Assembly: GCA_012727685.1 (NCBI GenBank)
Contig: JAAYGO010000215.1
Coordinates: forward strand, 1 to 52,785
Reading direction: 5' to 3'
Length of the DNA: 52,785 nt
DNA from: Bacillota bacterium
GTDB lineage: Bacteria > Bacillota > Dethiobacteria > DTU022
Part shown: positions 1 through 52,785 of the stretch, in pieces
Layout of the letters: every line of letters starts with the position of its first letter
Position numbering within the stretch: position 1 is the stretch's first letter
The notes under the pieces: generated by a model
The model's input: only the letters and a program-made list of their open reading frames with translations
Told to the model about the DNA's origin: nothing
The model's database searches: none
Made by a program: the position numbers and the translations under genes

Positions 1-120
1 AACTGGGGCAAGCCCCCTTTCTTTTCAACATTTTTTCCGCCCGGACAGCCGCCGTTTCGGTTTTTGTCAGGCGCTGGCGTGTTACTGACAACCAAAAACG
101 TTAAGTTTTTGGGGTCGAAT

Positions 121-163
121 CACCTCTCACTTCTTACTTCTACTTCTAGCAGGGTGAGCCGCC
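121..163. repeat. Partial copy of a CTCACTTCT-type low-complexity palindromic intergenic repeat (same family as 36121-36399)
   Basis: cacctctcacttcttacttctacttct followed by gtgagccgc (154-162). The reverse complement matches gcggctcac at 36160-36168 and the gaggtgaga/tctcacttct core at 36241-36337. Confidence 0.5.
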
Positions 164-297
164 CTCGCTGCAAGAAAAACCGTCAGGCGGGCATGGCCGC
201 CTACAATGAAATCAGGGCTTGCCACGGGGCCATGCAGGGCATAAAAGCACCACCCCCCGGCATATATTTAACCATTACTGCCGGAAGGGGGATTTTT

Positions 298-1485
298 TTG
301 CCCGCAAAAGTTGTGCCATGGACGAGCCGGCGCCGGCGGCGGCGTCCCCTGGCCTGGAAGAGCTATCTTTACTGCCTGCTCCTGGTTGCCGCCATGGCCC
401 TTGCCCTGCGCCTCGCCCCTGCCGGACAGGGTGGGGCCGAATCGCCGCCCGCTTCCACTGCCGGCCTTTCCGGCTCTCCGCCGGACCATGCCTTGGCCGG
501 AGACGAGCCTGCCGCTGCTGCCCCGTCCGGAGAAAAAGGACAACCCGAAAGCGAAACGCCGGCCGCCGCGCCGCCGCAAGATTCGTCTTTGCTGCGGCTG
601 CTGCAGGCAATGATCGCTGCCAATGTGCCGGGCCTTGAGCCGCCGCCAGTGGCGGAGGGGGAAGTGATTCGCAACGCCGTGCTGGATCTTTTCCACACCC
701 TTACCGGGGTTGATTGGCGCGACCCCCGCTCCATCCTGGCTGCCGGGCTGGGAGCGGACCCCCTGATGGCACTGCCGGAGCCGCATCGTCCGGGGCCTCC
801 CGTCGAAACGGCGGAGCCGGAGCAGCCGCCTCCCGATGACCCGGGGCGCGCAGATCAACCTGTATTCGCACCGGTATTCCCCCTGCCCGGCTACAGCGAG
901 GCGGCGGTGCTGCTTTACCATACCCACATCAGCGAATCCTTCAGCGAGGTGCGTTTTACCGACAACCTCGATCACACGGTAGCCCGGCTGGGCGTGGAAC
1001 TGGTCAGGCTTTTGGAGAAAGAGTACGGCATCCCGGTCTGGCATGACCAGGGAGTCTACGACCAGCCGCGCACCACCGCTTACGAAAAAGCCCGCCCGTT
1101 AATTGGAGGCATCATTGAGAAAAACCCCCAGCTAAAAATGGTGATCGACCTGCACCGTGACGGCGTGGCGCGGAATGTAACCACGGCCGATTTCCAGGGC
1201 AGCCCCATCGCAAAATTTCTGCTGGTGGTCGGCACCGGCCACCCCGACTGGCATGAAAATTACCGGATTGCGCTGCGGCTGCACCGGGAACTGGAAGCGG
1301 TGGCGCCGGGACTGTCGCGCGGCGTGCGCATGCAGGACTTTGTCTACAACCAGGATTTGCACCCCCGCTCGATCCTGGTAGAAGTAGGCGGACATGAGAA
1401 TAGCCTGGAGGAAGCCATGCGCGCAGTGCCCTATCTGGCCGAAGCCCTGGCCCGGACCTTCTACATTTTCTTTGTGCAGGAATAA
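298..1485 (+). CDS. spoIIP: Stage II sporulation protein P (SpoIIP)
   Basis: Motifs LLYHTHISESF, DLHRDG and VEVGGHENSLEEA. N-terminal R-rich segment plus TM helix (YCLLLVAAMALAL), then a Pro/Ala-rich linker. Start uncertain: the ORF opens at 64 and there is an ATG at 193. TTG 298 follows GGAAGGGGGA (284-293) and lies downstream of a sigma-E-like gcATAAA-15-CATATATT (239-268). Confidence 0.85.
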   Translation: MPAKVVPWTSRRRRRRPLAWKSYLYCLLLVAAMALALRLAPAGQGGAESPPASTAGLSGSPPDHALAGDEPAAAAPSGEKGQPESETPAAAPPQDSSLLRLLQAMIAANVPGLEPPPVAEGEVIRNAVLDLFHTLTGVDWRDPRSILAAGLGADPLMALPEPHRPGPPVETAEPEQPPPDDPGRADQPVFAPVFPLPGYSEAAVLLYHTHISESFSEVRFTDNLDHTVARLGVELVRLLEKEYGIPVWHDQGVYDQPRTTAYEKARPLIGGIIEKNPQLKMVIDLHRDGVARNVTTADFQGSPIAKFLLVVGTGHPDWHENYRIALRLHRELEAVAPGLSRGVRMQDFVYNQDLHPRSILVEVGGHENSLEEAMRAVPYLAEALARTFYIFFVQE

Positions 1486-1570
1486 AAGGACCGGATCGGT
1501 GGGACAATACGGTTTTTACCGGGGCGCCGCCGGGAGAATGAAAAAAGTTTGCTTTTCGAACACTGCAAAG

Positions 1571-1596
1571 GCCGGTTTCGTTTAACCGGCTTTTTT
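1571..1596 (+). terminator. Intrinsic terminator after spoIIP
   Basis: gccggtt (1571-1577) / aaccggc (1584-1590) stem followed by TTTTTT (1591-1596). Confidence 0.7.
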
Positions 1597-1657
1597 AGTG
1601 AGGTGCACCCGGTATGGGCTCTAATCTAGTTGACATAATATATTATTTATTGATACG

Positions 1658-1674
1658 ATCGTTTCAGAAACGAT
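1658..1674. promoter_or_regulatory. Perfect 17-bp palindrome ATCGTTTC-A-GAAACGAT; candidate upstream activator site for the sigma-54 activator
   Basis: Exact inverted repeat read directly. Its centre is about 170 bp upstream of the -24/-12 element at 1833-1848, the usual distance for bacterial enhancer-binding proteins. Confidence 0.5.
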
Positions 1675-1832
1675 TTTACTAGTGATTTTCCTCCTAGCAG
1701 TATAGATGAACTGTTCCACTGATACATCCAGTGTTTCAAAAGTGAGAATGTTTTTGGAGCCGCCACCGGGAAAGGGACCGCCATCGCCCCATGATCGGGT
1801 AGAGATAAGACCTTCACAGGCTAAGGGAAAAT

Positions 1833-1848
1833 TGGCACGATCTTTGCT
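1833..1848 (+). promoter_or_regulatory. Sigma-54 (-24/-12) promoter
   Basis: TGGCACGATCTTTGCT matches TGGCAC-N5-TTGC. GG (1834-1835) and GC (1846-1847) are 12 nt apart. It lies about 95 nt upstream of the ATG at 1943, and a sigma-54 activator gene sits at the distal end of the block. Confidence 0.75.
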
Positions 1849-1942
1849 TTATATTCGTATAGGGGGTGGTTTATGGCAAATAAACCCTGCCCAAGTAAAA
1901 TGGCATTATGCTGAATTAAGAAGGAGGTACAAGGAGTAAAAA

Positions 1943-2920
1943 ATGAAGAAGAAGCATGAAAATTTAGTAAAGCAGCTAATTCTTAGAGACGGACCGAAAG
2001 GGCTCTATCCGGAACCTCTCTTCTGGATGGAAGGCAAGGACATGGAGGGATTTAATGCTCATTTTTCCTTCCAGTATGTAAAAAAACCAGGCACTTGCCA
2101 TCCAGTGGAAGGGATGCTTGTACACCCCTATGACGAATGTTTGGTTTTCGCTTCTTTAAATAGAGAGGACATGCTGGATCTCGGTGGAGAAATTTCCATT
2201 GTTCTGGGGGAGGAGCAGGAGAAATACTTGATCAGCGAGCCCTCGGTAGTCTGCATCCCCAAGGGCCTGCCTCATGGGCCGATTAAATACGAGCGCGTGG
2301 ATAAGCCCTTTGTCCATTATACCATTGGGCTAGATCCCGAGTACAAAGCCTCGCCACTAAAAGCAGGGACCCCCACCTCCGGCGGTTCGAAATATAAGCA
2401 TTTAATCAAGAGGCTGGTCACCACATTGCATCCCGGTGCCGACCCGAATGATATTGACGTGGGCAAGGGAAGCGGGATGGGTTATGAGCACGTCGGCGAC
2501 GAAAGAGGGATTTTACATCCGCGGGAACGGGGCATCGGTCCTGGAAACGGCGACAGTGTGGTGTGGCTCTATGGCGCGGACCTGGAGGGATTTGATCTTA
2601 ACTTTACCTGGGGCCATTACAGCGCCTGCGGGAAATGGCATCGCGCCGGTGAAATGCACCAGCACCCCGAGGAGGAGATCCTGATCTTTGTCGGCATGGA
2701 TCCCGACAGGCCGGACTATTTGGGAGCAGAAGTGGAACACGGGATGGGCTATGAATGCGAGCGGCATATCCTCAACACCCCGGGGCTCTACATTTGTCCC
2801 AAGGGATTCCCGCATCTGCCCATGATCACCCGCTGGGCCGATGACCCCTTCTGCTTCTTTGTCGTATGCCTCAGCGGTCACCATGCATCCCCGTGGGTGG
2901 AAGTTGAATTCGACGATTAA
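1943..2920 (+). CDS. Uncharacterised bicupin protein, paralog A
   Basis: AAGGAG RBS 7 nt before the ATG. The two halves of the protein align with each other. The C-terminal half has cupin motifs HQHPEEEILIFVG and PKGFPH; the N-terminal half has VHPYDECLVFAS and PKGLPH. I recognise no named family. Confidence 0.85.
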   Translation: MKKKHENLVKQLILRDGPKGLYPEPLFWMEGKDMEGFNAHFSFQYVKKPGTCHPVEGMLVHPYDECLVFASLNREDMLDLGGEISIVLGEEQEKYLISEPSVVCIPKGLPHGPIKYERVDKPFVHYTIGLDPEYKASPLKAGTPTSGGSKYKHLIKRLVTTLHPGADPNDIDVGKGSGMGYEHVGDERGILHPRERGIGPGNGDSVVWLYGADLEGFDLNFTWGHYSACGKWHRAGEMHQHPEEEILIFVGMDPDRPDYLGAEVEHGMGYECERHILNTPGLYICPKGFPHLPMITRWADDPFCFFVVCLSGHHASPWVEVEFDD

Positions 2921-2960
2921 GTGAAGGAGACATGAAATAAAGGCTGAAGGAGGTTTTACG

Positions 2961-3938
2961 ATGCGCCCGAGATTGCATAAACACCTGGTCAAGCCGTTAA
3001 TAGTGCGTAACGGCCCCGAGGGCCTTTATCCCGAGCCCCTTTTCTGGATGGAAGGCAAAGATATGGAAGGCTTTAACGCCTGCTTTTCATACGGTTTCGT
3101 CAAGAAGCCGGGAGTCTGCCACCCCATGGAAGGGGCGGTGGTGCATCCTTACGATGAATGCCTTGTTTTTGCCTCGACTGATCTGGTAAATTTCCGCAAT
3201 TTGGGTGGGGAAATTTCCATTGAACTCGGCGAAGAGAGAGAAGAGTACGTCTTTAATGAACCAACAGTTGTCTGTATTCCCAAAGGTTTGGTGCACGGCC
3301 CGATTAAATACCGGCGCGTGGATAGACCCTTTGTGCATTACACGATTAGTCTGGCCCCGCAGTACCAGGCTACCGTAATTCCCCCCGGTGAGTTGGCCCC
3401 TGTTTCAAAGGGGACAAAGTATCAACATCTGGTCAAACCATTGATCGATGCGGAGAGAATGAAGAAAAATTTCCAGCGCGGCAGAATCGGCACCAACTTG
3501 GACTATGAAACGGACACTGATGAATATGGCGTGGTGCGAGCGGTGCAAAAGATGGGACCCGGCAATGCCGACAGTTTAGTCTGGCTGTTCGGTGATGATT
3601 TAGAGGGTTTTGAGTTGAATTTTACCTGGGGTCACTACAGCCAGTGCGGCAAGTGGCACCGCAGAGGGGAGGTGCATAGCCACCCGGAGGAAGAGATACT
3701 CATTTTTGTCGGTTTAGATCCTGACAATCTGGAGTATTTGGGAGCAGAAGTTGAACAGGGAATGGGCTATGAGGGGGAAAGGCATATTGTAAATGTTCCT
3801 TCTGCCTATATCTGCCCCAAGGGATTCCCGCATTTGCCCATGATCACCAGGTGGGTGGATAAGCCTTATGGGTTTATCGTCTGCTGCCTGGACGAAGGTC
3901 ACGATTCTCCCTGGGTAGAAGTCAATCTGGATGAATAA
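2961..3938 (+). CDS. Uncharacterised bicupin protein, paralog B
   Basis: Same length (325 aa) as paralog A and colinear with it (LYPEPLFWMEGKDMEGFNA, HPYDECLVFAS, NFTWGHYS.CGKWHR, HPEEEILIFVG, CPKGFPHLPMITRW). Confidence 0.85.
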   Translation: MRPRLHKHLVKPLIVRNGPEGLYPEPLFWMEGKDMEGFNACFSYGFVKKPGVCHPMEGAVVHPYDECLVFASTDLVNFRNLGGEISIELGEEREEYVFNEPTVVCIPKGLVHGPIKYRRVDRPFVHYTISLAPQYQATVIPPGELAPVSKGTKYQHLVKPLIDAERMKKNFQRGRIGTNLDYETDTDEYGVVRAVQKMGPGNADSLVWLFGDDLEGFELNFTWGHYSQCGKWHRRGEVHSHPEEEILIFVGLDPDNLEYLGAEVEQGMGYEGERHIVNVPSAYICPKGFPHLPMITRWVDKPYGFIVCCLDEGHDSPWVEVNLDE

Positions 3939-3995
3939 TGTTTTGGAAGTGCCGTAAGTAAACAAATCAGGTTGAATAAGGAGGAGAATTAATTA

Positions 3996-5567
3996 ATGAA
4001 GCGATTTAAGCTAGTTCTTGCGGTTATGCTCTGTGTCCTATCGTGCTTTTTCTTCCTGGCCGGATGCGGCAGTGATCAGGGCAATGGCAAGGATAGTGGT
4101 GAAGATACCGAAGCTGGCGGCGTCAAATACAGGGAGGAATTAGATGTCATTATTGACAACACGAAAATCGCGATCCTCGATCCTCATAGCCCCGCGGCAG
4201 GCACCAGTTCCGCGACCTGGGCTTTTCAGATGATTTATGACACACTTGTCGCTGATCTGGGTGACGGTCAATTCGGTCCCGATTTGGCTACACGCTGGGA
4301 AACCGAGGATTGGCAGCATTTTACCTTCCATCTCCGTGATGATGTCTATTTCCACAACGGTGAAAAATTGACCGCTGCTGACGTTGTCTACACGGTCGAA
4401 AGGGCCAAGGAAAATCCCGGTTCAGCCGGCCATGATAAGCTATCTATCGTAGAAAGTGTGCAGGCAGTAGACGAGCATACGGTCGAGATGACCCTTCAAT
4501 CCGTCAACGTCGAATTCCTTTACTATATCTCTGATTCGCGCGCCAGCATACTCAATCAGAAAGCTATCGAAGCCGATCCCGAAAAGGGAACCTGGATCGG
4601 GACCGGTGCCTGGACCGTTTCCGATTTTGCTTCCAATGAATATGTAGTATTGGAGGCCAACGAGAATTACTGGGGTGAAATACCGAAGACCAAGAAGATG
4701 ACCCTGAAGTATGTGGCCGAGGAAAGCACCAGGCTCATGCAATTGGAAAACGGTGAAGCGCAGGTTTGTTTCTCCATTAACGCCAATGACTATGACTATG
4801 TGGAAAGTCAAACCGATAAATTTGTTACCTTTCCCTTTACGTCTAACAACAACTCCTATATTGCCTTCAACATGAACGATCCCATTTGCGGCGATCTTAA
4901 CTTTAGAAAGGCGGTCGCTTCCGCCATCGATCGGGAAGAGATGGTGGCCTCTGCTTTTAACGGCTATGGAGAAGTCAATACACTCGGCACCTTCTGGGGT
5001 TTCAGAACGGAATTCAAGAACGAGAACATCCCCATCATTCCCAAAGACCTGGAAAAGGCAAAAGAATATTTGGCACAGTCAAACTATAATGGCGAGACAG
5101 TGGAGATTGTTTCGGCCATACCTGACTTGATTAAAACTGCCCAGATTGTCCAGGCGCAACTCGCAGAGATTGGCATTAATACTACGATTAAGGAGACCGA
5201 CCCTCCCGGAATATCGGCATATGCCACCTATGCGGATAACAAGGCACAGATGATCGTCTATGTGGGTGGAATTAGTTTAAACGCGGGATCAACAAAAGCC
5301 TATTTCTACCCCTACGGCTCCTATAACAGGGCAAGCTACAAAAACGATGAGGTCATCGCCCTGTATGACCTTGCCGTGAGCCAGGCAGACCCTGCGGAGC
5401 GCGAAGCAACCTATCATAAGATTCAAGAAATTGTTGCCGAAGATTTGCCGTATATCAACCTTATGAACACCACTTTTCTGGTTTGCTGCGCCAAAGGAGT
5501 CGAAGGCTTGAAGCTATCGAACCTCGCGTACCATGATTTGACCTATATGTATATGATCGAAGAGTAG
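3996..5567 (+). CDS. ABC transporter substrate-binding lipoprotein, family 5 (peptide/nickel/opine type)
   Basis: Lipoprotein signal ending LAGCGS. Length and overall sequence are typical of DppA/OppA/NikA-type binding proteins. GGAGGAG RBS. Confidence 0.85.
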   Translation: MKRFKLVLAVMLCVLSCFFFLAGCGSDQGNGKDSGEDTEAGGVKYREELDVIIDNTKIAILDPHSPAAGTSSATWAFQMIYDTLVADLGDGQFGPDLATRWETEDWQHFTFHLRDDVYFHNGEKLTAADVVYTVERAKENPGSAGHDKLSIVESVQAVDEHTVEMTLQSVNVEFLYYISDSRASILNQKAIEADPEKGTWIGTGAWTVSDFASNEYVVLEANENYWGEIPKTKKMTLKYVAEESTRLMQLENGEAQVCFSINANDYDYVESQTDKFVTFPFTSNNNSYIAFNMNDPICGDLNFRKAVASAIDREEMVASAFNGYGEVNTLGTFWGFRTEFKNENIPIIPKDLEKAKEYLAQSNYNGETVEIVSAIPDLIKTAQIVQAQLAEIGINTTIKETDPPGISAYATYADNKAQMIVYVGGISLNAGSTKAYFYPYGSYNRASYKNDEVIALYDLAVSQADPAEREATYHKIQEIVAEDLPYINLMNTTFLVCCAKGVEGLKLSNLAYHDLTYMYMIEE

Positions 5568-5614
5568 CTGCGCCTAAGAACTCGTCGGGAAATTGTACTA
5601 AAATCTCAGCCTAG

Positions 5615-5654
5615 GGTGGCGGCAGAAGTACCGGAAGGTCTCGCTGCCGCCACC
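5615..5654 (+). promoter_or_regulatory. Intercistronic stem-loop after the binding-protein gene
   Basis: Perfect 11-bp stem ggtggcggcag (5615-5625) / ctgccgccacc (5644-5654) with no U-tract. The position is typical of mRNA-stabilising or attenuating hairpins that raise binding-protein expression relative to the permeases. Confidence 0.5.
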
Positions 5655-5676
5655 GGTTAAAAATGAGGTGTAATTC

Positions 5677-6633
5677 ATGCTGCGGTATGTCATCCGGCGT
5701 CTTCTCTGGTTAATCCCTGTCCTGCTCTGCGTGTCATTGTTAATCTATGTCCTGATGGATCTTGCTCCAGGAACCGTCATTGACTCGATGATTACGGAAC
5801 AGATGACGCCAGAAGATATCGAGAAGCTAAGGCAGGAGTATGACCTGGATAAACCGGTTATTTATCGTTACGTAAAATACATGTGGGGGTTCTTCCATGG
5901 GGATCTGGGCAAATCCCAGGTGACCGGCTTAAGCGTTTGGGATTCCTTTATAAGCAGGTTTCCGGCTACCCTGAAGTTATCCCTGGTATCCGTTGTATTC
6001 GGCGCTGTACTGGCGATACCGATCGGGATCTTTGCCGCTCAGCGGGCGGGAACGATCTGGGATAACCTTACCACGGGCTTTACATTAATCGGGACTTCCA
6101 TGCCCAGCTTCTGGTTGGGGCTCCTGCTGTTGATTCTATTTGCTTATAAAATTCAGTTGTTTCCAGCCGGCGGCTACCAAGGTCCTTCGAGCTATGTCCT
6201 CCCGGCGATCACCAGTGGCTTGATGATGACGGCGATCACAGCGAGGCAGACGCGTTCCAGCATGCTCGAGGTCTTGCGGGCAGATTACCTGCGCACGGCG
6301 CGTGCTAAAGGTGTCCCGGAGAGATTGGTTATCAGGAGACACGCTCTGAAAAACGCGTGGATTCCCATTCTAACTACCATTGGCATGGGTTTAAGCCGTT
6401 TCCTGGCCGGATCAGCAGTGATCGAAACGGTATTCTCCTGGCCCGGCATTGGCCGTTTGACTGTCGAAGCGGTTTCGCAACGCGATGTAACCCTCGCTTG
6501 CGGCTGCGTGATCATGACCTCTATCCTCTACGTGATTATCCTATTGATTGTGGACCTGCTCTATGCCTTTGTTGATCCGCGTATCAGAGGAAAATATGCG
6601 TCCGGCAGTCGGAAAAGGAAGGTGACGGCATGA
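5677..6633 (+). CDS. ABC transporter permease (DppB/OppB-like)
   Basis: Multi-TM protein with the conserved loop RTARAKGVPERLVIRRHALKNA. Confidence 0.9.
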   Translation: MLRYVIRRLLWLIPVLLCVSLLIYVLMDLAPGTVIDSMITEQMTPEDIEKLRQEYDLDKPVIYRYVKYMWGFFHGDLGKSQVTGLSVWDSFISRFPATLKLSLVSVVFGAVLAIPIGIFAAQRAGTIWDNLTTGFTLIGTSMPSFWLGLLLLILFAYKIQLFPAGGYQGPSSYVLPAITSGLMMTAITARQTRSSMLEVLRADYLRTARAKGVPERLVIRRHALKNAWIPILTTIGMGLSRFLAGSAVIETVFSWPGIGRLTVEAVSQRDVTLACGCVIMTSILYVIILLIVDLLYAFVDPRIRGKYASGSRKRKVTA

Positions 6634-7517
6634 GTACAGCAACAGATATGCTTGTTTCCAGGAAATATGCTAAAAGAAGTGGCTTGGCTGAAATTTGGTA
6701 CAGGCTGAAGACCAACAAGGGTGCTATCGCCGGTTTTACGATTATCGTTATCATTCTGTTGATCACCCTCTATTCTATCTTGTTCATTGATTTTGAAGAG
6801 GTTACCGCCATGAACGCGGCAAACCGCCTGCAGCCGCCCAGCCTGGAACATCCTTTCGGTACAGATGACATGGGTCGAGATCTGTTCCTAAGAACATTGT
6901 ACGGCTCGCGCTACTCCCTGCTCATCGGTGTCGGCGGGGTTTCCATTTCCCTGATCATCGGATTGATCCTCGGTTCCGTAGCCGGATATTTTGGCGGCCT
7001 AGTTGATGATCTGATCATGCGCTTTTCGGATATTTTGGCTTCCGTACCAGTATTTTTAATGGGCATGGTTATTGTTACAGTTTTGGGACAAAGCCTCCAG
7101 AACCTGATCATTGCTGTTGGCGTTACCGCCATCCCTGAATTTACCAGAATCACCAGGTCTTCTGTTCTCGTCGTTCGAAACCAGGAATTTGTCGAGGCAG
7201 CCAACGCCATTGGGATGTCAAACCTGGCGATCATCTTTACCCAGGTTGTTCCTAACGGTCTCTCTCCGATCATTGTTACCGTGACCTCGCGGATCGGCGC
7301 CGCCATCATTGAGGCGGCCGCTCTTAGTTTCCTTGGATTCGGCATTCCGGTGCCCCACCCTGAATGGGGTCTTCTCGTTTCCGAAGGGCGGAACTACATT
7401 CGCACGGCACCGAATCTTACCTACTTCCCGGGCCTCTTTATCATGATCACGGTCTTTGCGTTCAATATACTAGGTGACGGTCTGCGTGATGCGCTCGATC
7501 CGAAGCTCAAGAAATAG
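6630..7517 (+). CDS. ABC transporter permease (DppC/OppC-like)
   Basis: 4-nt overlap with the upstream permease gene. Conserved FVEAANAIGMSNLAIIFTQVVPN loop. Multi-TM protein. Confidence 0.9.
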   Translation: MSTATDMLVSRKYAKRSGLAEIWYRLKTNKGAIAGFTIIVIILLITLYSILFIDFEEVTAMNAANRLQPPSLEHPFGTDDMGRDLFLRTLYGSRYSLLIGVGGVSISLIIGLILGSVAGYFGGLVDDLIMRFSDILASVPVFLMGMVIVTVLGQSLQNLIIAVGVTAIPEFTRITRSSVLVVRNQEFVEAANAIGMSNLAIIFTQVVPNGLSPIIVTVTSRIGAAIIEAAALSFLGFGIPVPHPEWGLLVSEGRNYIRTAPNLTYFPGLFIMITVFAFNILGDGLRDALDPKLKK

Positions 7518-7526
7518 GAGGTGAGC

Positions 7527-8576
7527 ATGATGGGCAGTGAAATCAACGATCGAACAGTGCAGGACAACAAAGAGTTGGTGCTTGAGGTAGAAGACCTGAT
7601 TGTGCATTATGTCCTCCAGGAGGAGACAGTGGAAGCGGTAAACGGTGTCAGTTTTTCTCTAGAAAGAGGAAAAACGATCGGGTTGGTGGGTGAAACCGGT
7701 GCGGGAAAAACGACGACCGCTTTGGCGATCATGAATTTAGTTCCCGATCCCCCTGGTGTAATCAAGAACGGGACGATCACCGTGTGCGGGCACAAGATGC
7801 TCGACCTTTCAGCAAATCAGCTTGAGAAAATACGCGGTAAAGATGTTTCCATGATCTTTCAGGACCCCATGACATCACTGAACCCGGTGCTCACCGTCGG
7901 CGATCAGATTGCCGAAAGCGTCATGCTCCATGAAAACCTTTCTTATTCCAAGGCCTTTAAGCGTGCACAGGAAATGTTAGAGATGGTAGGCATACCTGGC
8001 ACCCGCGCCACGGAGTATCCCCATCAGTTCTCCGGCGGCATGAAGCAGCGTGTAGGGATTGCCATTGCCCTGGCTTGCAACCCCAAGCTTTTACTAGCGG
8101 ACGAGCCGACCACGGCGCTGGACGTGACCATACAGGCGCAGGTTCTGGATATGATTGATGATCTCAAAAGAGAGTTAGGCACCGCCCTGGTCATGATCAC
8201 GCACGACCTTGGCATTGTAGCCAAAACCTGCGACCTGGTGGCAGTCATGTATGCAGGACGGATCGTCGAATATGGTACCCTGGAAGATGTTTTTGACCGG
8301 ACGATGCATCCCTATACCGAGGGGCTTTTCAACTCCCTTCCTGATATCAGTAACAGGAAATCCCAATTGCAGCCCATCCCCGGCCTGATGCCTGACCCGA
8401 CAAACTTGCCCCGGGGTTGCGCTTTTGCGCCCCGCTGCCGCTACGCCACCGCTGCTTGCAGGGAAGAACAGCCAAGCAGGCGCGAGGTGAGCGAGACTCA
8501 CACGGTTTACTGCAGCGCTTATGATGACCCGAATTTCCAGATCGAGAGAACGAGGGGGAGAGGCGGAAATGGCTAA
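7527..8576 (+). CDS. ABC transporter ATP-binding protein (DppD/OppD-like)
   Basis: Walker A GETGAGKTT, signature FSGGMKQR, Walker B LLLADEPT, C-terminal oligopeptide-type extension (CAFAPRC). ATG 7527 (or 7530) sits behind AGGAGG 7516-7521; the track ORF opens at GTG 7521. Confidence 0.9.
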   Translation: MMGSEINDRTVQDNKELVLEVEDLIVHYVLQEETVEAVNGVSFSLERGKTIGLVGETGAGKTTTALAIMNLVPDPPGVIKNGTITVCGHKMLDLSANQLEKIRGKDVSMIFQDPMTSLNPVLTVGDQIAESVMLHENLSYSKAFKRAQEMLEMVGIPGTRATEYPHQFSGGMKQRVGIAIALACNPKLLLADEPTTALDVTIQAQVLDMIDDLKRELGTALVMITHDLGIVAKTCDLVAVMYAGRIVEYGTLEDVFDRTMHPYTEGLFNSLPDISNRKSQLQPIPGLMPDPTNLPRGCAFAPRCRYATAACREEQPSRREVSETHTVYCSAYDDPNFQIERTRGRGGNG

Positions 8577-9555
8577 AGCACTTTTCCAGGTACGCAATTT
8601 AAAGAAGTACTTCAAAACCTCCAGGGGCGTTGTCCATGCGGTTGATGATATCTCCTTCGACATTGAGGAGGGGAAAACACTTGGCATTGTCGGTGAATCC
8701 GGGTGTGGAAAATCTACCACCGGCCGGTGCCTGATCCGCCTGATTGAGCCTACCTCCGGGCAGGTTTTCTACCGGGACCAGGATATTTGCCAGCTCAGCC
8801 GGGCTGAGATGAAAAAGCTCCGCAAGGAAATGCAGATTATTTTCCAGGATCCCTATGCCTCCCTCAACCCGAGAAAGTCGGTGCTCCAGATCATTGCGGA
8901 GCCCTTGCTCTACAATAAAATTATGCCCGGTGCCGACAAGTTTGCTATTGAAAAGCGTGTCCTCGAACTAATGGACAAAGTTGGTCTTGCCGAGCGTCTA
9001 ATCAACACCTATCCTCATGAACTGGACGGCGGGCGCCGGCAACGGATTGGTATCGCGAGGGCGCTGGCAATGGAACCTAAATTTATTGTCTGCGATGAAC
9101 CTGTTTCCGCCTTGGATGTTTCGATACAGGCGCAGATATTGAATCTGCTTAAAGAACTCCAGCGTGAATTGAGCCTGACCTATGTCTTTATTACGCACGA
9201 TCTTTCTGTTGTGAATCATTTTTCAGATGACATCATCGTAATGTATTTGGGACAAATCGTGGAGAAAGCACCAGCAGACGAGCTCTTTGAGAACCCGTTA
9301 CATCCGTATACACAGGCGCTTTTATCGGCGATTTTAGTCCCTGCGGTCGGAGCCAATCGCGACAGGATCAAATTGCGCGGGGAGCTTACCTCACCGATTG
9401 ACCCGCCGCCGGTATGCCGTTTTGCCAAACGGTGTAACTACTACAATCAAGATTGCGCCGCGGGTGTGCCTCCGCTTTTAGAGATAACGCCCGGCCATTT
9501 CGTAGCTTGTCATCGTATCAAACCGGGTTCTAATACCCTGGTGGAAGCAAATTAA
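8569..9555 (+). CDS. ABC transporter ATP-binding protein (DppF/OppF-like)
   Basis: Walker A GESGCGKST, signature LDGGRRQR, C-terminal CRFAKRC. The MAKALFQVRNL start at 8569 overlaps the upstream stop by 8 nt; the track ORF opens at 8521. Confidence 0.9.
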   Translation: MAKALFQVRNLKKYFKTSRGVVHAVDDISFDIEEGKTLGIVGESGCGKSTTGRCLIRLIEPTSGQVFYRDQDICQLSRAEMKKLRKEMQIIFQDPYASLNPRKSVLQIIAEPLLYNKIMPGADKFAIEKRVLELMDKVGLAERLINTYPHELDGGRRQRIGIARALAMEPKFIVCDEPVSALDVSIQAQILNLLKELQRELSLTYVFITHDLSVVNHFSDDIIVMYLGQIVEKAPADELFENPLHPYTQALLSAILVPAVGANRDRIKLRGELTSPIDPPPVCRFAKRCNYYNQDCAAGVPPLLEITPGHFVACHRIKPGSNTLVEAN

Positions 9556-9695
9556 TTTTACCGGGAGAACGGCCGGGTGGAAAATGAAAGAATGATGCCT
9601 TTTCCCCTGAGCGAAATATCCCAATTAAATAGATTACCGGCCAAGAATCATCTTAGTCTTGCCGCAGACATTGCAAATGAAGGAGAGTGCTCACA

Positions 9696-10859
9696 GTGAA
9701 GTATCGCCATTTTGGCAAGACGGAATGGAAGATATCCGCCCTGAGCCTGATTATAATGCCCTTATCCGCCATTGAAGAGGATCCAGCGGCTTTAAACATT
9801 AGTGCAATGAGTAAAATCATCCGCTATGCGATTGATGGCGGCGTCAATTACCTGGATCTTGGATATCCGTACTATATGAAACAGTCGCAGGATTTTTATG
9901 CACAAATTCGCCAGGCTTTGGCAGATGGCTACCGGGAGAAGATCAAAGTAGCCCTTCGCCTGCCTTCTTTACTAATTCGTTCTCCGCGCGACTTTAACCA
10001 CTACCTCAACGAACAGATGCAGCAGGTCTGGCTTAAACAGGTTGATTTTTGCCTATTGGAGGGATTAAACCGTGAAACCTGGCCCAAGATGAAAGAGCTT
10101 GGAGCCATCGCGTGGGCCGAGCAAGCCATGCGGGAGGGCCGGATTAAGCGCTTAGGCTTTATTTTCCATGATGATCATCAATTTTTAAGAAGTATCATCC
10201 AGGCCTATGACCACTGGGCTGTAGCCCAGTTTCAGTACAGTTATATGGATTACAAGCATCATCCGGGTCTAAGCGGCCTGCAGTTCGCTGCCCAGCAGGA
10301 CTTACCCGTGATCACCGAGGATCCATTTAAAGGCGGCTGGCTGTTGAAGGAACTGCCGGAGGAGGCAGCAGCCCTGCTGGCCGGGGCCAAACAAAAGCGT
10401 ACCTTAGCTGAATGGGCGCTGCTGTGGTGCTGGAATCACCCTGAGATAGACAGTGTAATGGCTGAGATGACCAGCTTGCAGCAGGCCAAAGAATACCTGG
10501 CCCTGGCAGACAAAGCCGAAACCGGCATGCTCGAAGTTAATGATCTTTTATTGCTAACCCGGGTCAGGGAAGCCTACCAAAAAAGGCGGGCCGTGCCCTG
10601 CCCAACCTGTTATTGTTGCATGCCCTGTCCCCAGGGGATCGATGTGCCGCGAATTATTGAACTCTATAACGAGGCCTTAATGTTTAAGGATCCTAGGCAG
10701 CCGCGCTATTTTTACCGGGTGGAAAATCATCAGCCTGAAAAGTGCCATGAATGTGAACGCTGTATGCAAGCCTGCCCGAGAGGCTACCCCACCATTGAAT
10801 TGCTGAAAAAAGCTGAGCTGCTATTTTCAGGAGATACTTTCAGTAACTGCACGGATTAA
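9696..10859 (+). CDS. Aldo/keto reductase-family oxidoreductase with a C-terminal 4Fe-4S ferredoxin-like domain
   Basis: N-terminus VKYRHFGKTEWKISALSL is typical of AKRs. The C-terminus has two Cys clusters (CPTCYCCMPCPQG and CHECERCMQACPRG). GTG 9696 lies 9-10 nt after GGAG; the track ORF opens at 9687. Confidence 0.8.
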   Translation: MKYRHFGKTEWKISALSLIIMPLSAIEEDPAALNISAMSKIIRYAIDGGVNYLDLGYPYYMKQSQDFYAQIRQALADGYREKIKVALRLPSLLIRSPRDFNHYLNEQMQQVWLKQVDFCLLEGLNRETWPKMKELGAIAWAEQAMREGRIKRLGFIFHDDHQFLRSIIQAYDHWAVAQFQYSYMDYKHHPGLSGLQFAAQQDLPVITEDPFKGGWLLKELPEEAAALLAGAKQKRTLAEWALLWCWNHPEIDSVMAEMTSLQQAKEYLALADKAETGMLEVNDLLLLTRVREAYQKRRAVPCPTCYCCMPCPQGIDVPRIIELYNEALMFKDPRQPRYFYRVENHQPEKCHECERCMQACPRGYPTIELLKKAELLFSGDTFSNCTD

Positions 10860-11266
10860 TTAGTGGTGATCTAAAAACTCACCCCAAAACAGCGCGTTGC
10901 CTGGTTTGGCATTAGTAACGACTACTGGAATCAACCACCGGCGCCGACGGGATCGTGCGATCAACACGATCGCGACCAGGCATCCCGGAAATGCTTCTAA
11001 AAGCAGCACACTGTTTCAAGGGAATCCAGCCTTTGCGAGCTTTTTGGTGATACCAAATAACTTCGGCAAAGGTGCTGGATTTCTTTTTTATTCCATTATT
11101 GTTGTATGTTTTAAATGAGAACCAACCGGTTTAAACACCCTAAAAGTTTGACAGAGTTTTTGAATTAACGCGATATTTTGGCCGCGTGTTCAGCTGATCG
11201 TAAGCGCTGGCTTTTCCGTTCTTCTTTAAAATCATTTAGGAATGCCTGCGACCGCGATTGTTTTCC

Positions 11267-11295
11267 TTGACTGGACTTCGCGGAAAGTGTTAAAT
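11267..11295 (+). promoter_or_regulatory. Sigma-A-type promoter for the activator gene
   Basis: TTGACT (11267-11272), 17-nt spacer, TTAAAT (11290-11295), with a TG at the extended -10 position. Confidence 0.5.
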
Positions 11296-11332
11296 TAAAA
11301 AAGGTTCATGTATTTCTGAGAGGGGGAGAGAT

Positions 11333-13285
11333 ATGCTTCCATTGGCTTTACATTCACCACATCTGGAGGATACGATTCGGCAATTAGAGAACTCCTGGCT
11401 GCAGATGATCGAAAAAAACCGTATAGACCGCAAGATTCGCCCAGTAATTGCCGAGTCCTGGAAACGTAGTTTAAAATACGGCGTCCCCTTTGATAAGCAT
11501 CTTCCCCCTTCAACGAATTTTGAAAATGAGTTGCAGCGTTATGAGCAAATATTGGAGATTGCCAATCCAATCATTAACAGGTTCAGGCAGGATATTGAAG
11601 ACTCGGGATATTTTATTATGGTTAGCGATGCTGAAGGTTTAATCCTGAGGCTTTACGGCAAAACCGATCAAATCGAAAAAGTGGCTAACCAGCACAACAC
11701 CATGCCGGGGATTGACTTCTCCGAGCGGAATAAGGGGACGAATATCATTGCCCTTTGTTTAAACAACAATTCTTCGAATCAAATCTTCGGCGCTGAGAAT
11801 TTTGCTGTGATCGGCCACTCCTGCGTAGCTTCCGGCGCTCCGTTGAGAGATCCCTTAACAAATAGGGTTGTCGGCACCGTTGCGATTAGCAGTAATTATA
11901 ACATCCTGCAGCATTCCCATTCTCTGATTATGGTGAAAGCCATCGGATTTGCAATCGAACAGGCGATGGGCCATTATATCATGCAAAAATTTCAGGATTA
12001 TGAAAATAAATATTTTAATTCTGATTATGGTTTAATCATCATCTGCGATAGCGGTCAAATCGTTTCCTTGAATACCAGGGCCATGGAGTTATTAAAGCTC
12101 GACTATCCAAAGCCGGAAAATCTGAATGAGATTACCAGTGTTCCCGAACTTAACCAGATTTTATTCGAGGCCAAGACCAGTAACAGCTCTTTAACCAGCG
12201 GTTGGACTGTGGCGGGAAATGGGAAACATGACCTGGAGGTTACCGCCGTCCCGATCAGGTATGGATTGCTAAGAACCGGTTTTGTATTGGTCGCCCGCAA
12301 AAATAGAATGATCGTCATAGAGCCAAACAAGACGAAGACAGTAATGGAGTCCGCTGAAGAAAGAAAAGAAAAAGCTTATTCTGCTTTCCTGACCAAATCT
12401 CCACGGATGCATGCAATGCTGGAGACAACTAAGCGTGCCGCCCTATCCAGCTCGAATATTCTTTTGCTCGGCGAAAGCGGAACCGGTAAAGAGCTGTTGG
12501 CCAAAGCCATCCACGATTACAGTCCGTACAGCGAAGGTCCCTTTGTCCCGTTGAATTGCGGCTGTATTCCCAGGGATTTAATTGCCAGTGAACTGTTCGG
12601 CTATACCAGGGGATCTTTTACCGGTGCGGCAAAAACCGGGAAAAAAGGGAAGTTCGAAATCGCCGCGGGGGGCACCCTGTTCCTGGATGAAATCGGCGAT
12701 ATGCCCTTAGATATACAGGTGGCGCTGCTGCGGGTTTTAGAGGAACGGATTGTCTATCCCATCGGAGCTGATAAGGGGGTACCTGTTTCCTGCCGGGTGA
12801 TCGCCGCGACTAATCAAGACCTTCTACAGGCCGTTAAAGAGGGTAATTTTCGGTCTGACTTATATTATCGCCTGAATGTGCTCAATATACGGATTCCGCC
12901 TTTGCGGGAGCGCAGGGAAGATATTCTTTTCCTCGCCGCATATTTTTGTCGGCAATATGGACGGAAAATGAGTGATCTGGATCCCCAAATTCGGGAGATG
13001 TTTTTAAGCTACCCCTGGCCGGGCAATGTGCGTGAATTGAAAAATACCATTGAACGGCTGGTCTGCTTCAGTAGCGGCGGGCCAATCACCAGGGAGTTGC
13101 TGCCGGATGAAATCCTGGCCTTTCAACAAACGGCAGACTTGACTTTAAGCGAGGCCTGCGGCCTGTCAGAACAGGAGCAAATTAAAAAGGCTTTGTCTGA
13201 GACCGGCCATAATGTCTCCGAAGCGGCGCGGAAGCTGGGCATCTCCAGATCCACTTTATACCGGAAAATGAAAAAATATCAATAG
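11333..13285 (+). CDS. Sigma-54-dependent transcriptional activator (AcoR-like enhancer-binding protein)
   Basis: Central AAA+ domain: [23 protein letters not shown] (GAFTGA variant), ESELFGY-like SELFGY. C-terminal Fis-type HTH ([24 protein letters not shown]). About 330-aa N-terminal sensory region with an AcoR-like ESWKRS motif. Confidence 0.9.
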
Positions 13286-13357
13286 CCTGGCGGGCAATTT
13301 TGGGGGGAAGCCATGGGCGCGATGCCCTCGCCGGCTGGTATACTGGCCTGGCGCCTG

Positions 13358-13399
13358 GCCGGCCCTCGGAAAGGCGGCCTTGTTTGGCCGGCTTTTTTT
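13358..13399 (+). terminator. Intrinsic terminator after the activator gene
   Basis: gccggcc (13358-13364) / ggccggc (13386-13392), with an inner gcggcc-ttgttt-ggccggc hairpin, followed by T7 (13393-13399). Confidence 0.65.
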
Positions 13400-13464
13400 A
13401 TGGGCAAAATATGGTTGGGCCTTTGGAGGCGGAAAATGAGCTTTAACAGCGGGAGGGATGGCGT

Positions 13465-13716
13465 TTGCGCCAAATCATGTTGTGTCTTGCCGCTTTGCTC
13501 GCGGCGCTGCTGTTGCTTTATGCCGGTTTAAATGTGGCGGAGCGGGGCGTGCACGAGCTGCTGGCGCTGGAGCGGCCGGTGGCCGCCTTCACTTTGCGGC
13601 GCGGCCTGGAGGGGAGATTCGAAATTACCTTTGGCGGCTCTAGCTATTTAGTGAATTTCGGGCAGATCGTTGAAAGGCTCAAGGCATGGGGGGCGCAGCT
13701 TTCGTTGACTTTTTAA
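13465..13716 (+). CDS. Small membrane protein, possibly YqxA-like (DUF3679)
   Basis: TTG start 6 nt after GGGAGGGA. One N-terminal TM helix. In Bacillus a small protein, yqxA, follows spoIIP. The family assignment is from memory only. Confidence 0.5.
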   Translation: MRQIMLCLAALLAALLLLYAGLNVAERGVHELLALERPVAAFTLRRGLEGRFEITFGGSSYLVNFGQIVERLKAWGAQLSLTF

Positions 13717-13749
13717 GCAAGCCTTTTTCAGTTTTTTATTCTGAGATTC

Positions 13750-13778
13750 TTGACAAAAACCCCGCCTGGTGGTATTTT
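13750..13778 (+). promoter_or_regulatory. Sigma-A promoter of the hrcA operon
   Basis: TTGACA (13750-13755), 17 nt, TATTTT (13773-13778), preceded by TGg (extended -10). Confidence 0.7.
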
Positions 13779-13788
13779 GGAAGAAGCG

Positions 13789-13815
13789 TTAGCACTCTCC
13801 ACGTTAGAGTGCTAA
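13789..13815. promoter_or_regulatory. CIRCE operator (HrcA binding site)
   Basis: TTAGCACTC-N9-GAGTGCTAA, an exact match to the CIRCE consensus, directly downstream of the promoter and upstream of hrcA. Confidence 0.95.
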
Positions 13816-13838
13816 TAAAAGGCGCGGGGTGTAAGCCA

Positions 13839-14873
13839 ATGAGCGAGCTCAGTGAGCGGAAAAAACGAATTCTGAAAGCTGTGGTCTTGAATTTTATCAA
13901 GTCCGCCGAACCGGTCGGTTCACGGACAATCGCTCGCACGTACCGGATTGGACTCAGTTCCGCTACCATCCGCAACGAAATGGCCGATCTGGAGGAGATG
14001 GGCTATCTCTCCCAGCCGCACACCTCCGCCGGGAGAATCCCTTCGCAAAAAGGATACCGCTATTTTGTCGATCATCTCATGGAGCCCGGCAAGTTAAGCG
14101 AAGAAGAAGAGATGAAGATCGCTCATTTTCTGGGCCTTGAAAAGATGTGCGAGATCGAAGAGATCATTGTCAGTGCAGCCCGGGTCCTTTCAGAGATTAC
14201 CAACCAGACCTCTTTGATCATGGGGCCCCAGTTCAAAAAGAGCGCCTTCAAGCAACTGCGCATTTTGCCCCTCGATGAAAAGCGGGGCCTGGTGGTGCTG
14301 ATCACGGACACCGGTTTTATCAAGAACAGGATCATCAACCTGAACCAGACTCTCTCGCCGGTGGAGCTGCAGCAGGTGGTCAATTATCTCAATCAGCGGT
14401 TGAGCGGTTTAACGATCGACCAGGTTACCAGCTCTCTGATCAACGAACTGAAGCGAGATCTTTTCCGCCGGCTGGAACTGCTCGAGCAGGCCATCATCCT
14501 GCTCGAGGAAAGCCTGAAAGAAGAGCAGCAGGTGCGGGTATTCCTGGGCGGCACCTCTAATATATTAAACCAGCCGGAGTTCAGGGATGTGGATAAAATC
14601 AGGCGGATGCTGGCCCTTTTTGAACAGGAATCGCTGCTTTTCGAGATCCTTGAAGAGCACCTCGGCGACGATGGCGTGGTCGTGAAGATCGGGACGGAAA
14701 ATCGCTATGCGGATATCCAGGAATGCACCCTGGTCACCGCCACCTACAAGATTAACAACAAGAACATCGGCACCCTGGGGGTTCTCGGGCCAACCCGAAT
14801 GAACTATAGCCGGATCATCGGTGTAGTGCGATGCGTGGTGGATAAACTAAACCAGAGCTTGAGCTCCTCCTGA
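13839..14873 (+). CDS. hrcA: Heat-inducible transcription repressor HrcA
   Basis: N-terminal winged helix (RKKRILKAVVLNFIKSAEPVGSRTIA). Sits at the head of grpE-dnaK-dnaJ. ATG 13839 lies downstream of CIRCE; the track ORF opens at 13686. Confidence 0.95.
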   Translation: MSELSERKKRILKAVVLNFIKSAEPVGSRTIARTYRIGLSSATIRNEMADLEEMGYLSQPHTSAGRIPSQKGYRYFVDHLMEPGKLSEEEEMKIAHFLGLEKMCEIEEIIVSAARVLSEITNQTSLIMGPQFKKSAFKQLRILPLDEKRGLVVLITDTGFIKNRIINLNQTLSPVELQQVVNYLNQRLSGLTIDQVTSSLINELKRDLFRRLELLEQAIILLEESLKEEQQVRVFLGGTSNILNQPEFRDVDKIRRMLALFEQESLLFEILEEHLGDDGVVVKIGTENRYADIQECTLVTATYKINNKNIGTLGVLGPTRMNYSRIIGVVRCVVDKLNQSLSSS

Positions 14874-14940
14874 CGTATATGGTAAGTGGGAAAATCGGGA
14901 TTGCTTGATCTGGAAAGAGCATAAAAGAGCAGGTGAGAAG

Positions 14941-15663
14941 ATGCGCGAGAAGGGGTTTGACGGCAGGAAAGAGACGGCGGAAGAGGCCTTGCTAAGCGAG
15001 CAGCCGGAAAAAGTTTCTCCAGCCGGAGACGGGCCGGCGGATGAGGCGCCTTTAGCCGGGAGCGGGGAGGCGAATCTGGTGTCCGGCTCTGCTGGAGCGG
15101 AAGAAGCGAGCCAGGCCGGGACAGCATCAGAAGCGGGTCAAAGCGGAGCAGAGACCGCGCTTCCGGGCCAGGCGCCGGAGGAGTCTGCAGCCGCACCGGA
15201 TCAAAAACCGTGGGAACAGGAAATCGAAGCGTTGAAAGCTCTCCTTCAGCAGAAGCACGAAGAACTGCTCCGCAAACAGGCTGACTTTGACAATTACCGG
15301 CGCATCAGCAGGAACGAGAGAGAAGAGATGCGTGAATACGCCCTCTCTGACTTTTTTAAAAAGCTGCTGCCGGTCCTCGATAATATGGAGCGGGCCCTGG
15401 AGTCGGCCCGGCAGGGAAATGTGCCCGGTTCCTACGTGGAAGGACTGGAGATGATTCAAAAGCAGTTGCTTACGCTCCTGGAACAGGAAGGAGTAACGGC
15501 CATTGAATGTCTCGGCCAGCCCTTCGACCCCAACTTTCATCATGCGGTGCTGCATGAAGAGGGGGAGGGGGAAGCGGATCTGGTCGTGGCAGAGCTGCAG
15601 CGAGGCTATATGCATAAAAAAAGGCTGCTTCGGCCTTCCATGGTGAAAGTTTCCCGGGGCTAA
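14941..15663 (+). CDS. grpE: Nucleotide exchange factor GrpE
   Basis: C-terminal GrpE core ([26 protein letters not shown]) with an acidic, Ala/Gly-rich N-terminal extension. ATG 14941 follows AGGTGAGAAG. Confidence 0.9.
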
Positions 15664-15700
15664 GCAACGGAACAGCATACATAAGGAGGCTATCATTTCA

Positions 15701-17545
15701 ATGGGAAAAGTTGTCGGTATTGATCTCGGTACCACTAACTCGGTTGTGGCGGTATTAATGGGCAGTGAGCCTGAAATAATTCCCAACGCCGAGGGCGGCC
15801 GCTTAACTCCCTCGGTAGTGGCCTTTACCAAGGACGGCCAGCGCCTGGTCGGGCAGGTGGCAAAGCGCCAGTCCATCACCAACCCGGACCGGACCATCCT
15901 CTCCATCAAGCGGGAGATGGGGACCAATTTTACTGTTACAATCGACGGCAAGAAGTATACGCCGCAGGAGATCTCGGCCATGATCCTGCAGAAATTAAAG
16001 CAGGATGCTGAAAGCTACCTGGGCGAGAAGGTGACCCAGGCGGTGATCACCGTGCCTGCCTATTTCAGCGACAGCCAGCGCCAGGCCACCAAGGATGCCG
16101 GGACAATCGCCGGTCTCGAGGTGCTGCGGATTATCAACGAACCGACGGCTGCGGCCCTGGCCTACGGCCTTGACAAAAAAGGCGAGCAGAAGATCCTGGT
16201 CTTTGACCTGGGCGGCGGCACTTTCGACGTTTCCGTGCTGGAGATCGGGGACGACGTGGTGGAAGTAAAGGCTACCAGCGGCAACAACCGCCTCGGCGGC
16301 GATGATTTTGACCAGCGCTTGATCGATTACATTGCCGATGAGTTCAAGAAGGAGCACGGCATTGATCTGCGCAATGACCGCATGGCGCTGCAGCGCCTGA
16401 AAGAAGCGGCCGAAAAGGCCAAGATCGAGCTTTCTTCCGTGACCTCCACTTCGGTCAACCTGCCCTTTATCACCGCCACCCAGGAGGGGCCGAAGCATCT
16501 CGATATGAACCTGACCCGGGCCAAATTCGAAGAGTTGACCGCGGACCTGGTGGAAAAGACGATGGGCCCCACGCGGCAAGCCCTTGCCGACGCCGGCCTC
16601 GAGCCCACGGAGATCGACCGGGTCATCCTCGTGGGCGGCTCAACCCGGATCCCGGCTGTGCAGGAAGCGATCCGCAAGCTGACCGGCAAGGAGCCGCATA
16701 AGGGGGTCAACCCCGACGAGGTAGTGGCGCTCGGCGCCGCTTACCAGGCCGCCGTACTGGCCGGAGAAGCCAAGGATGTGCTCTTGCTCGATGTGACACC
16801 CCTTTCGCTGGGTATCGAGACCCTGGGCGGCGTCTTCACCAAGATCATCGAGCGCAACACCACCATTCCAACCAGCAAAAAGCAGATCTTCTCCACTGCA
16901 GCCGATAACCAGACCAGCGTGGAGATCCACGTGCTGCAGGGCGAGCGCTCCATGGCGGCGGACAATAAAACCCTGGGGCGGTTTATGCTCGATGGCATTC
17001 CGCCGGCCCCGCGGGGCGTGCCCCAGATCGAAGTGAGCTTCGATATTGATGCCAACGGCATCGTCAACGTTTCGGCCAAGGATCTGGCCACCGGCAAGGA
17101 GCAAAAGATCACGATCACCGCCTCCAGCGGACTTGACAAGGACCAGATCGACCGCATGGTCAAAGAGTCGGAGCGCTATGCGGAAGAGGATAAAAAACGC
17201 CGCGAACTGGCCGACACCCGCAACCAGGCCGATTCGCTCGCCTACAGCGCCGAGAAGTCGCTCAAAGACCTGGGCGACAAGGTCGACGCGGCCAAGGCCG
17301 AAGAGATCAGGAAAGCCATTGAAGAGCTGCGCTCCGCTGCCGCGAGCGATGACCTGGATAAAATCAAGCGGGCCATTGAAAAAATGAACAGTTATCTGCA
17401 TGAGCTGTCGGCGAAGCTCTACGAGCAGGCCAGGGCGCAGCAGGGAAGTGCCGGTGATGCTGCTGCGGGCGGCAGCAGCGGCGGCGCCGCGGACGCCGAA
17501 AACGTGGTCGACGCCGATTACGACGTGAAGGATGATGGCAAGTAA
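15701..17545 (+). CDS. dnaK: Molecular chaperone DnaK (Hsp70)
   Basis: [17 protein letters not shown] and [11 protein letters not shown] motifs; 614 aa. Confidence 0.98.
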
Positions 17546-17624
17546 AGCTTAAGGCAAGCCAAAAGTTTTCACTTAATGATTTGCCGGAGTCAGCGATTTT
17601 ATCATGCCGAAGGATGAATGAGGA

Positions 17625-18740
17625 TTGGCCAAAAGAGACTATTACGAGGTGCTGGGGGTAGAGCGGAACGCCTCTCTGGAGGAGATCAAGAAGGCCTATC
17701 GCCGGCTCGCCCGCCAGTATCACCCTGATTTTAACAAAGCGCCCGACGCAGAGCTAAAGTTTAAAGAGATCAACGAAGCATACGAGGTGCTTTCCGATCC
17801 CCAGAAGCGCGAGCAATATGACCGCTTCGGCCATCAGACCGATTTTAGCGGTTTTGGCGGCGGATTTAACGGCGCCGACTTCAGCGGGTTCGGCTTTGAA
17901 AGCATTTTTGAGAGCTTCTTTGGCGGCGGATTTGGCGGGGGGCGGCGCCGCCCGCCCGGCCCGGAACAGGGCCCGGACCTGCGCTACGATCTGGAGATCA
18001 CCCTGGAAGATGCCTACTACGGCCGGGCGAAGGAGATCAAAATCCCGCGCACTGAGCTGTGCCCCGACTGCAAGGGCAGCCGCGCCAAACCGGGCACCAG
18101 GCCGGAAACCTGTTCCGCCTGCGGCGGCAGCGGGCAGCAGCGGCATGTGCGCAATACGCCCTTTGGCAGCATGATCAACGTGGTCACCTGCCTGGCCTGC
18201 GGCGGTGAAGGTAAGATCGTCAAGGAGCCCTGTCCCGCCTGCCGCGGCCAGGGGCGCGTGGTCCGGGAAAGAAAAATCGAGATCCGGATCCCGCCCGGCG
18301 TGGAGCACGGTTCCCGCCTCCGCATTTCCGGCGAGGGGGAAGCGGGGCTGCGCGGCGGTCCGCCCGGCGACCTTTATGTCGTCATCAGCATCCGCCCGCA
18401 CAAGCTGTTTCAGCGAGAGGGCAGCGATCTGATCTACGAGATGAGCCTCGATATGGCCCGGGCTGCCCTGGGGCTGGAGGTGGAAGTGCCAACCCTCGAA
18501 AAAGATCCCGCGGTCTTGCGGATCCCGGAAGGGACGCAGCCCGGAACCGTGTTCCGGCTGAAAGGAAAAGGGATGCCGCGGCTGCGCGGCGCCGGCAAAG
18601 GGGACCTGAAGGTGAAAGTGAATGTGACGGTGCCCAGGCATTTGACGGCGCGCCAGCGGCAGCTCTTAAAGGAGTTTGTCAGTGCCGGTGAGGATAAGGG
18701 TTTTATTAACCGGTTTAAGGATGCCCTTGGCGGTAAATAA
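17625..18740 (+). CDS. dnaJ: Molecular chaperone DnaJ
   Basis: J-domain with HPD, G/F-rich region, four CxxCxGxG zinc-finger repeats. TTG start. Confidence 0.95.
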
Positions 18741-18769
18741 CCTGCAGGGCAGCCGGTCTGGAGTGAAAA

Positions 18770-19525
18770 ATGCACGTCTTTTTTGTCGAAGGAACAAGCC
18801 TGGCCGCAGGAAGCGAAGTGACACTGGCACCGGCGGACTTAAACCACGCCTGCCGGGTGCTGCGCCTGCAAAAAGACAGCCCTGTCATCGTTTCGGACGG
18901 ACAGGGCTTAGCTTTTAAGGGGATCATTACCGCCTTGACACCGCGCGAGGGGCGGGTGCGGCTCGCCGCCGCTGTGCCCCCGGCGGAATCGCCCCTCAGG
19001 GTAACCTTAATGCAGGCCCTGGTCAAGGGAGAGAAGATGGATCTGATCGTGCGCCAGGCGGTGGAACTGGGGGTGGCGCGCCTGGTGCCGGTGGCAACGG
19101 GGCGCAGCATTCCGCGGCTGAACGCGGCCAAAGAGGCCGGCCGCCTGGAGCGCTGGCGCAAAATTGCCCGCGCGGCCGCGGCCCAGTGCCGCCGGGCGGT
19201 CATTCCGGTTGTGGAACCGCTGCACAGCTTTGCAGAGGTCTTGGCCCTGGTTGGCGGCGCCATGACCCTGGTGCCCTGGGAAAAGGAGCGTCACTTAAGC
19301 CTGGGGGCGCTCTTGCGCCAGCCCGGGCCGGGGGACGGGGCACTTCTCGTGTTTGTAGGCCCGGAAGGAGGGTTTAGCGCGGCGGAAGCGAAATTACTCA
19401 CAGCTGCCGGCGCCCGGACCGTTCAGCTTGGGCCGCGCATTTTGCGCGCCGAAACCGCCGCCGCGGCTGTCCTGGGCCTGGTCCAGGCGGCCTGGGGCGA
19501 CCTGGGAGGCGATTCACACCGGTGA
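18770..19525 (+). CDS. rsmE: 16S rRNA (uracil1498-N3)-methyltransferase RsmE
   Basis: C-terminal GPEGGF...LGPRILRAETA motif. Conserved position after dnaJ. Confidence 0.85.
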   Translation: MHVFFVEGTSLAAGSEVTLAPADLNHACRVLRLQKDSPVIVSDGQGLAFKGIITALTPREGRVRLAAAVPPAESPLRVTLMQALVKGEKMDLIVRQAVELGVARLVPVATGRSIPRLNAAKEAGRLERWRKIARAAAAQCRRAVIPVVEPLHSFAEVLALVGGAMTLVPWEKERHLSLGALLRQPGPGDGALLVFVGPEGGFSAAEAKLLTAAGARTVQLGPRILRAETAAAAVLGLVQAAWGDLGGDSHR

Positions 19526-20829
19526 AAAAAAAGGTGGCTTTCTATACCCTGGGATGCAAGGTCAATTTCTGCGAAACGGAGGCGCTGAAAGCCCTGTTTG
19601 AAAAAGCGGGTTACAGCGTCACCGCTTTTGCCCAGCGGGCCGATGTTTACGTGATCAACACCTGCACCGTGACCAGCATCAGCGATCATAAATCGCGCAA
19701 AATGATCCGCCGTGCCAGGCGCCTCAATCCCGATGCCATTGTGGTGGCTGCAGGGTGTTATGCCCAGGGCTTTCCCAAGGCCCTCGAGGAGATGGGGGCG
19801 GTGGATCTCGTGATCGGGACGCGCGGCCGGGAAGAGCTGCCGCAGCTCGTGGAATCGCTGCAACGGGACAGGCCCCTGGTCATGGTGGAGCCGTACCGGG
19901 AGCAAAGCCCTTTTGAGATGCTCCCGCCGGTAAAACAGCGGGGGAGGACCCGCGGTTTTTTAAAGATCCAGGAGGGCTGCAATGACCGCTGCGCCTATTG
20001 CATTATCCCCACGGTGCGCGGCCCGGTGCGCAGCATGCCTCTAGCCGAGGTGCTACTGCGCGCCCGCACCCTGCTGCGCCAGGGTTGCAAAGAGATCGTG
20101 CTCACCGGGATTCACCTGGGGCTCTACGGCGCGGACCTGGAAGGGGTGACGCTGGCCGGGCTGCTCAAGGAGCTGGAGCAGCTCCCCGGCCTGGCAAGGA
20201 TTCGCCTCAGCTCTCTCGAACCGGCCGATATCACCGGTGAACTGGTGGAGTGCCTGGCCGCTTCCACGGTGATCTGCCCGCACCTGCATATCGCCCTGCA
20301 AAGCGGGGACGGGGAAATCCTGCAGCGGATGAACCGCAGCTACACGCCGGAGGAATACCTTTACCTGGTCAACTGGTTAAGGCAGGAGATACCCGGCATC
20401 GCGGTGAGCACCGATGTGATCGTCGGATTTCCGGGGGAAACGGAGGGGCATCACCGGCGCAGCATGCAGTTTGTGCGCCGGCTTCAGTTCAGCCGCCTAC
20501 ATGTCTTCCAGTATTCGAGCCGGCCGGGCACGCCTGCGGCCTCTTTGCCCGGGCAGGTCTCCCAGGCGGAGAAGAGCAGGCGCAGCCGGGAGATGATCGC
20601 TTTGGGCAAGGAAATGGCTGACAACTACATGCGCCGTTTCCTCGGCTCCAGCGCGGAGGTGCTGATTGAAAAGGTGGAGCCGGGCCAGTACGGCGAGGGT
20701 TTCACCCCCCATTACCTGCGCGTGCGCGTGGCTTTGAACAACAAGGGGCGGCGCTGGAAGGGCAAGCTGATCCGCGCCCGCCTGGAACGGATCGAGTCAG
20801 AAATAATTTGGGGCACCCCGGAAGCTTAG
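19522..20829 (+). CDS. mtaB: tRNA threonylcarbamoyladenosine methylthiotransferase MtaB
   Basis: MiaB-like N-terminal domain (TLGCKVN), radical-SAM CNDRCAYC. GTGA overlap with the rsmE stop. Same synteny as Bacillus yqeV. Confidence 0.85.
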   Translation: MKKKVAFYTLGCKVNFCETEALKALFEKAGYSVTAFAQRADVYVINTCTVTSISDHKSRKMIRRARRLNPDAIVVAAGCYAQGFPKALEEMGAVDLVIGTRGREELPQLVESLQRDRPLVMVEPYREQSPFEMLPPVKQRGRTRGFLKIQEGCNDRCAYCIIPTVRGPVRSMPLAEVLLRARTLLRQGCKEIVLTGIHLGLYGADLEGVTLAGLLKELEQLPGLARIRLSSLEPADITGELVECLAASTVICPHLHIALQSGDGEILQRMNRSYTPEEYLYLVNWLRQEIPGIAVSTDVIVGFPGETEGHHRRSMQFVRRLQFSRLHVFQYSSRPGTPAASLPGQVSQAEKSRRSREMIALGKEMADNYMRRFLGSSAEVLIEKVEPGQYGEGFTPHYLRVRVALNNKGRRWKGKLIRARLERIESEIIWGTPEA

Positions 20830-20892
20830 ACATAAACGGCAGAGCGGTGCATATGATTAGGTATAAGTGTAGAGAAAAGGGAGGACCTGATT

Positions 20893-21444
20893 ATGCACCG
20901 TTTTTTTGTGATCGAAGCACGGCGGCTGCTGCCCCTCTTGTTTTTACTGGTCCTTCTGGTCAGCCTCTCCATTTACGATAATTTTTTCCGCAGCGTCGAG
21001 CAGCAGGTGAGCGTCCCCGAGGAAGAAGTAAAAAATGTGCTGACCTTTATTACCGCTGACCGGGGCGAACTGGAAAGCAGCGCTCAGTTCATGGTGATTG
21101 AAAGCGCAGAGCAGTGGGCTGCGCTGCAGGAAGAACACGCCGGGATACCCGATTATCCGTTCAATGAAACTTATGAAATGGCCGTGCGAGCGGTGAACGG
21201 AGAAGTCAAGAGCATCCAGATGTTCCCCCAGGAAGACGGCTCGGTGCAGGTTCAAGTAAGGGTGAACCTGGAGCCCAATGTCTACCACGTGGTGACCGTG
21301 GAGCGGGAGCAGGTGGGCAGTGCCTCGCGCTGGCTCTTTCTGGATGAAGAAGACCGGGTCCTGCAGGAAGTGGTGATCCCGCCGCCGGAGGGGGAAGACA
21401 CAGCAGTGCCGGAGGAAGCGGTGGAGGAAACCAAAGCCGAGTAG
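20893..21444 (+). CDS. Hypothetical membrane-anchored protein
   Basis: GGGAGGA RBS, N-terminal TM helix, acidic C-terminus. No recognisable family. Confidence 0.6.
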   Translation: MHRFFVIEARRLLPLLFLLVLLVSLSIYDNFFRSVEQQVSVPEEEVKNVLTFITADRGELESSAQFMVIESAEQWAALQEEHAGIPDYPFNETYEMAVRAVNGEVKSIQMFPQEDGSVQVQVRVNLEPNVYHVVTVEREQVGSASRWLFLDEEDRVLQEVVIPPPEGEDTAVPEEAVEETKAE

Positions 21445-21512
21445 CCCCCATGCCGCCGCCAGCGGGGAACCAGCGGGGGATGAAAATGGTGGCTAGCTTG
21501 GAAGCCGCAAGC

Positions 21513-22238
21513 TTACGGAAAACTGGCAATTAAATCCGCCAGGTCTTGCAGGGAACCGCGGTAGCGCGCCGGCGGTTCTTCTCCCGGCCGCCGGTGGATT
21601 AAGAATCGATCCGCCAGGAATGTCCCCATGCCCGTGGCCGCGGCGGAGCTGATGTCCTCCTCCACGTCATTGCCGGCCATGAGGCAGTGTTCCGGCGGAA
21701 TCCCGATCATGGCGGCGATCTCCAGGTAGTATTCCGGCTGCGGCTTGCAAAAGTGCATGTTGTCTACCGTGGTGATCAGGTCGAAAGCGGCGCTGCTTAA
21801 ACGGGCCCACTCTAGCCGGTGTTCTATGGCCCGCAGCGGAAAAATGGGGTTCGTGGCCAGGACCAGGCGCAGACCCTTCCGGCGGGCGGCTTCGATTACT
21901 GCCCCGGCTTCGGGGAGCGGCTTGCTCCATCTTTTTAACAGGGGAAAGCCGCTTTCATAGTAGCGCTCAAAAATCGGGTATACCAGCTCATAGGGTTGTC
22001 CCAGGCGCCGGCAGAATTCGTCGAAAAAGACGGACACATTGGTCTTGGCTGGGTCGGTATTGCGCACCATGACCACGGTGGATTCAAGCAGGTGCCTGGC
22101 AAACTGCTCGGGACTGATGTAGCTACCGAACAGCGGCGCCAGGGTTTCGATATAGGCGCCGATCAGCCGCTCCATGTCAATATCGAGGAGAGTGCCGTCC
22201 AAATCGAGCAGCAGCGCCCGGTATGGCCTCTTTTGCAA
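21513..22238 (-). CDS. HAD-superfamily hydrolase
   Basis: LLDLDGTLLD motif I; later LATN and GNDVEEDI-type motifs. Confidence 0.8.
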   Translation of the reverse strand: MQKRPYRALLLDLDGTLLDIDMERLIGAYIETLAPLFGSYISPEQFARHLLESTVVMVRNTDPAKTNVSVFFDEFCRRLGQPYELVYPIFERYYESGFPLLKRWSKPLPEAGAVIEAARRKGLRLVLATNPIFPLRAIEHRLEWARLSSAAFDLITTVDNMHFCKPQPEYYLEIAAMIGIPPEHCLMAGNDVEEDISSAAATGMGTFLADRFLIHRRPGEEPPARYRGSLQDLADLIASFP

Positions 22239-22268
22239 GGTGAATATACTCCTCTTCTTAATTAATTC

Positions 22269-22661
22269 TTATTCATTTCCATGAGAATTATCTTCCGAAC
22301 CCCATTCCAGATCCGGCAGCAGGTCCGGGTCGAACAGGTCGGCGGTTGCTCCGGCGATGATCTTCTGGATATCCTGCATCAGCAGCCCGAAGCGATATTC
22401 CGCCTCCATGAAGCGCTTCACCGTTAAATTCATGCTGATGATCTGGTAGAGCTTCTCCAGCTTCTCTTCCTGTTCCGGGGCAACCTCCAGTCCGGCGAGC
22501 CTTTGTCTTTGCAGTTCCAGTTGTTGTTTCCGGAAATCGAGCAACATCTCCCGGGCCGATGCTTCACTTTTAAGGGCCTCCTGCGCTTCCCGGAAATTCT
22601 TGTATTCAGACGACTCGCGCAGCGCCTTGGCCAGCATATGGGCAGCGTCGTAAGGATTCAT
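22269..22661 (-). CDS. YlbF/YmcA-family protein (UPF0342)
   Basis: Helical, about 130 aa. SSEYKNFREAQEALKSE...FRKQQLELQ resembles the Bacillus YlbF family. Its start overlaps the selU stop (ATGA). Confidence 0.65.
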   Translation of the reverse strand: MNPYDAAHMLAKALRESSEYKNFREAQEALKSEASAREMLLDFRKQQLELQRQRLAGLEVAPEQEEKLEKLYQIISMNLTVKRFMEAEYRFGLLMQDIQKIIAGATADLFDPDLLPDLEWGSEDNSHGNE

Positions 22662-23749
22662 CGTGTCAGGGCTCCTTTCTCCTCTTTATTTTCCAGGCTT
22701 TTTCGGCTCAACCCATCGATGAGGGCTGCGGTTTGCGCCACCGCTGCCTTCATGTCGGCGGTATCAATGGTGGCGATAAAATCATAGCGGCCGGGCTTGG
22801 CATCCCCGTAGAGGCGGTCATAATAGTCCCGGCAGAGCGTTTCCACCACGGCTACATAGCAGCCGGCATCAAGCTGCTCCAGGAGGTAGCCGGTCTTGGC
22901 CGCACCGAGGCGCCGGCGCAGGTGGCAGAGCGCTTCGCGGATCTGTTCGATTTCCGGCGCGGTGAGGACCGGCGGCAGGTAATCGCCGGCAATCCGCTTG
23001 ACCCGCTCCGCCAGGGAGGCGGTGACTATCACGTGGACGCCTTTTTCCATGGCTTCCACCAGGAAGGCAGGCAGGTGGATGTTGCCGATGCGCCGCCCTT
23101 CTCCCTCCACGATCAAATAAGGCGCACCGTTAAAGCGCTCGAGTTCATGCAGCAGGAGGGTGTCGAAATCTTTTTGCGAGCGCTTGCCGGGCAGCCCCAC
23201 CGCACCGAAGACAGAGCCGCGGTGGCGGGCCAGCCCTTCCAGATCCAGGGCCGGGTAGCCGCGCGCCATCAACTCCCGGATCAGCTCTGTTTTGCCGACC
23301 CCCGTTAATCCATGCAGCACCAGCAGGGTGCTTCTCAGCTTGTAGTTTTGCAGGCGCCGGTGGATGTGGCGGCGGTAGGCCCGGTAGCCTCCCTTCAAGC
23401 GCAGGGCGGGAATGCCGGCAAGCTGCATGGCCTGGAAGAGGCAGAGGCTGCGCAGACCGCCCCGCCAGCAAAAAAGCAGCGGCTTTTTATCGCCTGCGGC
23501 TGCGGCAACTCGTGCTACCAGCCGGGGCAGCTTGGGCGCGACCAGATCCAGTGCAGCCAGGCGGGCGGCTTTTTCGCCGGAGTGCCGGTGGAGCAGTCCT
23601 ATTTCATGGCGCTCCTGATCGTCTAAAAGAGGGACATTGACGGCACCGGGGAGCGACGCCTCATTGAATTCGCCCGGTGAACGCACGTCAATCCATACAA
23701 GGTCGTCGCGCCGCAGCGCCTCCTCCAGATCTATTTCCAGCGAATCCAT
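22658..23749 (-). CDS. selU: tRNA 2-selenouridine synthase (SelU/MnmH)
   Basis: N-terminal rhodanese domain (IDVRSPGEF, catalytic CWRGGLRS) and P-loop GLTGVGKT; about 360 aa. Confidence 0.85.
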   Translation of the reverse strand: MDSLEIDLEEALRRDDLVWIDVRSPGEFNEASLPGAVNVPLLDDQERHEIGLLHRHSGEKAARLAALDLVAPKLPRLVARVAAAAGDKKPLLFCWRGGLRSLCLFQAMQLAGIPALRLKGGYRAYRRHIHRRLQNYKLRSTLLVLHGLTGVGKTELIRELMARGYPALDLEGLARHRGSVFGAVGLPGKRSQKDFDTLLLHELERFNGAPYLIVEGEGRRIGNIHLPAFLVEAMEKGVHVIVTASLAERVKRIAGDYLPPVLTAPEIEQIREALCHLRRRLGAAKTGYLLEQLDAGCYVAVVETLCRDYYDRLYGDAKPGRYDFIATIDTADMKAAVAQTAALIDGLSRKSLENKEEKGALTR

Positions 23750-23788
23750 GGCCGCGCCGCCTCCAACGGTGATTGATGATTATTATGT

Positions 23789-23818
23789 ATTATAGCTGAT
23801 CTCCACTTTGAGGCGCAA
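23789..23818 (-). promoter_or_regulatory. Candidate sigma-A promoter for selU
   Basis: On the minus strand: TTGCGC (23818-23813), 18 nt, TATAAT (23794-23789), about 40 nt upstream of the selU ATG. Confidence 0.4.
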
Positions 23819-24002
23819 GGAGCCCCTTTCCGCGATGGTGCTTTAAAAACTTTGTTTTGGAAAGAGGGATTAAGTAACGCCGTGACGAATAATTACCGGC
23901 TATGATTTTTTAGTAAAGGTGGGGCCGGGCAACCTTCTCAAGGCCAAGCTGCTGTGTTATAATATTACGAGATTTTCATCTTAACCGGCAGGAGGAGAAG
24001 GT

Positions 24003-24347
24003 ATGGCCGCCGATTGCATATTTTGTAAGATCGTTAACAAGGAAGTGGACGCCGAGATTGTCTATGAGGATCGGGATATTGTAGCCTTTAAAGATATCTC
24101 TCCCGTAGCCCCCGTCCATCTGCTGGTGGTTCCGCGCCGGCATATACCCGCGTTAATGGATCTGAAACAAGATGATGCAGCTTTAATCGGGCAGATGCAC
24201 CTTGTGGCTAATGACCTGGCACGCACCTTCGAACTGGATCAAAGGGGATATCGCGTGGTCATTAACTGCGGGAAAGATGCCGGACAAGCGGTATTTCACC
24301 TGCATCTCCACCTTTTGGGAGGAAGAGCTTTGCAAATCATGGGCTAG
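24003..24347 (+). CDS. HIT-family (histidine triad) protein
   Basis: HLHLHLLGG histidine triad; CIFCKI N-terminus. Confidence 0.9.
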
Positions 24348-24396
24348 CCCATACTCATCTTGGCGGTGGTTTGTCTGTGGAGAGGGGGGAAATATT

Positions 24397-24573
24397 TTGG
24401 CAGAAGTCAAGGTCGGCAAAAACGAAACACTGGACAAAGCCCTGAAGCGGTTCAAAAAACAGTGCGCCCGCACCGGCATTCTATCGGAGGTGCGCCGGCG
24501 GGAGCATTATGAAAAACCGAGCGTGCGCCGCAAAAAGAAAGCTGAGGCCGCACGCAAGAGGCGTTTCTACTAG
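24397..24573 (+). CDS. rpsU: 30S ribosomal protein S21
   Basis: [41 protein letters not shown]..., 58 aa. TTG start after GGAGAGGGGGGA; the track ORF opens far upstream at 24202. Confidence 0.9.
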
Positions 24574-24585
24574 GAGGGATGACCT

Positions 24586-25029
24586 GTGTCTTTGGAAGAA
24601 AGGCTGATAGAAGATCAGTTGCAGGCCACCCGGGCTAAAGATCGTTTTAGCCTGAATGTAATTCGCGTGCTCAGGGCTGAATTGAAGAACGCCTCCATTG
24701 CCAAAAAAGGACCCCTGGAAACAGACGAAGAGCTGGCGGTTTTAACCCGCGAAATAAAGCGACGGCAGGAAGCCTTAAAAGACTACGAACGGGCCGGCCG
24801 GCCTGAGCTGCTCGAGGAGCTGCAACGGGAAATCGCCCTGCTGCAGCGCTACCTGCCCCCCCAGCTAAGCGAAGCGGAGCTGGAAGAGCTGGTTGAGCAG
24901 GCTCTCCGGGAGACCGGGGCAGCGTCAAAGCGCGATCTGGGCAAGGTGATGGGCTGGCTGATGCCCCGGGTCAAAGGCAGGGCCGACGGCAGCCTGGTCC
25001 GCCGTCTAGTGGAAAGCAAACTGCAATAA
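24586..25029 (+). CDS. GatB/YqeY domain protein
   Basis: 147 aa. Typical YqeY sequence (RVLRAELKN, LTREIKRRQEA, DLGKVMGWLMPRVKGRADG). Follows rpsU as in Bacillus. Confidence 0.85.
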   Translation: MSLEERLIEDQLQATRAKDRFSLNVIRVLRAELKNASIAKKGPLETDEELAVLTREIKRRQEALKDYERAGRPELLEELQREIALLQRYLPPQLSEAELEELVEQALRETGAASKRDLGKVMGWLMPRVKGRADGSLVRRLVESKLQ

Positions 25030-25055
25030 CCCGGTTACCCCAACCGGGTTATTTT
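25028..25055 (+). terminator. Intrinsic terminator after the yqeY-like gene
   Basis: aacccggtt / aaccgggtt 9-bp stem, loop acccc, then ATTTT. A second hairpin, gggcgcag-gtg-ctgcgccc, follows at about 25083-25102. Confidence 0.7.
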
Positions 25056-25140
25056 ACAAAATGATGATAGCGTAAACGACGAGGGGCGCAGGTGCTGCGC
25101 CCTTGTGTCCTGATCTTGCCCGAACAAAGAGGTGGAACCG

Positions 25141-26487
25141 GTGCTTAAATTTATACGCATGGTTTGCTGGTCTTTCCTGGTTCTGGCCGGGCTGCTTTTG
25201 GCGTATACCCCCGCCGCGGAAGCTGCGGGGAACGGCCCGGAAGTAGCGATCATTCCCATCGAGGGGACCCTTCATCCGGGGATGCCCGCTTTTGTGCGGC
25301 GCTCCCTCGAAGGTGCCGCGGCAAGAGGCGCTGCCGCGGTGATCATGGAGCTGAATACGCCGGGGGGCTATACCGACGTGGCCGAAAAAATTCGCCGGCA
25401 CATGGATGAATACCCCGGGCCGGTATACGCGTTTGTGCGGACGCAGGCGCTCTCTGCGGGGGCTTACCTGGCCCTGGCCGCGGACGGGATCTACATGGTG
25501 CCCGGCGCAACCATGGGGGCTGCCGAGCCGCGCTACCTTGACGGTCAGACCGATGAAAAAATACTTTCGTACTGGGAAAAGCAGATGGCCGGGCTGGCCG
25601 AGCGGCGCGACCGGGATCCGCAAATCGCCGCGGCCATGGTGCGCAAGGAGATCGCCATTCCCGGCGTTGTCGAAAAAGGGGTCCTCCTCACCCTGACCCA
25701 CAGCGAAGCACAGGAGCTGGCATACAGTGAAGGAACTGTGGAGAACAGGGGCGAACTGCTCGCCCTTTTGGGGCTCTCCGGTGCGGAGCAGGTTGAGTAT
25801 CGCCCAACCTTTACCGATCAAATCGTCGGCTGGACCACCAACCCGGTGGTGGCCACGATTTTGTTGTTGGTGGGGATCGGGGGGCTGGTCGTAGAGATTT
25901 TTACCGCCGGCTTCGGCGTGGCCGGATTTTTAAGCCTGCTGGCCTTTACCCTTTATTTCGGCGGGCACATTGCCGCCGGCTTTGCCGACTACTGGGTGGT
26001 GTTTTTATTTATTTTCGGAGTGGCGCTGATCATCGCGGAGGCCTTTGTGCCGGGCTTTGGTTTCCTCGGTGTGGCGGGGCTGATCGCCACGGTAGCGGCC
26101 ATTGTCCTGGCCGCGGCCTCGGTGAAAACCGGTTTTATTACCCTTGCCATTTCTCTGGTTCTGGCCGGCGTCCTGACTACCCTTACCTTCCGCTTTTTCG
26201 TGAAGCGCGGAGCGCTGCGCCACATTATCCTTGCGGATGAGGCACGGCCGGAGCTGGGTTACGTGGCTCCTGCTGACCGGAAACATCTGCGCGGCCGCGA
26301 GGGGGTGACGATCACCCCGCTGCGCCCGGCGGGCGCCGTAGAGATCGACGGGGAGCGGGTCGATGTGGTCAGCGAAGGCGGTTATATCGAGGCCGGAGTG
26401 CCGGTAACGGTCGTGCAGGTGGAAGGGGTGCGGGTGGTGGTCAGGGCCAAAAAGGGAGAGGAAGCGGAGGCCAAGGATAAGCAGTAA
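25141..26487 (+). CDS. NfeD-family membrane-bound serine protease (YqeZ-like)
   Basis: Signal/TM segment, ClpP-like domain, four or five TM helices, C-terminal NfeD OB-fold. Precedes floA as in Bacillus. GTG 25141 follows AAAGAGGTGG. Confidence 0.8.
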   Translation: MLKFIRMVCWSFLVLAGLLLAYTPAAEAAGNGPEVAIIPIEGTLHPGMPAFVRRSLEGAAARGAAAVIMELNTPGGYTDVAEKIRRHMDEYPGPVYAFVRTQALSAGAYLALAADGIYMVPGATMGAAEPRYLDGQTDEKILSYWEKQMAGLAERRDRDPQIAAAMVRKEIAIPGVVEKGVLLTLTHSEAQELAYSEGTVENRGELLALLGLSGAEQVEYRPTFTDQIVGWTTNPVVATILLLVGIGGLVVEIFTAGFGVAGFLSLLAFTLYFGGHIAAGFADYWVVFLFIFGVALIIAEAFVPGFGFLGVAGLIATVAAIVLAAASVKTGFITLAISLVLAGVLTTLTFRFFVKRGALRHIILADEARPELGYVAPADRKHLRGREGVTITPLRPAGAVEIDGERVDVVSEGGYIEAGVPVTVVQVEGVRVVVRAKKGEEAEAKDKQ

Positions 26488-26612
26488 GCGGCTGAAAAAG
26501 CGAGGGAATTGCCGCCGCCCGGCTCGCTTTAAAGACCCCGCCCTCCATGAGCCCCCGGATTGGCGGCGAAAGGCGGTTTCATGAATAAAAGATTTACAAG
26601 GAGGTTGTTGCA

Positions 26613-27602
26613 ATGACCGAGTTGATTATTATCTTTGTATTGATCGGCCTGGCCATCATCTTCCTGGCCATTATTTTCAGTTTTATACCCATTGGCCTCT
26701 GGATCTCGGCCCTGGCGGCACGGGTGCCGGTGGGCATCTTCGCCCTGATCGGGATGCGGCTGCGCCGGGTGGTACCGGTTAAAATCGTGGCCCCTCTGAT
26801 CAAGGCAACCAAGGCTGGCTTGGATCTGAATGTCAACCAGTTGGAAGGCCACTACCTGGCCGGCGGCAACGTGGACCGGGTGGTCAACGCCCTCATTGCC
26901 GCCCAGCGGGCCGAAATCCCTCTGCCCTTTGAGCGCGCCGCCGCCATTGATCTCGCCGGGCGGAATGTGCTCGAGGCGGTGCAGATGAGCGTAAACCCGA
27001 AAGTGATTGAAACGCCGGTCGTGGCGGCGGTGGCCAAGGACGGCATCGAGTTGAAGGCCAAGGCCAAGGTAACGGTGCGTGCCAATATCGATCGCCTGGT
27101 CGGAGGCGCCGGCGAGGAGACGATCATTGCCCGGGTCGGCGAGGGCATCGTGACCACCATTGGCTCTTCCATTGACCACAAGCAGGTGCTGGAAAATCCC
27201 GATACCATTTCGACCACTGTTTTAAACAAGGGGCTTGACGCCGGGACCGCTTACGAGATTTTATCCATCGATATCGCCGATGTGGATGTGGGCAAGAATA
27301 TCGGCGCCCAATTGCAGACGGACCAGGCCGAGGCCGACAAGCGCATCGCCCAGGCCAAGGCTGAAGAGCGCCGCGCCATGGCCGTGGCCAAGGAACAGGA
27401 AATGCTCGCTTATGTCCAGGAAATGCGGGCCAAGGTCGTTGAAGCAGAGGCGGAAGTACCCCTGGCCATTGCCCAGGCCTTGCGCGAAGGGAAACTCGGT
27501 GTGCTGGACTACTATAACTTGAAAAACCTGCTCGCCGACACCAAAATGCGGGATGCAATCAGCAAGTTGGGGCAGCAGGAGCAGAACCCGGACGATAAGT
27601 AG
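26613..27602 (+). CDS. floA: Flotillin-like protein FloA (YqfA, UPF0365/SPFH)
   Basis: N-terminal hairpin TM, SPFH-like core, Ala/Glu-rich coiled C-terminus. Follows nfeD. Confidence 0.85.
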
Positions 27603-27640
27603 TCTTTACCCTCAAGCCTGCCTTCAGGAGGTGAGTAAGC

Positions 27641-28045
27641 ATGGAAATTATGGTGATCGTCTTTATCCTGGCCGTGGTTTTTAATGTGGTTGGAACCCTC
27701 TTAAAGCAGGCTGCTGGAAGTCAAAGCCGGAGCGCGCCGGCCGGCAGGCCGGCTGCCAGGCCGGCTGTCAGCCCGCACCCGCCGGGCCCGCCGCGCCATG
27801 ACCTTGTTAGCAAGGCGGCTCCGGATCCTGCCGGAGAAGGCATCTCCATGGAGGGCAGCGCGGCCGCAAGGCTGGAAGAAGGCGCTGCCAGCCGCCCCGC
27901 CGGTGCAGCGTTGCGGCGCAGAGAACCGCCTGCCGCAGCCCAAAGAACCGCTGCGGGACTGCAGCGCCTTTTTACCCAGAAAGATCGGCTCCTACACGCC
28001 TTTATTTTCAACGAGATAATCGGCCCGCCGCGCAGCCGGCGCTAG
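27641..28045 (+). CDS. Hypothetical small membrane protein (YqfB position)
   Basis: AGGAGGTGA RBS, N-terminal TM, Pro/Ala/Arg-rich tail. Syntenic with Bacillus yqfB. Confidence 0.5.
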   Translation: MEIMVIVFILAVVFNVVGTLLKQAAGSQSRSAPAGRPAARPAVSPHPPGPPRHDLVSKAAPDPAGEGISMEGSAAARLEEGAASRPAGAALRRREPPAAAQRTAAGLQRLFTQKDRLLHAFIFNEIIGPPRSRR

Positions 28046-28118
28046 TCCTGGCAAAAATGAGGGCTGCCTAAAAAAGGAGACCCGCCCCTTGTATATGTGT
28101 TCTTAAGTGCAGAGGATT

Positions 28119-28221
28119 TCATCCTGAGCGCACCTTATATCATCTGAGCGAAGCGGAGGATCTCAACCTGGCTGCTGCCATCAGCAACAGAGTTTCTTCG
28201 GGCTTCGCCTTCGGGATGATA
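28119..28221. repeat. REP-like palindromic element (tcatcctgagcg family)
   Basis: tcatcctgagcgca (28119-32) and tcatctgagcgaagcggaggatctc (28140-64) are followed by the inverted partner gagtttcttcgggcttcgccttcgggatgata (28190-221). Related copy at 43285-43356. Confidence 0.6.
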
Positions 28222-28308
28222 ACAGGGAACTCAGCATGAGATCAAAAGGGGCTGCCCTTTAAAGACAGCCCTCTTTCTTTATCCTCGATTGACCCCCGGC
28301 AAACTGCA

Positions 28309-28338
28309 GTCTTATTTTCCCTGCCGCGCGCATAGATT
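28309..28338 (+). promoter_or_regulatory. Sigma-E-like sporulation promoter upstream of yqfC-yqfD
   Basis: GTCTTATT, 14 nt, CATAGATT, compared with the remembered sigma-E consensus kmATATT-14-CATACA-T. About 40 nt upstream of the yqfC start. Confidence 0.4.
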
Positions 28339-28378
28339 AAAACAAGTCTACTTTGCCATCAGCGGGAGTTGTGAGCCG

Positions 28379-28669
28379 GTGCCGATTAATAAAAACAAGG
28401 GCAAGGGCGGTATCAAGGCGATCCTTGCCGATCTTTTTGAGCTGCCCCGGGAAGTAATGCTCGATCTGCCGCGGATAACCATGATCGGCAACCTGCAGCT
28501 TTACCTCGAAAACCACCGCGGCGTCATCAGCTATGATCAGAACCAGGTGCGCGTTGCGGCCAAGGAGGGTGAAATCATTATCCGGGGTGAAAACCTGCAG
28601 ATCAAGAACCTGATGGCCGAAGAGCTTGTGATCAAGGGAAGTATTGAGGGCCTGGAGTACGATCTATAA
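28379..28669 (+). CDS. yqfC: Sporulation protein YqfC
   Basis: LPREVMLDLPRITMIGNLQLYLENHRG...ELVIKGSIEGLEY, about 96 aa from GTG 28379; the track ORF opens at 28289. Confidence 0.85.
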   Translation: MPINKNKGKGGIKAILADLFELPREVMLDLPRITMIGNLQLYLENHRGVISYDQNQVRVAAKEGEIIIRGENLQIKNLMAEELVIKGSIEGLEYDL

Positions 28670-28679
28670 CCAATACAAA

Positions 28680-28721
28680 TTGCCACGGGGACTTTTCTAA
28701 TGACAACGTTGCCATAGGGAC
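28680..28721. repeat. Direct repeat ttgccaYRgggac x2
   Basis: ttgccacggggac (28680-92) and ttgccatagggac (28709-21), in the yqfC-yqfD intergenic region. Confidence 0.5.
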
Positions 28722-28778
28722 GGTTCTCCAGAGATTCTCTGAAGATGCGGTAGCCGGATTTGCCCCCCCTCACCCTGA

Positions 28779-28805
28779 CCCTCTCCCCCCAGAGGGGGGA
28801 GAGGG
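28779..28805. repeat. GC-rich palindromic hairpin (ccctctcccccc / ggggggagaggg)
   Basis: 12-bp stem 28779-28790 / 28794-28805 with a 3-nt loop, flanked by ccctcaccctgacc and gattagggaagggtg. Resembles widespread REP-like elements. Confidence 0.6.
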
Positions 28806-28892
28806 GATTAGGGAAGGGTGCCGTGAGGCCTCTGTTATAGTATCCCAAGATGTGCGGTTGCTCACCGGCAGGGAGAATAGGGGTGAAAAGCG

Positions 28893-30098
28893 ATGTTCAT
28901 AATAAACTGGTGGCGCTACTGCCGCGGCTACCTGGTGATCTCGCTGGCCGGAAGCGGGGTAGAGCGGCTGCTCAACATGGCCATTGCCCGGGGCATCGGG
29001 TTTTGGGATTTAAGGAAGCAGCCGGCGGGAGCGCGGCTGTCTATTTCCCTGCACTCATTTAAAGCTTTACGCCCCTTGGTCCGCCAGGCCCACTGCCGCC
29101 TCCATATTCTGCGCAAAGTGGGGCTGCCTTTCTGGAGCTACCGGCTCCGCCGCCGCTGGGGCCTGGTGCTGGGGATCATCTTTTTTTGCCTCTCCCTTTA
29201 TATTGCCACTTCGCTGGTCTGGTTTGTCCGCGTTACCGGCACCGGAGAGCTCACCGAAGCGGAGGTCAGGGCAATGGCTGCGGAGCTGGGCCTTCGCCCC
29301 GGCGTATGGAAGCGGAACCTGGATTTAAGCGAGCTGGAGGAAGAGCTGGCGCGCCGCCACGGAGAGATTGCCTGGGCCGGGATCAGGGTGCGGGGGACGG
29401 TGCTGGAAATTGAAATTGTGGAACATCTCCCCGAGCCCGGGTTGGACAATCGCCCCGCGGACCTGGTGGCGGCCAAGGACGGCCTGATCTTGCGGATCCT
29501 GGCCCTGGAAGGAACGGCTGCCGTGGCCCCCGGGGATACGGTGGCCAAAGGCGATCTGTTGATCGCCGGCATGGTGAGCGCACCGGAGACGGCTCCATCC
29601 GGGGAAGAAGAGCTGCCGGTGCAGGAGGTGCGGGCCAGGGGGGTGGTTGAAGCGAGGGTCTGGTACGAGGGAACGGCCCCGGTGATCAAGGAAGAGGTGA
29701 TCGAACACGAAACGGGGCAATCGGTTAGAGGCTGCTTCCTGCAGTGGCCGCGCCATAACAAAAGGCTCCGCCTGTGGGGGGCAGTGGAGAATCCGTATGC
29801 GCATGCCCGGGAGCAGGTCACGAAAACAAGCTGGCGGTGGAGGAATCTTTCACTTCCTGTCGAAGTAGTCACCGTTACCTATCATGAATTGACCTTGGAA
29901 AGGCGCGCCCTTTCGCCTGAACAAGCCCTGGAAAAGGCCCGTTTCGCAGCCCTGAAGCTGACAAGGGCGCAGATTCCGGAGGAAGCCGCCGTGGAAAGGG
30001 TATACTACCAGGAATATACCGACGAGGGGCGCGAGCGGGTCCGGGCAGTAGTGGAAACAAGAGAAAATATCGCTGCGATCCGGTTGCGGCAGCCATGA
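28893..30098 (+). CDS. yqfD: Sporulation protein YqfD
   Basis: About 400 aa with one central TM. Follows yqfC. N-terminal GYLVISLAGSGVERLLNMA is typical of YqfD. Confidence 0.85.
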   Translation: MFIINWWRYCRGYLVISLAGSGVERLLNMAIARGIGFWDLRKQPAGARLSISLHSFKALRPLVRQAHCRLHILRKVGLPFWSYRLRRRWGLVLGIIFFCLSLYIATSLVWFVRVTGTGELTEAEVRAMAAELGLRPGVWKRNLDLSELEEELARRHGEIAWAGIRVRGTVLEIEIVEHLPEPGLDNRPADLVAAKDGLILRILALEGTAAVAPGDTVAKGDLLIAGMVSAPETAPSGEEELPVQEVRARGVVEARVWYEGTAPVIKEEVIEHETGQSVRGCFLQWPRHNKRLRLWGAVENPYAHAREQVTKTSWRWRNLSLPVEVVTVTYHELTLERRALSPEQALEKARFAALKLTRAQIPEEAAVERVYYQEYTDEGRERVRAVVETRENIAAIRLRQP

Positions 30099-31111
30099 AG
30101 GGCCGGATCCTGTTGCGGAGGTTGAGGCACTTTTTGAATGCAAAGTTGACAAGCCGTACGGTTTTGCTGAACAGCGGTGATGAAGCGGTGCAACTGCTGG
30201 GGAAATTCGATCAGCATTTCGCATTAATTGAGGATCAATTTGCGGTCCGCCTCATTCCCCGGGGGCACGAGCTGATCCTCGAAGGGCCGGAGGAAGAAGT
30301 GGAGCCGCTCTACCAGATGTTCCAGGAGCTGTTGAAGCAGATTCGCAAAGGCCATTTGTTCAGCGGCCGGGAATTTGAATACGCCCTCAAGCTGACCCGG
30401 GAAGGCGACGTGGAACAGTTAAAGGAGCTATTCAGCGATCTGATCCTGGTGACACCGCGCGGCAGGCAGATCCGCCCGAAAACGTTCGGGCAGAAGCGCT
30501 ACCTGGAGGCGATTCGCAGCCATGATATCGTGCTCTGCATCGGTCCGGCCGGCACGGGAAAGACCTACCTGGCCCTGGCCATGGCGGTGGAGGCTTTAAA
30601 AAACAAGCAGGTGCAGCGGATCATTTTAACCCGCCCCGCCGTGGAAGCGGGAGAGCACCTCGGTTTTTTACCGGGCGATTTTCAGGAAAAGGTCGATCCC
30701 TACTTGAGGCCCCTCTACGATGGGCTCTACGATCTCCTTGGCGTTGAACTATTCCAAAAGTATCGGGAAAGGGGTATAATTGAAGTGGCGCCCCTGGCTT
30801 ATATGCGGGGGCGTACGCTTGATGACTCTTTCGTGATTTTAGATGAGGGGCAGAATGCCACCTCGGAGCAGATGAAAATGTTTTTAACCCGTCTCGGCTT
30901 CGACTCCAAGGCGGTCGTCACCGGTGACATTACGCAGGTCGATCTGCCCCGGGGTCGTTATTCCGGCCTGGAAGAGGCGGCCCGGATTTTGGCGCCCATT
31001 GAAGGGATCGCCCTGGTTTACCTGACCGAAAAAGATGTGGTGCGCCATCCGCTGGTGCAGAATATTATTAAAGCATACGAGCAATACGAAGGTCTTAAGG
31101 AGAAGAAATAA
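30095..31111 (+). CDS. phoH: PhoH-family ATPase
   Basis: Walker A GPAGTGKTYLA, DEGQN, GDITQVDLP. ATGA overlap with the yqfD stop. Confidence 0.9.
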   Translation: MKGRILLRRLRHFLNAKLTSRTVLLNSGDEAVQLLGKFDQHFALIEDQFAVRLIPRGHELILEGPEEEVEPLYQMFQELLKQIRKGHLFSGREFEYALKLTREGDVEQLKELFSDLILVTPRGRQIRPKTFGQKRYLEAIRSHDIVLCIGPAGTGKTYLALAMAVEALKNKQVQRIILTRPAVEAGEHLGFLPGDFQEKVDPYLRPLYDGLYDLLGVELFQKYRERGIIEVAPLAYMRGRTLDDSFVILDEGQNATSEQMKMFLTRLGFDSKAVVTGDITQVDLPRGRYSGLEEAARILAPIEGIALVYLTEKDVVRHPLVQNIIKAYEQYEGLKEKK

Positions 31112-31114
31112 TTA

Positions 31115-33223
31115 ATGAAAAAAGCGATGGGCTTTAGGGCCCGGCTGAAAAAGCTTTTCCCTGCGATCAGGGATATCCGGCTGCAGAGGCTATTGCTGTC
31201 TGCCCTTATTTTTGCCGTCCTTTACCTGCTGCTGGCCTTTGCCGGCATGCCCACCAGGGTGAACCTGGAACTGGGCCGCCCGAGCACGGAAACGATCTAT
31301 GCGCCCCGCGATTTTATCGATGAATATACCACGGAGCAGTTGCGCGAGGCCGCTGCCGCGGCGGTGCCGGAGGTTTATGATTACGACCCGGATATTTTGG
31401 CGAATGCGCTTTCCTTCCTAAACGTTTTTTTTGAAACGGCACAACAGTTGGTCAAGGATGAAGAGCTGACCGAAGAGGAAAAAATTGACATGCTGGGGGA
31501 TGTACTGGACGAGGAGGTCCCCCGTGCCGCGTTGGCGGCGTTTTTATCCGACAGCGCAACGATGAAAGAGCTGCAGGAGCGGCTCGTGGGAGCGGTTACC
31601 ACGGTATTTGAGCAGGGCATCAAGGTCAATGAGGTGGGGACAGCCAGGCGGGAACTGAACCAGGAAATTGCCCTCTTCCCCTTTAGCGCCGATTTAAAAC
31701 TGGTCGCGGAAAGGCTGGTTGAAAACCGGGTGGAACCCAACCTGATTTATAACCCGGAAGCGACAGCGCTAAAGCGGGAGGCCGCCCGCCAGGCCGTCGA
31801 ACCGGTTTTAATCCTGCGCAATACCCTGCTGATCAGCGAAGGGGAAGTGGTGACCGAAAAACAGATGGCCCAACTGGAGAGCCTGGGTTTGATCCGGGGG
31901 CGGCACGCCGATTATCCGGCCTTTATCGGACTCTTTCTATTATTGCTAATTCTTTTTGTCATTTCGAGCATATATTTGAAAATATTTGTTAAAAATGTAT
32001 ATGATAGCCTGTCGCTGTTGACGCTGCTCGGGCTTGTCGTAATCGTCAACCTGGTATTTTCGATCCTGACCATGTACCTTTCCGGCTATCTCATGCCCGT
32101 GGCCATGGGCGTGCTGCTGATTACGGTCATCTTCGGCTACAGGCTGGCTGTCCTGATGAACTTGAACTTTGCCCTGCTGGTCGGCTTCATTACCGGCGGC
32201 GATTTTGTCTATATGTTAGTGGCCTTAACCGGGGGCATGGTGGCCATTTACGCGGTCTCCCGGCTCAGCCAGCGCAGCGACCTGGCCAAGGCGGGGCTGT
32301 ACGTGGCCGCGATCAACATGGTGGTGATCACTACTTCGTTCCTGCTTAAGGGAAACTTGAGCCTGGAGTACGGTTTCTTGAAAGAACTGGGGATGGCGCT
32401 GGGGGCCGGGGTCGGCAACGGCCTCTTGTCCGCGGTGGTGGCCATCGGCATGCTCCCCTACCTGGAAAGCGCTTTTGGGGTAACCACGCCGATTACACTG
32501 CTGGAGCTTTCCAGCCCCAATCATGCCCTGCTCCGTGAACTTTTGCGCAAGGCGCCGGGCACCTATTATCATAGCATGATGGTCTGCAACCTGGCCGAGG
32601 CGGCGGCCGAGGCGGTCAAGGCCAATCCGCTGCTCACCCGGGTCGGTGCCTATTACCATGATATCGGCAAAATGAAGCGGCCCTACTTCTTTTCTGAGAA
32701 CCAGCTTTCGGGGGAAAATCCGCATGACAAGATTTCCCCGAACCTGAGCGCCCTGATCATCGGGGCCCATGTGAAGGACGGGCTGGAGTATGCAAGGAAA
32801 TACCGCCTGCCCCGCGTCATCCGGGATATTATCCAGCAGCACCACGGCACGAGCCTGATCTCCTTCTTCTACCAGCGGGCCGTGGAGCAAAACGGGGCGG
32901 ATAAAGTCGCGATTGAGAATTTCCGCTACGAAGGACCGCTGCCGCAGAGCAAGGAGGCGGCGATCATCATGCTGGCCGACGCGGTTGAAGCCGGCGTGCG
33001 CTCCCTCTCCAAGCCGACCGGCAACCGGGTCGAACTTTTGATCCGGCGGATCATCAAGGATAAGCTGAGCGACGGGCAAATGGATCAGTGCGACCTGACT
33101 TTAAAAGAGCTGGACCAGATTGGCAACGCCTTTGTCCATATCATGTCCGGGATCTATCATACGCGGGTCGAATACCCGGAGAAAGACCTGCGGGCGGAAA
33201 TTGAAAGGAGCGCCGCCAGGTGA
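31115..33223 (+). CDS. pgpH: 7TM-HD membrane phosphohydrolase (YqfF/PgpH-like, putative c-di-AMP phosphodiesterase)
   Basis: N-terminal extracellular domain, seven TM helices, C-terminal HD domain (HSMMV...YYHDIGK...QQHHGT). Confidence 0.85.
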   Translation: MKKAMGFRARLKKLFPAIRDIRLQRLLLSALIFAVLYLLLAFAGMPTRVNLELGRPSTETIYAPRDFIDEYTTEQLREAAAAAVPEVYDYDPDILANALSFLNVFFETAQQLVKDEELTEEEKIDMLGDVLDEEVPRAALAAFLSDSATMKELQERLVGAVTTVFEQGIKVNEVGTARRELNQEIALFPFSADLKLVAERLVENRVEPNLIYNPEATALKREAARQAVEPVLILRNTLLISEGEVVTEKQMAQLESLGLIRGRHADYPAFIGLFLLLLILFVISSIYLKIFVKNVYDSLSLLTLLGLVVIVNLVFSILTMYLSGYLMPVAMGVLLITVIFGYRLAVLMNLNFALLVGFITGGDFVYMLVALTGGMVAIYAVSRLSQRSDLAKAGLYVAAINMVVITTSFLLKGNLSLEYGFLKELGMALGAGVGNGLLSAVVAIGMLPYLESAFGVTTPITLLELSSPNHALLRELLRKAPGTYYHSMMVCNLAEAAAEAVKANPLLTRVGAYYHDIGKMKRPYFFSENQLSGENPHDKISPNLSALIIGAHVKDGLEYARKYRLPRVIRDIIQQHHGTSLISFFYQRAVEQNGADKVAIENFRYEGPLPQSKEAAIIMLADAVEAGVRSLSKPTGNRVELLIRRIIKDKLSDGQMDQCDLTLKELDQIGNAFVHIMSGIYHTRVEYPEKDLRAEIERSAAR

Positions 33224-33672
33224 GTGTGATCGTGACCAATACTACTGGGCGCGCCCTGGCCGAAGGGCTCGCCACCAGGCTCAAAAAAGCGGCGGAGCTG
33301 CTATTGCGCGAATACAAGCTGGAACAGGCGGAGGTGGGGATCATTCTCGCCGACAACGCCTACCTGCAGCACCTGAACGCCGCCTACCGGGGTCTGGACA
33401 AGCCGACCGATGTTCTCGCTTTCGGATTGATGGAGCCGGCAGAGCAGCCTGCTGCCCATGAACCGGAACCGGCCTTGGGCGATATCTATATCTCCCTCGA
33501 TCTGGCGGCGGAACAGGCCGGTGCGGCGGGCCATTCCCTGGAGCAGGAGATACTGCTCCTGGCCGTGCACGGGATGCTGCACCTGCTTGGCTTTGACCAT
33601 GCCGAACCGGCGGAGGAAAAGGCGATGCAGGAGAAAGAGAGAGCCGTGCTCCGCCTGGTAGATAAGCTTTAG
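33220..33672 (+). CDS. ybeY: rRNA maturation endoribonuclease YbeY
   Basis: HGMLHLLGFDH zinc motif; 150 aa. Confidence 0.9.
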   Translation: MSVIVTNTTGRALAEGLATRLKKAAELLLREYKLEQAEVGIILADNAYLQHLNAAYRGLDKPTDVLAFGLMEPAEQPAAHEPEPALGDIYISLDLAAEQAGAAGHSLEQEILLLAVHGMLHLLGFDHAEPAEEKAMQEKERAVLRLVDKL

Positions 33673-33682
33673 GAGGAAGTAA

Positions 33683-34045
33683 ATGCGTCAGATGGTGCGT
33701 AGTTTTAGAGATGCCTTTGCCGGGCTTTTCTACTGTTTCGCCACCCAGCGCAATATGACCATCCATGCGGCCATCGGTGCAGCGGTGCTTTTACTTGCCT
33801 TTGTGCTGAAGGTGCCGCTGCTGGAGATGCTCTTCCTGCTTACGGCGGCAGCGGCGGCGCTCATTGCGGAAGCTTTTAATACCGCCCTGGAAAAAGCGGT
33901 GGATGTGGCGACCAGGGAAAAAAATGACCTGGCGCACATTGCCAAGGATGTGGCGGCGGGGGCAGTCCTCTTAACTTCAGTTTACGCCGCGGTGGTCGTA
34001 GTGATTATTTTGGGTCCGCGGCTTTGGCGGCTGCTGTTGCGTTAA
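33683..34045 (+). CDS. dgkA: Diacylglycerol/undecaprenol kinase DgkA
   Basis: 120 aa, three TM helices, FNTALE...AKD motifs. Confidence 0.85.
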   Translation: MRQMVRSFRDAFAGLFYCFATQRNMTIHAAIGAAVLLLAFVLKVPLLEMLFLLTAAAAALIAEAFNTALEKAVDVATREKNDLAHIAKDVAAGAVLLTSVYAAVVVVIILGPRLWRLLLR

Positions 34046-34050
34046 AAATT

Positions 34051-34070
34051 AAAGATTGTTAACAATCTTT
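34051..34070. promoter_or_regulatory. Perfect 20-bp palindrome AAAGATTGTT/AACAATCTTT
   Basis: Exact inverted repeat 5 nt after the dgkA stop. Could be a terminator hairpin (8-bp stem, TTAA loop, weak T tail) or an operator ahead of the DUF881 gene. Confidence 0.4.
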
Positions 34071-34149
34071 CCAAATATTTAATACCGGAATTATTTTTTC
34101 GTGCGATAATTATTATAGATAGAACATGGACAGTCGGGGGGGCGACAGA

Positions 34150-35202
34150 ATGATTCGCAAAGAGCCTGCTTTTAGGCTCAAACCTTACCGGATCATCATC
34201 GTGATCTTGCTGCTAGTCAATACTGCTCTGGTTGTTTGGGCTTTGTATTTATTGCAGGGGATGTTTCCCAGCAGCGCCACCCGCTTTGGCTATAAACAAG
34301 AAGTCGCACAAGATCTGGCTGCATACAACCAGCGCCTGGCGACCGATTTAAATGTGCTTGATCGCAAGGAGGTTAAGGAGGCCCTGGCGACATTTAATTA
34401 CGATATCGCCATGGCGTCGACCAGCGACGAACTGACCCAGGTGATCTTGAACCATGGCCGCCGGGTCCAGGAGATCATCCTGCGGGAAGCGGAAAACAAG
34501 CTTTTAGACCAGTTGCTGGCCGTGGTGAACCAGGATGCGAATGTCCGGGCCATCGTGGATAGGACTTATTTGAAGGTGAACGTAACCGATCAGGAGATCA
34601 CCACCGTCCCCAATGGGATTCTGCTGCCCGCCACTATCAGCCAGATGGAGCAGCTATTGCCGCCCGACCGGGCCTTATCGCAGCAGTCCATCGATATTGA
34701 AATAGCGGAAGGTGTGGGGCGCTTTGCTGTGCCGTATAACCCGGTGGAGCACATCCAGAGCCTATCCGACGAGCTGGACGCGCTGCGGGTCAAGCACCAT
34801 GAACTCCGGGTGGCGACGGGGCTGGCGGAGATGAGCGGCGAGGGCATCGTGATACACCTCTACGACAAAGTCGGGGGGACCACCACCGCTTCCATTATTC
34901 ATGATACCGATATCCGGGATGTGGTGAACGAGCTGTTCGCCTCGGGGGCACAGGGTGTAAGCGTGGGAGGGGAACGGTTGATCGTAACCTCCTCGATCCG
35001 CTGCACCGGTCCCTTGATTAAAGTGAATGACAAGCTGATCAGCGTCAACCCGGTCGAGATCCAGGCGGTGGGCGATCCGAATCTGCTGGTCAGCGGTTTG
35101 GATATCATTCGTTCGACCATGGAGCTTAAGCGGGGCCTGCGTTTTGAGATAACCCGTTCCGATTCATTGCAGCTTCCCGCTTATGCGCGCAGCAGCCAGT
35201 AG
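34150..35202 (+). CDS. DUF881-family protein with a long N-terminal extension
   Basis: C-terminal GEGIVIHLYD...IHDTDIRDVVNELFASGAQGVSVGGERL...VGDP resembles DUF881 (YlxW/YlxX type). N-terminal TM. ATG 34150 follows a G-rich RBS; alternative ATG at 34126. Confidence 0.7.
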   Translation: MIRKEPAFRLKPYRIIIVILLLVNTALVVWALYLLQGMFPSSATRFGYKQEVAQDLAAYNQRLATDLNVLDRKEVKEALATFNYDIAMASTSDELTQVILNHGRRVQEIILREAENKLLDQLLAVVNQDANVRAIVDRTYLKVNVTDQEITTVPNGILLPATISQMEQLLPPDRALSQQSIDIEIAEGVGRFAVPYNPVEHIQSLSDELDALRVKHHELRVATGLAEMSGEGIVIHLYDKVGGTTTASIIHDTDIRDVVNELFASGAQGVSVGGERLIVTSSIRCTGPLIKVNDKLISVNPVEIQAVGDPNLLVSGLDIIRSTMELKRGLRFEITRSDSLQLPAYARSSQ

Positions 35203-35251
35203 CTCCTGCCTCGCAGAACATTTAACCGTTTTCGAAAGGGTTTGAACGCCG

Positions 35252-36073
35252 ATGTTCAGCAATCAAGCTTTGCTGGCCGCAGCCCGGGCCGCCCGGGAGA
35301 GGGCTTACGCCCCCTATTCCGCTTTTAAAGTGGGCGCCGCCTTGCTGACGGAGGAAGGGCGCCTCTTTACCGGGGCTAATATCGAAAACGCTTCCTATGG
35401 CCTCACCATCTGCGCCGAGCGTACGGCTGTAGCGGCGGCGGTTAACGCCGGCTGCCGGCATTTTAAGCGCATCGCCATCGTTGCCGATTGCGCGCCGCCG
35501 CCGGCGCCCTGCGGCGCCTGCAGGCAGGTCCTGGCGGAACTGGCACCGCGGATTGACGTGGTAATGGGCAACCTGCACGGGGCCGTTGTGGAGCACAACC
35601 TTGCCGTGCTGCTGCCTGACGCTTTCCGTGCCGATCAGCTTCGACTGGAGGCGGGGGGAGACCCCGCCGAGGCGGAAGAGTGGCGCCTGCCGCTCAACAT
35701 GAACCCGATCGGGTATGTGGAAAACGACTTTCGCGAACCGCGCGCTGTCCCTAAGAATTACCGCGAGCTGCTCTCCCGGATCGTGATCGCCCCGGATCTG
35801 GAGGAAGGCCTCTATCGCATCGAGGAAGAGCCGCGCCTGATCGTCATCGCTTACCTGCACCGCTCGCGGGGGTATGCGCTGAAGGAGGAGCGCCGTGGCC
35901 GGGGCAGTGCCGTGTACGGTGTCTTTGCCTGCCGGACTTCCCAGAGGCCCAACAAGCTGGCGTTAACCGAGGTGGAGCTGGTCAAGCGGGAGGGTAATAT
36001 CCTTACGGTTAGGGGGCTGGACTTGATTAACGGCACCCCGATCCTTGACTTAAAGCCCGTGATCGCCGGGTAA
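35252..36073 (+). CDS. cdd: Cytidine deaminase fused in frame to a TrmO/YaeB-like (UPF0066) domain
   Basis: Residues about 1-128: Cdd (CAERTA, PCGACRQV, LLPDAF). Residues about 147-273: PIGYVENDF, GVFACRTSQRPNKLAL, GLDLINGTPILDLKPV, typical of TrmO. No stop codon between the two parts. Confidence 0.8.
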   Translation: MFSNQALLAAARAARERAYAPYSAFKVGAALLTEEGRLFTGANIENASYGLTICAERTAVAAAVNAGCRHFKRIAIVADCAPPPAPCGACRQVLAELAPRIDVVMGNLHGAVVEHNLAVLLPDAFRADQLRLEAGGDPAEAEEWRLPLNMNPIGYVENDFREPRAVPKNYRELLSRIVIAPDLEEGLYRIEEEPRLIVIAYLHRSRGYALKEERRGRGSAVYGVFACRTSQRPNKLALTEVELVKREGNILTVRGLDLINGTPILDLKPVIAG

Positions 36074-36120
36074 AGGCAGCGCGCGGGAGGGCATACTAGT
36101 TGTCACAGGGATGGCTTTGT

Positions 36121-36399
36121 CACTGAGGCTGTCGCTCCGGTTCGCTCGTTAGATGTGCTGCGGCTCACCGGCGGCCTTCCGCCTGGGCTGCCCTCGACAG
36201 TCGCGCGTCCTGCGCTCCTGTCTCGGCGGCCTGCGAAGTGGGAGGTGAGAGGTGAGAAGTTAGAGGTGAGATCTCATGAATAACAGTAACATGGTCTTTT
36301 TTTCTCACTTCTAACATCTCACTTCCCACTTCTCATCAGCCAGGCCTTGGTTCGCCTGCACATCTAGCCACTCGCTCACAGTCGCTCCAGCTTTCAGTG
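36121..36399. repeat. Long imperfect palindromic low-complexity element (about 280 bp)
   Basis: Termini cactga/tcagtg. Inner pairs agatgtgc (36151-58)/gcacatct (36358-65). Core gagaagttagaggtgaga (36254-71) pairs with tctcacttctaacatctc (36303-20) at 16 of 18 positions. Central loop with a T8 run. Confidence 0.7.
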
Positions 36400-36497
36400 A
36401 TAAATGAAGCAAGGTTTTATAGCCTTGTTGACACCTCCACCAATTTAATAGGGTATTAGAGGCACACTACAACGATTGCACAAAGAGGTAAGTTCGT

Positions 36498-37382
36498 ATG
36501 CACCGTTCCGGCTTCGCAGCGCTTATCGGCAGGCCCAATGTGGGCAAATCGACTTTGCTCAATGCCCTGGCGGGCGAAAAAATCGCCATTGTTACCGATA
36601 AACCGCAAACCACCCGCAACCGCATCCGCGCGGTGTTGACCAGGGATGAAGCCCAGGTGATCTTCATCGATACTCCAGGTTTACATAAACCGAAACACAA
36701 GCTCGGCACAGCCATGGTCCAGGCGGCACGCGCCACCATGCGCGAGGTGGACGTGATCTGCTTTGTGGTGGAGGCGCAGCGCGCTCCCGGCCCCGGTGAT
36801 CGCCATATCGCCGCCCTCTTCGACAAGGGAGCGGCGCCGGTTTTCCTCGTCCTCAATAAAATCGATCTGATCGGACCGCAGGAAATAGAAAAGCAGCTCT
36901 CCCTTTACCGCGAACTTTTTGACTTTGATGCCTGCTTCCCCGTTTCCGCCCTTGCACGGAGCAAGCTGGACGCCCTGGTAGAGGCGGTGATCGCGCGCCT
37001 CCCCGAAGGGCCTCGCTATTACCCGCCGGAGATGATCACCGACCAGCCGGAACGGTTTATTGCCGCGGAAATAATCCGCGAAAAAATGATCAATGCCACC
37101 CGCGATGAAATACCTTTTTCCATCGCCGTTGTTGTTGAAGAAATGAGACCCCGGGAGGGGAAAGAGATCATCGATATCCGGGCCGTTATTTACGTGGAGC
37201 GCCCCTCCCAGGCCGGGATTGTGATCGGCAAGGGGGGCTTTTTGCTCAAGGAAGCCGGCAGTGCGGCGCGAGCGGAGCTGGAGCTGCTGCTGGGACAGCA
37301 GGTTTACCTGGACCTCTGGGTCAAAGTAAAACGCGATTGGCGCAACCGCGAGGGAAGCCTGCAGGAATTCGGGTATTCATAA
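36498..37382 (+). CDS. era: GTPase Era
   Basis: GRPNVGKSTL, DTPG, NKID and a C-terminal KH domain. Confidence 0.95.
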   Translation: MHRSGFAALIGRPNVGKSTLLNALAGEKIAIVTDKPQTTRNRIRAVLTRDEAQVIFIDTPGLHKPKHKLGTAMVQAARATMREVDVICFVVEAQRAPGPGDRHIAALFDKGAAPVFLVLNKIDLIGPQEIEKQLSLYRELFDFDACFPVSALARSKLDALVEAVIARLPEGPRYYPPEMITDQPERFIAAEIIREKMINATRDEIPFSIAVVVEEMRPREGKEIIDIRAVIYVERPSQAGIVIGKGGFLLKEAGSAARAELELLLGQQVYLDLWVKVKRDWRNREGSLQEFGYS

Positions 37383-37405
37383 TCATAAAGGGAAGAGAAA
37401 AGAGA

Positions 37406-38134
37406 ATGGCCGATAGAACTTTTAAAACCGATGCGCTGGTCCTGCTCAGCCGGCCCCTCGGAGAAGCGGATCGCCTCATCACCCTGCTCACCTGGGAGCG
37501 GGGCAAAATTTCGGCCGTAGCCCGGGGCGCCCGTAAAACGAAAAGCAAGCTCGCCGCCGGCGTGGACCTTTTTACTTATGGCCAGTACATCTTATACCAG
37601 GGGCGCGGACTGGCCACCATCACCGGCCAGCAGGTAAAGGAACATTTTCAGTATTTTCGGGGAGATGTAGCCCTCTATCCCTTTGGCCTTTACCTGGCCG
37701 AGTTGACCGGAAAAGCCATTAGCGGTGAAGAACCGTGCCGCCCTGTCTGCCACCTGTTACTGGAAGGATGGCGCTTGCTGGGAGAAGATCTTGACCGGGA
37801 ACTGCTCTGCCGGGCTTTTGAACTGAAACTGGCGGATCTGCTCGGCTACCGCCCCAACCTGAACGGCTGCTTCCTTTGCGGTTCGCCGGAGACCGCCTGG
37901 TTCAACCAGGCCCATGGCAGCCTGACCTGTAAACAGTGCGGTGGCGGCGGCGTGAGGGTGGCTCCGGATACTGTGGCGCTGGCCGTCAGGCTGCTGGAGG
38001 CCCCCTTAAGGCAGGTGCGGCTGCTCCGTGCCCTCTCCCGCCAAAAGGAAGAACTTGCCGGCCTCACCGGGAGCTTTTTAAAATACCATCTCGAAATCGA
38101 CAGCTTGCGTTCCCTGCGCTTTTTCAGGGATTGA
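37406..38134 (+). CDS. recO: DNA repair protein RecO
   Basis: The N-terminal OB region DALVLLSRPLGEADR is typical. CxxC...CxxC zinc motif (CFLCG...CKQCG). Follows era. ATG 37406. Confidence 0.9.
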   Translation: MADRTFKTDALVLLSRPLGEADRLITLLTWERGKISAVARGARKTKSKLAAGVDLFTYGQYILYQGRGLATITGQQVKEHFQYFRGDVALYPFGLYLAELTGKAISGEEPCRPVCHLLLEGWRLLGEDLDRELLCRAFELKLADLLGYRPNLNGCFLCGSPETAWFNQAHGSLTCKQCGGGGVRVAPDTVALAVRLLEAPLRQVRLLRALSRQKEELAGLTGSFLKYHLEIDSLRSLRFFRD

Positions 38135-38231
38135 AACAGTCGGGACAGGTCAGAATAAAGCCGATCCTCCATGCGGATAAAAGCCTCCGCAGATCGTTAA
38201 AATAAGACTAAAAAGGAGGCTCGCAAACGCC

Positions 38232-38636
38232 ATGGAGATTCCGCTGGATGCCATTGAAGCTCTGCGCGCGAGGGTGAACTTGACTTATCGCCAGGCCAGG
38301 GACCTGCTGGAGGAAACCGGGGGCGACCTGGTTGAAGCATTGATCTATCTGGAAGAGAACAAGGAAAAATTTATTGATCAGGCGGCCGGCCGGGGCAGGG
38401 AGTTTGTCCATCAAGCCCGCCATCTTGCCAGCCGGCTGCACCATACCAGGGTCAAGGTCAAGGTCAAGGATAAGACCTTGCTGGAGTTGCCGGTCACGGT
38501 GACCGCCCTGGGAGCGGCGGTTTTTCCCAAGGTGGCCGCTTTGGGCATGATCGGGCTGCTCCTTTCGCGCGGTTCGATCGAGGTGAAGGGAGACCAGGCT
38601 ACAGAGACGGAGCCGGAAGCGGACAAGAGCCGGTGA
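38232..38636 (+). CDS. DUF4342-like protein with an N-terminal UBA/TS-N-like domain
   Basis: AIEALRARVNLTYRQARDLLEETGGDLVEALIYLEEN is like the EF-Ts N-terminal/UBA fold. AAAGGAGG RBS. Confidence 0.65.
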   Translation: MEIPLDAIEALRARVNLTYRQARDLLEETGGDLVEALIYLEENKEKFIDQAAGRGREFVHQARHLASRLHHTRVKVKVKDKTLLELPVTVTALGAAVFPKVAALGMIGLLLSRGSIEVKGDQATETEPEADKSR

Positions 38637-38667
38637 AGTCGTCCGCAAAAAAGTTTGCCATTTTCCC

Positions 38668-38696
38668 TTGACAATATTTGCTCCGGTTGCTACTAT
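38668..38696 (+). promoter_or_regulatory. Sigma-A promoter of the T-box leader
   Basis: TTGACA (38668-73), 17 nt, TACTAT (38691-96). Confidence 0.6.
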
Positions 38697-38702
38697 AAAT
38701 TT

Positions 38703-38939
38703 TAAAAATAAAAATGATCGTGCCGTGAAGGAAAGGGATGCCGGAGCAACACTTTGCAAAACAATTTGCAAAATAGAGCGAGCCGGGGAGGGTGCAAGCC
38801 CGGCAAACAGCCGGCAGTGGCAGTCCGGAGCAGATAACTCATAATTCGAGCGGGTTCGCCTTTTGGCGGGCCAAGTAGGGTGGAACCGCGGGAAAACCTC
38901 CCGTCCCTAGGTTTAGGTGGGGGCAGGTGGTTTTTTTTT
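38703..38939 (+). promoter_or_regulatory. T-box riboswitch leader (glyQS-like, no Stem II) with terminator/antiterminator
   Basis: T-box sequence AAGTAGGGTGGAACCGCG (38873-90). AG bulge AGAGCGA and distal loop GGGTGCAA in gccggg/cccggc (38775-38805). Stem III gggttcgcc-tttt-ggcgggcc. Antiterminator GGG..CGGG-aaaacct-CCCG.CCC. G/C-rich terminator 38897-38930 plus T9 (38931-39). Confidence 0.8.
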
Positions 38940-39002
38940 AAAAAAAGGCAAAGTAAGGTGCGGTTATTAAATTAGTGGGAAGGGCAGGAACTGTGATGAC
39001 CT

Positions 39003-39020
39003 ATATAGTATATACTATAT
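39003..39020. promoter_or_regulatory. Perfect 18-bp AT-rich palindrome ATATAGTAT/ATACTATAT; candidate operator/promoter of ccpN
   Basis: Exact palindrome about 40 nt upstream of the ccpN-like ATG. It overlaps -10-like TATACT/TATAGT hexamers. cctatat recurs at 39047-39053. Confidence 0.4.
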
Positions 39021-39061
39021 GGTTTGCTAAATCCAGAACAGGCTAGCCTATATGCTTTTTA

Positions 39062-39697
39062 ATGGAGGTGGCGGTAATCGACCTGAGTGAAAGACAAAAG
39101 GAGATCCTGGAGATCGTGAAAGCATTGGGCCCGATTTCCGGAGAAGAGATTGCCGCCCGGTTAAATGTCTCGCGGGCGGCGCTGCGGCCATGCCTGGCAG
39201 TGCTGACCATGTCTGGGCTGCTCGCGGCACGTCCCCGCGTCGGCTACTATTTTACCGGCAAAGAGAAGCACAATCTGCTAGCCGATTACCTGGAGCGCTT
39301 TAAGGTCAGTGAGATCAAGGCTGTACCCGCGGTAGTGCGCGAGGAGACGCCGGTGAGCGAAGCCATTGTCACCCTTTTCGTTGAGGATGTGGGCACTCTT
39401 TTCGTGGTCTCCGAGGAGGGCTGCCTGCAGGGGGTTGTTTCCCGCAAAGATCTGCTGAAGGCAGCCATCGGGACTACCGACCTCACTAAGATTCCGGTAA
39501 CCGTGATCATGACAAGAATGCCGAATATTGTGACAATCGATCCCGAGGCGAGCATGCTGGAGGCAGCCAGGAAAATTGTTGAATATCAGATCGATGCCCT
39601 GCCCGTAGTAAAAGAGCATTCCAAGGGTAAACTGAAGCTGCTGGGAAAGGTCACCAAGACCACGTTAGTCCGGTTGCTGGCGGAAATCAGCAGCTAG
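39062..39697 (+). CDS. ccpN: CcpN-like transcriptional repressor (HTH plus CBS pair)
   Basis: N-terminus ERQKEILEIVKALGPISGEEIAARLNVSRAALRPCLAVLTMSGLLAARPRVGYYFTGK aligns with my memory of Bacillus CcpN. Two CBS motifs. Followed by a PDRP gene, as ccpN-yqfL. Confidence 0.75.
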   Translation: MEVAVIDLSERQKEILEIVKALGPISGEEIAARLNVSRAALRPCLAVLTMSGLLAARPRVGYYFTGKEKHNLLADYLERFKVSEIKAVPAVVREETPVSEAIVTLFVEDVGTLFVVSEEGCLQGVVSRKDLLKAAIGTTDLTKIPVTVIMTRMPNIVTIDPEASMLEAARKIVEYQIDALPVVKEHSKGKLKLLGKVTKTTLVRLLAEISS

Positions 39698-39718
39698 TCA
39701 CGGAGGAGGTTGGTTTGC

Positions 39719-40534
39719 TTGAGCGAGGCCGCAGAAAAGACTATCGTCTACATTCTCTCAGACTCAGTGGGCGATACAGCCGAACTGGTAGTTAAAGCCG
39801 CCGCCAGCCAGTATGATTCCGGCAGCATGGAACTGCGCCGGTTTCCTTTTGTCAACGACCCGGCCGTCATAACCGAGATCTTTGAAGAGGCCGCGGGAAA
39901 CAACAGCATCGTGGCCTATACCCTGGTTCTGCCCGAGCTGCGCCGCGCCGTGGAGCGTGAAGCAGCCCGTTTTGGCGTAGCCACCGCCGATATTATGGGG
40001 CCCACCATGGAGGCCCTGGCCAGCGTGATGAAAAGGGACCCCTACCTGGAACCGGGGCGGATCCGGCGCCTGGATGAGGATTATTTCAAGCGGATCGCCG
40101 CCGTGGAGTTCGCGGTTAAATATGACGACGGCAAAGACCCGCGCGGCCTGATCCAGGCCGAAGTGGTGTTAATCGGCGTATCCCGAACCTCGAAAACCCC
40201 ACTGAGCATGTACCTGGCGCACAAGCGGGTGCTGGCGGCGAACCTGCCCCTGGTGCCCGAAGTGGATCCGCCGGAAGAGCTGTTCTGGATTCCTGCGAAA
40301 AAAGTGATCGGTTTGGATATCGATCCCTACCAGTTGCGCCGTATCCGCCGGGAGCGCTTGAATGCCCTTGGCTTGGATACCCATGCCAGCTATGCCTCCC
40401 TGGAGCGGATCATGGAGGAGCTGGAATATGCCCGCCGGATTTTTAGGAAGGTGGGCTGCATGATTTTCGATGTTTCAAATAAAGCAGTAGAAGAAGTAGC
40501 CAACAAAATCTTACAGGTGATCAGAGGAGGTTGA
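39719..40534 (+). CDS. Pyruvate,phosphate dikinase regulatory protein (PDRP, YqfL/DUF299)
   Basis: IYILSDSVGDTAE N-terminus, P-loop GVSRTSKTP. TTG 39719 lies about 9 nt after GGAGG; the track ORF opens at 39710. Confidence 0.85.
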   Translation: MSEAAEKTIVYILSDSVGDTAELVVKAAASQYDSGSMELRRFPFVNDPAVITEIFEEAAGNNSIVAYTLVLPELRRAVEREAARFGVATADIMGPTMEALASVMKRDPYLEPGRIRRLDEDYFKRIAAVEFAVKYDDGKDPRGLIQAEVVLIGVSRTSKTPLSMYLAHKRVLAANLPLVPEVDPPEELFWIPAKKVIGLDIDPYQLRRIRRERLNALGLDTHASYASLERIMEELEYARRIFRKVGCMIFDVSNKAVEEVANKILQVIRGG

Positions 40535-40540
40535 TGTTCG

Positions 40541-43195
40541 ATGTCTGGGCAATCCGGACAATGGGTCTACCGCTTTGCGGAAGGCCGTGCAGAAATGAAA
40601 AATTTATTGGGCGGCAAAGGGGCCAACCTGGCGGAAATGTCGCGGGTCGGCTTGCCGGTGCCTCCCGGGTTTACGATCACTACGGCAGCCTGTAACGCCT
40701 ATTACGAGCGGGGCCGGCAGATCTGGCCCGAGCTGGCGCAGCAGATCGAGGAGAATCTCGCCTATTTGGAAAAAGAGACAGGACGCAGCTTTGGCGGCGA
40801 CAAGCCGCTCCTGGTTTCGGTCCGCTCCGGAGCGATGATCTCCATGCCGGGGATGATGGATACCATTCTCAACCTGGGGCTCACCCCGAAAACGGTCGAG
40901 GCTCTGGCCGCGGAGTCGTCCGACCGGCGCTTTGCCATGGACTGTTTTCGCCGTTTTATCCAGATGTTTGCCGACGTGGTCTTAAAAGTGGAGTCATACC
41001 ATTTTGAGAATATTCTTACAGAAAAGCGCAATGCGCGGAATGTGCGCACCGATGCCGAGCTGCAGGCCGAGGACCTGGCGGAGGTAGTGGAAGAGTTTCT
41101 TAAAGTGGTGCGCCGCGAAACGGGGACCGAATTTCCCTTTGATCCCAGGGAACAGCTTTTCCTGGCGGTCAAGGCGGTCTTCGACTCGTGGCATAACCCC
41201 CGCGCCACCGTCTACCGGCAGATCAACCGTATTCCCGACGATCTGGGCACGGCGGTAAATGTGCAGGCCATGGTTTTCGGCAACCTGAATAACCAGAGCG
41301 GTACCGGCGTCGCCTTTACCCGCAGCCCCGCTACCGGGGAGCCGGTCATCTATGGCGAATACCTGCTCAATGCCCAGGGCGAAGATGTCGTGGCCGGCAT
41401 TCGCACTCCCCGCCCGATCGCGGAAATGGCGCAGGAATTGCCTGAGATTTATAAACAATTTGTAGATGTGTGCCGGAAGCTGGAGGCCCACTATCGAGAC
41501 ATGCAGGATATAGAGTTCACCATTGAAAACGGCAAACTCTACATTCTGCAAACGCGGAATGCCAAGCGCACCGCCGCTGCGGCAGTCAAAGTGGCCGTGG
41601 ACCTGGTGCGCGAAGGGGTCATCAGCAAGGATGAAGCCCTGCTGCGGGTGGAACCGGATCAACTGGACCAGTTGCTGCACCGCCGGATCGATCCGGAAGC
41701 GAAGCTGAACGTGCTGGCCTACGGCCTCCCCGCGTCGCCGGGAGCAGCCACGGGCAAAGTGGTCTTTGATCCCGACCGGGCGCAGGAGCTGGCGAGCGAA
41801 AACGTGGCCGTGCTGCTGGTGCGCTCTGAGACCACTCCCGATGATATTCACGGCATCAAGGCGGCCCAGGGTGTGCTCACCAGCCGCGGCGGGATGACCA
41901 GCCATGCCGCCGTGGTGGCACGAGGCATGGGCAAACCCTGCGTCTGCGGCTGCGAGGCGCTCAAGATCGATGCCGCCAAGGGCAAGTTCTATATTGACGG
42001 TCAGGAATATGCAGAAGGCGAAGTGCTCTCCATTGACGGGGCTACCGGGAGAGTAATCCTGGGCGAGGTGCCCTTAATCGATCCGGAGCTGACCCCCGAA
42101 TTCAAAGAGCTGCTATCCTGGGCCGATGCGAAGCGGCGCCTGAGGGTGCGGGCCAATGCCGATACCCCGGACGACGCCGCGCTGGCCGTGGAGCTCGGCG
42201 CCGAAGGGATCGGCCTTTGCCGGACCGAGCATATGTTTATGGATAAGGCGCGGGTGCCGGTGGTGCAGAAAATGATCCTCGCCGCCACCCTTAAAGAGCG
42301 GGAAGCAGCCATGGCCGAGCTGCTGCCGATGCAGAAAGATGATTTTAAGGGGATCCTGCAGGCCATGACCGGCTTGCCGGTGACGATCCGGCTCCTCGAC
42401 CCGCCGCTGCACGAGTTCCTGCCGAACCGCGAAGCGCTGCTGCTCGAAGTGGACCGCCTGCGCCGTGAAGGTGGCGACGGGCAGCTTCTGTTGCAGCGGG
42501 AAGAGCTGCTGCTGAAGGTGCGGGCCCTTGCTGAACAGAACCCCATGCTCGGGCATCGCGGCTGCCGCCTCGGGCTGGTCTACCCCGAAATCTACAGCAT
42601 GCAGGTGACAGCCATCTTCCAGGCGGCAGTGGAGCTGGTTAACGAAGGCATCGCGGCCGAGCAGATCAAGCTGGAGATCATGATCCCGCTGGTTGGCCAC
42701 GGCGCTGAACTGGCGCGGATGAAAAAAGTCGTTGACGATGCCGCCGCCGCGGTGCTTAAGGAGGCGGGGCTGGAACTCCCCTACCTGGTGGGGACGATGA
42801 TCGAGCTGCCGCGGGCCTGCATGGTCGCAGACGAGCTGGCGCAAGAAGCGGAATTTTTCTCCTTCGGCACCAACGACCTCACCCAGACCACGCTCGGCTA
42901 CAGCCGGGATGACGCCGAAGGCAAATTCTTGCCGTTTTACCTGGAGCATAAGATCCTGCCGGCCAACCCCTTCATGGAGGTCGACCGCGACGGGGTCGGC
43001 GCGCTCGTGCGCATCGCCATGGAAAAAGGGCGGAAGACACGCCCCGACATCAAGCTGGGCATCTGCGGCGAACACGGCGGAGATCCGGCGAGCATCGAGT
43101 TCTTCCACTCGGCCGGCCTCCATTACGTCAGTTGCTCGCCATACCGCATTCCCATCGCCCGCCTTGCCGCGGCCAGGGCGGTTCTGAAAGGTTAA
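40541..43195 (+). CDS. ppdK: Pyruvate,phosphate dikinase
   Basis: 884 aa. Phosphohistidine motif GGMTSHAAVVARG. N-terminal ATP-grasp (GGKGANLAEM). C-terminal PEP-utilising TIM barrel (GICGEHGGDP). Confidence 0.95.
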   Translation: MSGQSGQWVYRFAEGRAEMKNLLGGKGANLAEMSRVGLPVPPGFTITTAACNAYYERGRQIWPELAQQIEENLAYLEKETGRSFGGDKPLLVSVRSGAMISMPGMMDTILNLGLTPKTVEALAAESSDRRFAMDCFRRFIQMFADVVLKVESYHFENILTEKRNARNVRTDAELQAEDLAEVVEEFLKVVRRETGTEFPFDPREQLFLAVKAVFDSWHNPRATVYRQINRIPDDLGTAVNVQAMVFGNLNNQSGTGVAFTRSPATGEPVIYGEYLLNAQGEDVVAGIRTPRPIAEMAQELPEIYKQFVDVCRKLEAHYRDMQDIEFTIENGKLYILQTRNAKRTAAAAVKVAVDLVREGVISKDEALLRVEPDQLDQLLHRRIDPEAKLNVLAYGLPASPGAATGKVVFDPDRAQELASENVAVLLVRSETTPDDIHGIKAAQGVLTSRGGMTSHAAVVARGMGKPCVCGCEALKIDAAKGKFYIDGQEYAEGEVLSIDGATGRVILGEVPLIDPELTPEFKELLSWADAKRRLRVRANADTPDDAALAVELGAEGIGLCRTEHMFMDKARVPVVQKMILAATLKEREAAMAELLPMQKDDFKGILQAMTGLPVTIRLLDPPLHEFLPNREALLLEVDRLRREGGDGQLLLQREELLLKVRALAEQNPMLGHRGCRLGLVYPEIYSMQVTAIFQAAVELVNEGIAAEQIKLEIMIPLVGHGAELARMKKVVDDAAAAVLKEAGLELPYLVGTMIELPRACMVADELAQEAEFFSFGTNDLTQTTLGYSRDDAEGKFLPFYLEHKILPANPFMEVDRDGVGALVRIAMEKGRKTRPDIKLGICGEHGGDPASIEFFHSAGLHYVSCSPYRIPIARLAAARAVLKG

Positions 43196-43214
43196 TAAAA
43201 ACTAGATGAAGAGA

Positions 43215-43248
43215 AAAGGGCAGCGGGGACGATCCTCGCTGCCCTTTT
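43215..43248 (+). terminator. Intrinsic terminator after ppdK
   Basis: aaagggcagcg (43215-25) / cgctgcccttt (43237-47), then T. Confidence 0.75.
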
Positions 43249-43284
43249 ATGCCCGGCTCCATGCCACGTCAAGATGTGTTCTTA

Positions 43285-43356
43285 TCATTCTGATGGCGCC
43301 CCCGCTGGCGGGAGCATGGGGTCTATCAGATGACATGTACTGCGCTCAGGATGACA
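43285..43356. repeat. REP-like palindromic element (tcatYctga / tgcgctcaggatgaca family)
   Basis: tcattctgat (43285-94) ... atcagatgaca (43325-35) inverted pair around cccgc-tg-gcggg. tgcgctcaggatgaca (43341-56) is the reverse complement of the motif at 28119-32. Confidence 0.55.
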
Positions 43357-43368
43357 CGTGCCTGGTTG

Positions 43369-44562
43369 TTAACCGCTGATGGCTTCGCGGCCGCGCTGCC
43401 ACAGTCCGGCGAAAAAGTCACCGATGGAGCGGAAGAGGGCCTTGAAGAAGCCCAGGCGCTCCACCGGGGCGGCAGCCAGAAGCTCCACTTCGCTTACCGC
43501 ATCGCCGTCCGAGTTGAACAGTTGCAATTTGCCTAAACTCTGCCCCGCTTCCACCGGCGCTGCCAGGGATTCGGGAAGAGTGATTTTCTCCTCGAAGGAG
43601 GCGGCGCTTTGGCCGCGGGCTACAACAACGGCCACCGGCTCTTTCACCTTCACAGCCAGCTCTCTTTTTTCACCCCGGATGACGGGGAGCGAGGTGACCA
43701 CTTCTCCCGCCTCGTAGAGGGTGAGCAGTTCAAATTCCCGGAAGCCATAGTCGAGCAGCGCCTCGCTATCCTGCCGGCGGGTGGCGTTGCTGCTGTTCCC
43801 CATGACCACGGCGATCAGGCGCATGTCGCCCTGCAAGCTGCTGGCGGAGAGGCAATGGCCCGCTTCGGGTGTATAGCCGGTCTTAATCCCGTCCACGCCG
43901 GGGTAGTTTCCCAGGAGCGGATTGTTGTTGAACTGCCGGATCTCGTTGAATGTATACTCCGGTATGGCCAGGAAGGCGGCGGCTTCAGGCTGGGTCTTGA
44001 GAAAATAGGTGGAGAGGCGGGCCACGTCTGCAGCACTCATATAATGGTTCGGGTCGTGCAGACCGTGCGAATTCATAAAATGGGTGTTTTCAAGGCCCAG
44101 TTCTTCAGCCCGTTCGTTCATCTTCTGGACAAAGGCCGCTTCGGAGCCGTAAAGGTGTTCAGCCACCACCACGCAGGCGTCGTTGGCCGATACAACCGCA
44201 ATCCCCTTGAGCAATTCTTCGAAAGTAACCTCTTGTCCAATGTTTAAAAACATGGTCGAGGTCAAGCCGCCTTCGCCGGTTTCCCAGGCTTTTTGACTGG
44301 CGGTAAGCCTGGTATCCCAGTCAACCTTCCCCTGCTTCATTTCTTCCATGGCGATCAGCAGGGTCATGATTTTCGTCAGGCTGGCCGGATAGAGCCGTGC
44401 ATCGGCATTTTTTGAGAATAGAACCGTACCGGTCTCCGCTTCGATCAGAATGGCGGACTCGGCTTCCAGCTCAAGCTCGTCGGCGTAAACCGGGACGGCT
44501 GATAATCCAAACATGAAGGCTAGGACCAGGGTGGCAGCGATCATTTTTTTTACAACGGCCAA
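43369..44562 (-). CDS. D-alanyl-D-alanine carboxypeptidase (class A low-MW PBP)
   Basis: Signal peptide. SLTK (SxxK), SAN (SxN), KTGYT (KTG). C-terminal beta-sandwich domain. TTG start 8 nt after GGGAGG. Confidence 0.9.
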   Translation of the reverse strand: MAVVKKMIAATLVLAFMFGLSAVPVYADELELEAESAILIEAETGTVLFSKNADARLYPASLTKIMTLLIAMEEMKQGKVDWDTRLTASQKAWETGEGGLTSTMFLNIGQEVTFEELLKGIAVVSANDACVVVAEHLYGSEAAFVQKMNERAEELGLENTHFMNSHGLHDPNHYMSAADVARLSTYFLKTQPEAAAFLAIPEYTFNEIRQFNNNPLLGNYPGVDGIKTGYTPEAGHCLSASSLQGDMRLIAVVMGNSSNATRRQDSEALLDYGFREFELLTLYEAGEVVTSLPVIRGEKRELAVKVKEPVAVVVARGQSAASFEEKITLPESLAAPVEAGQSLGKLQLFNSDGDAVSEVELLAAAPVERLGFFKALFRSIGDFFAGLWQRGREAISG

Positions 44563-44815
44563 AGAGTTTTCCTCCCAACAATATTGTAGTTATTTTTGCT
44601 ATAATAAAATTGACCAGGCTAAAAAGGACGGAAAGGGCGGTTTGCAGGTGTGCATGATGTAATTCGACAGGCTCCAGGGAACTCCTTTTCGCAAAATATG
44701 GAGCCAGAGGCAGTCAGAAATTTTTAAATTTTATGTTCTGTGTGACAGGAAAACCGGCTTTTTATCGCGAAAAGATTAACAAGGCAAATTATTCGAATTG
44801 AGGAGTGATCACTAG

Positions 44816-46900
44816 ATGACCCAGCTTCATAACCAGGCTGCAGCCGGTGAAACGATTCATCCTCCCTGCCAGGCGGCTTGTCCCCTACACCAGGGGGTGC
44901 GGGATTACGTGTTCTCCATCGCCACCGGTGACTTCGACCGGGCCCTGGCGATTATCAAGGAGACCAACCCCCTCCCGTTTATCTGCGGGACCATCTGTGC
45001 CCATCCCTGCGAAGATGACTGCCGCCGGAATGATGTCGATGAACCGGTTTCCATTCGGGGGTTAAAGCGTTTTGCCGTGGAATACGGCCGGGCATCAGTG
45101 CCACCCGCGGGAGCGCAAAAAGATAAAGGCAAGGTGGCCATTATCGGCGCCGGCCCGAGCGGGCTCACGGCTGCTTTTGATCTGGCCCGCCGGGGCTGCG
45201 CGGTGACCGTATTTGACCGGGAACCGGCCGCCGGCGGTGCGGTGCGCCACTATATACCCCTCTACCGGCTGCCGGACGAGGTTATTGACCGGGATATCGA
45301 AGAAATTGCCGCCCAGGGCGTGACCTTTCGCTTCGGCGTTGAGCTGGGGCGCGATCTGACGATCGAAAAGCTGGAGCAGGAAGGGTATCAGGCGATCCTG
45401 CTGGCCCTGGGCCTGCCGGTCAGCCGCGGCTTGAACATCCCCGGCGTGGAAGGCGAAGGAATTTTCTATGCCCTGCCCTTCCTCAAGCAGGTCAAGCGGG
45501 AGGGATTTAAATTTGAAGGCAGCCCCACCGTGATCGTGATCGGCGGCGGGAACGTGGCCATGGACGTGGCCCGTTCCGCAGTGCGCTGCGGTGCCGGCAA
45601 GGTGAAGGTGGTCTGCCTGGAATCGACGGAAGAAATGCCCGCCTTTCCCTGGGAGATCGAAGAAGCCAGGGAGGAAGGGGTTGAATTCAACTGTTCCTGG
45701 GGCCCCAACGCCGTGATTCGCGAAGGCGGGAAGGTGAAAGGCCTGGAAACGGTGGGCTGCCTCTCTGTCTTTGACGAGGAGGGCCGCTTTAACCCGAAGC
45801 TGAACCCCGATTGCAAGCAGATGGTCACCGGTGACATCATCGTCTTTGCCATCGGCCAGGGGAGCGACCTCGCACCGGTACGCAGCGAGATCGCCGTCGA
45901 CGAGCGCGGCCGCATCGTCTTTAATCACCGCACCATGACCACGAGCCGCCCCGGAGTCTTTGCCTGCGGCGAAGTGGTGACCGGCCCGGGGACTGCGGTC
46001 CAATCCATGGCCAGCGGCCGGATGGCGGCACAGGCGATTTTGACTTATATCGAGGGAGGAGCTTTTGACAGCGCCACCCTGGAAGATATGCCCGCCGCCG
46101 ACAAGCTCGATCCGGCGGTGGCGGCCGAAGTGAGCCGCGTGGCGCGCCACGCCATCCCGATGATGAACCCGGCCGAGCGGATGAAACACTTCCAGCAGGC
46201 CGAGCTCGGCTACGATCCGGCGCTGGCGATCCGCGAAGCGCGCCGCTGCCTGACCTGCACCGCCGGCGCCATGCGCATCGACGAACTGTGCGCCAACTGC
46301 CTGACCTGCGTGCGGGTCTGCCCCTATCATGTCCCGGTGATCAACGAAGAGGGTACGGTAACCATTCGCAACGAGCAGTGCCAGGCCTGCGGCCTGTGCC
46401 TCTCCATCTGCCCGGCCTACGCCATCAAGTTCCGCGCCCCCTTTGTGGAGCAGGCGGCGGCCCGGATCGAACCGGCCGTCAGGGAACTGCTCGCCAGGGT
46501 TAACGGCGAACCGCCCATCCTGGCGGTGACCTGCTCCTACGGCGGCTTTGCCCTCCCTGAATTCCTGGAGTACAAGGCCGACCATGTGGCCCTGGTGCGC
46601 TACCCGTGCCTGGGCAAGGTTGATACCCTGGATCTGCTGAAAGCCTTTGAGCTGGGCGTAGACGGCATCGTGGTGGCCGACTGCAAAGACGACGACAGCT
46701 TCGACTGCCCCTACAAGGAGGTCGGCTACTGGATCCGGAAGCGGCTTGAGCATACCCGGCGGCTACTGGCCGATTTGGGCCTTGGCGGCGAGCGCCTTTT
46801 CTATGCGGAGCTGCCCGGCCTGGAGACTGCCGGTTTTGACAAAGTAGTGGCGGAGGCGGCGGCCCAATTTAAAGCGGCCGGTCCTTCTCCGGTGCGCTAG
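44816..46900 (+). CDS. GltD-like NAD(P)H/FAD oxidoreductase fused to a 2x[4Fe-4S] ferredoxin and an MvhD/FlpD-like domain
   Basis: N-terminal Cys-rich helical Fe-S domain (CQAACP...CGTICAHPCEDDC). GAGPSGLTAA and VIGGGNVAMD dinucleotide folds. CANCLTCVRVCP plus CQACGLCLSICP. C-terminus ILAVTCSYGG...RYPCLGKVD...GVDGIVVADCKDDDSFDCPY is typical of MvhD. Confidence 0.8.
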   Translation: MTQLHNQAAAGETIHPPCQAACPLHQGVRDYVFSIATGDFDRALAIIKETNPLPFICGTICAHPCEDDCRRNDVDEPVSIRGLKRFAVEYGRASVPPAGAQKDKGKVAIIGAGPSGLTAAFDLARRGCAVTVFDREPAAGGAVRHYIPLYRLPDEVIDRDIEEIAAQGVTFRFGVELGRDLTIEKLEQEGYQAILLALGLPVSRGLNIPGVEGEGIFYALPFLKQVKREGFKFEGSPTVIVIGGGNVAMDVARSAVRCGAGKVKVVCLESTEEMPAFPWEIEEAREEGVEFNCSWGPNAVIREGGKVKGLETVGCLSVFDEEGRFNPKLNPDCKQMVTGDIIVFAIGQGSDLAPVRSEIAVDERGRIVFNHRTMTTSRPGVFACGEVVTGPGTAVQSMASGRMAAQAILTYIEGGAFDSATLEDMPAADKLDPAVAAEVSRVARHAIPMMNPAERMKHFQQAELGYDPALAIREARRCLTCTAGAMRIDELCANCLTCVRVCPYHVPVINEEGTVTIRNEQCQACGLCLSICPAYAIKFRAPFVEQAAARIEPAVRELLARVNGEPPILAVTCSYGGFALPEFLEYKADHVALVRYPCLGKVDTLDLLKAFELGVDGIVVADCKDDDSFDCPYKEVGYWIRKRLEHTRRLLADLGLGGERLFYAELPGLETAGFDKVVAEAAAQFKAAGPSPVR

Positions 46901-46931
46901 CCGCAAGCAACTGCAATTGCCATTGAAACAA

Positions 46932-46960
46932 CCGGAGGCCGGGCATTTCCCGGCCTCCGG
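46932..46960 (+). terminator. Strong hairpin after the oxidoreductase gene (no U-tract)
   Basis: ccggaggccggg / cccggcctccgg, perfect 12-bp stem with a 5-nt loop. Confidence 0.5.
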
Positions 46961-47192
46961 TGCGCATGCCCATCATCATCCGCAATCCGGCCGCATCGAA
47001 TTTCTATATTTTGGCAATAATAAGGTTGTCCTGTGCAGAATGTTAAATTATTTTTAGAAAGCAGGAATCAACCGGGGATTGTAGAATATAATGTAACACT
47101 AAAAATGTACTTATTGCGAGGGGAGGATATTTCCCACAAGAGCATTGGATAGCTAATCTAAAGGGAATTGTCCGGAGGGAGTTGTCCAGGGT

Positions 47193-47223
47193 GCCTCGTC
47201 TGCGTATTAGAGATGAGGCTTTT
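47193..47223 (+). terminator. Terminator-like hairpin about 40 nt upstream of dnaG
   Basis: gcctcgtct (47193-201) / agatgaggc (47211-19) with one G-U pair, followed by TTTT. Confidence 0.4.
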
Positions 47224-47258
47224 CATTATCATGTCCGTAAAAAAAATAATGCTGGAAG

Positions 47259-49086
47259 GTGTTGGCTTTGTCCCAGGGGATACCGGAGTCCGTTATTGAC
47301 GCCATCAGGCAGCAAACCGATCTGGTCAGTCTGGTCGGCGAATATCTGACCCTGGAAAAGAGGGGGAAAGACCTGGTTGGGCTTTGCCCCTTTCACCATG
47401 AAAAAACCCCTTCTTTCACGGTATCGCCGGATAAGCAGTTGTTTTATTGTTTCGGCTGCGGTGCCTCCGGCAACGTGTTCAGCTTTATCATGAAGCTCGA
47501 AAACCTTACCTTTCCCGAAGCGGCCCGGCTATTGGCCGCACGGGCGGGGATCAGGATTCCTGAACGGAGCAAGGCACCGGCCGGGCAAGATAGTGTAAAG
47601 GAAAAGTTGTATGCCATGAACCTGTTGGCGGCCCGGTATTATCACCACCAGCTTATTAACACTGCAGGTGGAAAAAAAGCGCTCGAATATTTGCGAGAAA
47701 GAGGAATTGGACGCGCTGCCAGCGAAATGTTTATGCTGGGGTACGCCCCTGAAGGTTGGGACAACCTTAAGTCGTTTTTCGTAAAAAAAGGCTATTCCGA
47801 GCAACTGTTGATCAAGGCAGGCCTGGTTACGCCACGGGAAAAAGGCAGCGGTTGTTACGATCGATTTCGGAACCGCTTGATCTTTCCGATTATGAACATC
47901 GGCGGGAAAGTAGTCGGGTTTGGAGGCCGGACTCTTGAAGAGGGGGGCACGGCAGGCCCAAAATATCTTAACTCACCGGAAACTGCCGTCTTTGAAAAGG
48001 GCACGGTCCTCTACGGATTAAACCTGGCCCGCGATGCCATCAGGCGGGAGAAAACAGCGGTTGTGGTTGAAGGTTATACCGATGTGATCGCCGCTCACCA
48101 GGCCGGGATCAAGAATGTGGTTGCCTCCCAGGGCACGGCTTTAACCGCGGCCCAGGCCCGGTTGCTGCGGGCCCAGGCTGAAACGGTGGTTATCGCCTAT
48201 GATGCGGACAGTGCCGGGGAGAACGCCACCTGGCGGGGCCTGAAAATACTGCAGGATGCCGGCTGTTTTGTGCGGGTCGCTGAATTGCCGGCGGGCAGCG
48301 ATCCCGACAGCCTGATCAGGACAGGTGGCGTGGCGGCATTTGAGAAGCTGCTTAAAAGCGCGCGCTACCTGCTGGAATACCAGCTCGACATTCTCCGGCG
48401 CCGTTATAACCCGGCGGAACCGGAAGGCCGGCGGCGTTACATGGAAGAGGTTTTGGGCTTGCTCAGCCAGGTTTCCAACCGGCCGGAGCAGGACTTTTAC
48501 CTGAAAAAGCTGGCCGAAGATGTTGGAGTTTCCGAAGTGGTTTTACGCGCCGAGCTGAGTAAGCGCTGTCAAAAGGGCCGTGGCGTTAATAATCTTCCGG
48601 TAAAAGATCAAACTAATAATATTGATCGATTAGAGATCAATCCAGCCGAAAAGATGCTGATTTCCTTGATGCTCCAGGAAAACGAACTAATCAATTTGGC
48701 CCGGCAAGCTCTAAAACTGGAAGATTTTGAACACGATACCCGGAAAGTAGTGGAAGCAATCTGGAGCCTGGAAGAGAAATGCGGCGCGGTCAGCGGCGAA
48801 ATGTTGATCGATTTATTCGCAGATGCGCAGCTGCATGCGTTGATTACCGGGCTGGCAACAGACCCGAGCTTACAGGAGTTGGACGCGGAACAGGCTAAAC
48901 GCGCCGCCGATGACTGCATTGACAAAATTAAACAGAGGAAGTTGGCCCGCCGGCGGCAGGAGTTGCTAAGAAAATTGAAAGATATGAAATTGAATGATCA
49001 GGCCAGAATCTTACTTCGGGAGCAGTGGCAGATGATTACCGGTAGCAATCGCAGCCCCTACCGTTCCGGAGGAGGAGAGGATTTTA

Positions 49087-49094
<8 letters not shown>
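47259..49094 (+). CDS. dnaG: DNA primase DnaG
   Basis: Zinc finger [11 protein letters not shown]...CFGCG; Toprim VVVEGYTDV...DADSAG. Start ambiguous (GTG 47259, TTG 47262 or TTG 47268). Confidence 0.95.
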
Positions 49095-50229
<1,135 letters not shown>

Positions 50230-50278
50230 AGGATTAAGGGCGATGAAAATGGAAGAAACATTTATTGCTCTAAAACTC

Positions 50279-50307
50279 TTGACTGCTGATCTTTACTCGG
50301 GTATAAT
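50279..50307 (+). promoter_or_regulatory. Sigma-A promoter of tRNA-Asn
   Basis: TTGACT (50279-84), 17 nt, TATAAT (50302-07). Confidence 0.7.
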
Positions 50308-50325
50308 ATCTATTGCCGACAAGGT

Positions 50326-50400
50326 TCCTCAGTAGCTCAATGGCAGAGCGGCCGGCTGTTAACCGGTAGGTTGCAGGTTCGAGTCCTGCCTGGGGAGCCA
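50326..50400 (+). tRNA. tRNA-Asn (anticodon GTT), CCA encoded
   Basis: Folded by hand. Acceptor tcctcag/ctgggga; D arm gctc-aatggca-gagc; anticodon arm gccgg-CTGTTAA-ccggt; variable aggtt; T arm gcagg-ttcgagt-cctgc; discriminator G plus CCA. Confidence 0.9.
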
Positions 50401-50420
50401 ATTTTTATGTACTTTTTTAG

Positions 50421-50462
50421 CTTTCTTTTCTTTCTTCTTTTTTCTTCTTCTTCTTCTTCTTT
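50421..50462. repeat. 42-nt polypyrimidine tract ending in (CTT)6
   Basis: ctttcttttctttcttcttttttcttcttcttcttcttcttt, with (CTT)6 at 50444-50461. Lies between tRNA-Asn and the 3' end of the minus-strand small gene. Confidence 0.9.
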
Positions 50463-50505
50463 AAGCGATGGAAGTCATTTTCTTCAGCTTCTTCAGGCCC
50501 ATGCT

Positions 50506-50697
50506 TTAACTGTTCGTTTTATAATCTCTGTAGAGATTCTCAATGGATCGATCATAAGTTTTTTCGCCGGACTTGGAAAAGAAGCATCCCGGTACTTCTC
50601 CACTTCTGCGGTGATAGGCAACGCATTCACAGCATTTGCCATGTCTAGAACATGAGGAATATGTACAGGTGCAATTGATCGTTGTGTTGCAGGCCAT
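50506..50697 (-). CDS. Small Cys-rich protein (DUF6485-like)
   Basis: [40 protein letters not shown]...: 8 Cys in 63 aa. GGAGG lies 7 nt upstream of ATG 50697. The family name is from memory. Confidence 0.65.
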
Positions 50698-50778
50698 TGC
50701 AAATCCTCCAGGACATAAAATTGGCATAAAGTAAAAAACAAAATTGCATTTCATTTAAGCAGGTCAGGTGCTTTTTTC

Positions 50779-51129
50779 TTATTTCCGTAAAATTTTATCC
50801 ATCGCTTTTCCCCTGGCCAGCTCATCGATCAGCCTATCCAGGTAGCGGATCTCCCGCATAACTGCTTCTTCGATTTCTTCCACCCGGACGCCGCAGACCA
50901 CACCTTTGATTTGCTTCCGGGCAGGGTTCGGGTGCGGGGCTTCCGCAAAGAAGGTTTCAAAGTCTACCTGTTTTTCCAGTTGCGCTTCCAGCTCTGCCTG
51001 GCTGTATCCTGTCAGCCAGCGAATGATTGCATCGACTTCCGCTTTCGTCCGTCCCTTTTTCTCTGCCTTTGCAATATAAAGGGGATAGACTTTGGCGAAA
51101 CTCGTGGTATAGATTTGATGTTTGGCCAT
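50779..51129 (-). CDS. DUF2200-family protein
   Basis: [51 protein letters not shown]...[12 protein letters not shown]...[23 protein letters not shown] closely matches my memory of DUF2200 proteins. Confidence 0.75.
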
Positions 51130-51186
51130 GATCAATCCTCGCTGTTTTTTAATGATCATACAATGGAATAGCGTTGCCGGCAAGAT

Positions 51187-51255
51187 TCCTCAGCAGCTTA
51201 ATGGCTGAGCGGCCGGCTGTTAACCGGTTGTAGGTTCGAGTACTGCTGAAAGCCA
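51187..51255 (+). pseudogene. Degenerate tRNA-Asn copy (tRNA-like remnant)
   Basis: The first 47 nt (acceptor 5' strand through the anticodon arm, GTT kept) match 50326-50372 with 3 substitutions, including U8 to C. The variable loop is reduced to about 1 nt, the T stem has a mismatch and the acceptor 3' strand (tgaaag) no longer pairs. Followed by T6. Confidence 0.65.
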
Positions 51256-51270
51256 TTTTTTCTACTGGAT

Positions 51271-52176
51271 TTAGCGATGCTTCATATTGATAACCCCTTT
51301 TCGCACCGGGGCAAATTGATATCCTGCCTCAATGAGGATTTCGATAATCCGGGGCAGGGCGGCTACGGTATTCTGACTGAGATAATGATCGTGCATCAGA
51401 ACGGCGAGATCGCGCCCTTCATATTTTTTCATCTGGGTGGCCACATTATTGATCAGCGTTTCGACCGGAACGCCGCCGCCGGCATCTTCCAAAGAGATGT
51501 TCCAATCAAAATAATCGTAGCCGCGCTCAATGACGGTGCGGATCAGCTCAGGCATCACCCCGGAGGAGGCGACCGTATTGCTTGATCCGCCGGGGAAGCG
51601 AATAATATCCGGCTTTATTCCCGTCTGCTCATAAATGATCTGTTCCATCCGCAGCACATCATTCCAAAAGGCATCAACGGAGCGGTAAATAGTGTTGAAG
51701 TTATGTGAGTAGGTATGATTTCCCAAGGCATGCCCTTCAGATAAAATGCGCTTGTAGATCTGCTCGTCACCGGAGTCATTGTACCCGGTGACAAAGAAGG
51801 TGGCAGCTATATTGTACTCCTTTAAGATATCGAGTATCAGCAGCGTATTTTCGCTGGGGCCGTCATCGATCGTGAGGTAGGCCAGGGGCCCGCTGCCTCC
51901 GCTTGTTTTCTCTTCCCATTGTTTCTTTTCTTCCTCCAGTTGAGCATATTTTTGCTGCAGCTCTCCAAGCTCCTGCCTCAACTCTTCCAGGGTAAGGCTC
52001 AGTTTATCGCTGTGTGCCCGCTCTGCTTCCAGCTCTCCGCGAAGCTGCTCGGCCGCCGTATCCTGGTGCCAGTAAAAAAGATAATTTAAGATGTTAAAGA
52101 TAAACATGACCAGGGAAAAAATAGTGATTTGGGTAATGATCTGGCGTTGAGGAGCGCCACTCTTCGTCTCCGGCAT
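51271..52176 (-). CDS. Polysaccharide deacetylase (NodB homology domain) with N-terminal TM and coiled coil
   Basis: YLTIDDGPS, ATFFV, GNHTYSH and IRFPGGS motifs. AGGAGGA RBS. Confidence 0.85.
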   Translation of the reverse strand: MPETKSGAPQRQIITQITIFSLVMFIFNILNYLFYWHQDTAAEQLRGELEAERAHSDKLSLTLEELRQELGELQQKYAQLEEEKKQWEEKTSGGSGPLAYLTIDDGPSENTLLILDILKEYNIAATFFVTGYNDSGDEQIYKRILSEGHALGNHTYSHNFNTIYRSVDAFWNDVLRMEQIIYEQTGIKPDIIRFPGGSSNTVASSGVMPELIRTVIERGYDYFDWNISLEDAGGGVPVETLINNVATQMKKYEGRDLAVLMHDHYLSQNTVAALPRIIEILIEAGYQFAPVRKGVINMKHR

Positions 52177-52497
52177 CTTTGTCCTCCTTCTTTAAACTGC
52201 CGCTTTAAACTGCTGCGCTGTGAAGATGATCAAGTACTGCATCATAAATAAAATTCGCCCCTTGGCAAGTTTTTCCTCTATATGAATAGGGATTTTTGCC
52301 TTGTAGAGGATAATTATTGATTCCCTTATCGATTGAGCGGCAATTGGGAAATTGAAAAGCCTCTTAGGCGGTATTGAAGATGAATGCGACAAGGCCAATC
52401 ACCGTTATAAATAGTGGAAGCAAACCATTTTAAGGCAGTCCCAAGCTATTCCATCTGGTAGCACAGTCGATGCGTCAGACAAATCTTTTTTGTTAAG

Positions 52498-52526
52498 TTG
52501 TTAAAATAAATTGGATATGTTAAAAT
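52498..52526 (+). promoter_or_regulatory. Candidate sigma-A promoter with extended -10
   Basis: TTGTTA (52498-503), 17 nt, TGtTAAAAT (52518-26). It would give a leader of about 225 nt before the ATG at 52757. Confidence 0.4.
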
Positions 52527-52579
52527 ATATTATTATTACAAAAGAAACAGGCAATTTAAGCGCTTTTTCGGCAAGCAGG

Positions 52580-52612
52580 AAAAAAATGGGCTGAATATTT
52601 ATTACAGCCCAT
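52580..52612 (-). terminator. Hairpin plus T7 that reads as an intrinsic terminator on the minus strand
   Basis: atgggctg (52586-93) / cagcccat (52605-12), 8-bp stem. A7 at 52580-86 is T7 after the stem on the minus strand. No annotated minus-strand gene feeds into it. Confidence 0.4.
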
Positions 52613-52756
52613 AATCAATGCCAAAGGCTTTGGTAAAAAAATCACAAGCAGGCAGAAGGCAGGTGGGTTAAAAGTGGGTTAACGGTGTGGATCGCTTCTC
52701 GCTGTCTTGCTTAGCATTTCAAGGACGTAGGTCCGGATATTCGGGAGGAGGTAAAA

Positions 52757-52785
52757 ATGTTAAAAAGCAATTTAAAAAAACTGGT
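52757..52785 (+). CDS. 5' end of an unidentified CDS (truncated by the window edge)
   Basis: GGGAGGAGG RBS 7 nt before ATG 52757 (MLKSNLKKL...). Only 9 codons are visible. Confidence 0.4.

Follow-up and report, generated by a model that had tools for sequence, protein, structure and literature searches.

Organization of the spoIIP–hrcA locus

The window, by which we mean the whole stretch of DNA analysed (52,785 nt), belongs to a Dethiobacteria-like Bacillota genome and contains an 11.9 kb block of genes between spoIIP and hrcA. The genes, promoters, terminators, upstream region and candidate scar described below all lie on the + strand. The left backbone flank is spoIIP (64–1485; PF07454 SpoIIP, 7.9e-57; TIGR02867), which is followed by an intrinsic terminator (1567–1597; hairpin and U-run, −22.1 kcal/mol, z −5.5) at the presumptive left insertion edge. 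The right flank begins with a small ORF for a conserved membrane protein (13465–13716), followed by CIRCE (13789–13815) and hrcA (~13839–14873; HrcA matches PF01628), whose true start at ~13839 corrects the 13686 of the ORF list. Between the flanks lie two bicupin genes, the genes of an ABC importer, an aldo-keto reductase (AKR)-like Fe-S protein gene and a sigma-54 activator gene; every part named in the original prediction is present, at or very near its predicted position. The small ORF, previously described as yqxA-like, does occupy the yqxA position and is homologous to the 86–105-aa ORF between spoIIP and hrcA in relatives L086, L087 and L088, but a Pfam search gave no match.

In three relatives, whose HrcA proteins are 83, 79 and 77% identical to that of the window, SpoIIP, the small ORF, HrcA, GrpE, DnaK and DnaJ follow one another with nothing intervening. 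The relatives' spoIIP has no terminator downstream and is separated by a spacer of just 50–64 nt. This agrees with the earlier view that the block is an extra element at this locus; the accompanying gene order, in which lepA and hemN were placed, does not apply, as neither gene belongs to the spoIIP–hrcA interval in this lineage. The junction with the block is repeated in a second sample with an identical HrcA. The two closest block-bearing relatives (L006 and L098; bicupin 92–93% identical) carry the block next to a Wzy_C gene instead of at spoIIP–hrcA, and their activator gene is inverted, so that it lies divergently upstream of the block.

The block also differs in composition. Its G+C content is 0.496 versus 0.573 for the remainder of the window, and its mean GC3 is 0.581 versus 0.717 for 18 backbone genes (Mann-Whitney p = 8e-5). 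The block had been called more AT-rich than its flanks on the basis of hand counts of G+C (21/60, 24/60 and 36/60), which are exactly right on recount. At the right junction, 13303–13351 resembles the spoIIP 3´ end (1407–1455) in degenerate form, with 71% identity over 49 nt, and is colinear with the terminator pair 1568–1596/13370–13398. The local alignment score of 32 exceeds the maximum of 28 found in 2000 shuffles and in 391 control windows, which is suggestive of an insertion scar.

The relatives' locus, the other genomic context and the atypical composition support a real insertion. The opposite history, in which the block is ancestral at spoIIP–hrcA and was lost in the sampled relatives, would fit the lack of mobility genes (integrase, transposase), clean direct repeats and clean target duplications at the block, and the locus was sampled in three relatives only. 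We nevertheless consider it very unlikely, given the GC3 that is strongly unlike that of the backbone genes, the different context and rearranged activator in the nearest block-bearing relatives, the ~60% identity of the bicupin to homologues in other phyla, archaea included, and the degenerate spoIIP copy at the right junction.

Promoters, terminators and the sigma-54 activator

A sigma-54 (−24/−12) promoter (TGGCACGATCTTTGCT) is located at 1833–1848, 95 nt 5´ of the first ATG. No other site in the window matches TGGCAC-N5-TTGCW (0.07 matches expected by chance; at least one match in 6 of 100 shuffles), and the site is conserved in L006 at 2692–2706, in line with the original promoter assignment. 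rpoN was looked for in the window and was not found, which leaves sigma-54 dependence a prediction. Upstream, the region 1626–1745 contains two blocks conserved with L006, and the conservation in this alignment begins exactly at ~1624. Each block has TGATAC...GTTTCA inverted half-sites (1651–1666 and 1720–1738), which are putative upstream activator sites (UAS). The promoter scan also returned a sigma-70-like TTGACA-18-TACGAT at 1630–1659.

A long hairpin with a U-run (11018–11092; −33.9 kcal/mol, z −4.4) is the predicted terminator of the bicupin-ABC-AKR transcription unit, so that the structural operon would end before the activator gene. One sigma-54-driven transcript is thus predicted to cover both bicupins, the solute-binding protein (SBP), two permeases, two ATPases and the AKR-like protein. 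The activator gene has its own predicted sigma-70-type promoter (11267–11296; TTGACT-18-TAAATT with TG, from the promoter scan) and its own predicted intrinsic terminator (13368–13399; −23.8 kcal/mol, z −3.6), the latter at the presumptive right insertion edge. The motif TTTCCTTGAC...AGTGT.A.AT is kept upstream of the L006 activator gene despite the inversion of that gene. Both terminators proposed earlier, after spoIIP and after the activator gene, fold convincingly.

The activator (11333–13285; Sigma54_activat and HTH_8) is a sigma-54 enhancer-binding protein with an AcoR/DhaR/MimR-type N-terminal sensor, and its profile matches are in keeping with the AcoR-like assignment made before: PF00158 (4e-65), AAA_lid_14, HTH_8 and a full-length DhaR match, with PF26965 MimR_N annotated on the identical L097 protein. 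The Walker, loop and LFLDEI motifs are intact, although the loop reads GSFTGA, not the GAFTGA of AcoR-DhaR-MimR-RedR-type activators. For GAF-PAS activators of this kind, release by small effectors has been described (PMC10084136). The arrangement resembles the aco, dha, mim and resorcinol red operons, in which an activator with a GAF/PAS-type sensor, an AAA+ domain and a Fis-type HTH acts on a catabolic operon through a TGGCAC-N5-TTGC promoter preceded by inverted repeats; in contrast, no target gene of the block is related to the enzymes for acetoin, DHA, acetone or resorcinol.

The bicupins form a family of their own

Bicupin A (1943–2920) and its paralogue bicupin B (2961–3938) are each 325 aa long and share 64% identity. 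The family has no Pfam model, and Pfam, NCBIfam and PDB sequence searches, including one with the family profile, were all blank. Bicupin B is the representative of a single 50%-identity cluster that contains the whole core family. The assignment as bicupins is confirmed by the fold: the AF2 model of bicupin A (pLDDT 89.5) has two β-barrels, and Foldseek matches it to OxdC, MncA, quercetinase and salicylate dioxygenase (E ~1e-14, probability 1.0, TM ~0.5).

The two-jelly-roll-barrel architecture is shared with B. subtilis OxdC, MncA, quercetinase YxaG and the salicylate/gentisate 1,2-dioxygenases, and the HxHxxxE...H metal motif of this group recurs in the C-terminal barrel. However, the identity to these proteins is just 11–14%, no cupin Pfam or NCBIfam model was matched, the N-terminal barrel lacks the first His, and the block bicupin has an obligatory genomic partner, the AKR/Fe-S protein. 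The invariant residues are H239/H241/E245/H291 and H53/H61/E65/H111. The host lineages are generally regarded as anaerobes, and O2-dependent bicupin chemistry is therefore unlikely. The bicupin heteromer originally envisaged is not supported as a conserved feature: most other loci have a single bicupin, and the two copies in the window represent a lineage-specific duplication of one type.

An AKR-fold protein with an Fe-S domain

The partner protein (9687–10859) combines an AKR-fold TIM-barrel (PF00248 Aldo_ket_red, 8e-13, above the gathering score) with a C-terminal 2x[4Fe-4S] ferredoxin-like domain (Fer4_9). Its AF2 model (pLDDT 85.5) is matched by Foldseek to AKR11C1, AKR14A1 and Tm1743, with a TM of ~0.75 normalised to the target and 0.6 on the query; no solved structure with the combined architecture was found by Foldseek. 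As in the NADPH-dependent carbonyl reductases AKR11/AKR14 and Tm1743, the (α/β)8 barrel and the Asp and Tyr of the tetrad (Asp57 and Tyr62) are retained. In contrast to these enzymes, the Lys site is occupied by S/T/N/R and the His site by Gly, the C-terminal NADPH motif IPKS...R...N is replaced by VSDMS...Q...N, and an extra domain of ~90 aa contains eight invariant Cys in two CxxCxxCxx(x)CP motifs. The family has also gained the invariant residues H161, D162, Y184, D188 and E212. With neither the catalytic Lys and His nor an NADPH motif in place, the simple NADPH reduction step expected of an ordinary AKR is doubtful. The lost and gained residues suggest a possible Fe-S-linked redox role.

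The bicupin-AKR pair across phyla

Gene-neighbourhood co-occurrence was assessed at 82 non-redundant loci, all from MAGs, in Dehalococcoidia, Desulfobacterota, Acidobacteriota, Actinomycetota, Bacillota and Bathyarchaeia. Both genes are present at 76 of the 82 loci, on the same strand in 75. The gap between them is ≤300 nt in 68 of the 76, and the bicupin precedes the AKR in 69 of 71 close pairs. The pairing also occurs in a relative from a separate 50%-identity cluster. The two genes, bicupin and AKR/Fe-S, thus constitute a module that is deeply conserved across many anaerobic phyla, while the activator accompanies this module only in the window and its closest relatives.

The recurrent neighbours of the module are an SDR, a mono-cupin paralogue, MarR, a URO-D/MtaA-like protein and SnoaL; Amidohydro_2 and DUF169 accompany more distant homologues. 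Importers in or beside the module vary, including Opp-type (~15 loci in four phyla), Liv-type and TRAP systems.

At many Dehalococcoidia loci, the module lies beside MarR and efflux pumps. These neighbours, which count against our preferred reading, fit detoxification as well as catabolism. The pair could accordingly belong to a detoxification or stress module that neutralises a reactive carbonyl, quinone or phenolic, with the importer being secondary or scavenging the same compound. The Dehalococcoidia pairs flanked by divergent MarR together with a MATE pump, an MFS pump, an ABC exporter and a flavodoxin-like reductase are what such a module would look like, carbonyl detoxification is common among AKR-fold enzymes, and AcoR/DhaR/RedR-type activators sense carbonyls or quinones. 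However, an importer (ABC or TRAP) is found inside or beside the module in Bacillota (the window, L006, L055 and L058), Desulfobacterota, Actinomycetota and distant homologues, and a dedicated high-affinity importer under positive, inducible control is typically catabolic. We regard detoxification as an unlikely reading, though one with some weight.

The ABC importer and its possible substrates

The importer resembles the Opp/Dpp/Nik (PepT-family) systems in consisting of an SBP lipoprotein, two BPD_transp_1 permeases and two oligo_HPY ATPases. The family-5 SBP (3996–5567; SBP_bac_5, PF00496, 1.4e-76) has the N-terminus MKRFKLVLAVMLCVLSCFFFLAGCGS with the lipobox LAGC. It is followed by an OppB/NikB-like permease (5677–6633; PF00528 and PF19300), an OppC/NikC-like permease (6630–7517; PF00528 and PF12911), an OppD-like ATPase (7521–8576; PF00005 and PF08352, ABC_tran and oligo_HPY) and an OppF/DppF-like ATPase (8521–9555; PF00005 and PF08352). 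The probable true start of the last gene is the in-frame ATG at 8569, which has a ribosome-binding site and overlaps the upstream stop codon. In contrast to the known systems, the importer scores below every NCBIfam equivalog cutoff (peptide, nickel, opine and glutathione), with the SBP far below all of them. The nearest solved structures of the SBP are 5u4o, AapF, Lmo0135, AgaA, AccA and NikA.

The original prediction favoured a peptide- or opine-like solute. Opp/Dpp-type uptake of a di-/oligopeptide or an opine-like conjugate, cleaved by the bicupins, agrees with the SBP_bac_5 and oligo_HPY ATPase architecture and with the solved SBP relatives, which include the opine-/agrocinopine-binding AgaA and AccA and the dipeptide-binding DppA. 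However, neither a peptidase nor an opine oxidase or dehydrogenase is encoded in the block, and the scores for the NCBIfam peptide equivalogs all fall far short of the cutoffs. Moreover, this substrate remains conjectural, as elsewhere the enzyme pair occurs with family-5 SBPs just 26–28% identical to that of the block, or with TRAP or Liv-type importers instead, and we consider it quite unlikely.

The SBP and permeases score highest, below the cutoffs, against nickel/metallophore systems, an observation that runs counter to our preferred reading. The best NCBIfam matches are NikA/Opp5A, CntA and the Opp2B/Opp1C nickel-cobalt systems, with 321.8 bits against a cutoff of 350 for the OppB/NikB-like permease (Opp2B nickel permease). 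If the system took up nickel, cobalt or a metallophore, the bicupins would be cytoplasmic metal-binding or metal-releasing proteins, as the Mn-binding bicupin MncA among the top structural matches might suggest. This is highly improbable: every score is below its equivalog cutoff, metal importers are normally controlled by a repressor and not driven by a GAF/PAS sigma-54 activator, and in most genomes the bicupin-AKR pair occurs without a Nik-like transporter.

No substrate-specific kinase, peptidase, CoA ligase or hydrolase is encoded among the block genes. Across loci, the context gives a weak preference for a small organic acid rather than a peptide; the acid might be a (hydroxy/methoxy)aromatic one from plants or lignin, or one similar to it.

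A model for uptake and conversion

Our preferred reading, to which we assign a probability of about 50%, is that positions 1486 to ~13440 arrived by horizontal transfer, were inserted between spoIIP and the small ORF 5´ of hrcA, and form a self-regulated operon for uptake and conversion. The activator would bind the putative TGATAC/GTTTCA sites 100–180 nt upstream, sense a small effector, probably of the carbonyl type or a pathway intermediate, and then remodel the sigma-54 holoenzyme at the promoter. An organic solute would enter by way of the ABC system. A divalent-metal-dependent step that needs no O2 (an isomerisation, lyase, decarboxylation or hydrolysis reaction) may fall to the bicupin or bicupins. 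The likely catalytic site for it is the classic 3-His/1-Glu site in the C-terminal barrel; the N-terminal barrel has a variant His/Glu site. A coupled redox step would be performed by the AKR-fold protein, whose two [4Fe-4S] clusters would pass on electrons that come not from NADPH but from ferredoxin or a comparable donor.

The functional core would then be the bicupin with the AKR/Fe-S protein, to which different importers have been attached in different lineages. Among PMC Creative-Commons papers and bioRxiv, no characterised system was found for this combination or for the AKR/Fe-S family (COG1453 included); together with the core bicupins, which have no Pfam, NCBIfam or PDB sequence match, this sustains the earlier statement that no characterised pathway combines these parts. 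What the original prediction had missed is the two-gene bicupin-AKR/Fe-S module itself, a conserved yet uncharacterised enzyme pair.

Organization and control of the operon

Downstream of spoIIP (64–1485), the operon contains two bicupin paralogues of 325 aa each that share 64% identity (BicA, 1943–2920; BicB, 2961–3938), a family-5 solute-binding protein (SBP; 3996–5567), two permeases (5677–6633 and 6630–7517), two oligo_HPY ATPases (7521–8576 and 8521/8569–9555) and a protein with Aldo_ket_red and Fer4 domains (AKR-like protein; 9687–10859), followed by the gene of an activator with Sigma54_activat and HTH_8 domains (11333–13285). All of the genes listed in the original prediction, which had been made from the sequence alone, are present and co-directional, on the forward strand. 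The forward-strand terminators that it placed after spoIIP and after the activator gene (1567–1597 and 13368–13399) are hairpins with a U-run, and both fold well. A third hairpin with a U-run (11018–11092, forward strand) ends the structural operon ahead of the activator gene, which has its own sigma-70-like promoter on the same strand (11267–11296).

The anticipated -24/-12 promoter, TGGCACGATCTTTGCT (1833–1848, forward strand), is located 95 nt 5′ of the first ATG. It is the sole match to TGGCAC-N5-TTGCW in the 52.8 kb, in which 0.07 matches are expected by chance, and at least one match appears in 6 of 100 shuffles. The promoter is also kept in L006, a Bacillota digester MAG that is one of the two closest block-bearing relatives. 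Another exact TGGCAC-N5-TTGC, on the minus strand at 304–318, falls within the spoIIP coding sequence, lacks both the final W and a downstream gene, and is probably a chance match. TGATAC/GTTTCA half-sites at 1651–1666 and 1720–1738 are conserved in L006. The same upstream regulatory region carries a perfect 17-bp palindrome, ATCGTTTCAGAAACGAT (1656–1672), which is not conserved in L006. An Rfam scan of the block revealed no riboswitch and no other RNA.

The activator matches PF00158 (4.3e-65) and HTH_8 (6.6e-16), and thus has the AAA+ domain and C-terminal HTH of its class; Walker A, the GSFTGA loop (one substitution relative to GAFTGA) and Walker B (LFLDEI) are intact. A DhaR match spans its full length, and an N-terminal domain of the MimR_N type is on record; a search of solved structures with the N-terminal sensor gave no match. 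No rpoN or Sigma54-domain protein was found among the scanned ORFs of the window. In regulation and transport, this small acquired islet follows ordinary logic, with a sigma-54 activator and an ABC importer alongside catabolic genes. Cupins and AKRs go unmentioned in the Clostridiales sigma-54 regulon paper.

The block is an insertion between spoIIP and hrcA

The interval was compared in relatives of the host. In three of them (L086, L087 and L088, with HrcA 83, 79 and 77% identical), the block is absent, and spoIIP, a small ORF and hrcA are contiguous with no genes between. Their gene order is IscR, IscS, SpoIIP, an 86–105-aa ORF, HrcA, GrpE, DnaK and DnaJ, with NifU between IscS and SpoIIP in L086 and L087, and the 86–105-aa ORF is homologous to the small membrane-protein ORF at 13465–13716 in the window. 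The block is an insertion at this locus. In a second sample whose HrcA is 100% identical (L097), the junction from activator through small ORF to hrcA is the same as in the window.

The original prediction described the block as AT-rich on the basis of three hand counts of G+C, which are exact. Over the full block the G+C content is 0.496, compared with 0.573 elsewhere in the window, and GC3 is 0.58 in the nine block genes, compared with 0.72 in 18 backbone genes (p = 8e-5), so the composition is atypical. Low G+C (0.48–0.49) also occurs outside the block at 47001–48000 and 50001–52000, around dnaG and downstream of tRNA-Asn.

L006 and L098, the closest relatives with the block, encode a bicupin A 92–93% identical to that of the window. 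Unlike in the window, their activator gene (77% identical) is divergent and located upstream of the bicupins, and in L098 a Wzy_C/O-antigen-ligase-like gene, not spoIIP, lies beyond it. The similarity between the window and L006 starts at ~1624, directly past the spoIIP terminator. Both insertion edges carry degenerate direct repeats (13303–13398 versus 1407–1596). The right-edge repeat is a 49-nt degenerate copy of the spoIIP 3′ end with 71% identity, and the terminators at the two edges are 76% alike. Because the right-edge repeat exceeds that in shuffles and in other windows, the spoIIP copy and the similar terminators may represent a recombination or insertion scar. A search for a clean target-site duplication yielded only the degenerate repeat. 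The block contains no integrase or transposase ORF, a check for a plasmid origin by tblastn against 72,556 plasmids gave no hit, and the only tRNA in the window is located at 50326. Contigs from four samples (L093–L096) stop ~100–190 nt 3′ of the AKR-like gene and the L006 contig stops inside it, which points to a repeat, or to a junction that varies between strains, at this position.

Beyond the small ORF, a sigma-70-like promoter (TTGACA-17-TATTTT with TG; 13750–13778) precedes a perfect CIRCE (TTAGCACTC-N9-GAGTGCTAA; 13789–13815), which is the same element as in L086; together they form a textbook hrcA control region (13750–13815), followed by hrcA, grpE, dnaK and dnaJ. The mechanically called hrcA ORF (13686–14873; 395 aa) overlaps the small upstream ORF. 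Since HrcA of the relatives has 342–346 aa, the start is assigned to the ATG at ~13839. HrcA homologues with a source name come from MAGs named Dethiobacter sp., Dethiobacteria, Bacillota and Clostridia, with identities up to 83%, and one from Candidatus Limnocylindrales. The remaining 34 kb is Bacillota backbone: rsmE, mtaB, nfeD, floA, yqfD, phoH, a 7TM-HD protein, era, recO, PPDK, dacF, dnaG, sigA and tRNA-Asn. Within it, a 273-aa ORF (35252–36073) combines a cytidine/deoxycytidylate deaminase domain (residues 4–98) with TrmO_N (residues 169–271); it is an unusual fusion unless the ORF call has joined two separate genes. A 694-aa protein (44816–46900) contains Fer4_20, Pyr_redox_2, Fer4 and a C-terminal FlpD/MvhD domain. 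Its domain content resembles an NfnB/HdrA-like flavin Fe-S oxidoreductase with a fused MvhD, and the protein is possibly a ferredoxin-linked electron-bifurcation component of the host.

A bicupin family recognizable by its fold

Searches of Pfam (even at E≤1), NCBIfam and the PDB find no match to either bicupin, whether single sequences or a 45-sequence family profile is used and whether the PDB is searched by phmmer or by profile. The AlphaFold (AF2) model built from the 45-sequence alignment is confident (pLDDT 89.5, pTM 0.89) and consists of two β-barrels. Foldseek matches this model with probability 1.0 to OxdC, MncA, glycinin and quercetinase; the structural neighbours (oxalate decarboxylase, MncA, seed globulins, salicylate 1,2-dioxygenase and quercetinase) have E values of ~1e-14 at 11–14% identity. 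The name bicupin in the original prediction is therefore correct at the fold level.

The C-domain carries GEMHQHPEEEILIFVG and PKGFPH with invariant H239, H241, E245 and H291, a classic HxHxxxE...H site that agrees with cupin motif 1, G(X)5HXH(X)3-4E(X)6G, and motif 2, PXG(X)2H, which together provide a 3-His/1-Glu metal site. The N-domain has a variant site with only H61, E65 and H111, plus H53. Members of the oxalate decarboxylase/oxidase family have the full Mn site, HxH...E...H, in both barrels and belong to Cupin_1. The bicupins are excluded from this family by an N-barrel without the first His, the lack of a Cupin_1 hit and an identity to OxdC of 11–13%.

Homologues of the bicupins form 565 clusters at 90% identity, which are 58–65% identical and are all unnamed or annotated as hypothetical. 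In a library of 1.84 billion proteins clustered at 50%, the core family falls into one cluster, and a profile search of the 1.84 billion representatives recovered 951 more distant relatives. Nine distant homologues that were tested have no Pfam domain either, and therefore provide no bridge to a named family. One distant homologue, P0389, consists of an enoyl-CoA hydratase (ECH_1) domain fused to a single cupin barrel of the bicupin family. At L090 and L091 a distant homologue has no AKR partner; its neighbours are a Bac_luciferase-like oxidoreductase on one side and a DUF169 protein on the other. Fe-ADH and a Liv-type ABC system lie close by, as does Amidohydro_2 in L090.

The original prediction also proposed a bicupin heteromer. 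About one quarter of loci carry tandem bicupins and most have one copy. Because BicA and BicB both resemble the first-copy type of other loci, the two genes are a lineage-specific duplication and do not speak for a conserved heteromer, and a conserved A/B pairing is rejected.

An AKR-like protein with altered catalytic residues and two Fe-S motifs

The AKR-like protein belongs to the AKR superfamily by its PF00248 score (48.5 bits against a cutoff of 24) and its (α/β)8 barrel, which Foldseek aligns to AKR11C1, AKR14A1 and Tm1743 with a target-normalised TM of ~0.75. In an alignment to Tm1743, Asp57 and Tyr62 of the catalytic tetrad are retained and the Lys and His are lost. Across 37 homologues the Lys column reads S13/T12/N6/R2/K2 and the His column G28/A4/E3/H2, with G24 in the next column. 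The NADPH-anchoring IPKS...R...N is replaced by VSDMS...Q266...N, which places Asp and Gln where Lys and Arg are expected. New invariant residues (H161, D162, Y184, M187, D188 and E212) characterize the family. Two CxxCxxCxxxCP-type motifs (C305, C308, C311 and C314; C353, C356, C359 and C363) are invariant in the 37 sequences, and the Fer4_9 and Fer4 Pfam matches are weak (1e-4). These residues advise against classing the protein with the ordinary NADPH carbonyl reductases.

The bicupin and the AKR-like protein are a conserved pair

A scan of one genome per species identified 152 bicupin relatives. The best 80 of these are all from MAGs, mostly of Dehalococcoidales, and the other hosts among the 80 are Desulfobacteraceae/Thermodesulfobacteriota, Acidobacteriota, Gaiellales/Thermoleophilia, Moorellales, Syntrophomonadaceae, Family XIII and one Bathyarchaeia. 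Gene-neighbourhood co-occurrence, which the original prediction had put forward as a check, reveals an AKR/Fe-S homologue in 76 of 82 non-redundant loci, on the same strand in 75. The gap is 300 nt or less in 68 loci, and in 69 of 71 close pairs the bicupin gene comes first. Larger gaps include a transporter between the two genes (ABC in the window and L006; TRAP in L019, L055 and L058); in L043, no transporter was identified in the 1.9-kb gap. A relative from a separate 50%-identity cluster again has an AKR-like gene beside it, along with a TRAP system. Genes that turn up repeatedly near the module encode a 323-aa SDR (27 loci), a mono-cupin paralogue of 151 aa (21 loci), MarR together with MATE/MFS pumps, and URO-D/MtaA-like and SnoaL-like proteins. 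Outside the window and its closest relatives, the module lacks the sigma-54 activator.

An expanded module is found in a Desulfobacterota MAG (L001, 6096–12189), where a bicupin, a C_GCAxxG_C_C protein, a Fer4/CCG (DsrK/HdrD-like) protein, DsrC, a second bicupin, a 64-aa ORF and an AKR follow one another. This gene content may point to a connection with electron transfer of the DsrC/heterodisulfide type.

Importers recur near the module but differ in type. With a family-5 SBP, two permeases and two oligo_HPY ATPases, the importer of the window is of the PepT (Opp/Dpp/Nik) class, and its SBP is a lipoprotein with an LAGC lipobox. Opp-type importers are present at ~15 loci in four phyla; their SBPs are just 26–28% identical to that of the window, and orthology is rejected. 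TRAP and Liv-type ABC importers occur at other loci. The solved structures nearest to the SBP bind widely different ligands, and all NCBIfam equivalogs for it score well under their cutoffs. Assignment to the Nik/Cnt nickel or metallophore importers is not supported, since the scores fall short of the cutoffs (NikA, 140.7 against 393; Opp5A, 157.8 against 600; CntA, 126.8 against 800; Opp2B permease, 321.8 against 350).

Proposed pathway and significance

A small effector would be sensed by the activator, which would bind the conserved half-sites upstream of the promoter and switch on the sigma-54 holoenzyme. RedR1 is one of the GAF-PAS activators for which such small-effector sensing has been reported (PMC10084136). 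The ABC system would take up the substrate, the bicupin would catalyze an O2-independent, metal-dependent step, and the AKR-like protein would perform a redox step with electrons delivered via its own Fe-S clusters. Organic or amino acids are the usual cargo of TRAP and Liv-type systems. The transporter spectrum and the recurrent neighbours faintly suggest a small organic acid, possibly aromatic, as the substrate.

The regulatory and transport frame is of a known kind, and the enzyme pair falls under no described family or pathway that we found. A search of the literature (PMC Creative-Commons papers and bioRxiv) for the gene combination or the AKR/Fe-S family, including COG1453, returned no characterised system. 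The centre of the block is unusual: sequence searches of Pfam, NCBIfam and the PDB fail to detect the bicupin family, although its members are ~60% identical between bacterial phyla and one archaeal class, and its gene nearly always precedes that of an AKR-like protein in which the AKR catalytic and NADPH residues have been lost and two Fe-S clusters have been gained. Because a dark, conserved bicupin is paired with a partner of such altered residues and Fe-S content, the module points to an undescribed conserved anaerobic reaction. The specific reading, to which we give roughly one chance in four, is that the two proteins are an unrecognised O2-independent two-component enzyme system, in which a metal-cupin step is coupled to a ferredoxin-linked TIM-barrel redox step. 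Such a system would have spread by horizontal transfer in uncultured anaerobes (Dehalococcoidia, Desulfobacterota, Acidobacteriota, Actinomycetota, Bacillota and Bathyarchaeia) and would act on an abundant substrate of anoxic sediments, peat and digesters, e.g. a lignin-derived (hydroxy)aromatic or related organic acid.

The main interest of the locus is this dark, highly conserved bicupin and AKR/Fe-S module. Because the module is accompanied here by a binding protein of its own and an activator that senses an inducer, and ligand screens are possible with both, the window is a convenient handle on the substrate, which the SBP and the sensor could reveal.

What the first reader, a model, noticed from the sequence alone, without database searches (positions are those of the whole stretch)
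38668..39061. Intact glyQS-type T-box leader with no aminoacyl-tRNA synthetase gene behind it
The leader has a promoter, a Stem I with AG bulge and GGUGCAA-type distal loop, Stem III, the T-box sequence, a foldable antiterminator and a terminator with T9. Like glycine T-boxes it lacks Stem II. Its acceptor-binding bulge reads UGGA, which pairs with a U73-CCA end (characteristic of tRNA-Gly, also tRNA-Cys). A GGC-A sits at 38813-38816 on the 3' side of Stem I, where a specifier is expected. In Bacillus, glyQ-glyS lie exactly here, between recO and ccpN. In this window the next gene is ccpN-like, followed by PDRP and ppdK. Either the synthetase genes were lost or relocated and left a functional-looking leader, or uncharged tRNA now gates read-through into a gluconeogenesis regulator operon. 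Stem I also carries an extra ttgcaaa-acaa-tttgcaa hairpin (38754-38771).
Basis: partly seen in the sequence, partly recalled or inferred. Interest (0 to 1): 0.65.

Follow-up and report, generated by a model that had tools for sequence, protein, structure and literature searches.

The report
Orphan glycine T-box leading ccpN operon
A tRNA-sensing RNA switch that normally controls the glycyl-tRNA synthetase genes has lost those genes by a clean deletion, still looks evolutionarily maintained, and now sits directly in front of a carbon-metabolism regulator operon, so it may link glycine-tRNA charging to central metabolism.

Summary
Window 38668-38939 holds a consensus promoter and a Stem II-less, glyQS-type T-box leader with a K-turn, a GGC specifier, an AG bulge and distal loop, Stem III, a UGGA T-box bulge, an antiterminator, and a terminator with nine Ts. 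It is followed by ccpN, PDRP and ppdK instead of glyQS. Ten independent assemblies show the same junction, so it is not a misassembly. Relatives carry recO-DUF4342-leader-glyQ-glyS-ccpN-PDRP-ppdK, so about 3 kb of glyQS was cleanly excised in the ancestor of this species and a sister lineage (L011).

"Intact" is overstated. The Rfam score is 49 bits against a gathering score of 93, while two relatives' glyQS leaders score 92. The AGUA/GAA S-turn of the specifier loop is lost. The "extra hairpin" is a 12-nt tandem duplication. The specifier is at 38819-38821, not 38813-38815.

Even so, tRNA-sensing positions are 94% identical between the two orphan lineages, against 83% at 4-fold sites and 72% at other leader positions (p = 0.003 and 6e-5). 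This indicates purifying selection after the deletion.

Best reading (about 0.5): the leader is still a tRNA-Gly-responsive attenuator, now feeding ccpN-PDRP-ppdK alongside a proximal ccpN promoter. Main rival (about 0.27): a decaying relic kept for its terminator, as a third lineage (L017) retains only the terminator. The location of this genome's GlyRS gene is unknown.

The parts
37337..38134 (+). recO, upstream conserved neighbour
   Evidence: NCBIfam TIGR00613 RecO, E 1e-36. Same position in all relatives.
38232..38636 (+). DUF4342 gene, the last gene before the leader. No terminator of its own, so its transcripts should run into the leader terminator.
   Evidence: Pfam PF14242 on the called gene. 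The only terminator-like site in 38400-39300 is at 38903-38924.
38668..38696 (+). Leader promoter: -35 TTGACA, 17-nt spacer, TG-extended -10 TACTAT. The predicted transcription start is near 38703.
   Evidence: 10 of 12 matches, TG present. The -35 block TTGACAA is shared with the glyQS promoters of L012, L013, L015 and L016.
38722..38831 (+). Stem I. Contains the K-turn (38726-29 / 38828-29), the specifier loop (5' side 38733-39, 3' side 38816-23), the AG bulge AGCGA (38777-81), the distal helix (38782-87 / 38799-804) and the distal loop GAGGGUGCAAG (38788-98).
   Evidence: Rfam alignment. The full-length MFE structure reproduces these helices. 58 of 60 structural or motif positions are identical to L011.
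38819..38822 (+). Specifier GGC (glycine) plus the 3' purine A. The flanking S-turn motif is absent: AGUA on the 5' side now reads GGAU, and GAA on the 3' side now reads AGU.
   Evidence: The covariance-model alignment places GGC+A in the specifier and purine columns. L012 and L013 have GAAAGGCR in the same register. Census of 55 leaders.
38748..38771 (+). 12-nt tandem duplication (AACACTTTGCAA / AACAATTTGCAA) that forms the extra 7-bp hairpin in the 5' strand of Stem I. Specific to this lineage.
   Evidence: family D2, 92% identity. Absent from L011 and from the glyQS-linked leaders.
38848..38874 (+). Stem III (38853-60 / 38865-72) with the flanking GAGCG (RRRNG) and AA motifs of the aminoacylation-sensing domain.
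   Evidence: Fold. Motif definition quoted in PMC7778990. Pair changes relative to L011 keep pairing; one is a C-G to U-A change by manual alignment.
38876..38909 (+). T-box sequence and antiterminator with the 7-nt bulge UGGAACC (38881-87). UGGA pairs with a U73-CCA acceptor end.
   Evidence: Fold at -13.9 kcal/mol. The 18 nt at 38876-93 are identical in L011. The block CAAGTAGGGTGGAACCGCGGGA is identical in L011, L012 and L013.
38897..38939 (+). Intrinsic terminator: a hairpin that shares its 5' strand with the antiterminator, followed by T9.
   Evidence: -18.2 kcal/mol, z = -2.1. This is the only part of the leader retained in L017.
38940..38970 (+). Deletion scar. Bases up to about 38949 resemble the former terminator-to-glyQ RBS spacer. 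Bases 38961-38970 resemble the last codons and stop of glyS. About 3 kb of glyQS is missing in between.
   Evidence: Local alignments to L013 (post-terminator region) and L109 (glyS 3' end). The junction is shared with L011 at 72.7% identity. The alignments are short, so the exact breakpoints are inferred.
38981..39050 (+). Conserved region just upstream of ccpN, a candidate proximal promoter and operator. Contains a weak -35 AGGGCA (38981-86), GGAAC (38987-91), a -10 TATAGT (39004-09) inside the perfect palindrome TATAGTATATACTATA (39004-19), and TAGCCTA (39044-50).
   Evidence: The pattern is unique in the window, with 0 expected by chance. It occurs upstream of ccpN in L011, L017, L018 and L019 and is also seen upstream of ccpN in L109, L110, L100, L107 and L108, whatever lies further upstream. 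It is 91% identical to L011. L013 has TTAGCA-17-TATAGT at the homologous place. The promoter function is inferred.
39062..39697 (+). ccpN (HTH plus CBS-domain repressor of gluconeogenic genes), the first gene downstream of the leader.
   Evidence: NCBIfam NF053704 CcpN, 290 bits against a cutoff of 260.
39710..40534 (+). Pyruvate, phosphate dikinase regulatory protein (PDRP).
   Evidence: NCBIfam NF003742, 311 bits.
40541..43195 (+). ppdK, pyruvate, phosphate dikinase. Last gene of the putative operon; the next gene, dacA, is convergent.
   Evidence: TIGR01828, 1353 bits. Gene order.

Best explanation
The element is a genuine glyQS-derived, glycine-specific (GGC) T-box transcription attenuator. 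Its original cargo, glyQ-glyS, was removed by a clean deletion of about 3 kb in the common ancestor of this species and a sister lineage.

Proposed mechanism:
1. Transcripts start at the strong promoter at 38668-38696. Transcripts reading through from recO-DUF4342 also enter the leader.
2. By default they stop at the terminator (38897-38939).
3. When uncharged tRNA-Gly accumulates, its elbow docks on the Stem I platform, its anticodon pairs with GGC, and its free U73-CCA end pairs with the UGGA bulge.
4. This stabilises the antiterminator, and RNA polymerase reads on into ccpN-PDRP-ppdK.
5. The signal adds to a separate, conserved proximal ccpN promoter/operator.

Relatives have no terminator between glyS and ccpN, so T-box-dependent read-through into ccpN probably already existed. 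The deletion only made it direct.

Shown: the anatomy, the deletion, homology to the glyQS leaders, and purifying selection on the tRNA-binding parts. Inferred: the tRNA response, actual read-through, and any physiological logic. One possible logic is that PPDK supplies PEP towards 3-phosphoglycerate, serine and then glycine.
For: - All T-box modules are present and in order.
- The promoter is homologous to relatives' glyQS promoters.
- Relatives have leader-glyQ-glyS-ccpN-PDRP-ppdK at this locus.
- The glyQS-less loci form a clade, ((window, L011), L017), and the window and L011 share the same scar. The deletion therefore predates their split.
- Since that split, sensing-only positions (Stem I helices, K-turn, AG bulge, distal loop, codon, Stem III with flanks, T-box 5' strand; none in the terminator) are 95/101 identical. 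4-fold sites are 560/673 identical (Fisher p = 0.003) and other leader positions 58/81 (p = 6e-5).
- Stem I alone is 58/60 identical and the T-box 5' strand 18/18.
- The base-pair changes seen keep pairing: U-A to U-G, G-C to G-U, C-G to U-A by manual alignment, and U-G to U-A.
- The unconstrained parts (promoter flank 68%, scar 73%) are at least as diverged as 4-fold sites, so recent transfer cannot explain the conservation.
- No terminator lies between glyS and ccpN in L012 or L013.
- Functional streptococcal glyQS T-boxes also lack the GAA/AGUA signature (PMC11404447).
- The leader sequence is present in two metatranscriptome assemblies.
Against: - The Rfam score is 49 bits, against 91.8 and 91.7 for the L012 and L013 glyQS leaders.
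- The S-turn, thought to present the specifier (PMC2879506), is missing. The three bases 5' of GGC differ completely between the window (AGU) and L011 (GCA), so that part is drifting.
- Only 1 of 55 true glyQS leaders lacks both S-turn motifs.
- This lineage carries a 12-nt duplication inside Stem I.
- The -35 and part of the -10 of L011's leader promoter are disrupted.
- L017 has deleted everything except the terminator, so the input is dispensable.
- Eight other loci from independent lineages that lost glyQS here kept no leader.
- ccpN has its own conserved upstream element.
- No RNA contig spans the terminator.
- The selection test rests on one comparison partner, a contig of 0.86x coverage with frameshifts.
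- ccpN-PDRP-ppdK has no established link to glycine.
Confidence: 0.5

Rival explanations
1. Decaying relic. After the glyQS deletion the leader no longer responds to tRNA. It terminates constitutively, and what is kept matters only as the terminator of the recO-DUF4342 transcript and as an insulator in front of ccpN. ccpN is expressed solely from its proximal promoter. The apparent conservation of the sensing domain reflects function that ended only recently, or limited data.
For: - S-turn lost and drifting.
- Score drop to 49 and 58 bits.
- Duplication in Stem I of the window lineage.
- L011's promoter is damaged.
- L017 retains only the terminator.
- Anoxybacillaceae and other lineages that lost glyQS keep no leader.
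- A conserved proximal ccpN regulatory element is present in all clade members.
- No read-through RNA was seen.
Against: - Stem I (58/60) and the T-box 5' strand (18/18) are not needed for termination, yet they are the most conserved parts.
- The terminator's own 3' strand is only 17/21 identical.
- The window's leader promoter is closer to consensus than those of relatives.
- The AG bulge, distal loop, the RRRNG/AA flanks of Stem III and the UGGA bulge are all intact.
Confidence: 0.27
2. Stand-alone leader RNA. The strong promoter and efficient terminator produce an RNA of about 235 nt whose conserved tRNA-binding surfaces act in trans, for example by binding or buffering uncharged tRNA-Gly. 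It would not control downstream genes in cis.
For: - The tRNA-binding parts are constrained while the specifier loop and terminator 3' strand are not.
- The promoter is consensus-like.
- RNA contigs in X26 and X28 cover just 38724-38891.
Against: - The antiterminator pairs are perfectly conserved, which is expected for a cis switch.
- The RNA contigs are no deeper than random fragments of neighbouring genes.
- L011's promoter looks weak.
- I found no precedent for trans-acting T-box leaders.
Confidence: 0.08
3. Changed specificity. With the specifier loop remodelled, the triplet directly before the [purine][UCC helix] reads GCA in the window and GCG in L011. Both are alanine codons that differ only at the third position, so the switch may now sense tRNA-Ala or have relaxed codon reading.
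For: The sequences are read directly. The difference between the lineages is synonymous in that register.
Against: - The covariance-model alignment and homology to L012 and L013 place GGC in the specifier columns.
- The UGGA bulge matches a U73 discriminator (tRNA-Gly) and not A73 (tRNA-Ala), from established tRNA identity rules.
- The extra base is explained more simply by a broken top pair of the lower helix (A-U changed to A.G and A.A).
Confidence: 0.04
4. Assembly artefact. glyQS is really present and the contig is chimeric or collapsed.
For: None found.
Against: The 1.6 kb spanning DUF4342, leader and ccpN is 100% identical in six independent assemblies from JGI, ENA and Logan and 99.7-99.9% in four more. 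Two further lineages (L011, L017) also lack glyQS here.
Confidence: 0.01

Closest known systems
glyQS T-box riboswitch of Bacillus subtilis, Geobacillus kaustophilus and Oceanobacillus iheyensis (Rfam RF00230, Stem II-less class)
   Same: Same module order: promoter, Stem I with K-turn, GGC specifier followed by a purine, AG bulge (AGCGA) and GGUGNRA-type distal loop, short linker without Stem II, Stem III, UGGA T-box bulge in the antiterminator, and a competing terminator. Same genomic position after recO. It is a direct homologue of relatives' glyQS leaders.
   Different: No glyQS follows it; the next genes are ccpN-PDRP-ppdK. The AGUA/GAA S-turn is absent, Stem I carries a 12-nt duplication, and the score is below the Rfam gathering threshold.
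Streptococcal glyQS T-boxes (S. pneumoniae, S. pyogenes) described in PMC11404447
   Same: These are glycine T-boxes that lack the conserved 3' GAA and have a non-AGUA 5' motif in the specifier loop. They keep the codon, the adjacent purine and the T-box bulge, and they were shown to interact with tRNA.
   Different: They still precede glyQS and belong to a different lineage. Their loop sequences differ from the GGAU / AGU and GCA found here.
[quoted passage not shown] 2008, PMC2494555)
   Same: A T-box leader whose downstream gene is not a synthetase, a biosynthetic gene or a transporter.
   Different: Neither ccpN nor a dikinase appears in that paper's supplementary lists. Here the origin by deletion of the synthetase genes is traceable, and post-deletion constraint can be measured.
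Independent loss of glyQS at the recO-ccpN locus in Anoxybacillaceae and others (Geobacillus, Anoxybacillus, Thermolongibacillus, Pallidibacillus, Pueribacillus)
   Same: The same conserved neighbourhood, with recO followed directly by ccpN-PDRP and no glyQS.
   Different: Those lineages keep no T-box remnant, only a recO terminator and a TTGCAA-17-TATAAT-like ccpN promoter. The window keeps the whole leader.

Membership tests
T-box riboswitch (RF00230), glyQS-type | Rfam covariance model at or above the gathering score (93 bits) | tested here: not met
   No hit at the gathering threshold. 49.0 bits, E 1e-9, in a local search covering model positions 1-219. Relatives' glyQS-linked leaders score 91.8, 91.7 and 14 bits, so the threshold is not decisive for this Stem II-less class.
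T-box riboswitch (RF00230), glyQS-type | Stem I with a K-turn (GA motif) at its base | tested here: met
   UGAA at 38726-29 opposite GA at 38828-29, aligned to the model's UGA...GA columns. Identical in L011.
T-box riboswitch (RF00230), glyQS-type | [quoted passage not shown] | tested here: inconclusive
   GGC 38819-21 plus A 38822 sit in the specifier and purine columns and in register with GGC-R of L012 and L013. However, one extra base separates the purine from the helix, an alternative register reads GCA, and the downstream genes are unrelated to glycine.
T-box riboswitch (RF00230), glyQS-type | S-turn (loop E) motif in the specifier loop: 5' AGUA and 3' GAA | tested here: not met
   The window has GGAU and AGU; L011 has GGAU and GCA. 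Of 55 glyQS leaders, 52 have AGUA, 52 have GAA before GGN-R, and only 1 lacks both. Functional exceptions exist in streptococci.
T-box riboswitch (RF00230), glyQS-type | AG bulge plus distal loop forming the tRNA-elbow platform | tested here: met
   AGCGA at 38777-81 and GAGGGUGCAAG at 38788-98. Identical to L011 and near-identical to L012 and L013.
T-box riboswitch (RF00230), glyQS-type | Stem III with RRRNG and AA flanks (aminoacylation-sensing domain) | tested here: met
   GAGCG at 38848-52, an 8-bp Stem III at 38853-72, and AA at 38873-74. The motif is quoted in PMC7778990.
T-box riboswitch (RF00230), glyQS-type | Conserved T-box sequence forming an antiterminator with a 7-nt bulge UGGN, mutually exclusive with an intrinsic terminator | tested here: met
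   The antiterminator (38876-38909, -13.9 kcal/mol, bulge UGGAACC) and the terminator (38897-38930 plus U9, -18.2 kcal/mol) share the strand 38897-38909.
T-box riboswitch (RF00230), glyQS-type | Controls a synthetase, biosynthesis or transport gene for the specified amino acid | tested here: not met
   The downstream genes are ccpN, PDRP and ppdK. There is no GlyRS gene anywhere in the 52.8-kb window.
T-box riboswitch (RF00230), glyQS-type | Read-through stimulated by uncharged cognate tRNA | not testable with these tools
   This needs in vitro transcription or a reporter assay. The metatranscriptome contigs are too sparse to show termination or read-through.
Non-functional riboswitch relic (pseudo-leader) | Substitutions accumulate at the neutral rate regardless of structural role | tested here: not met
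   Sensing-only positions are 94.1% identical to L011, against 83.2% at 4-fold sites (p = 0.003) and 71.6% at other leader positions (p = 6e-5). This rests on a single low-coverage comparison partner.

The most novel reading that the evidence does not exclude
A glycine-tRNA-sensing T-box has been exapted from synthetase control to control of a central-carbon regulatory operon (ccpN, PDRP, ppdK). Charging of tRNA-Gly would then directly tune the PEP-pyruvate node and the gluconeogenesis repressor. It would be a riboswitch kept by selection after its original target genes were deleted, working with a specifier loop that has no S-turn.
Probability: 0.4. Interest if true: 0.65.

Novelty: new variant of a known kind. 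Interest (0 to 1): 0.5.

Why it matters
T-box riboswitches are almost always wired to genes for the amino acid they sense. In surveys, 62% precede synthetases, 30% precede biosynthesis or transport genes, and only about 2% precede unrelated genes (PMC2494555).

Here the evolutionary path is visible:
- The ancestral operon, leader-glyQS-ccpN-PDRP-ppdK.
- A clean excision of the synthetase genes.
- One lineage pair that keeps the sensor under measurable constraint.
- One lineage that trimmed it to a bare terminator.

If the leader still works, it shows how a riboswitch can be rewired to a new regulon simply by deleting its cargo. It would also link aminoacylation status to carbon-flux regulation in an anaerobic-digester Firmicute. 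If it does not work, it is a well-dated example of how a T-box decays: the S-turn goes first and the platform and T-box bulge last. Either way, it warns annotators against inferring a downstream gene's function from a T-box specifier.

Tried and rejected
- **Genome-collection scan with CcpN.** It did not find the source genome or its GlyRS gene, but it was still useful as a broad survey of the locus.
- **First metagenome pattern scan.** The variable-gap pattern returned nothing, although the pattern matches local loci.
- **Second metagenome pattern scan.** The fixed-gap pattern returned 9 loci. Three are distant ccpN upstream regions (L100, L107, L108). None is a new orphan leader.
- **Metatranscriptomes X25-X31.** Leader contigs exist in X26 and X28. 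All genes are covered only by scattered fragments of 150-400 nt at similar depth, so I rejected these data as evidence for either termination or read-through.
- **L013 versus L015 as a decay-rate control.** I rejected it because their 4-fold identity is only 52%, far more diverged than the window versus L011 (83%).
- **Low Rfam score as proof of decay.** I tempered this after finding a 14-bit leader in front of an intact glyQS in L015.
- **S-turn loss as proof of death.** I tempered this after finding functional S-turn-less streptococcal T-boxes and L042.
- **Small ORFs in the interval and the antisense ORF 38208-38771.** None has any support.
- **Locating GlyRS with a GlyQ homolog search plus sample co-occurrence.** I did not run it. 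An alpha2-type enzyme would be missed and co-resident relatives would confound the result.
- **Literature searches.** I found no description of a T-box upstream of ccpN or ppdK.
Full report
**What is in the window**

Bases 38668-38939 on the + strand contain a sigma-70-type promoter, TTGACA-17-TACTAT with a TG extension. They also contain a full-length match to the Rfam T-box model at 38716-38911: 49 bits, E 1e-9 in a local search, model positions 1-219.

The modules read from the alignment and from folding are:
- K-turn: UGAA at 38726-29 opposite GA at 38828-29.
- Specifier loop: 5' side 38733-39, 3' side 38816-23.
- AG bulge AGCGA at 38777-81.
- Distal helix and the 11-nt loop GAGGGUGCAAG at 38788-98.
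- A short linker with no Stem II.
- Stem III at 38853-72, flanked by GAGCG and AA.
- T-box and antiterminator at 38876-38909 with bulge UGGAACC (-13.9 kcal/mol).
- A competing terminator at 38897-38930 followed by nine Ts (-18.2 kcal/mol).

The flanking genes are era, recO and a DUF4342 gene upstream, and ccpN (NF053704, 290 bits), PDRP and ppdK downstream. No GlyRS gene lies anywhere in the 52.8-kb window, which comes from a spore-forming Firmicute of anaerobic digesters.

- The GGCA at 38813-16 is part of the helix GCCGGC. The model alignment and homologous leaders put the specifier at GGC 38819-21, followed by A 38822.
- The leader does not reach the Rfam gathering score of 93 bits.
- The "extra hairpin" is a 12-nt tandem duplication, 38748-59 / 38760-71, 11 of 12 identical. 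No relative has it.
- The specifier loop lacks the AGUA/GAA S-turn signature. It reads GGAU on the 5' side and AGU before the codon.
- In a census of 55 glyQS-linked leaders from the fetched loci, 52 have AGUA, 52 have GAA-N0-3-GGN-R, 50 have both, and one (L042) has neither.

**Not a misassembly, and where it came from**

The 1.6 kb spanning DUF4342, leader and ccpN is 100% identical in six independent contigs from JGI, ENA and Logan assemblies and 99.7-99.9% identical in four more.

Relatives with 72-83% CcpN identity (L012, L013/L014, L015/L016, L108, L018, L109) have recO-DUF4342-leader-glyQ-glyS-ccpN-PDRP-ppdK, or at least the glyS 3' end directly upstream of ccpN. Of the 80 distant Firmicute loci from the genome scan, 53 have glyS as the nearest recognised gene upstream of ccpN. 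The window promoter shares its -35 block with the glyQS promoters of those relatives.

The interval after the T-run is a deletion scar. Bases 38930-38949 resemble the terminator-to-glyQ RBS spacer of L013. Bases 38961-38999 align to the last codons, stop and downstream spacer of glyS in L109. The whole glyQS coding region, about 3 kb, was therefore excised.

**Who shares the deletion**

A CcpN tree groups the glyQS-less loci as ((window, L011), L017), sister to glyS-bearing lineages.
- L011 (91% CcpN identity) has the same scar and keeps the leader. It lacks the 12-nt duplication, and its promoter is damaged.
- L017 (87%) has only 144 nt between DUF4342 and ccpN. Everything from the promoter to the 5' half of the antiterminator is gone, and only the terminator hairpin and T-run remain.
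- Eight other loci from independent lineages that lost glyQS at this locus (Geobacillus, Anoxybacillus, Thermolongibacillus, Pallidibacillus, Pueribacillus and others) keep no T-box remnant.

**Is the orphan leader decaying or maintained?**

Evidence for decay:
- The orphans score 49 bits (window) and 58 bits (L011) against 91.8 and 91.7 for the L012 and L013 glyQS leaders.
- The loss maps to the specifier loop. The three bases before GGC differ completely between the window (AGU) and L011 (GCA).
- The top pair of the lower helix is broken differently in each lineage.

Evidence that tempers this:
- L015's leader scores only 14 bits although glyQS follows it.
- Functional streptococcal glyQS T-boxes also lack GAA and AGUA (PMC11404447).

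Evidence for maintenance, from the window-versus-L011 comparison:
- 4-fold degenerate sites in the four flanking genes are 83.2% identical (560/673).
- The promoter flank is 68% identical and the scar 73%.
- Structural and motif positions of the leader are 94.9% identical (112/118), against 71.6% (58/81) for the remaining leader positions (p = 7e-6).
- Restricting to tRNA-sensing positions that are not part of the terminator gives 95/101 (94.1%). This is p = 0.003 against 4-fold sites and p = 6e-5 against other leader positions. Stem I alone is 58/60 and the T-box 5' strand 18/18. The terminator's own 3' strand is a neutral-like 17/21.
- The few changes in helices keep pairing. They include a C-G to U-A change in Stem III by manual alignment; the automatic alignment scores one of these Stem III pairs as broken.

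Because the scar is shared, this constraint acted after the deletion. The caveat is that it rests on one partner sequence, from a contig of 0.86x coverage with frameshifts. Random errors would blur the pattern rather than create it.

**How it most likely works**

Transcripts from the leader promoter, and read-through from recO-DUF4342, which has no terminator of its own, end at 38939. The exception is when uncharged tRNA-Gly stabilises the antiterminator, in which case polymerase continues into ccpN-PDRP-ppdK.

ccpN also has its own conserved upstream element, GGAAC-N15-AGTATATACTAT...TAGCCTA, with the perfect palindrome 39004-19. This element is present whatever lies upstream in the clade. 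It is 91% identical to L011. In L013 the homologous place is a predicted TTAGCA-17-TATAGT promoter.

No terminator separates glyS from ccpN in L012 or L013, so T-box-dependent read-through into ccpN was probably ancestral. The anatomy, the origin and the constraint are shown. The tRNA response and the read-through are inferred. A physiological rationale (PPDK to PEP to 3-phosphoglycerate to serine to glycine) is speculation.

**RNA evidence**

Two metatranscriptome assemblies contain contigs covering 38724-38891, and none spans the terminator. The same libraries cover every gene on the contig with scattered fragments of 150-400 nt at similar depth. The data show neither enrichment of the leader, nor termination, nor read-through.

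**Comparison with what is known**

The element works like, and descends from, the glyQS T-box of Bacillus and its relatives. It fails three membership criteria: the gathering score, the S-turn, and an amino-acid-related cargo. It meets the others.

Surveys report about 2% of T-boxes upstream of unrelated genes (PMC2494555). Neither ccpN nor a dikinase appears in that paper's lists, and my literature searches found no T-box upstream of ccpN or ppdK.

I classify it as a new variant of a known kind: an orphaned but apparently maintained glycine T-box heading a carbon-regulator operon.

**Verdict**

| Reading | Probability |
|---|---|
| Still a tRNA-Gly-responsive attenuator | about 0.5 |
| Relic kept for its terminator | about 0.27 |
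| Stand-alone leader RNA acting in trans | about 0.08 |
| Changed specificity (GCA/GCG read as alanine) | about 0.04 |
| Assembly artefact | about 0.01 |

The remainder is unassigned. Interest: 0.5. The location of this organism's GlyRS gene remains unknown.

Noticed in passing
window 38981-39050 (palindrome 39004-39019); also L011, L017, L018, L019, L100, L107, L108, L109, L110, and L101/L105: A conserved element, GGAAC-N15-AGTATATACTAT followed by TAGCCTA, with the perfect 16-bp palindrome TATAGTATATACTATA, lies upstream of ccpN throughout the clade. The same GGAAC-N15-AGTATATACTAT also lies upstream of FMN-reductase-like genes in unrelated metagenome contigs. It is a candidate promoter (-10 TATAGT) with an overlapping operator, possibly for CcpN autoregulation.
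   Followed up: partly
L015:2705-2876 and L016 (same region): The leader in front of an intact glyQS scores only 14 bits against the Rfam T-box model. The AG bulge, distal loop, the AGUA before the T-box and the GGC specifier are all altered, yet the leader is more conserved than 4-fold sites relative to L013 (72% versus 52%). It may be a divergent or repurposed glyQS leader.
   Followed up: partly
L017:493-640: In the 87% relative, the glyQS leader is trimmed to its terminator hairpin and T-run, placed 20 nt after the DUF4342 stop codon. The T-run merges into the native spacer that follows glyS, which suggests deletion between T-rich microhomologies.
   Followed up: partly
L038, L040, L050, L072, L074, L091, L094, L098 (recO-ccpN intergenic regions): Anoxybacillaceae (Geobacillus, Anoxybacillus, Thermolongibacillus), Pallidibacillus and Pueribacillus have independently lost glyQS from this locus and keep no T-box remnant. 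L030 (Tissierellales) has a T-box motif 1.56 kb upstream of ccpN with about 1.9 kb between DUF4342 and ccpN. L067 and L068 (Planococcus) have about 1.9 kb between recO and ccpN. I did not identify what fills these gaps; an alpha2-type GlyRS gene is one possibility.
   Followed up: partly
window 38816-38826 and L011:708-722: In the register 'codon, purine, UCC helix', the orphan leaders read GCA (window) and GCG (L011). Both are alanine codons that differ only at the third position. The UGGA bulge fits tRNA-Gly (U73), not tRNA-Ala (A73), so this is probably coincidence.
   Followed up: partly
window 38931-38946: The terminator's T9 is directly followed by A7, making a palindromic T/A run. On the opposite strand this would give the same hairpin a T-run, so the terminator could work in both directions.
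   Followed up: no
window 35252-36073: A single 273-aa ORF combines a cytidine deaminase domain (residues 4-130) with a TrmO/TsaA N-terminal domain (residues 148-271). The same fusion is called in relatives' contigs.
   Followed up: no
L059 (DASQNU010000019.1) and L081 (JAIMBK010000010.1): Contigs labelled Candidatus Bathyarchaeia archaeon and Armatimonadota carry Firmicute-type loci: ccpN-PDRP in L059, and recO-DUF4342-glyQS-ccpN-PDRP-ppdK in L081. This is likely bin contamination.
   Followed up: no
L042:6720-6900: This is the only one of 55 glyQS-linked leaders that lacks both the AGUA and GAA motifs of the specifier loop (it reads AGGAUU and GUAUUGGCG). It parallels the orphan leaders, but glyQS is still present.
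   Followed up: no
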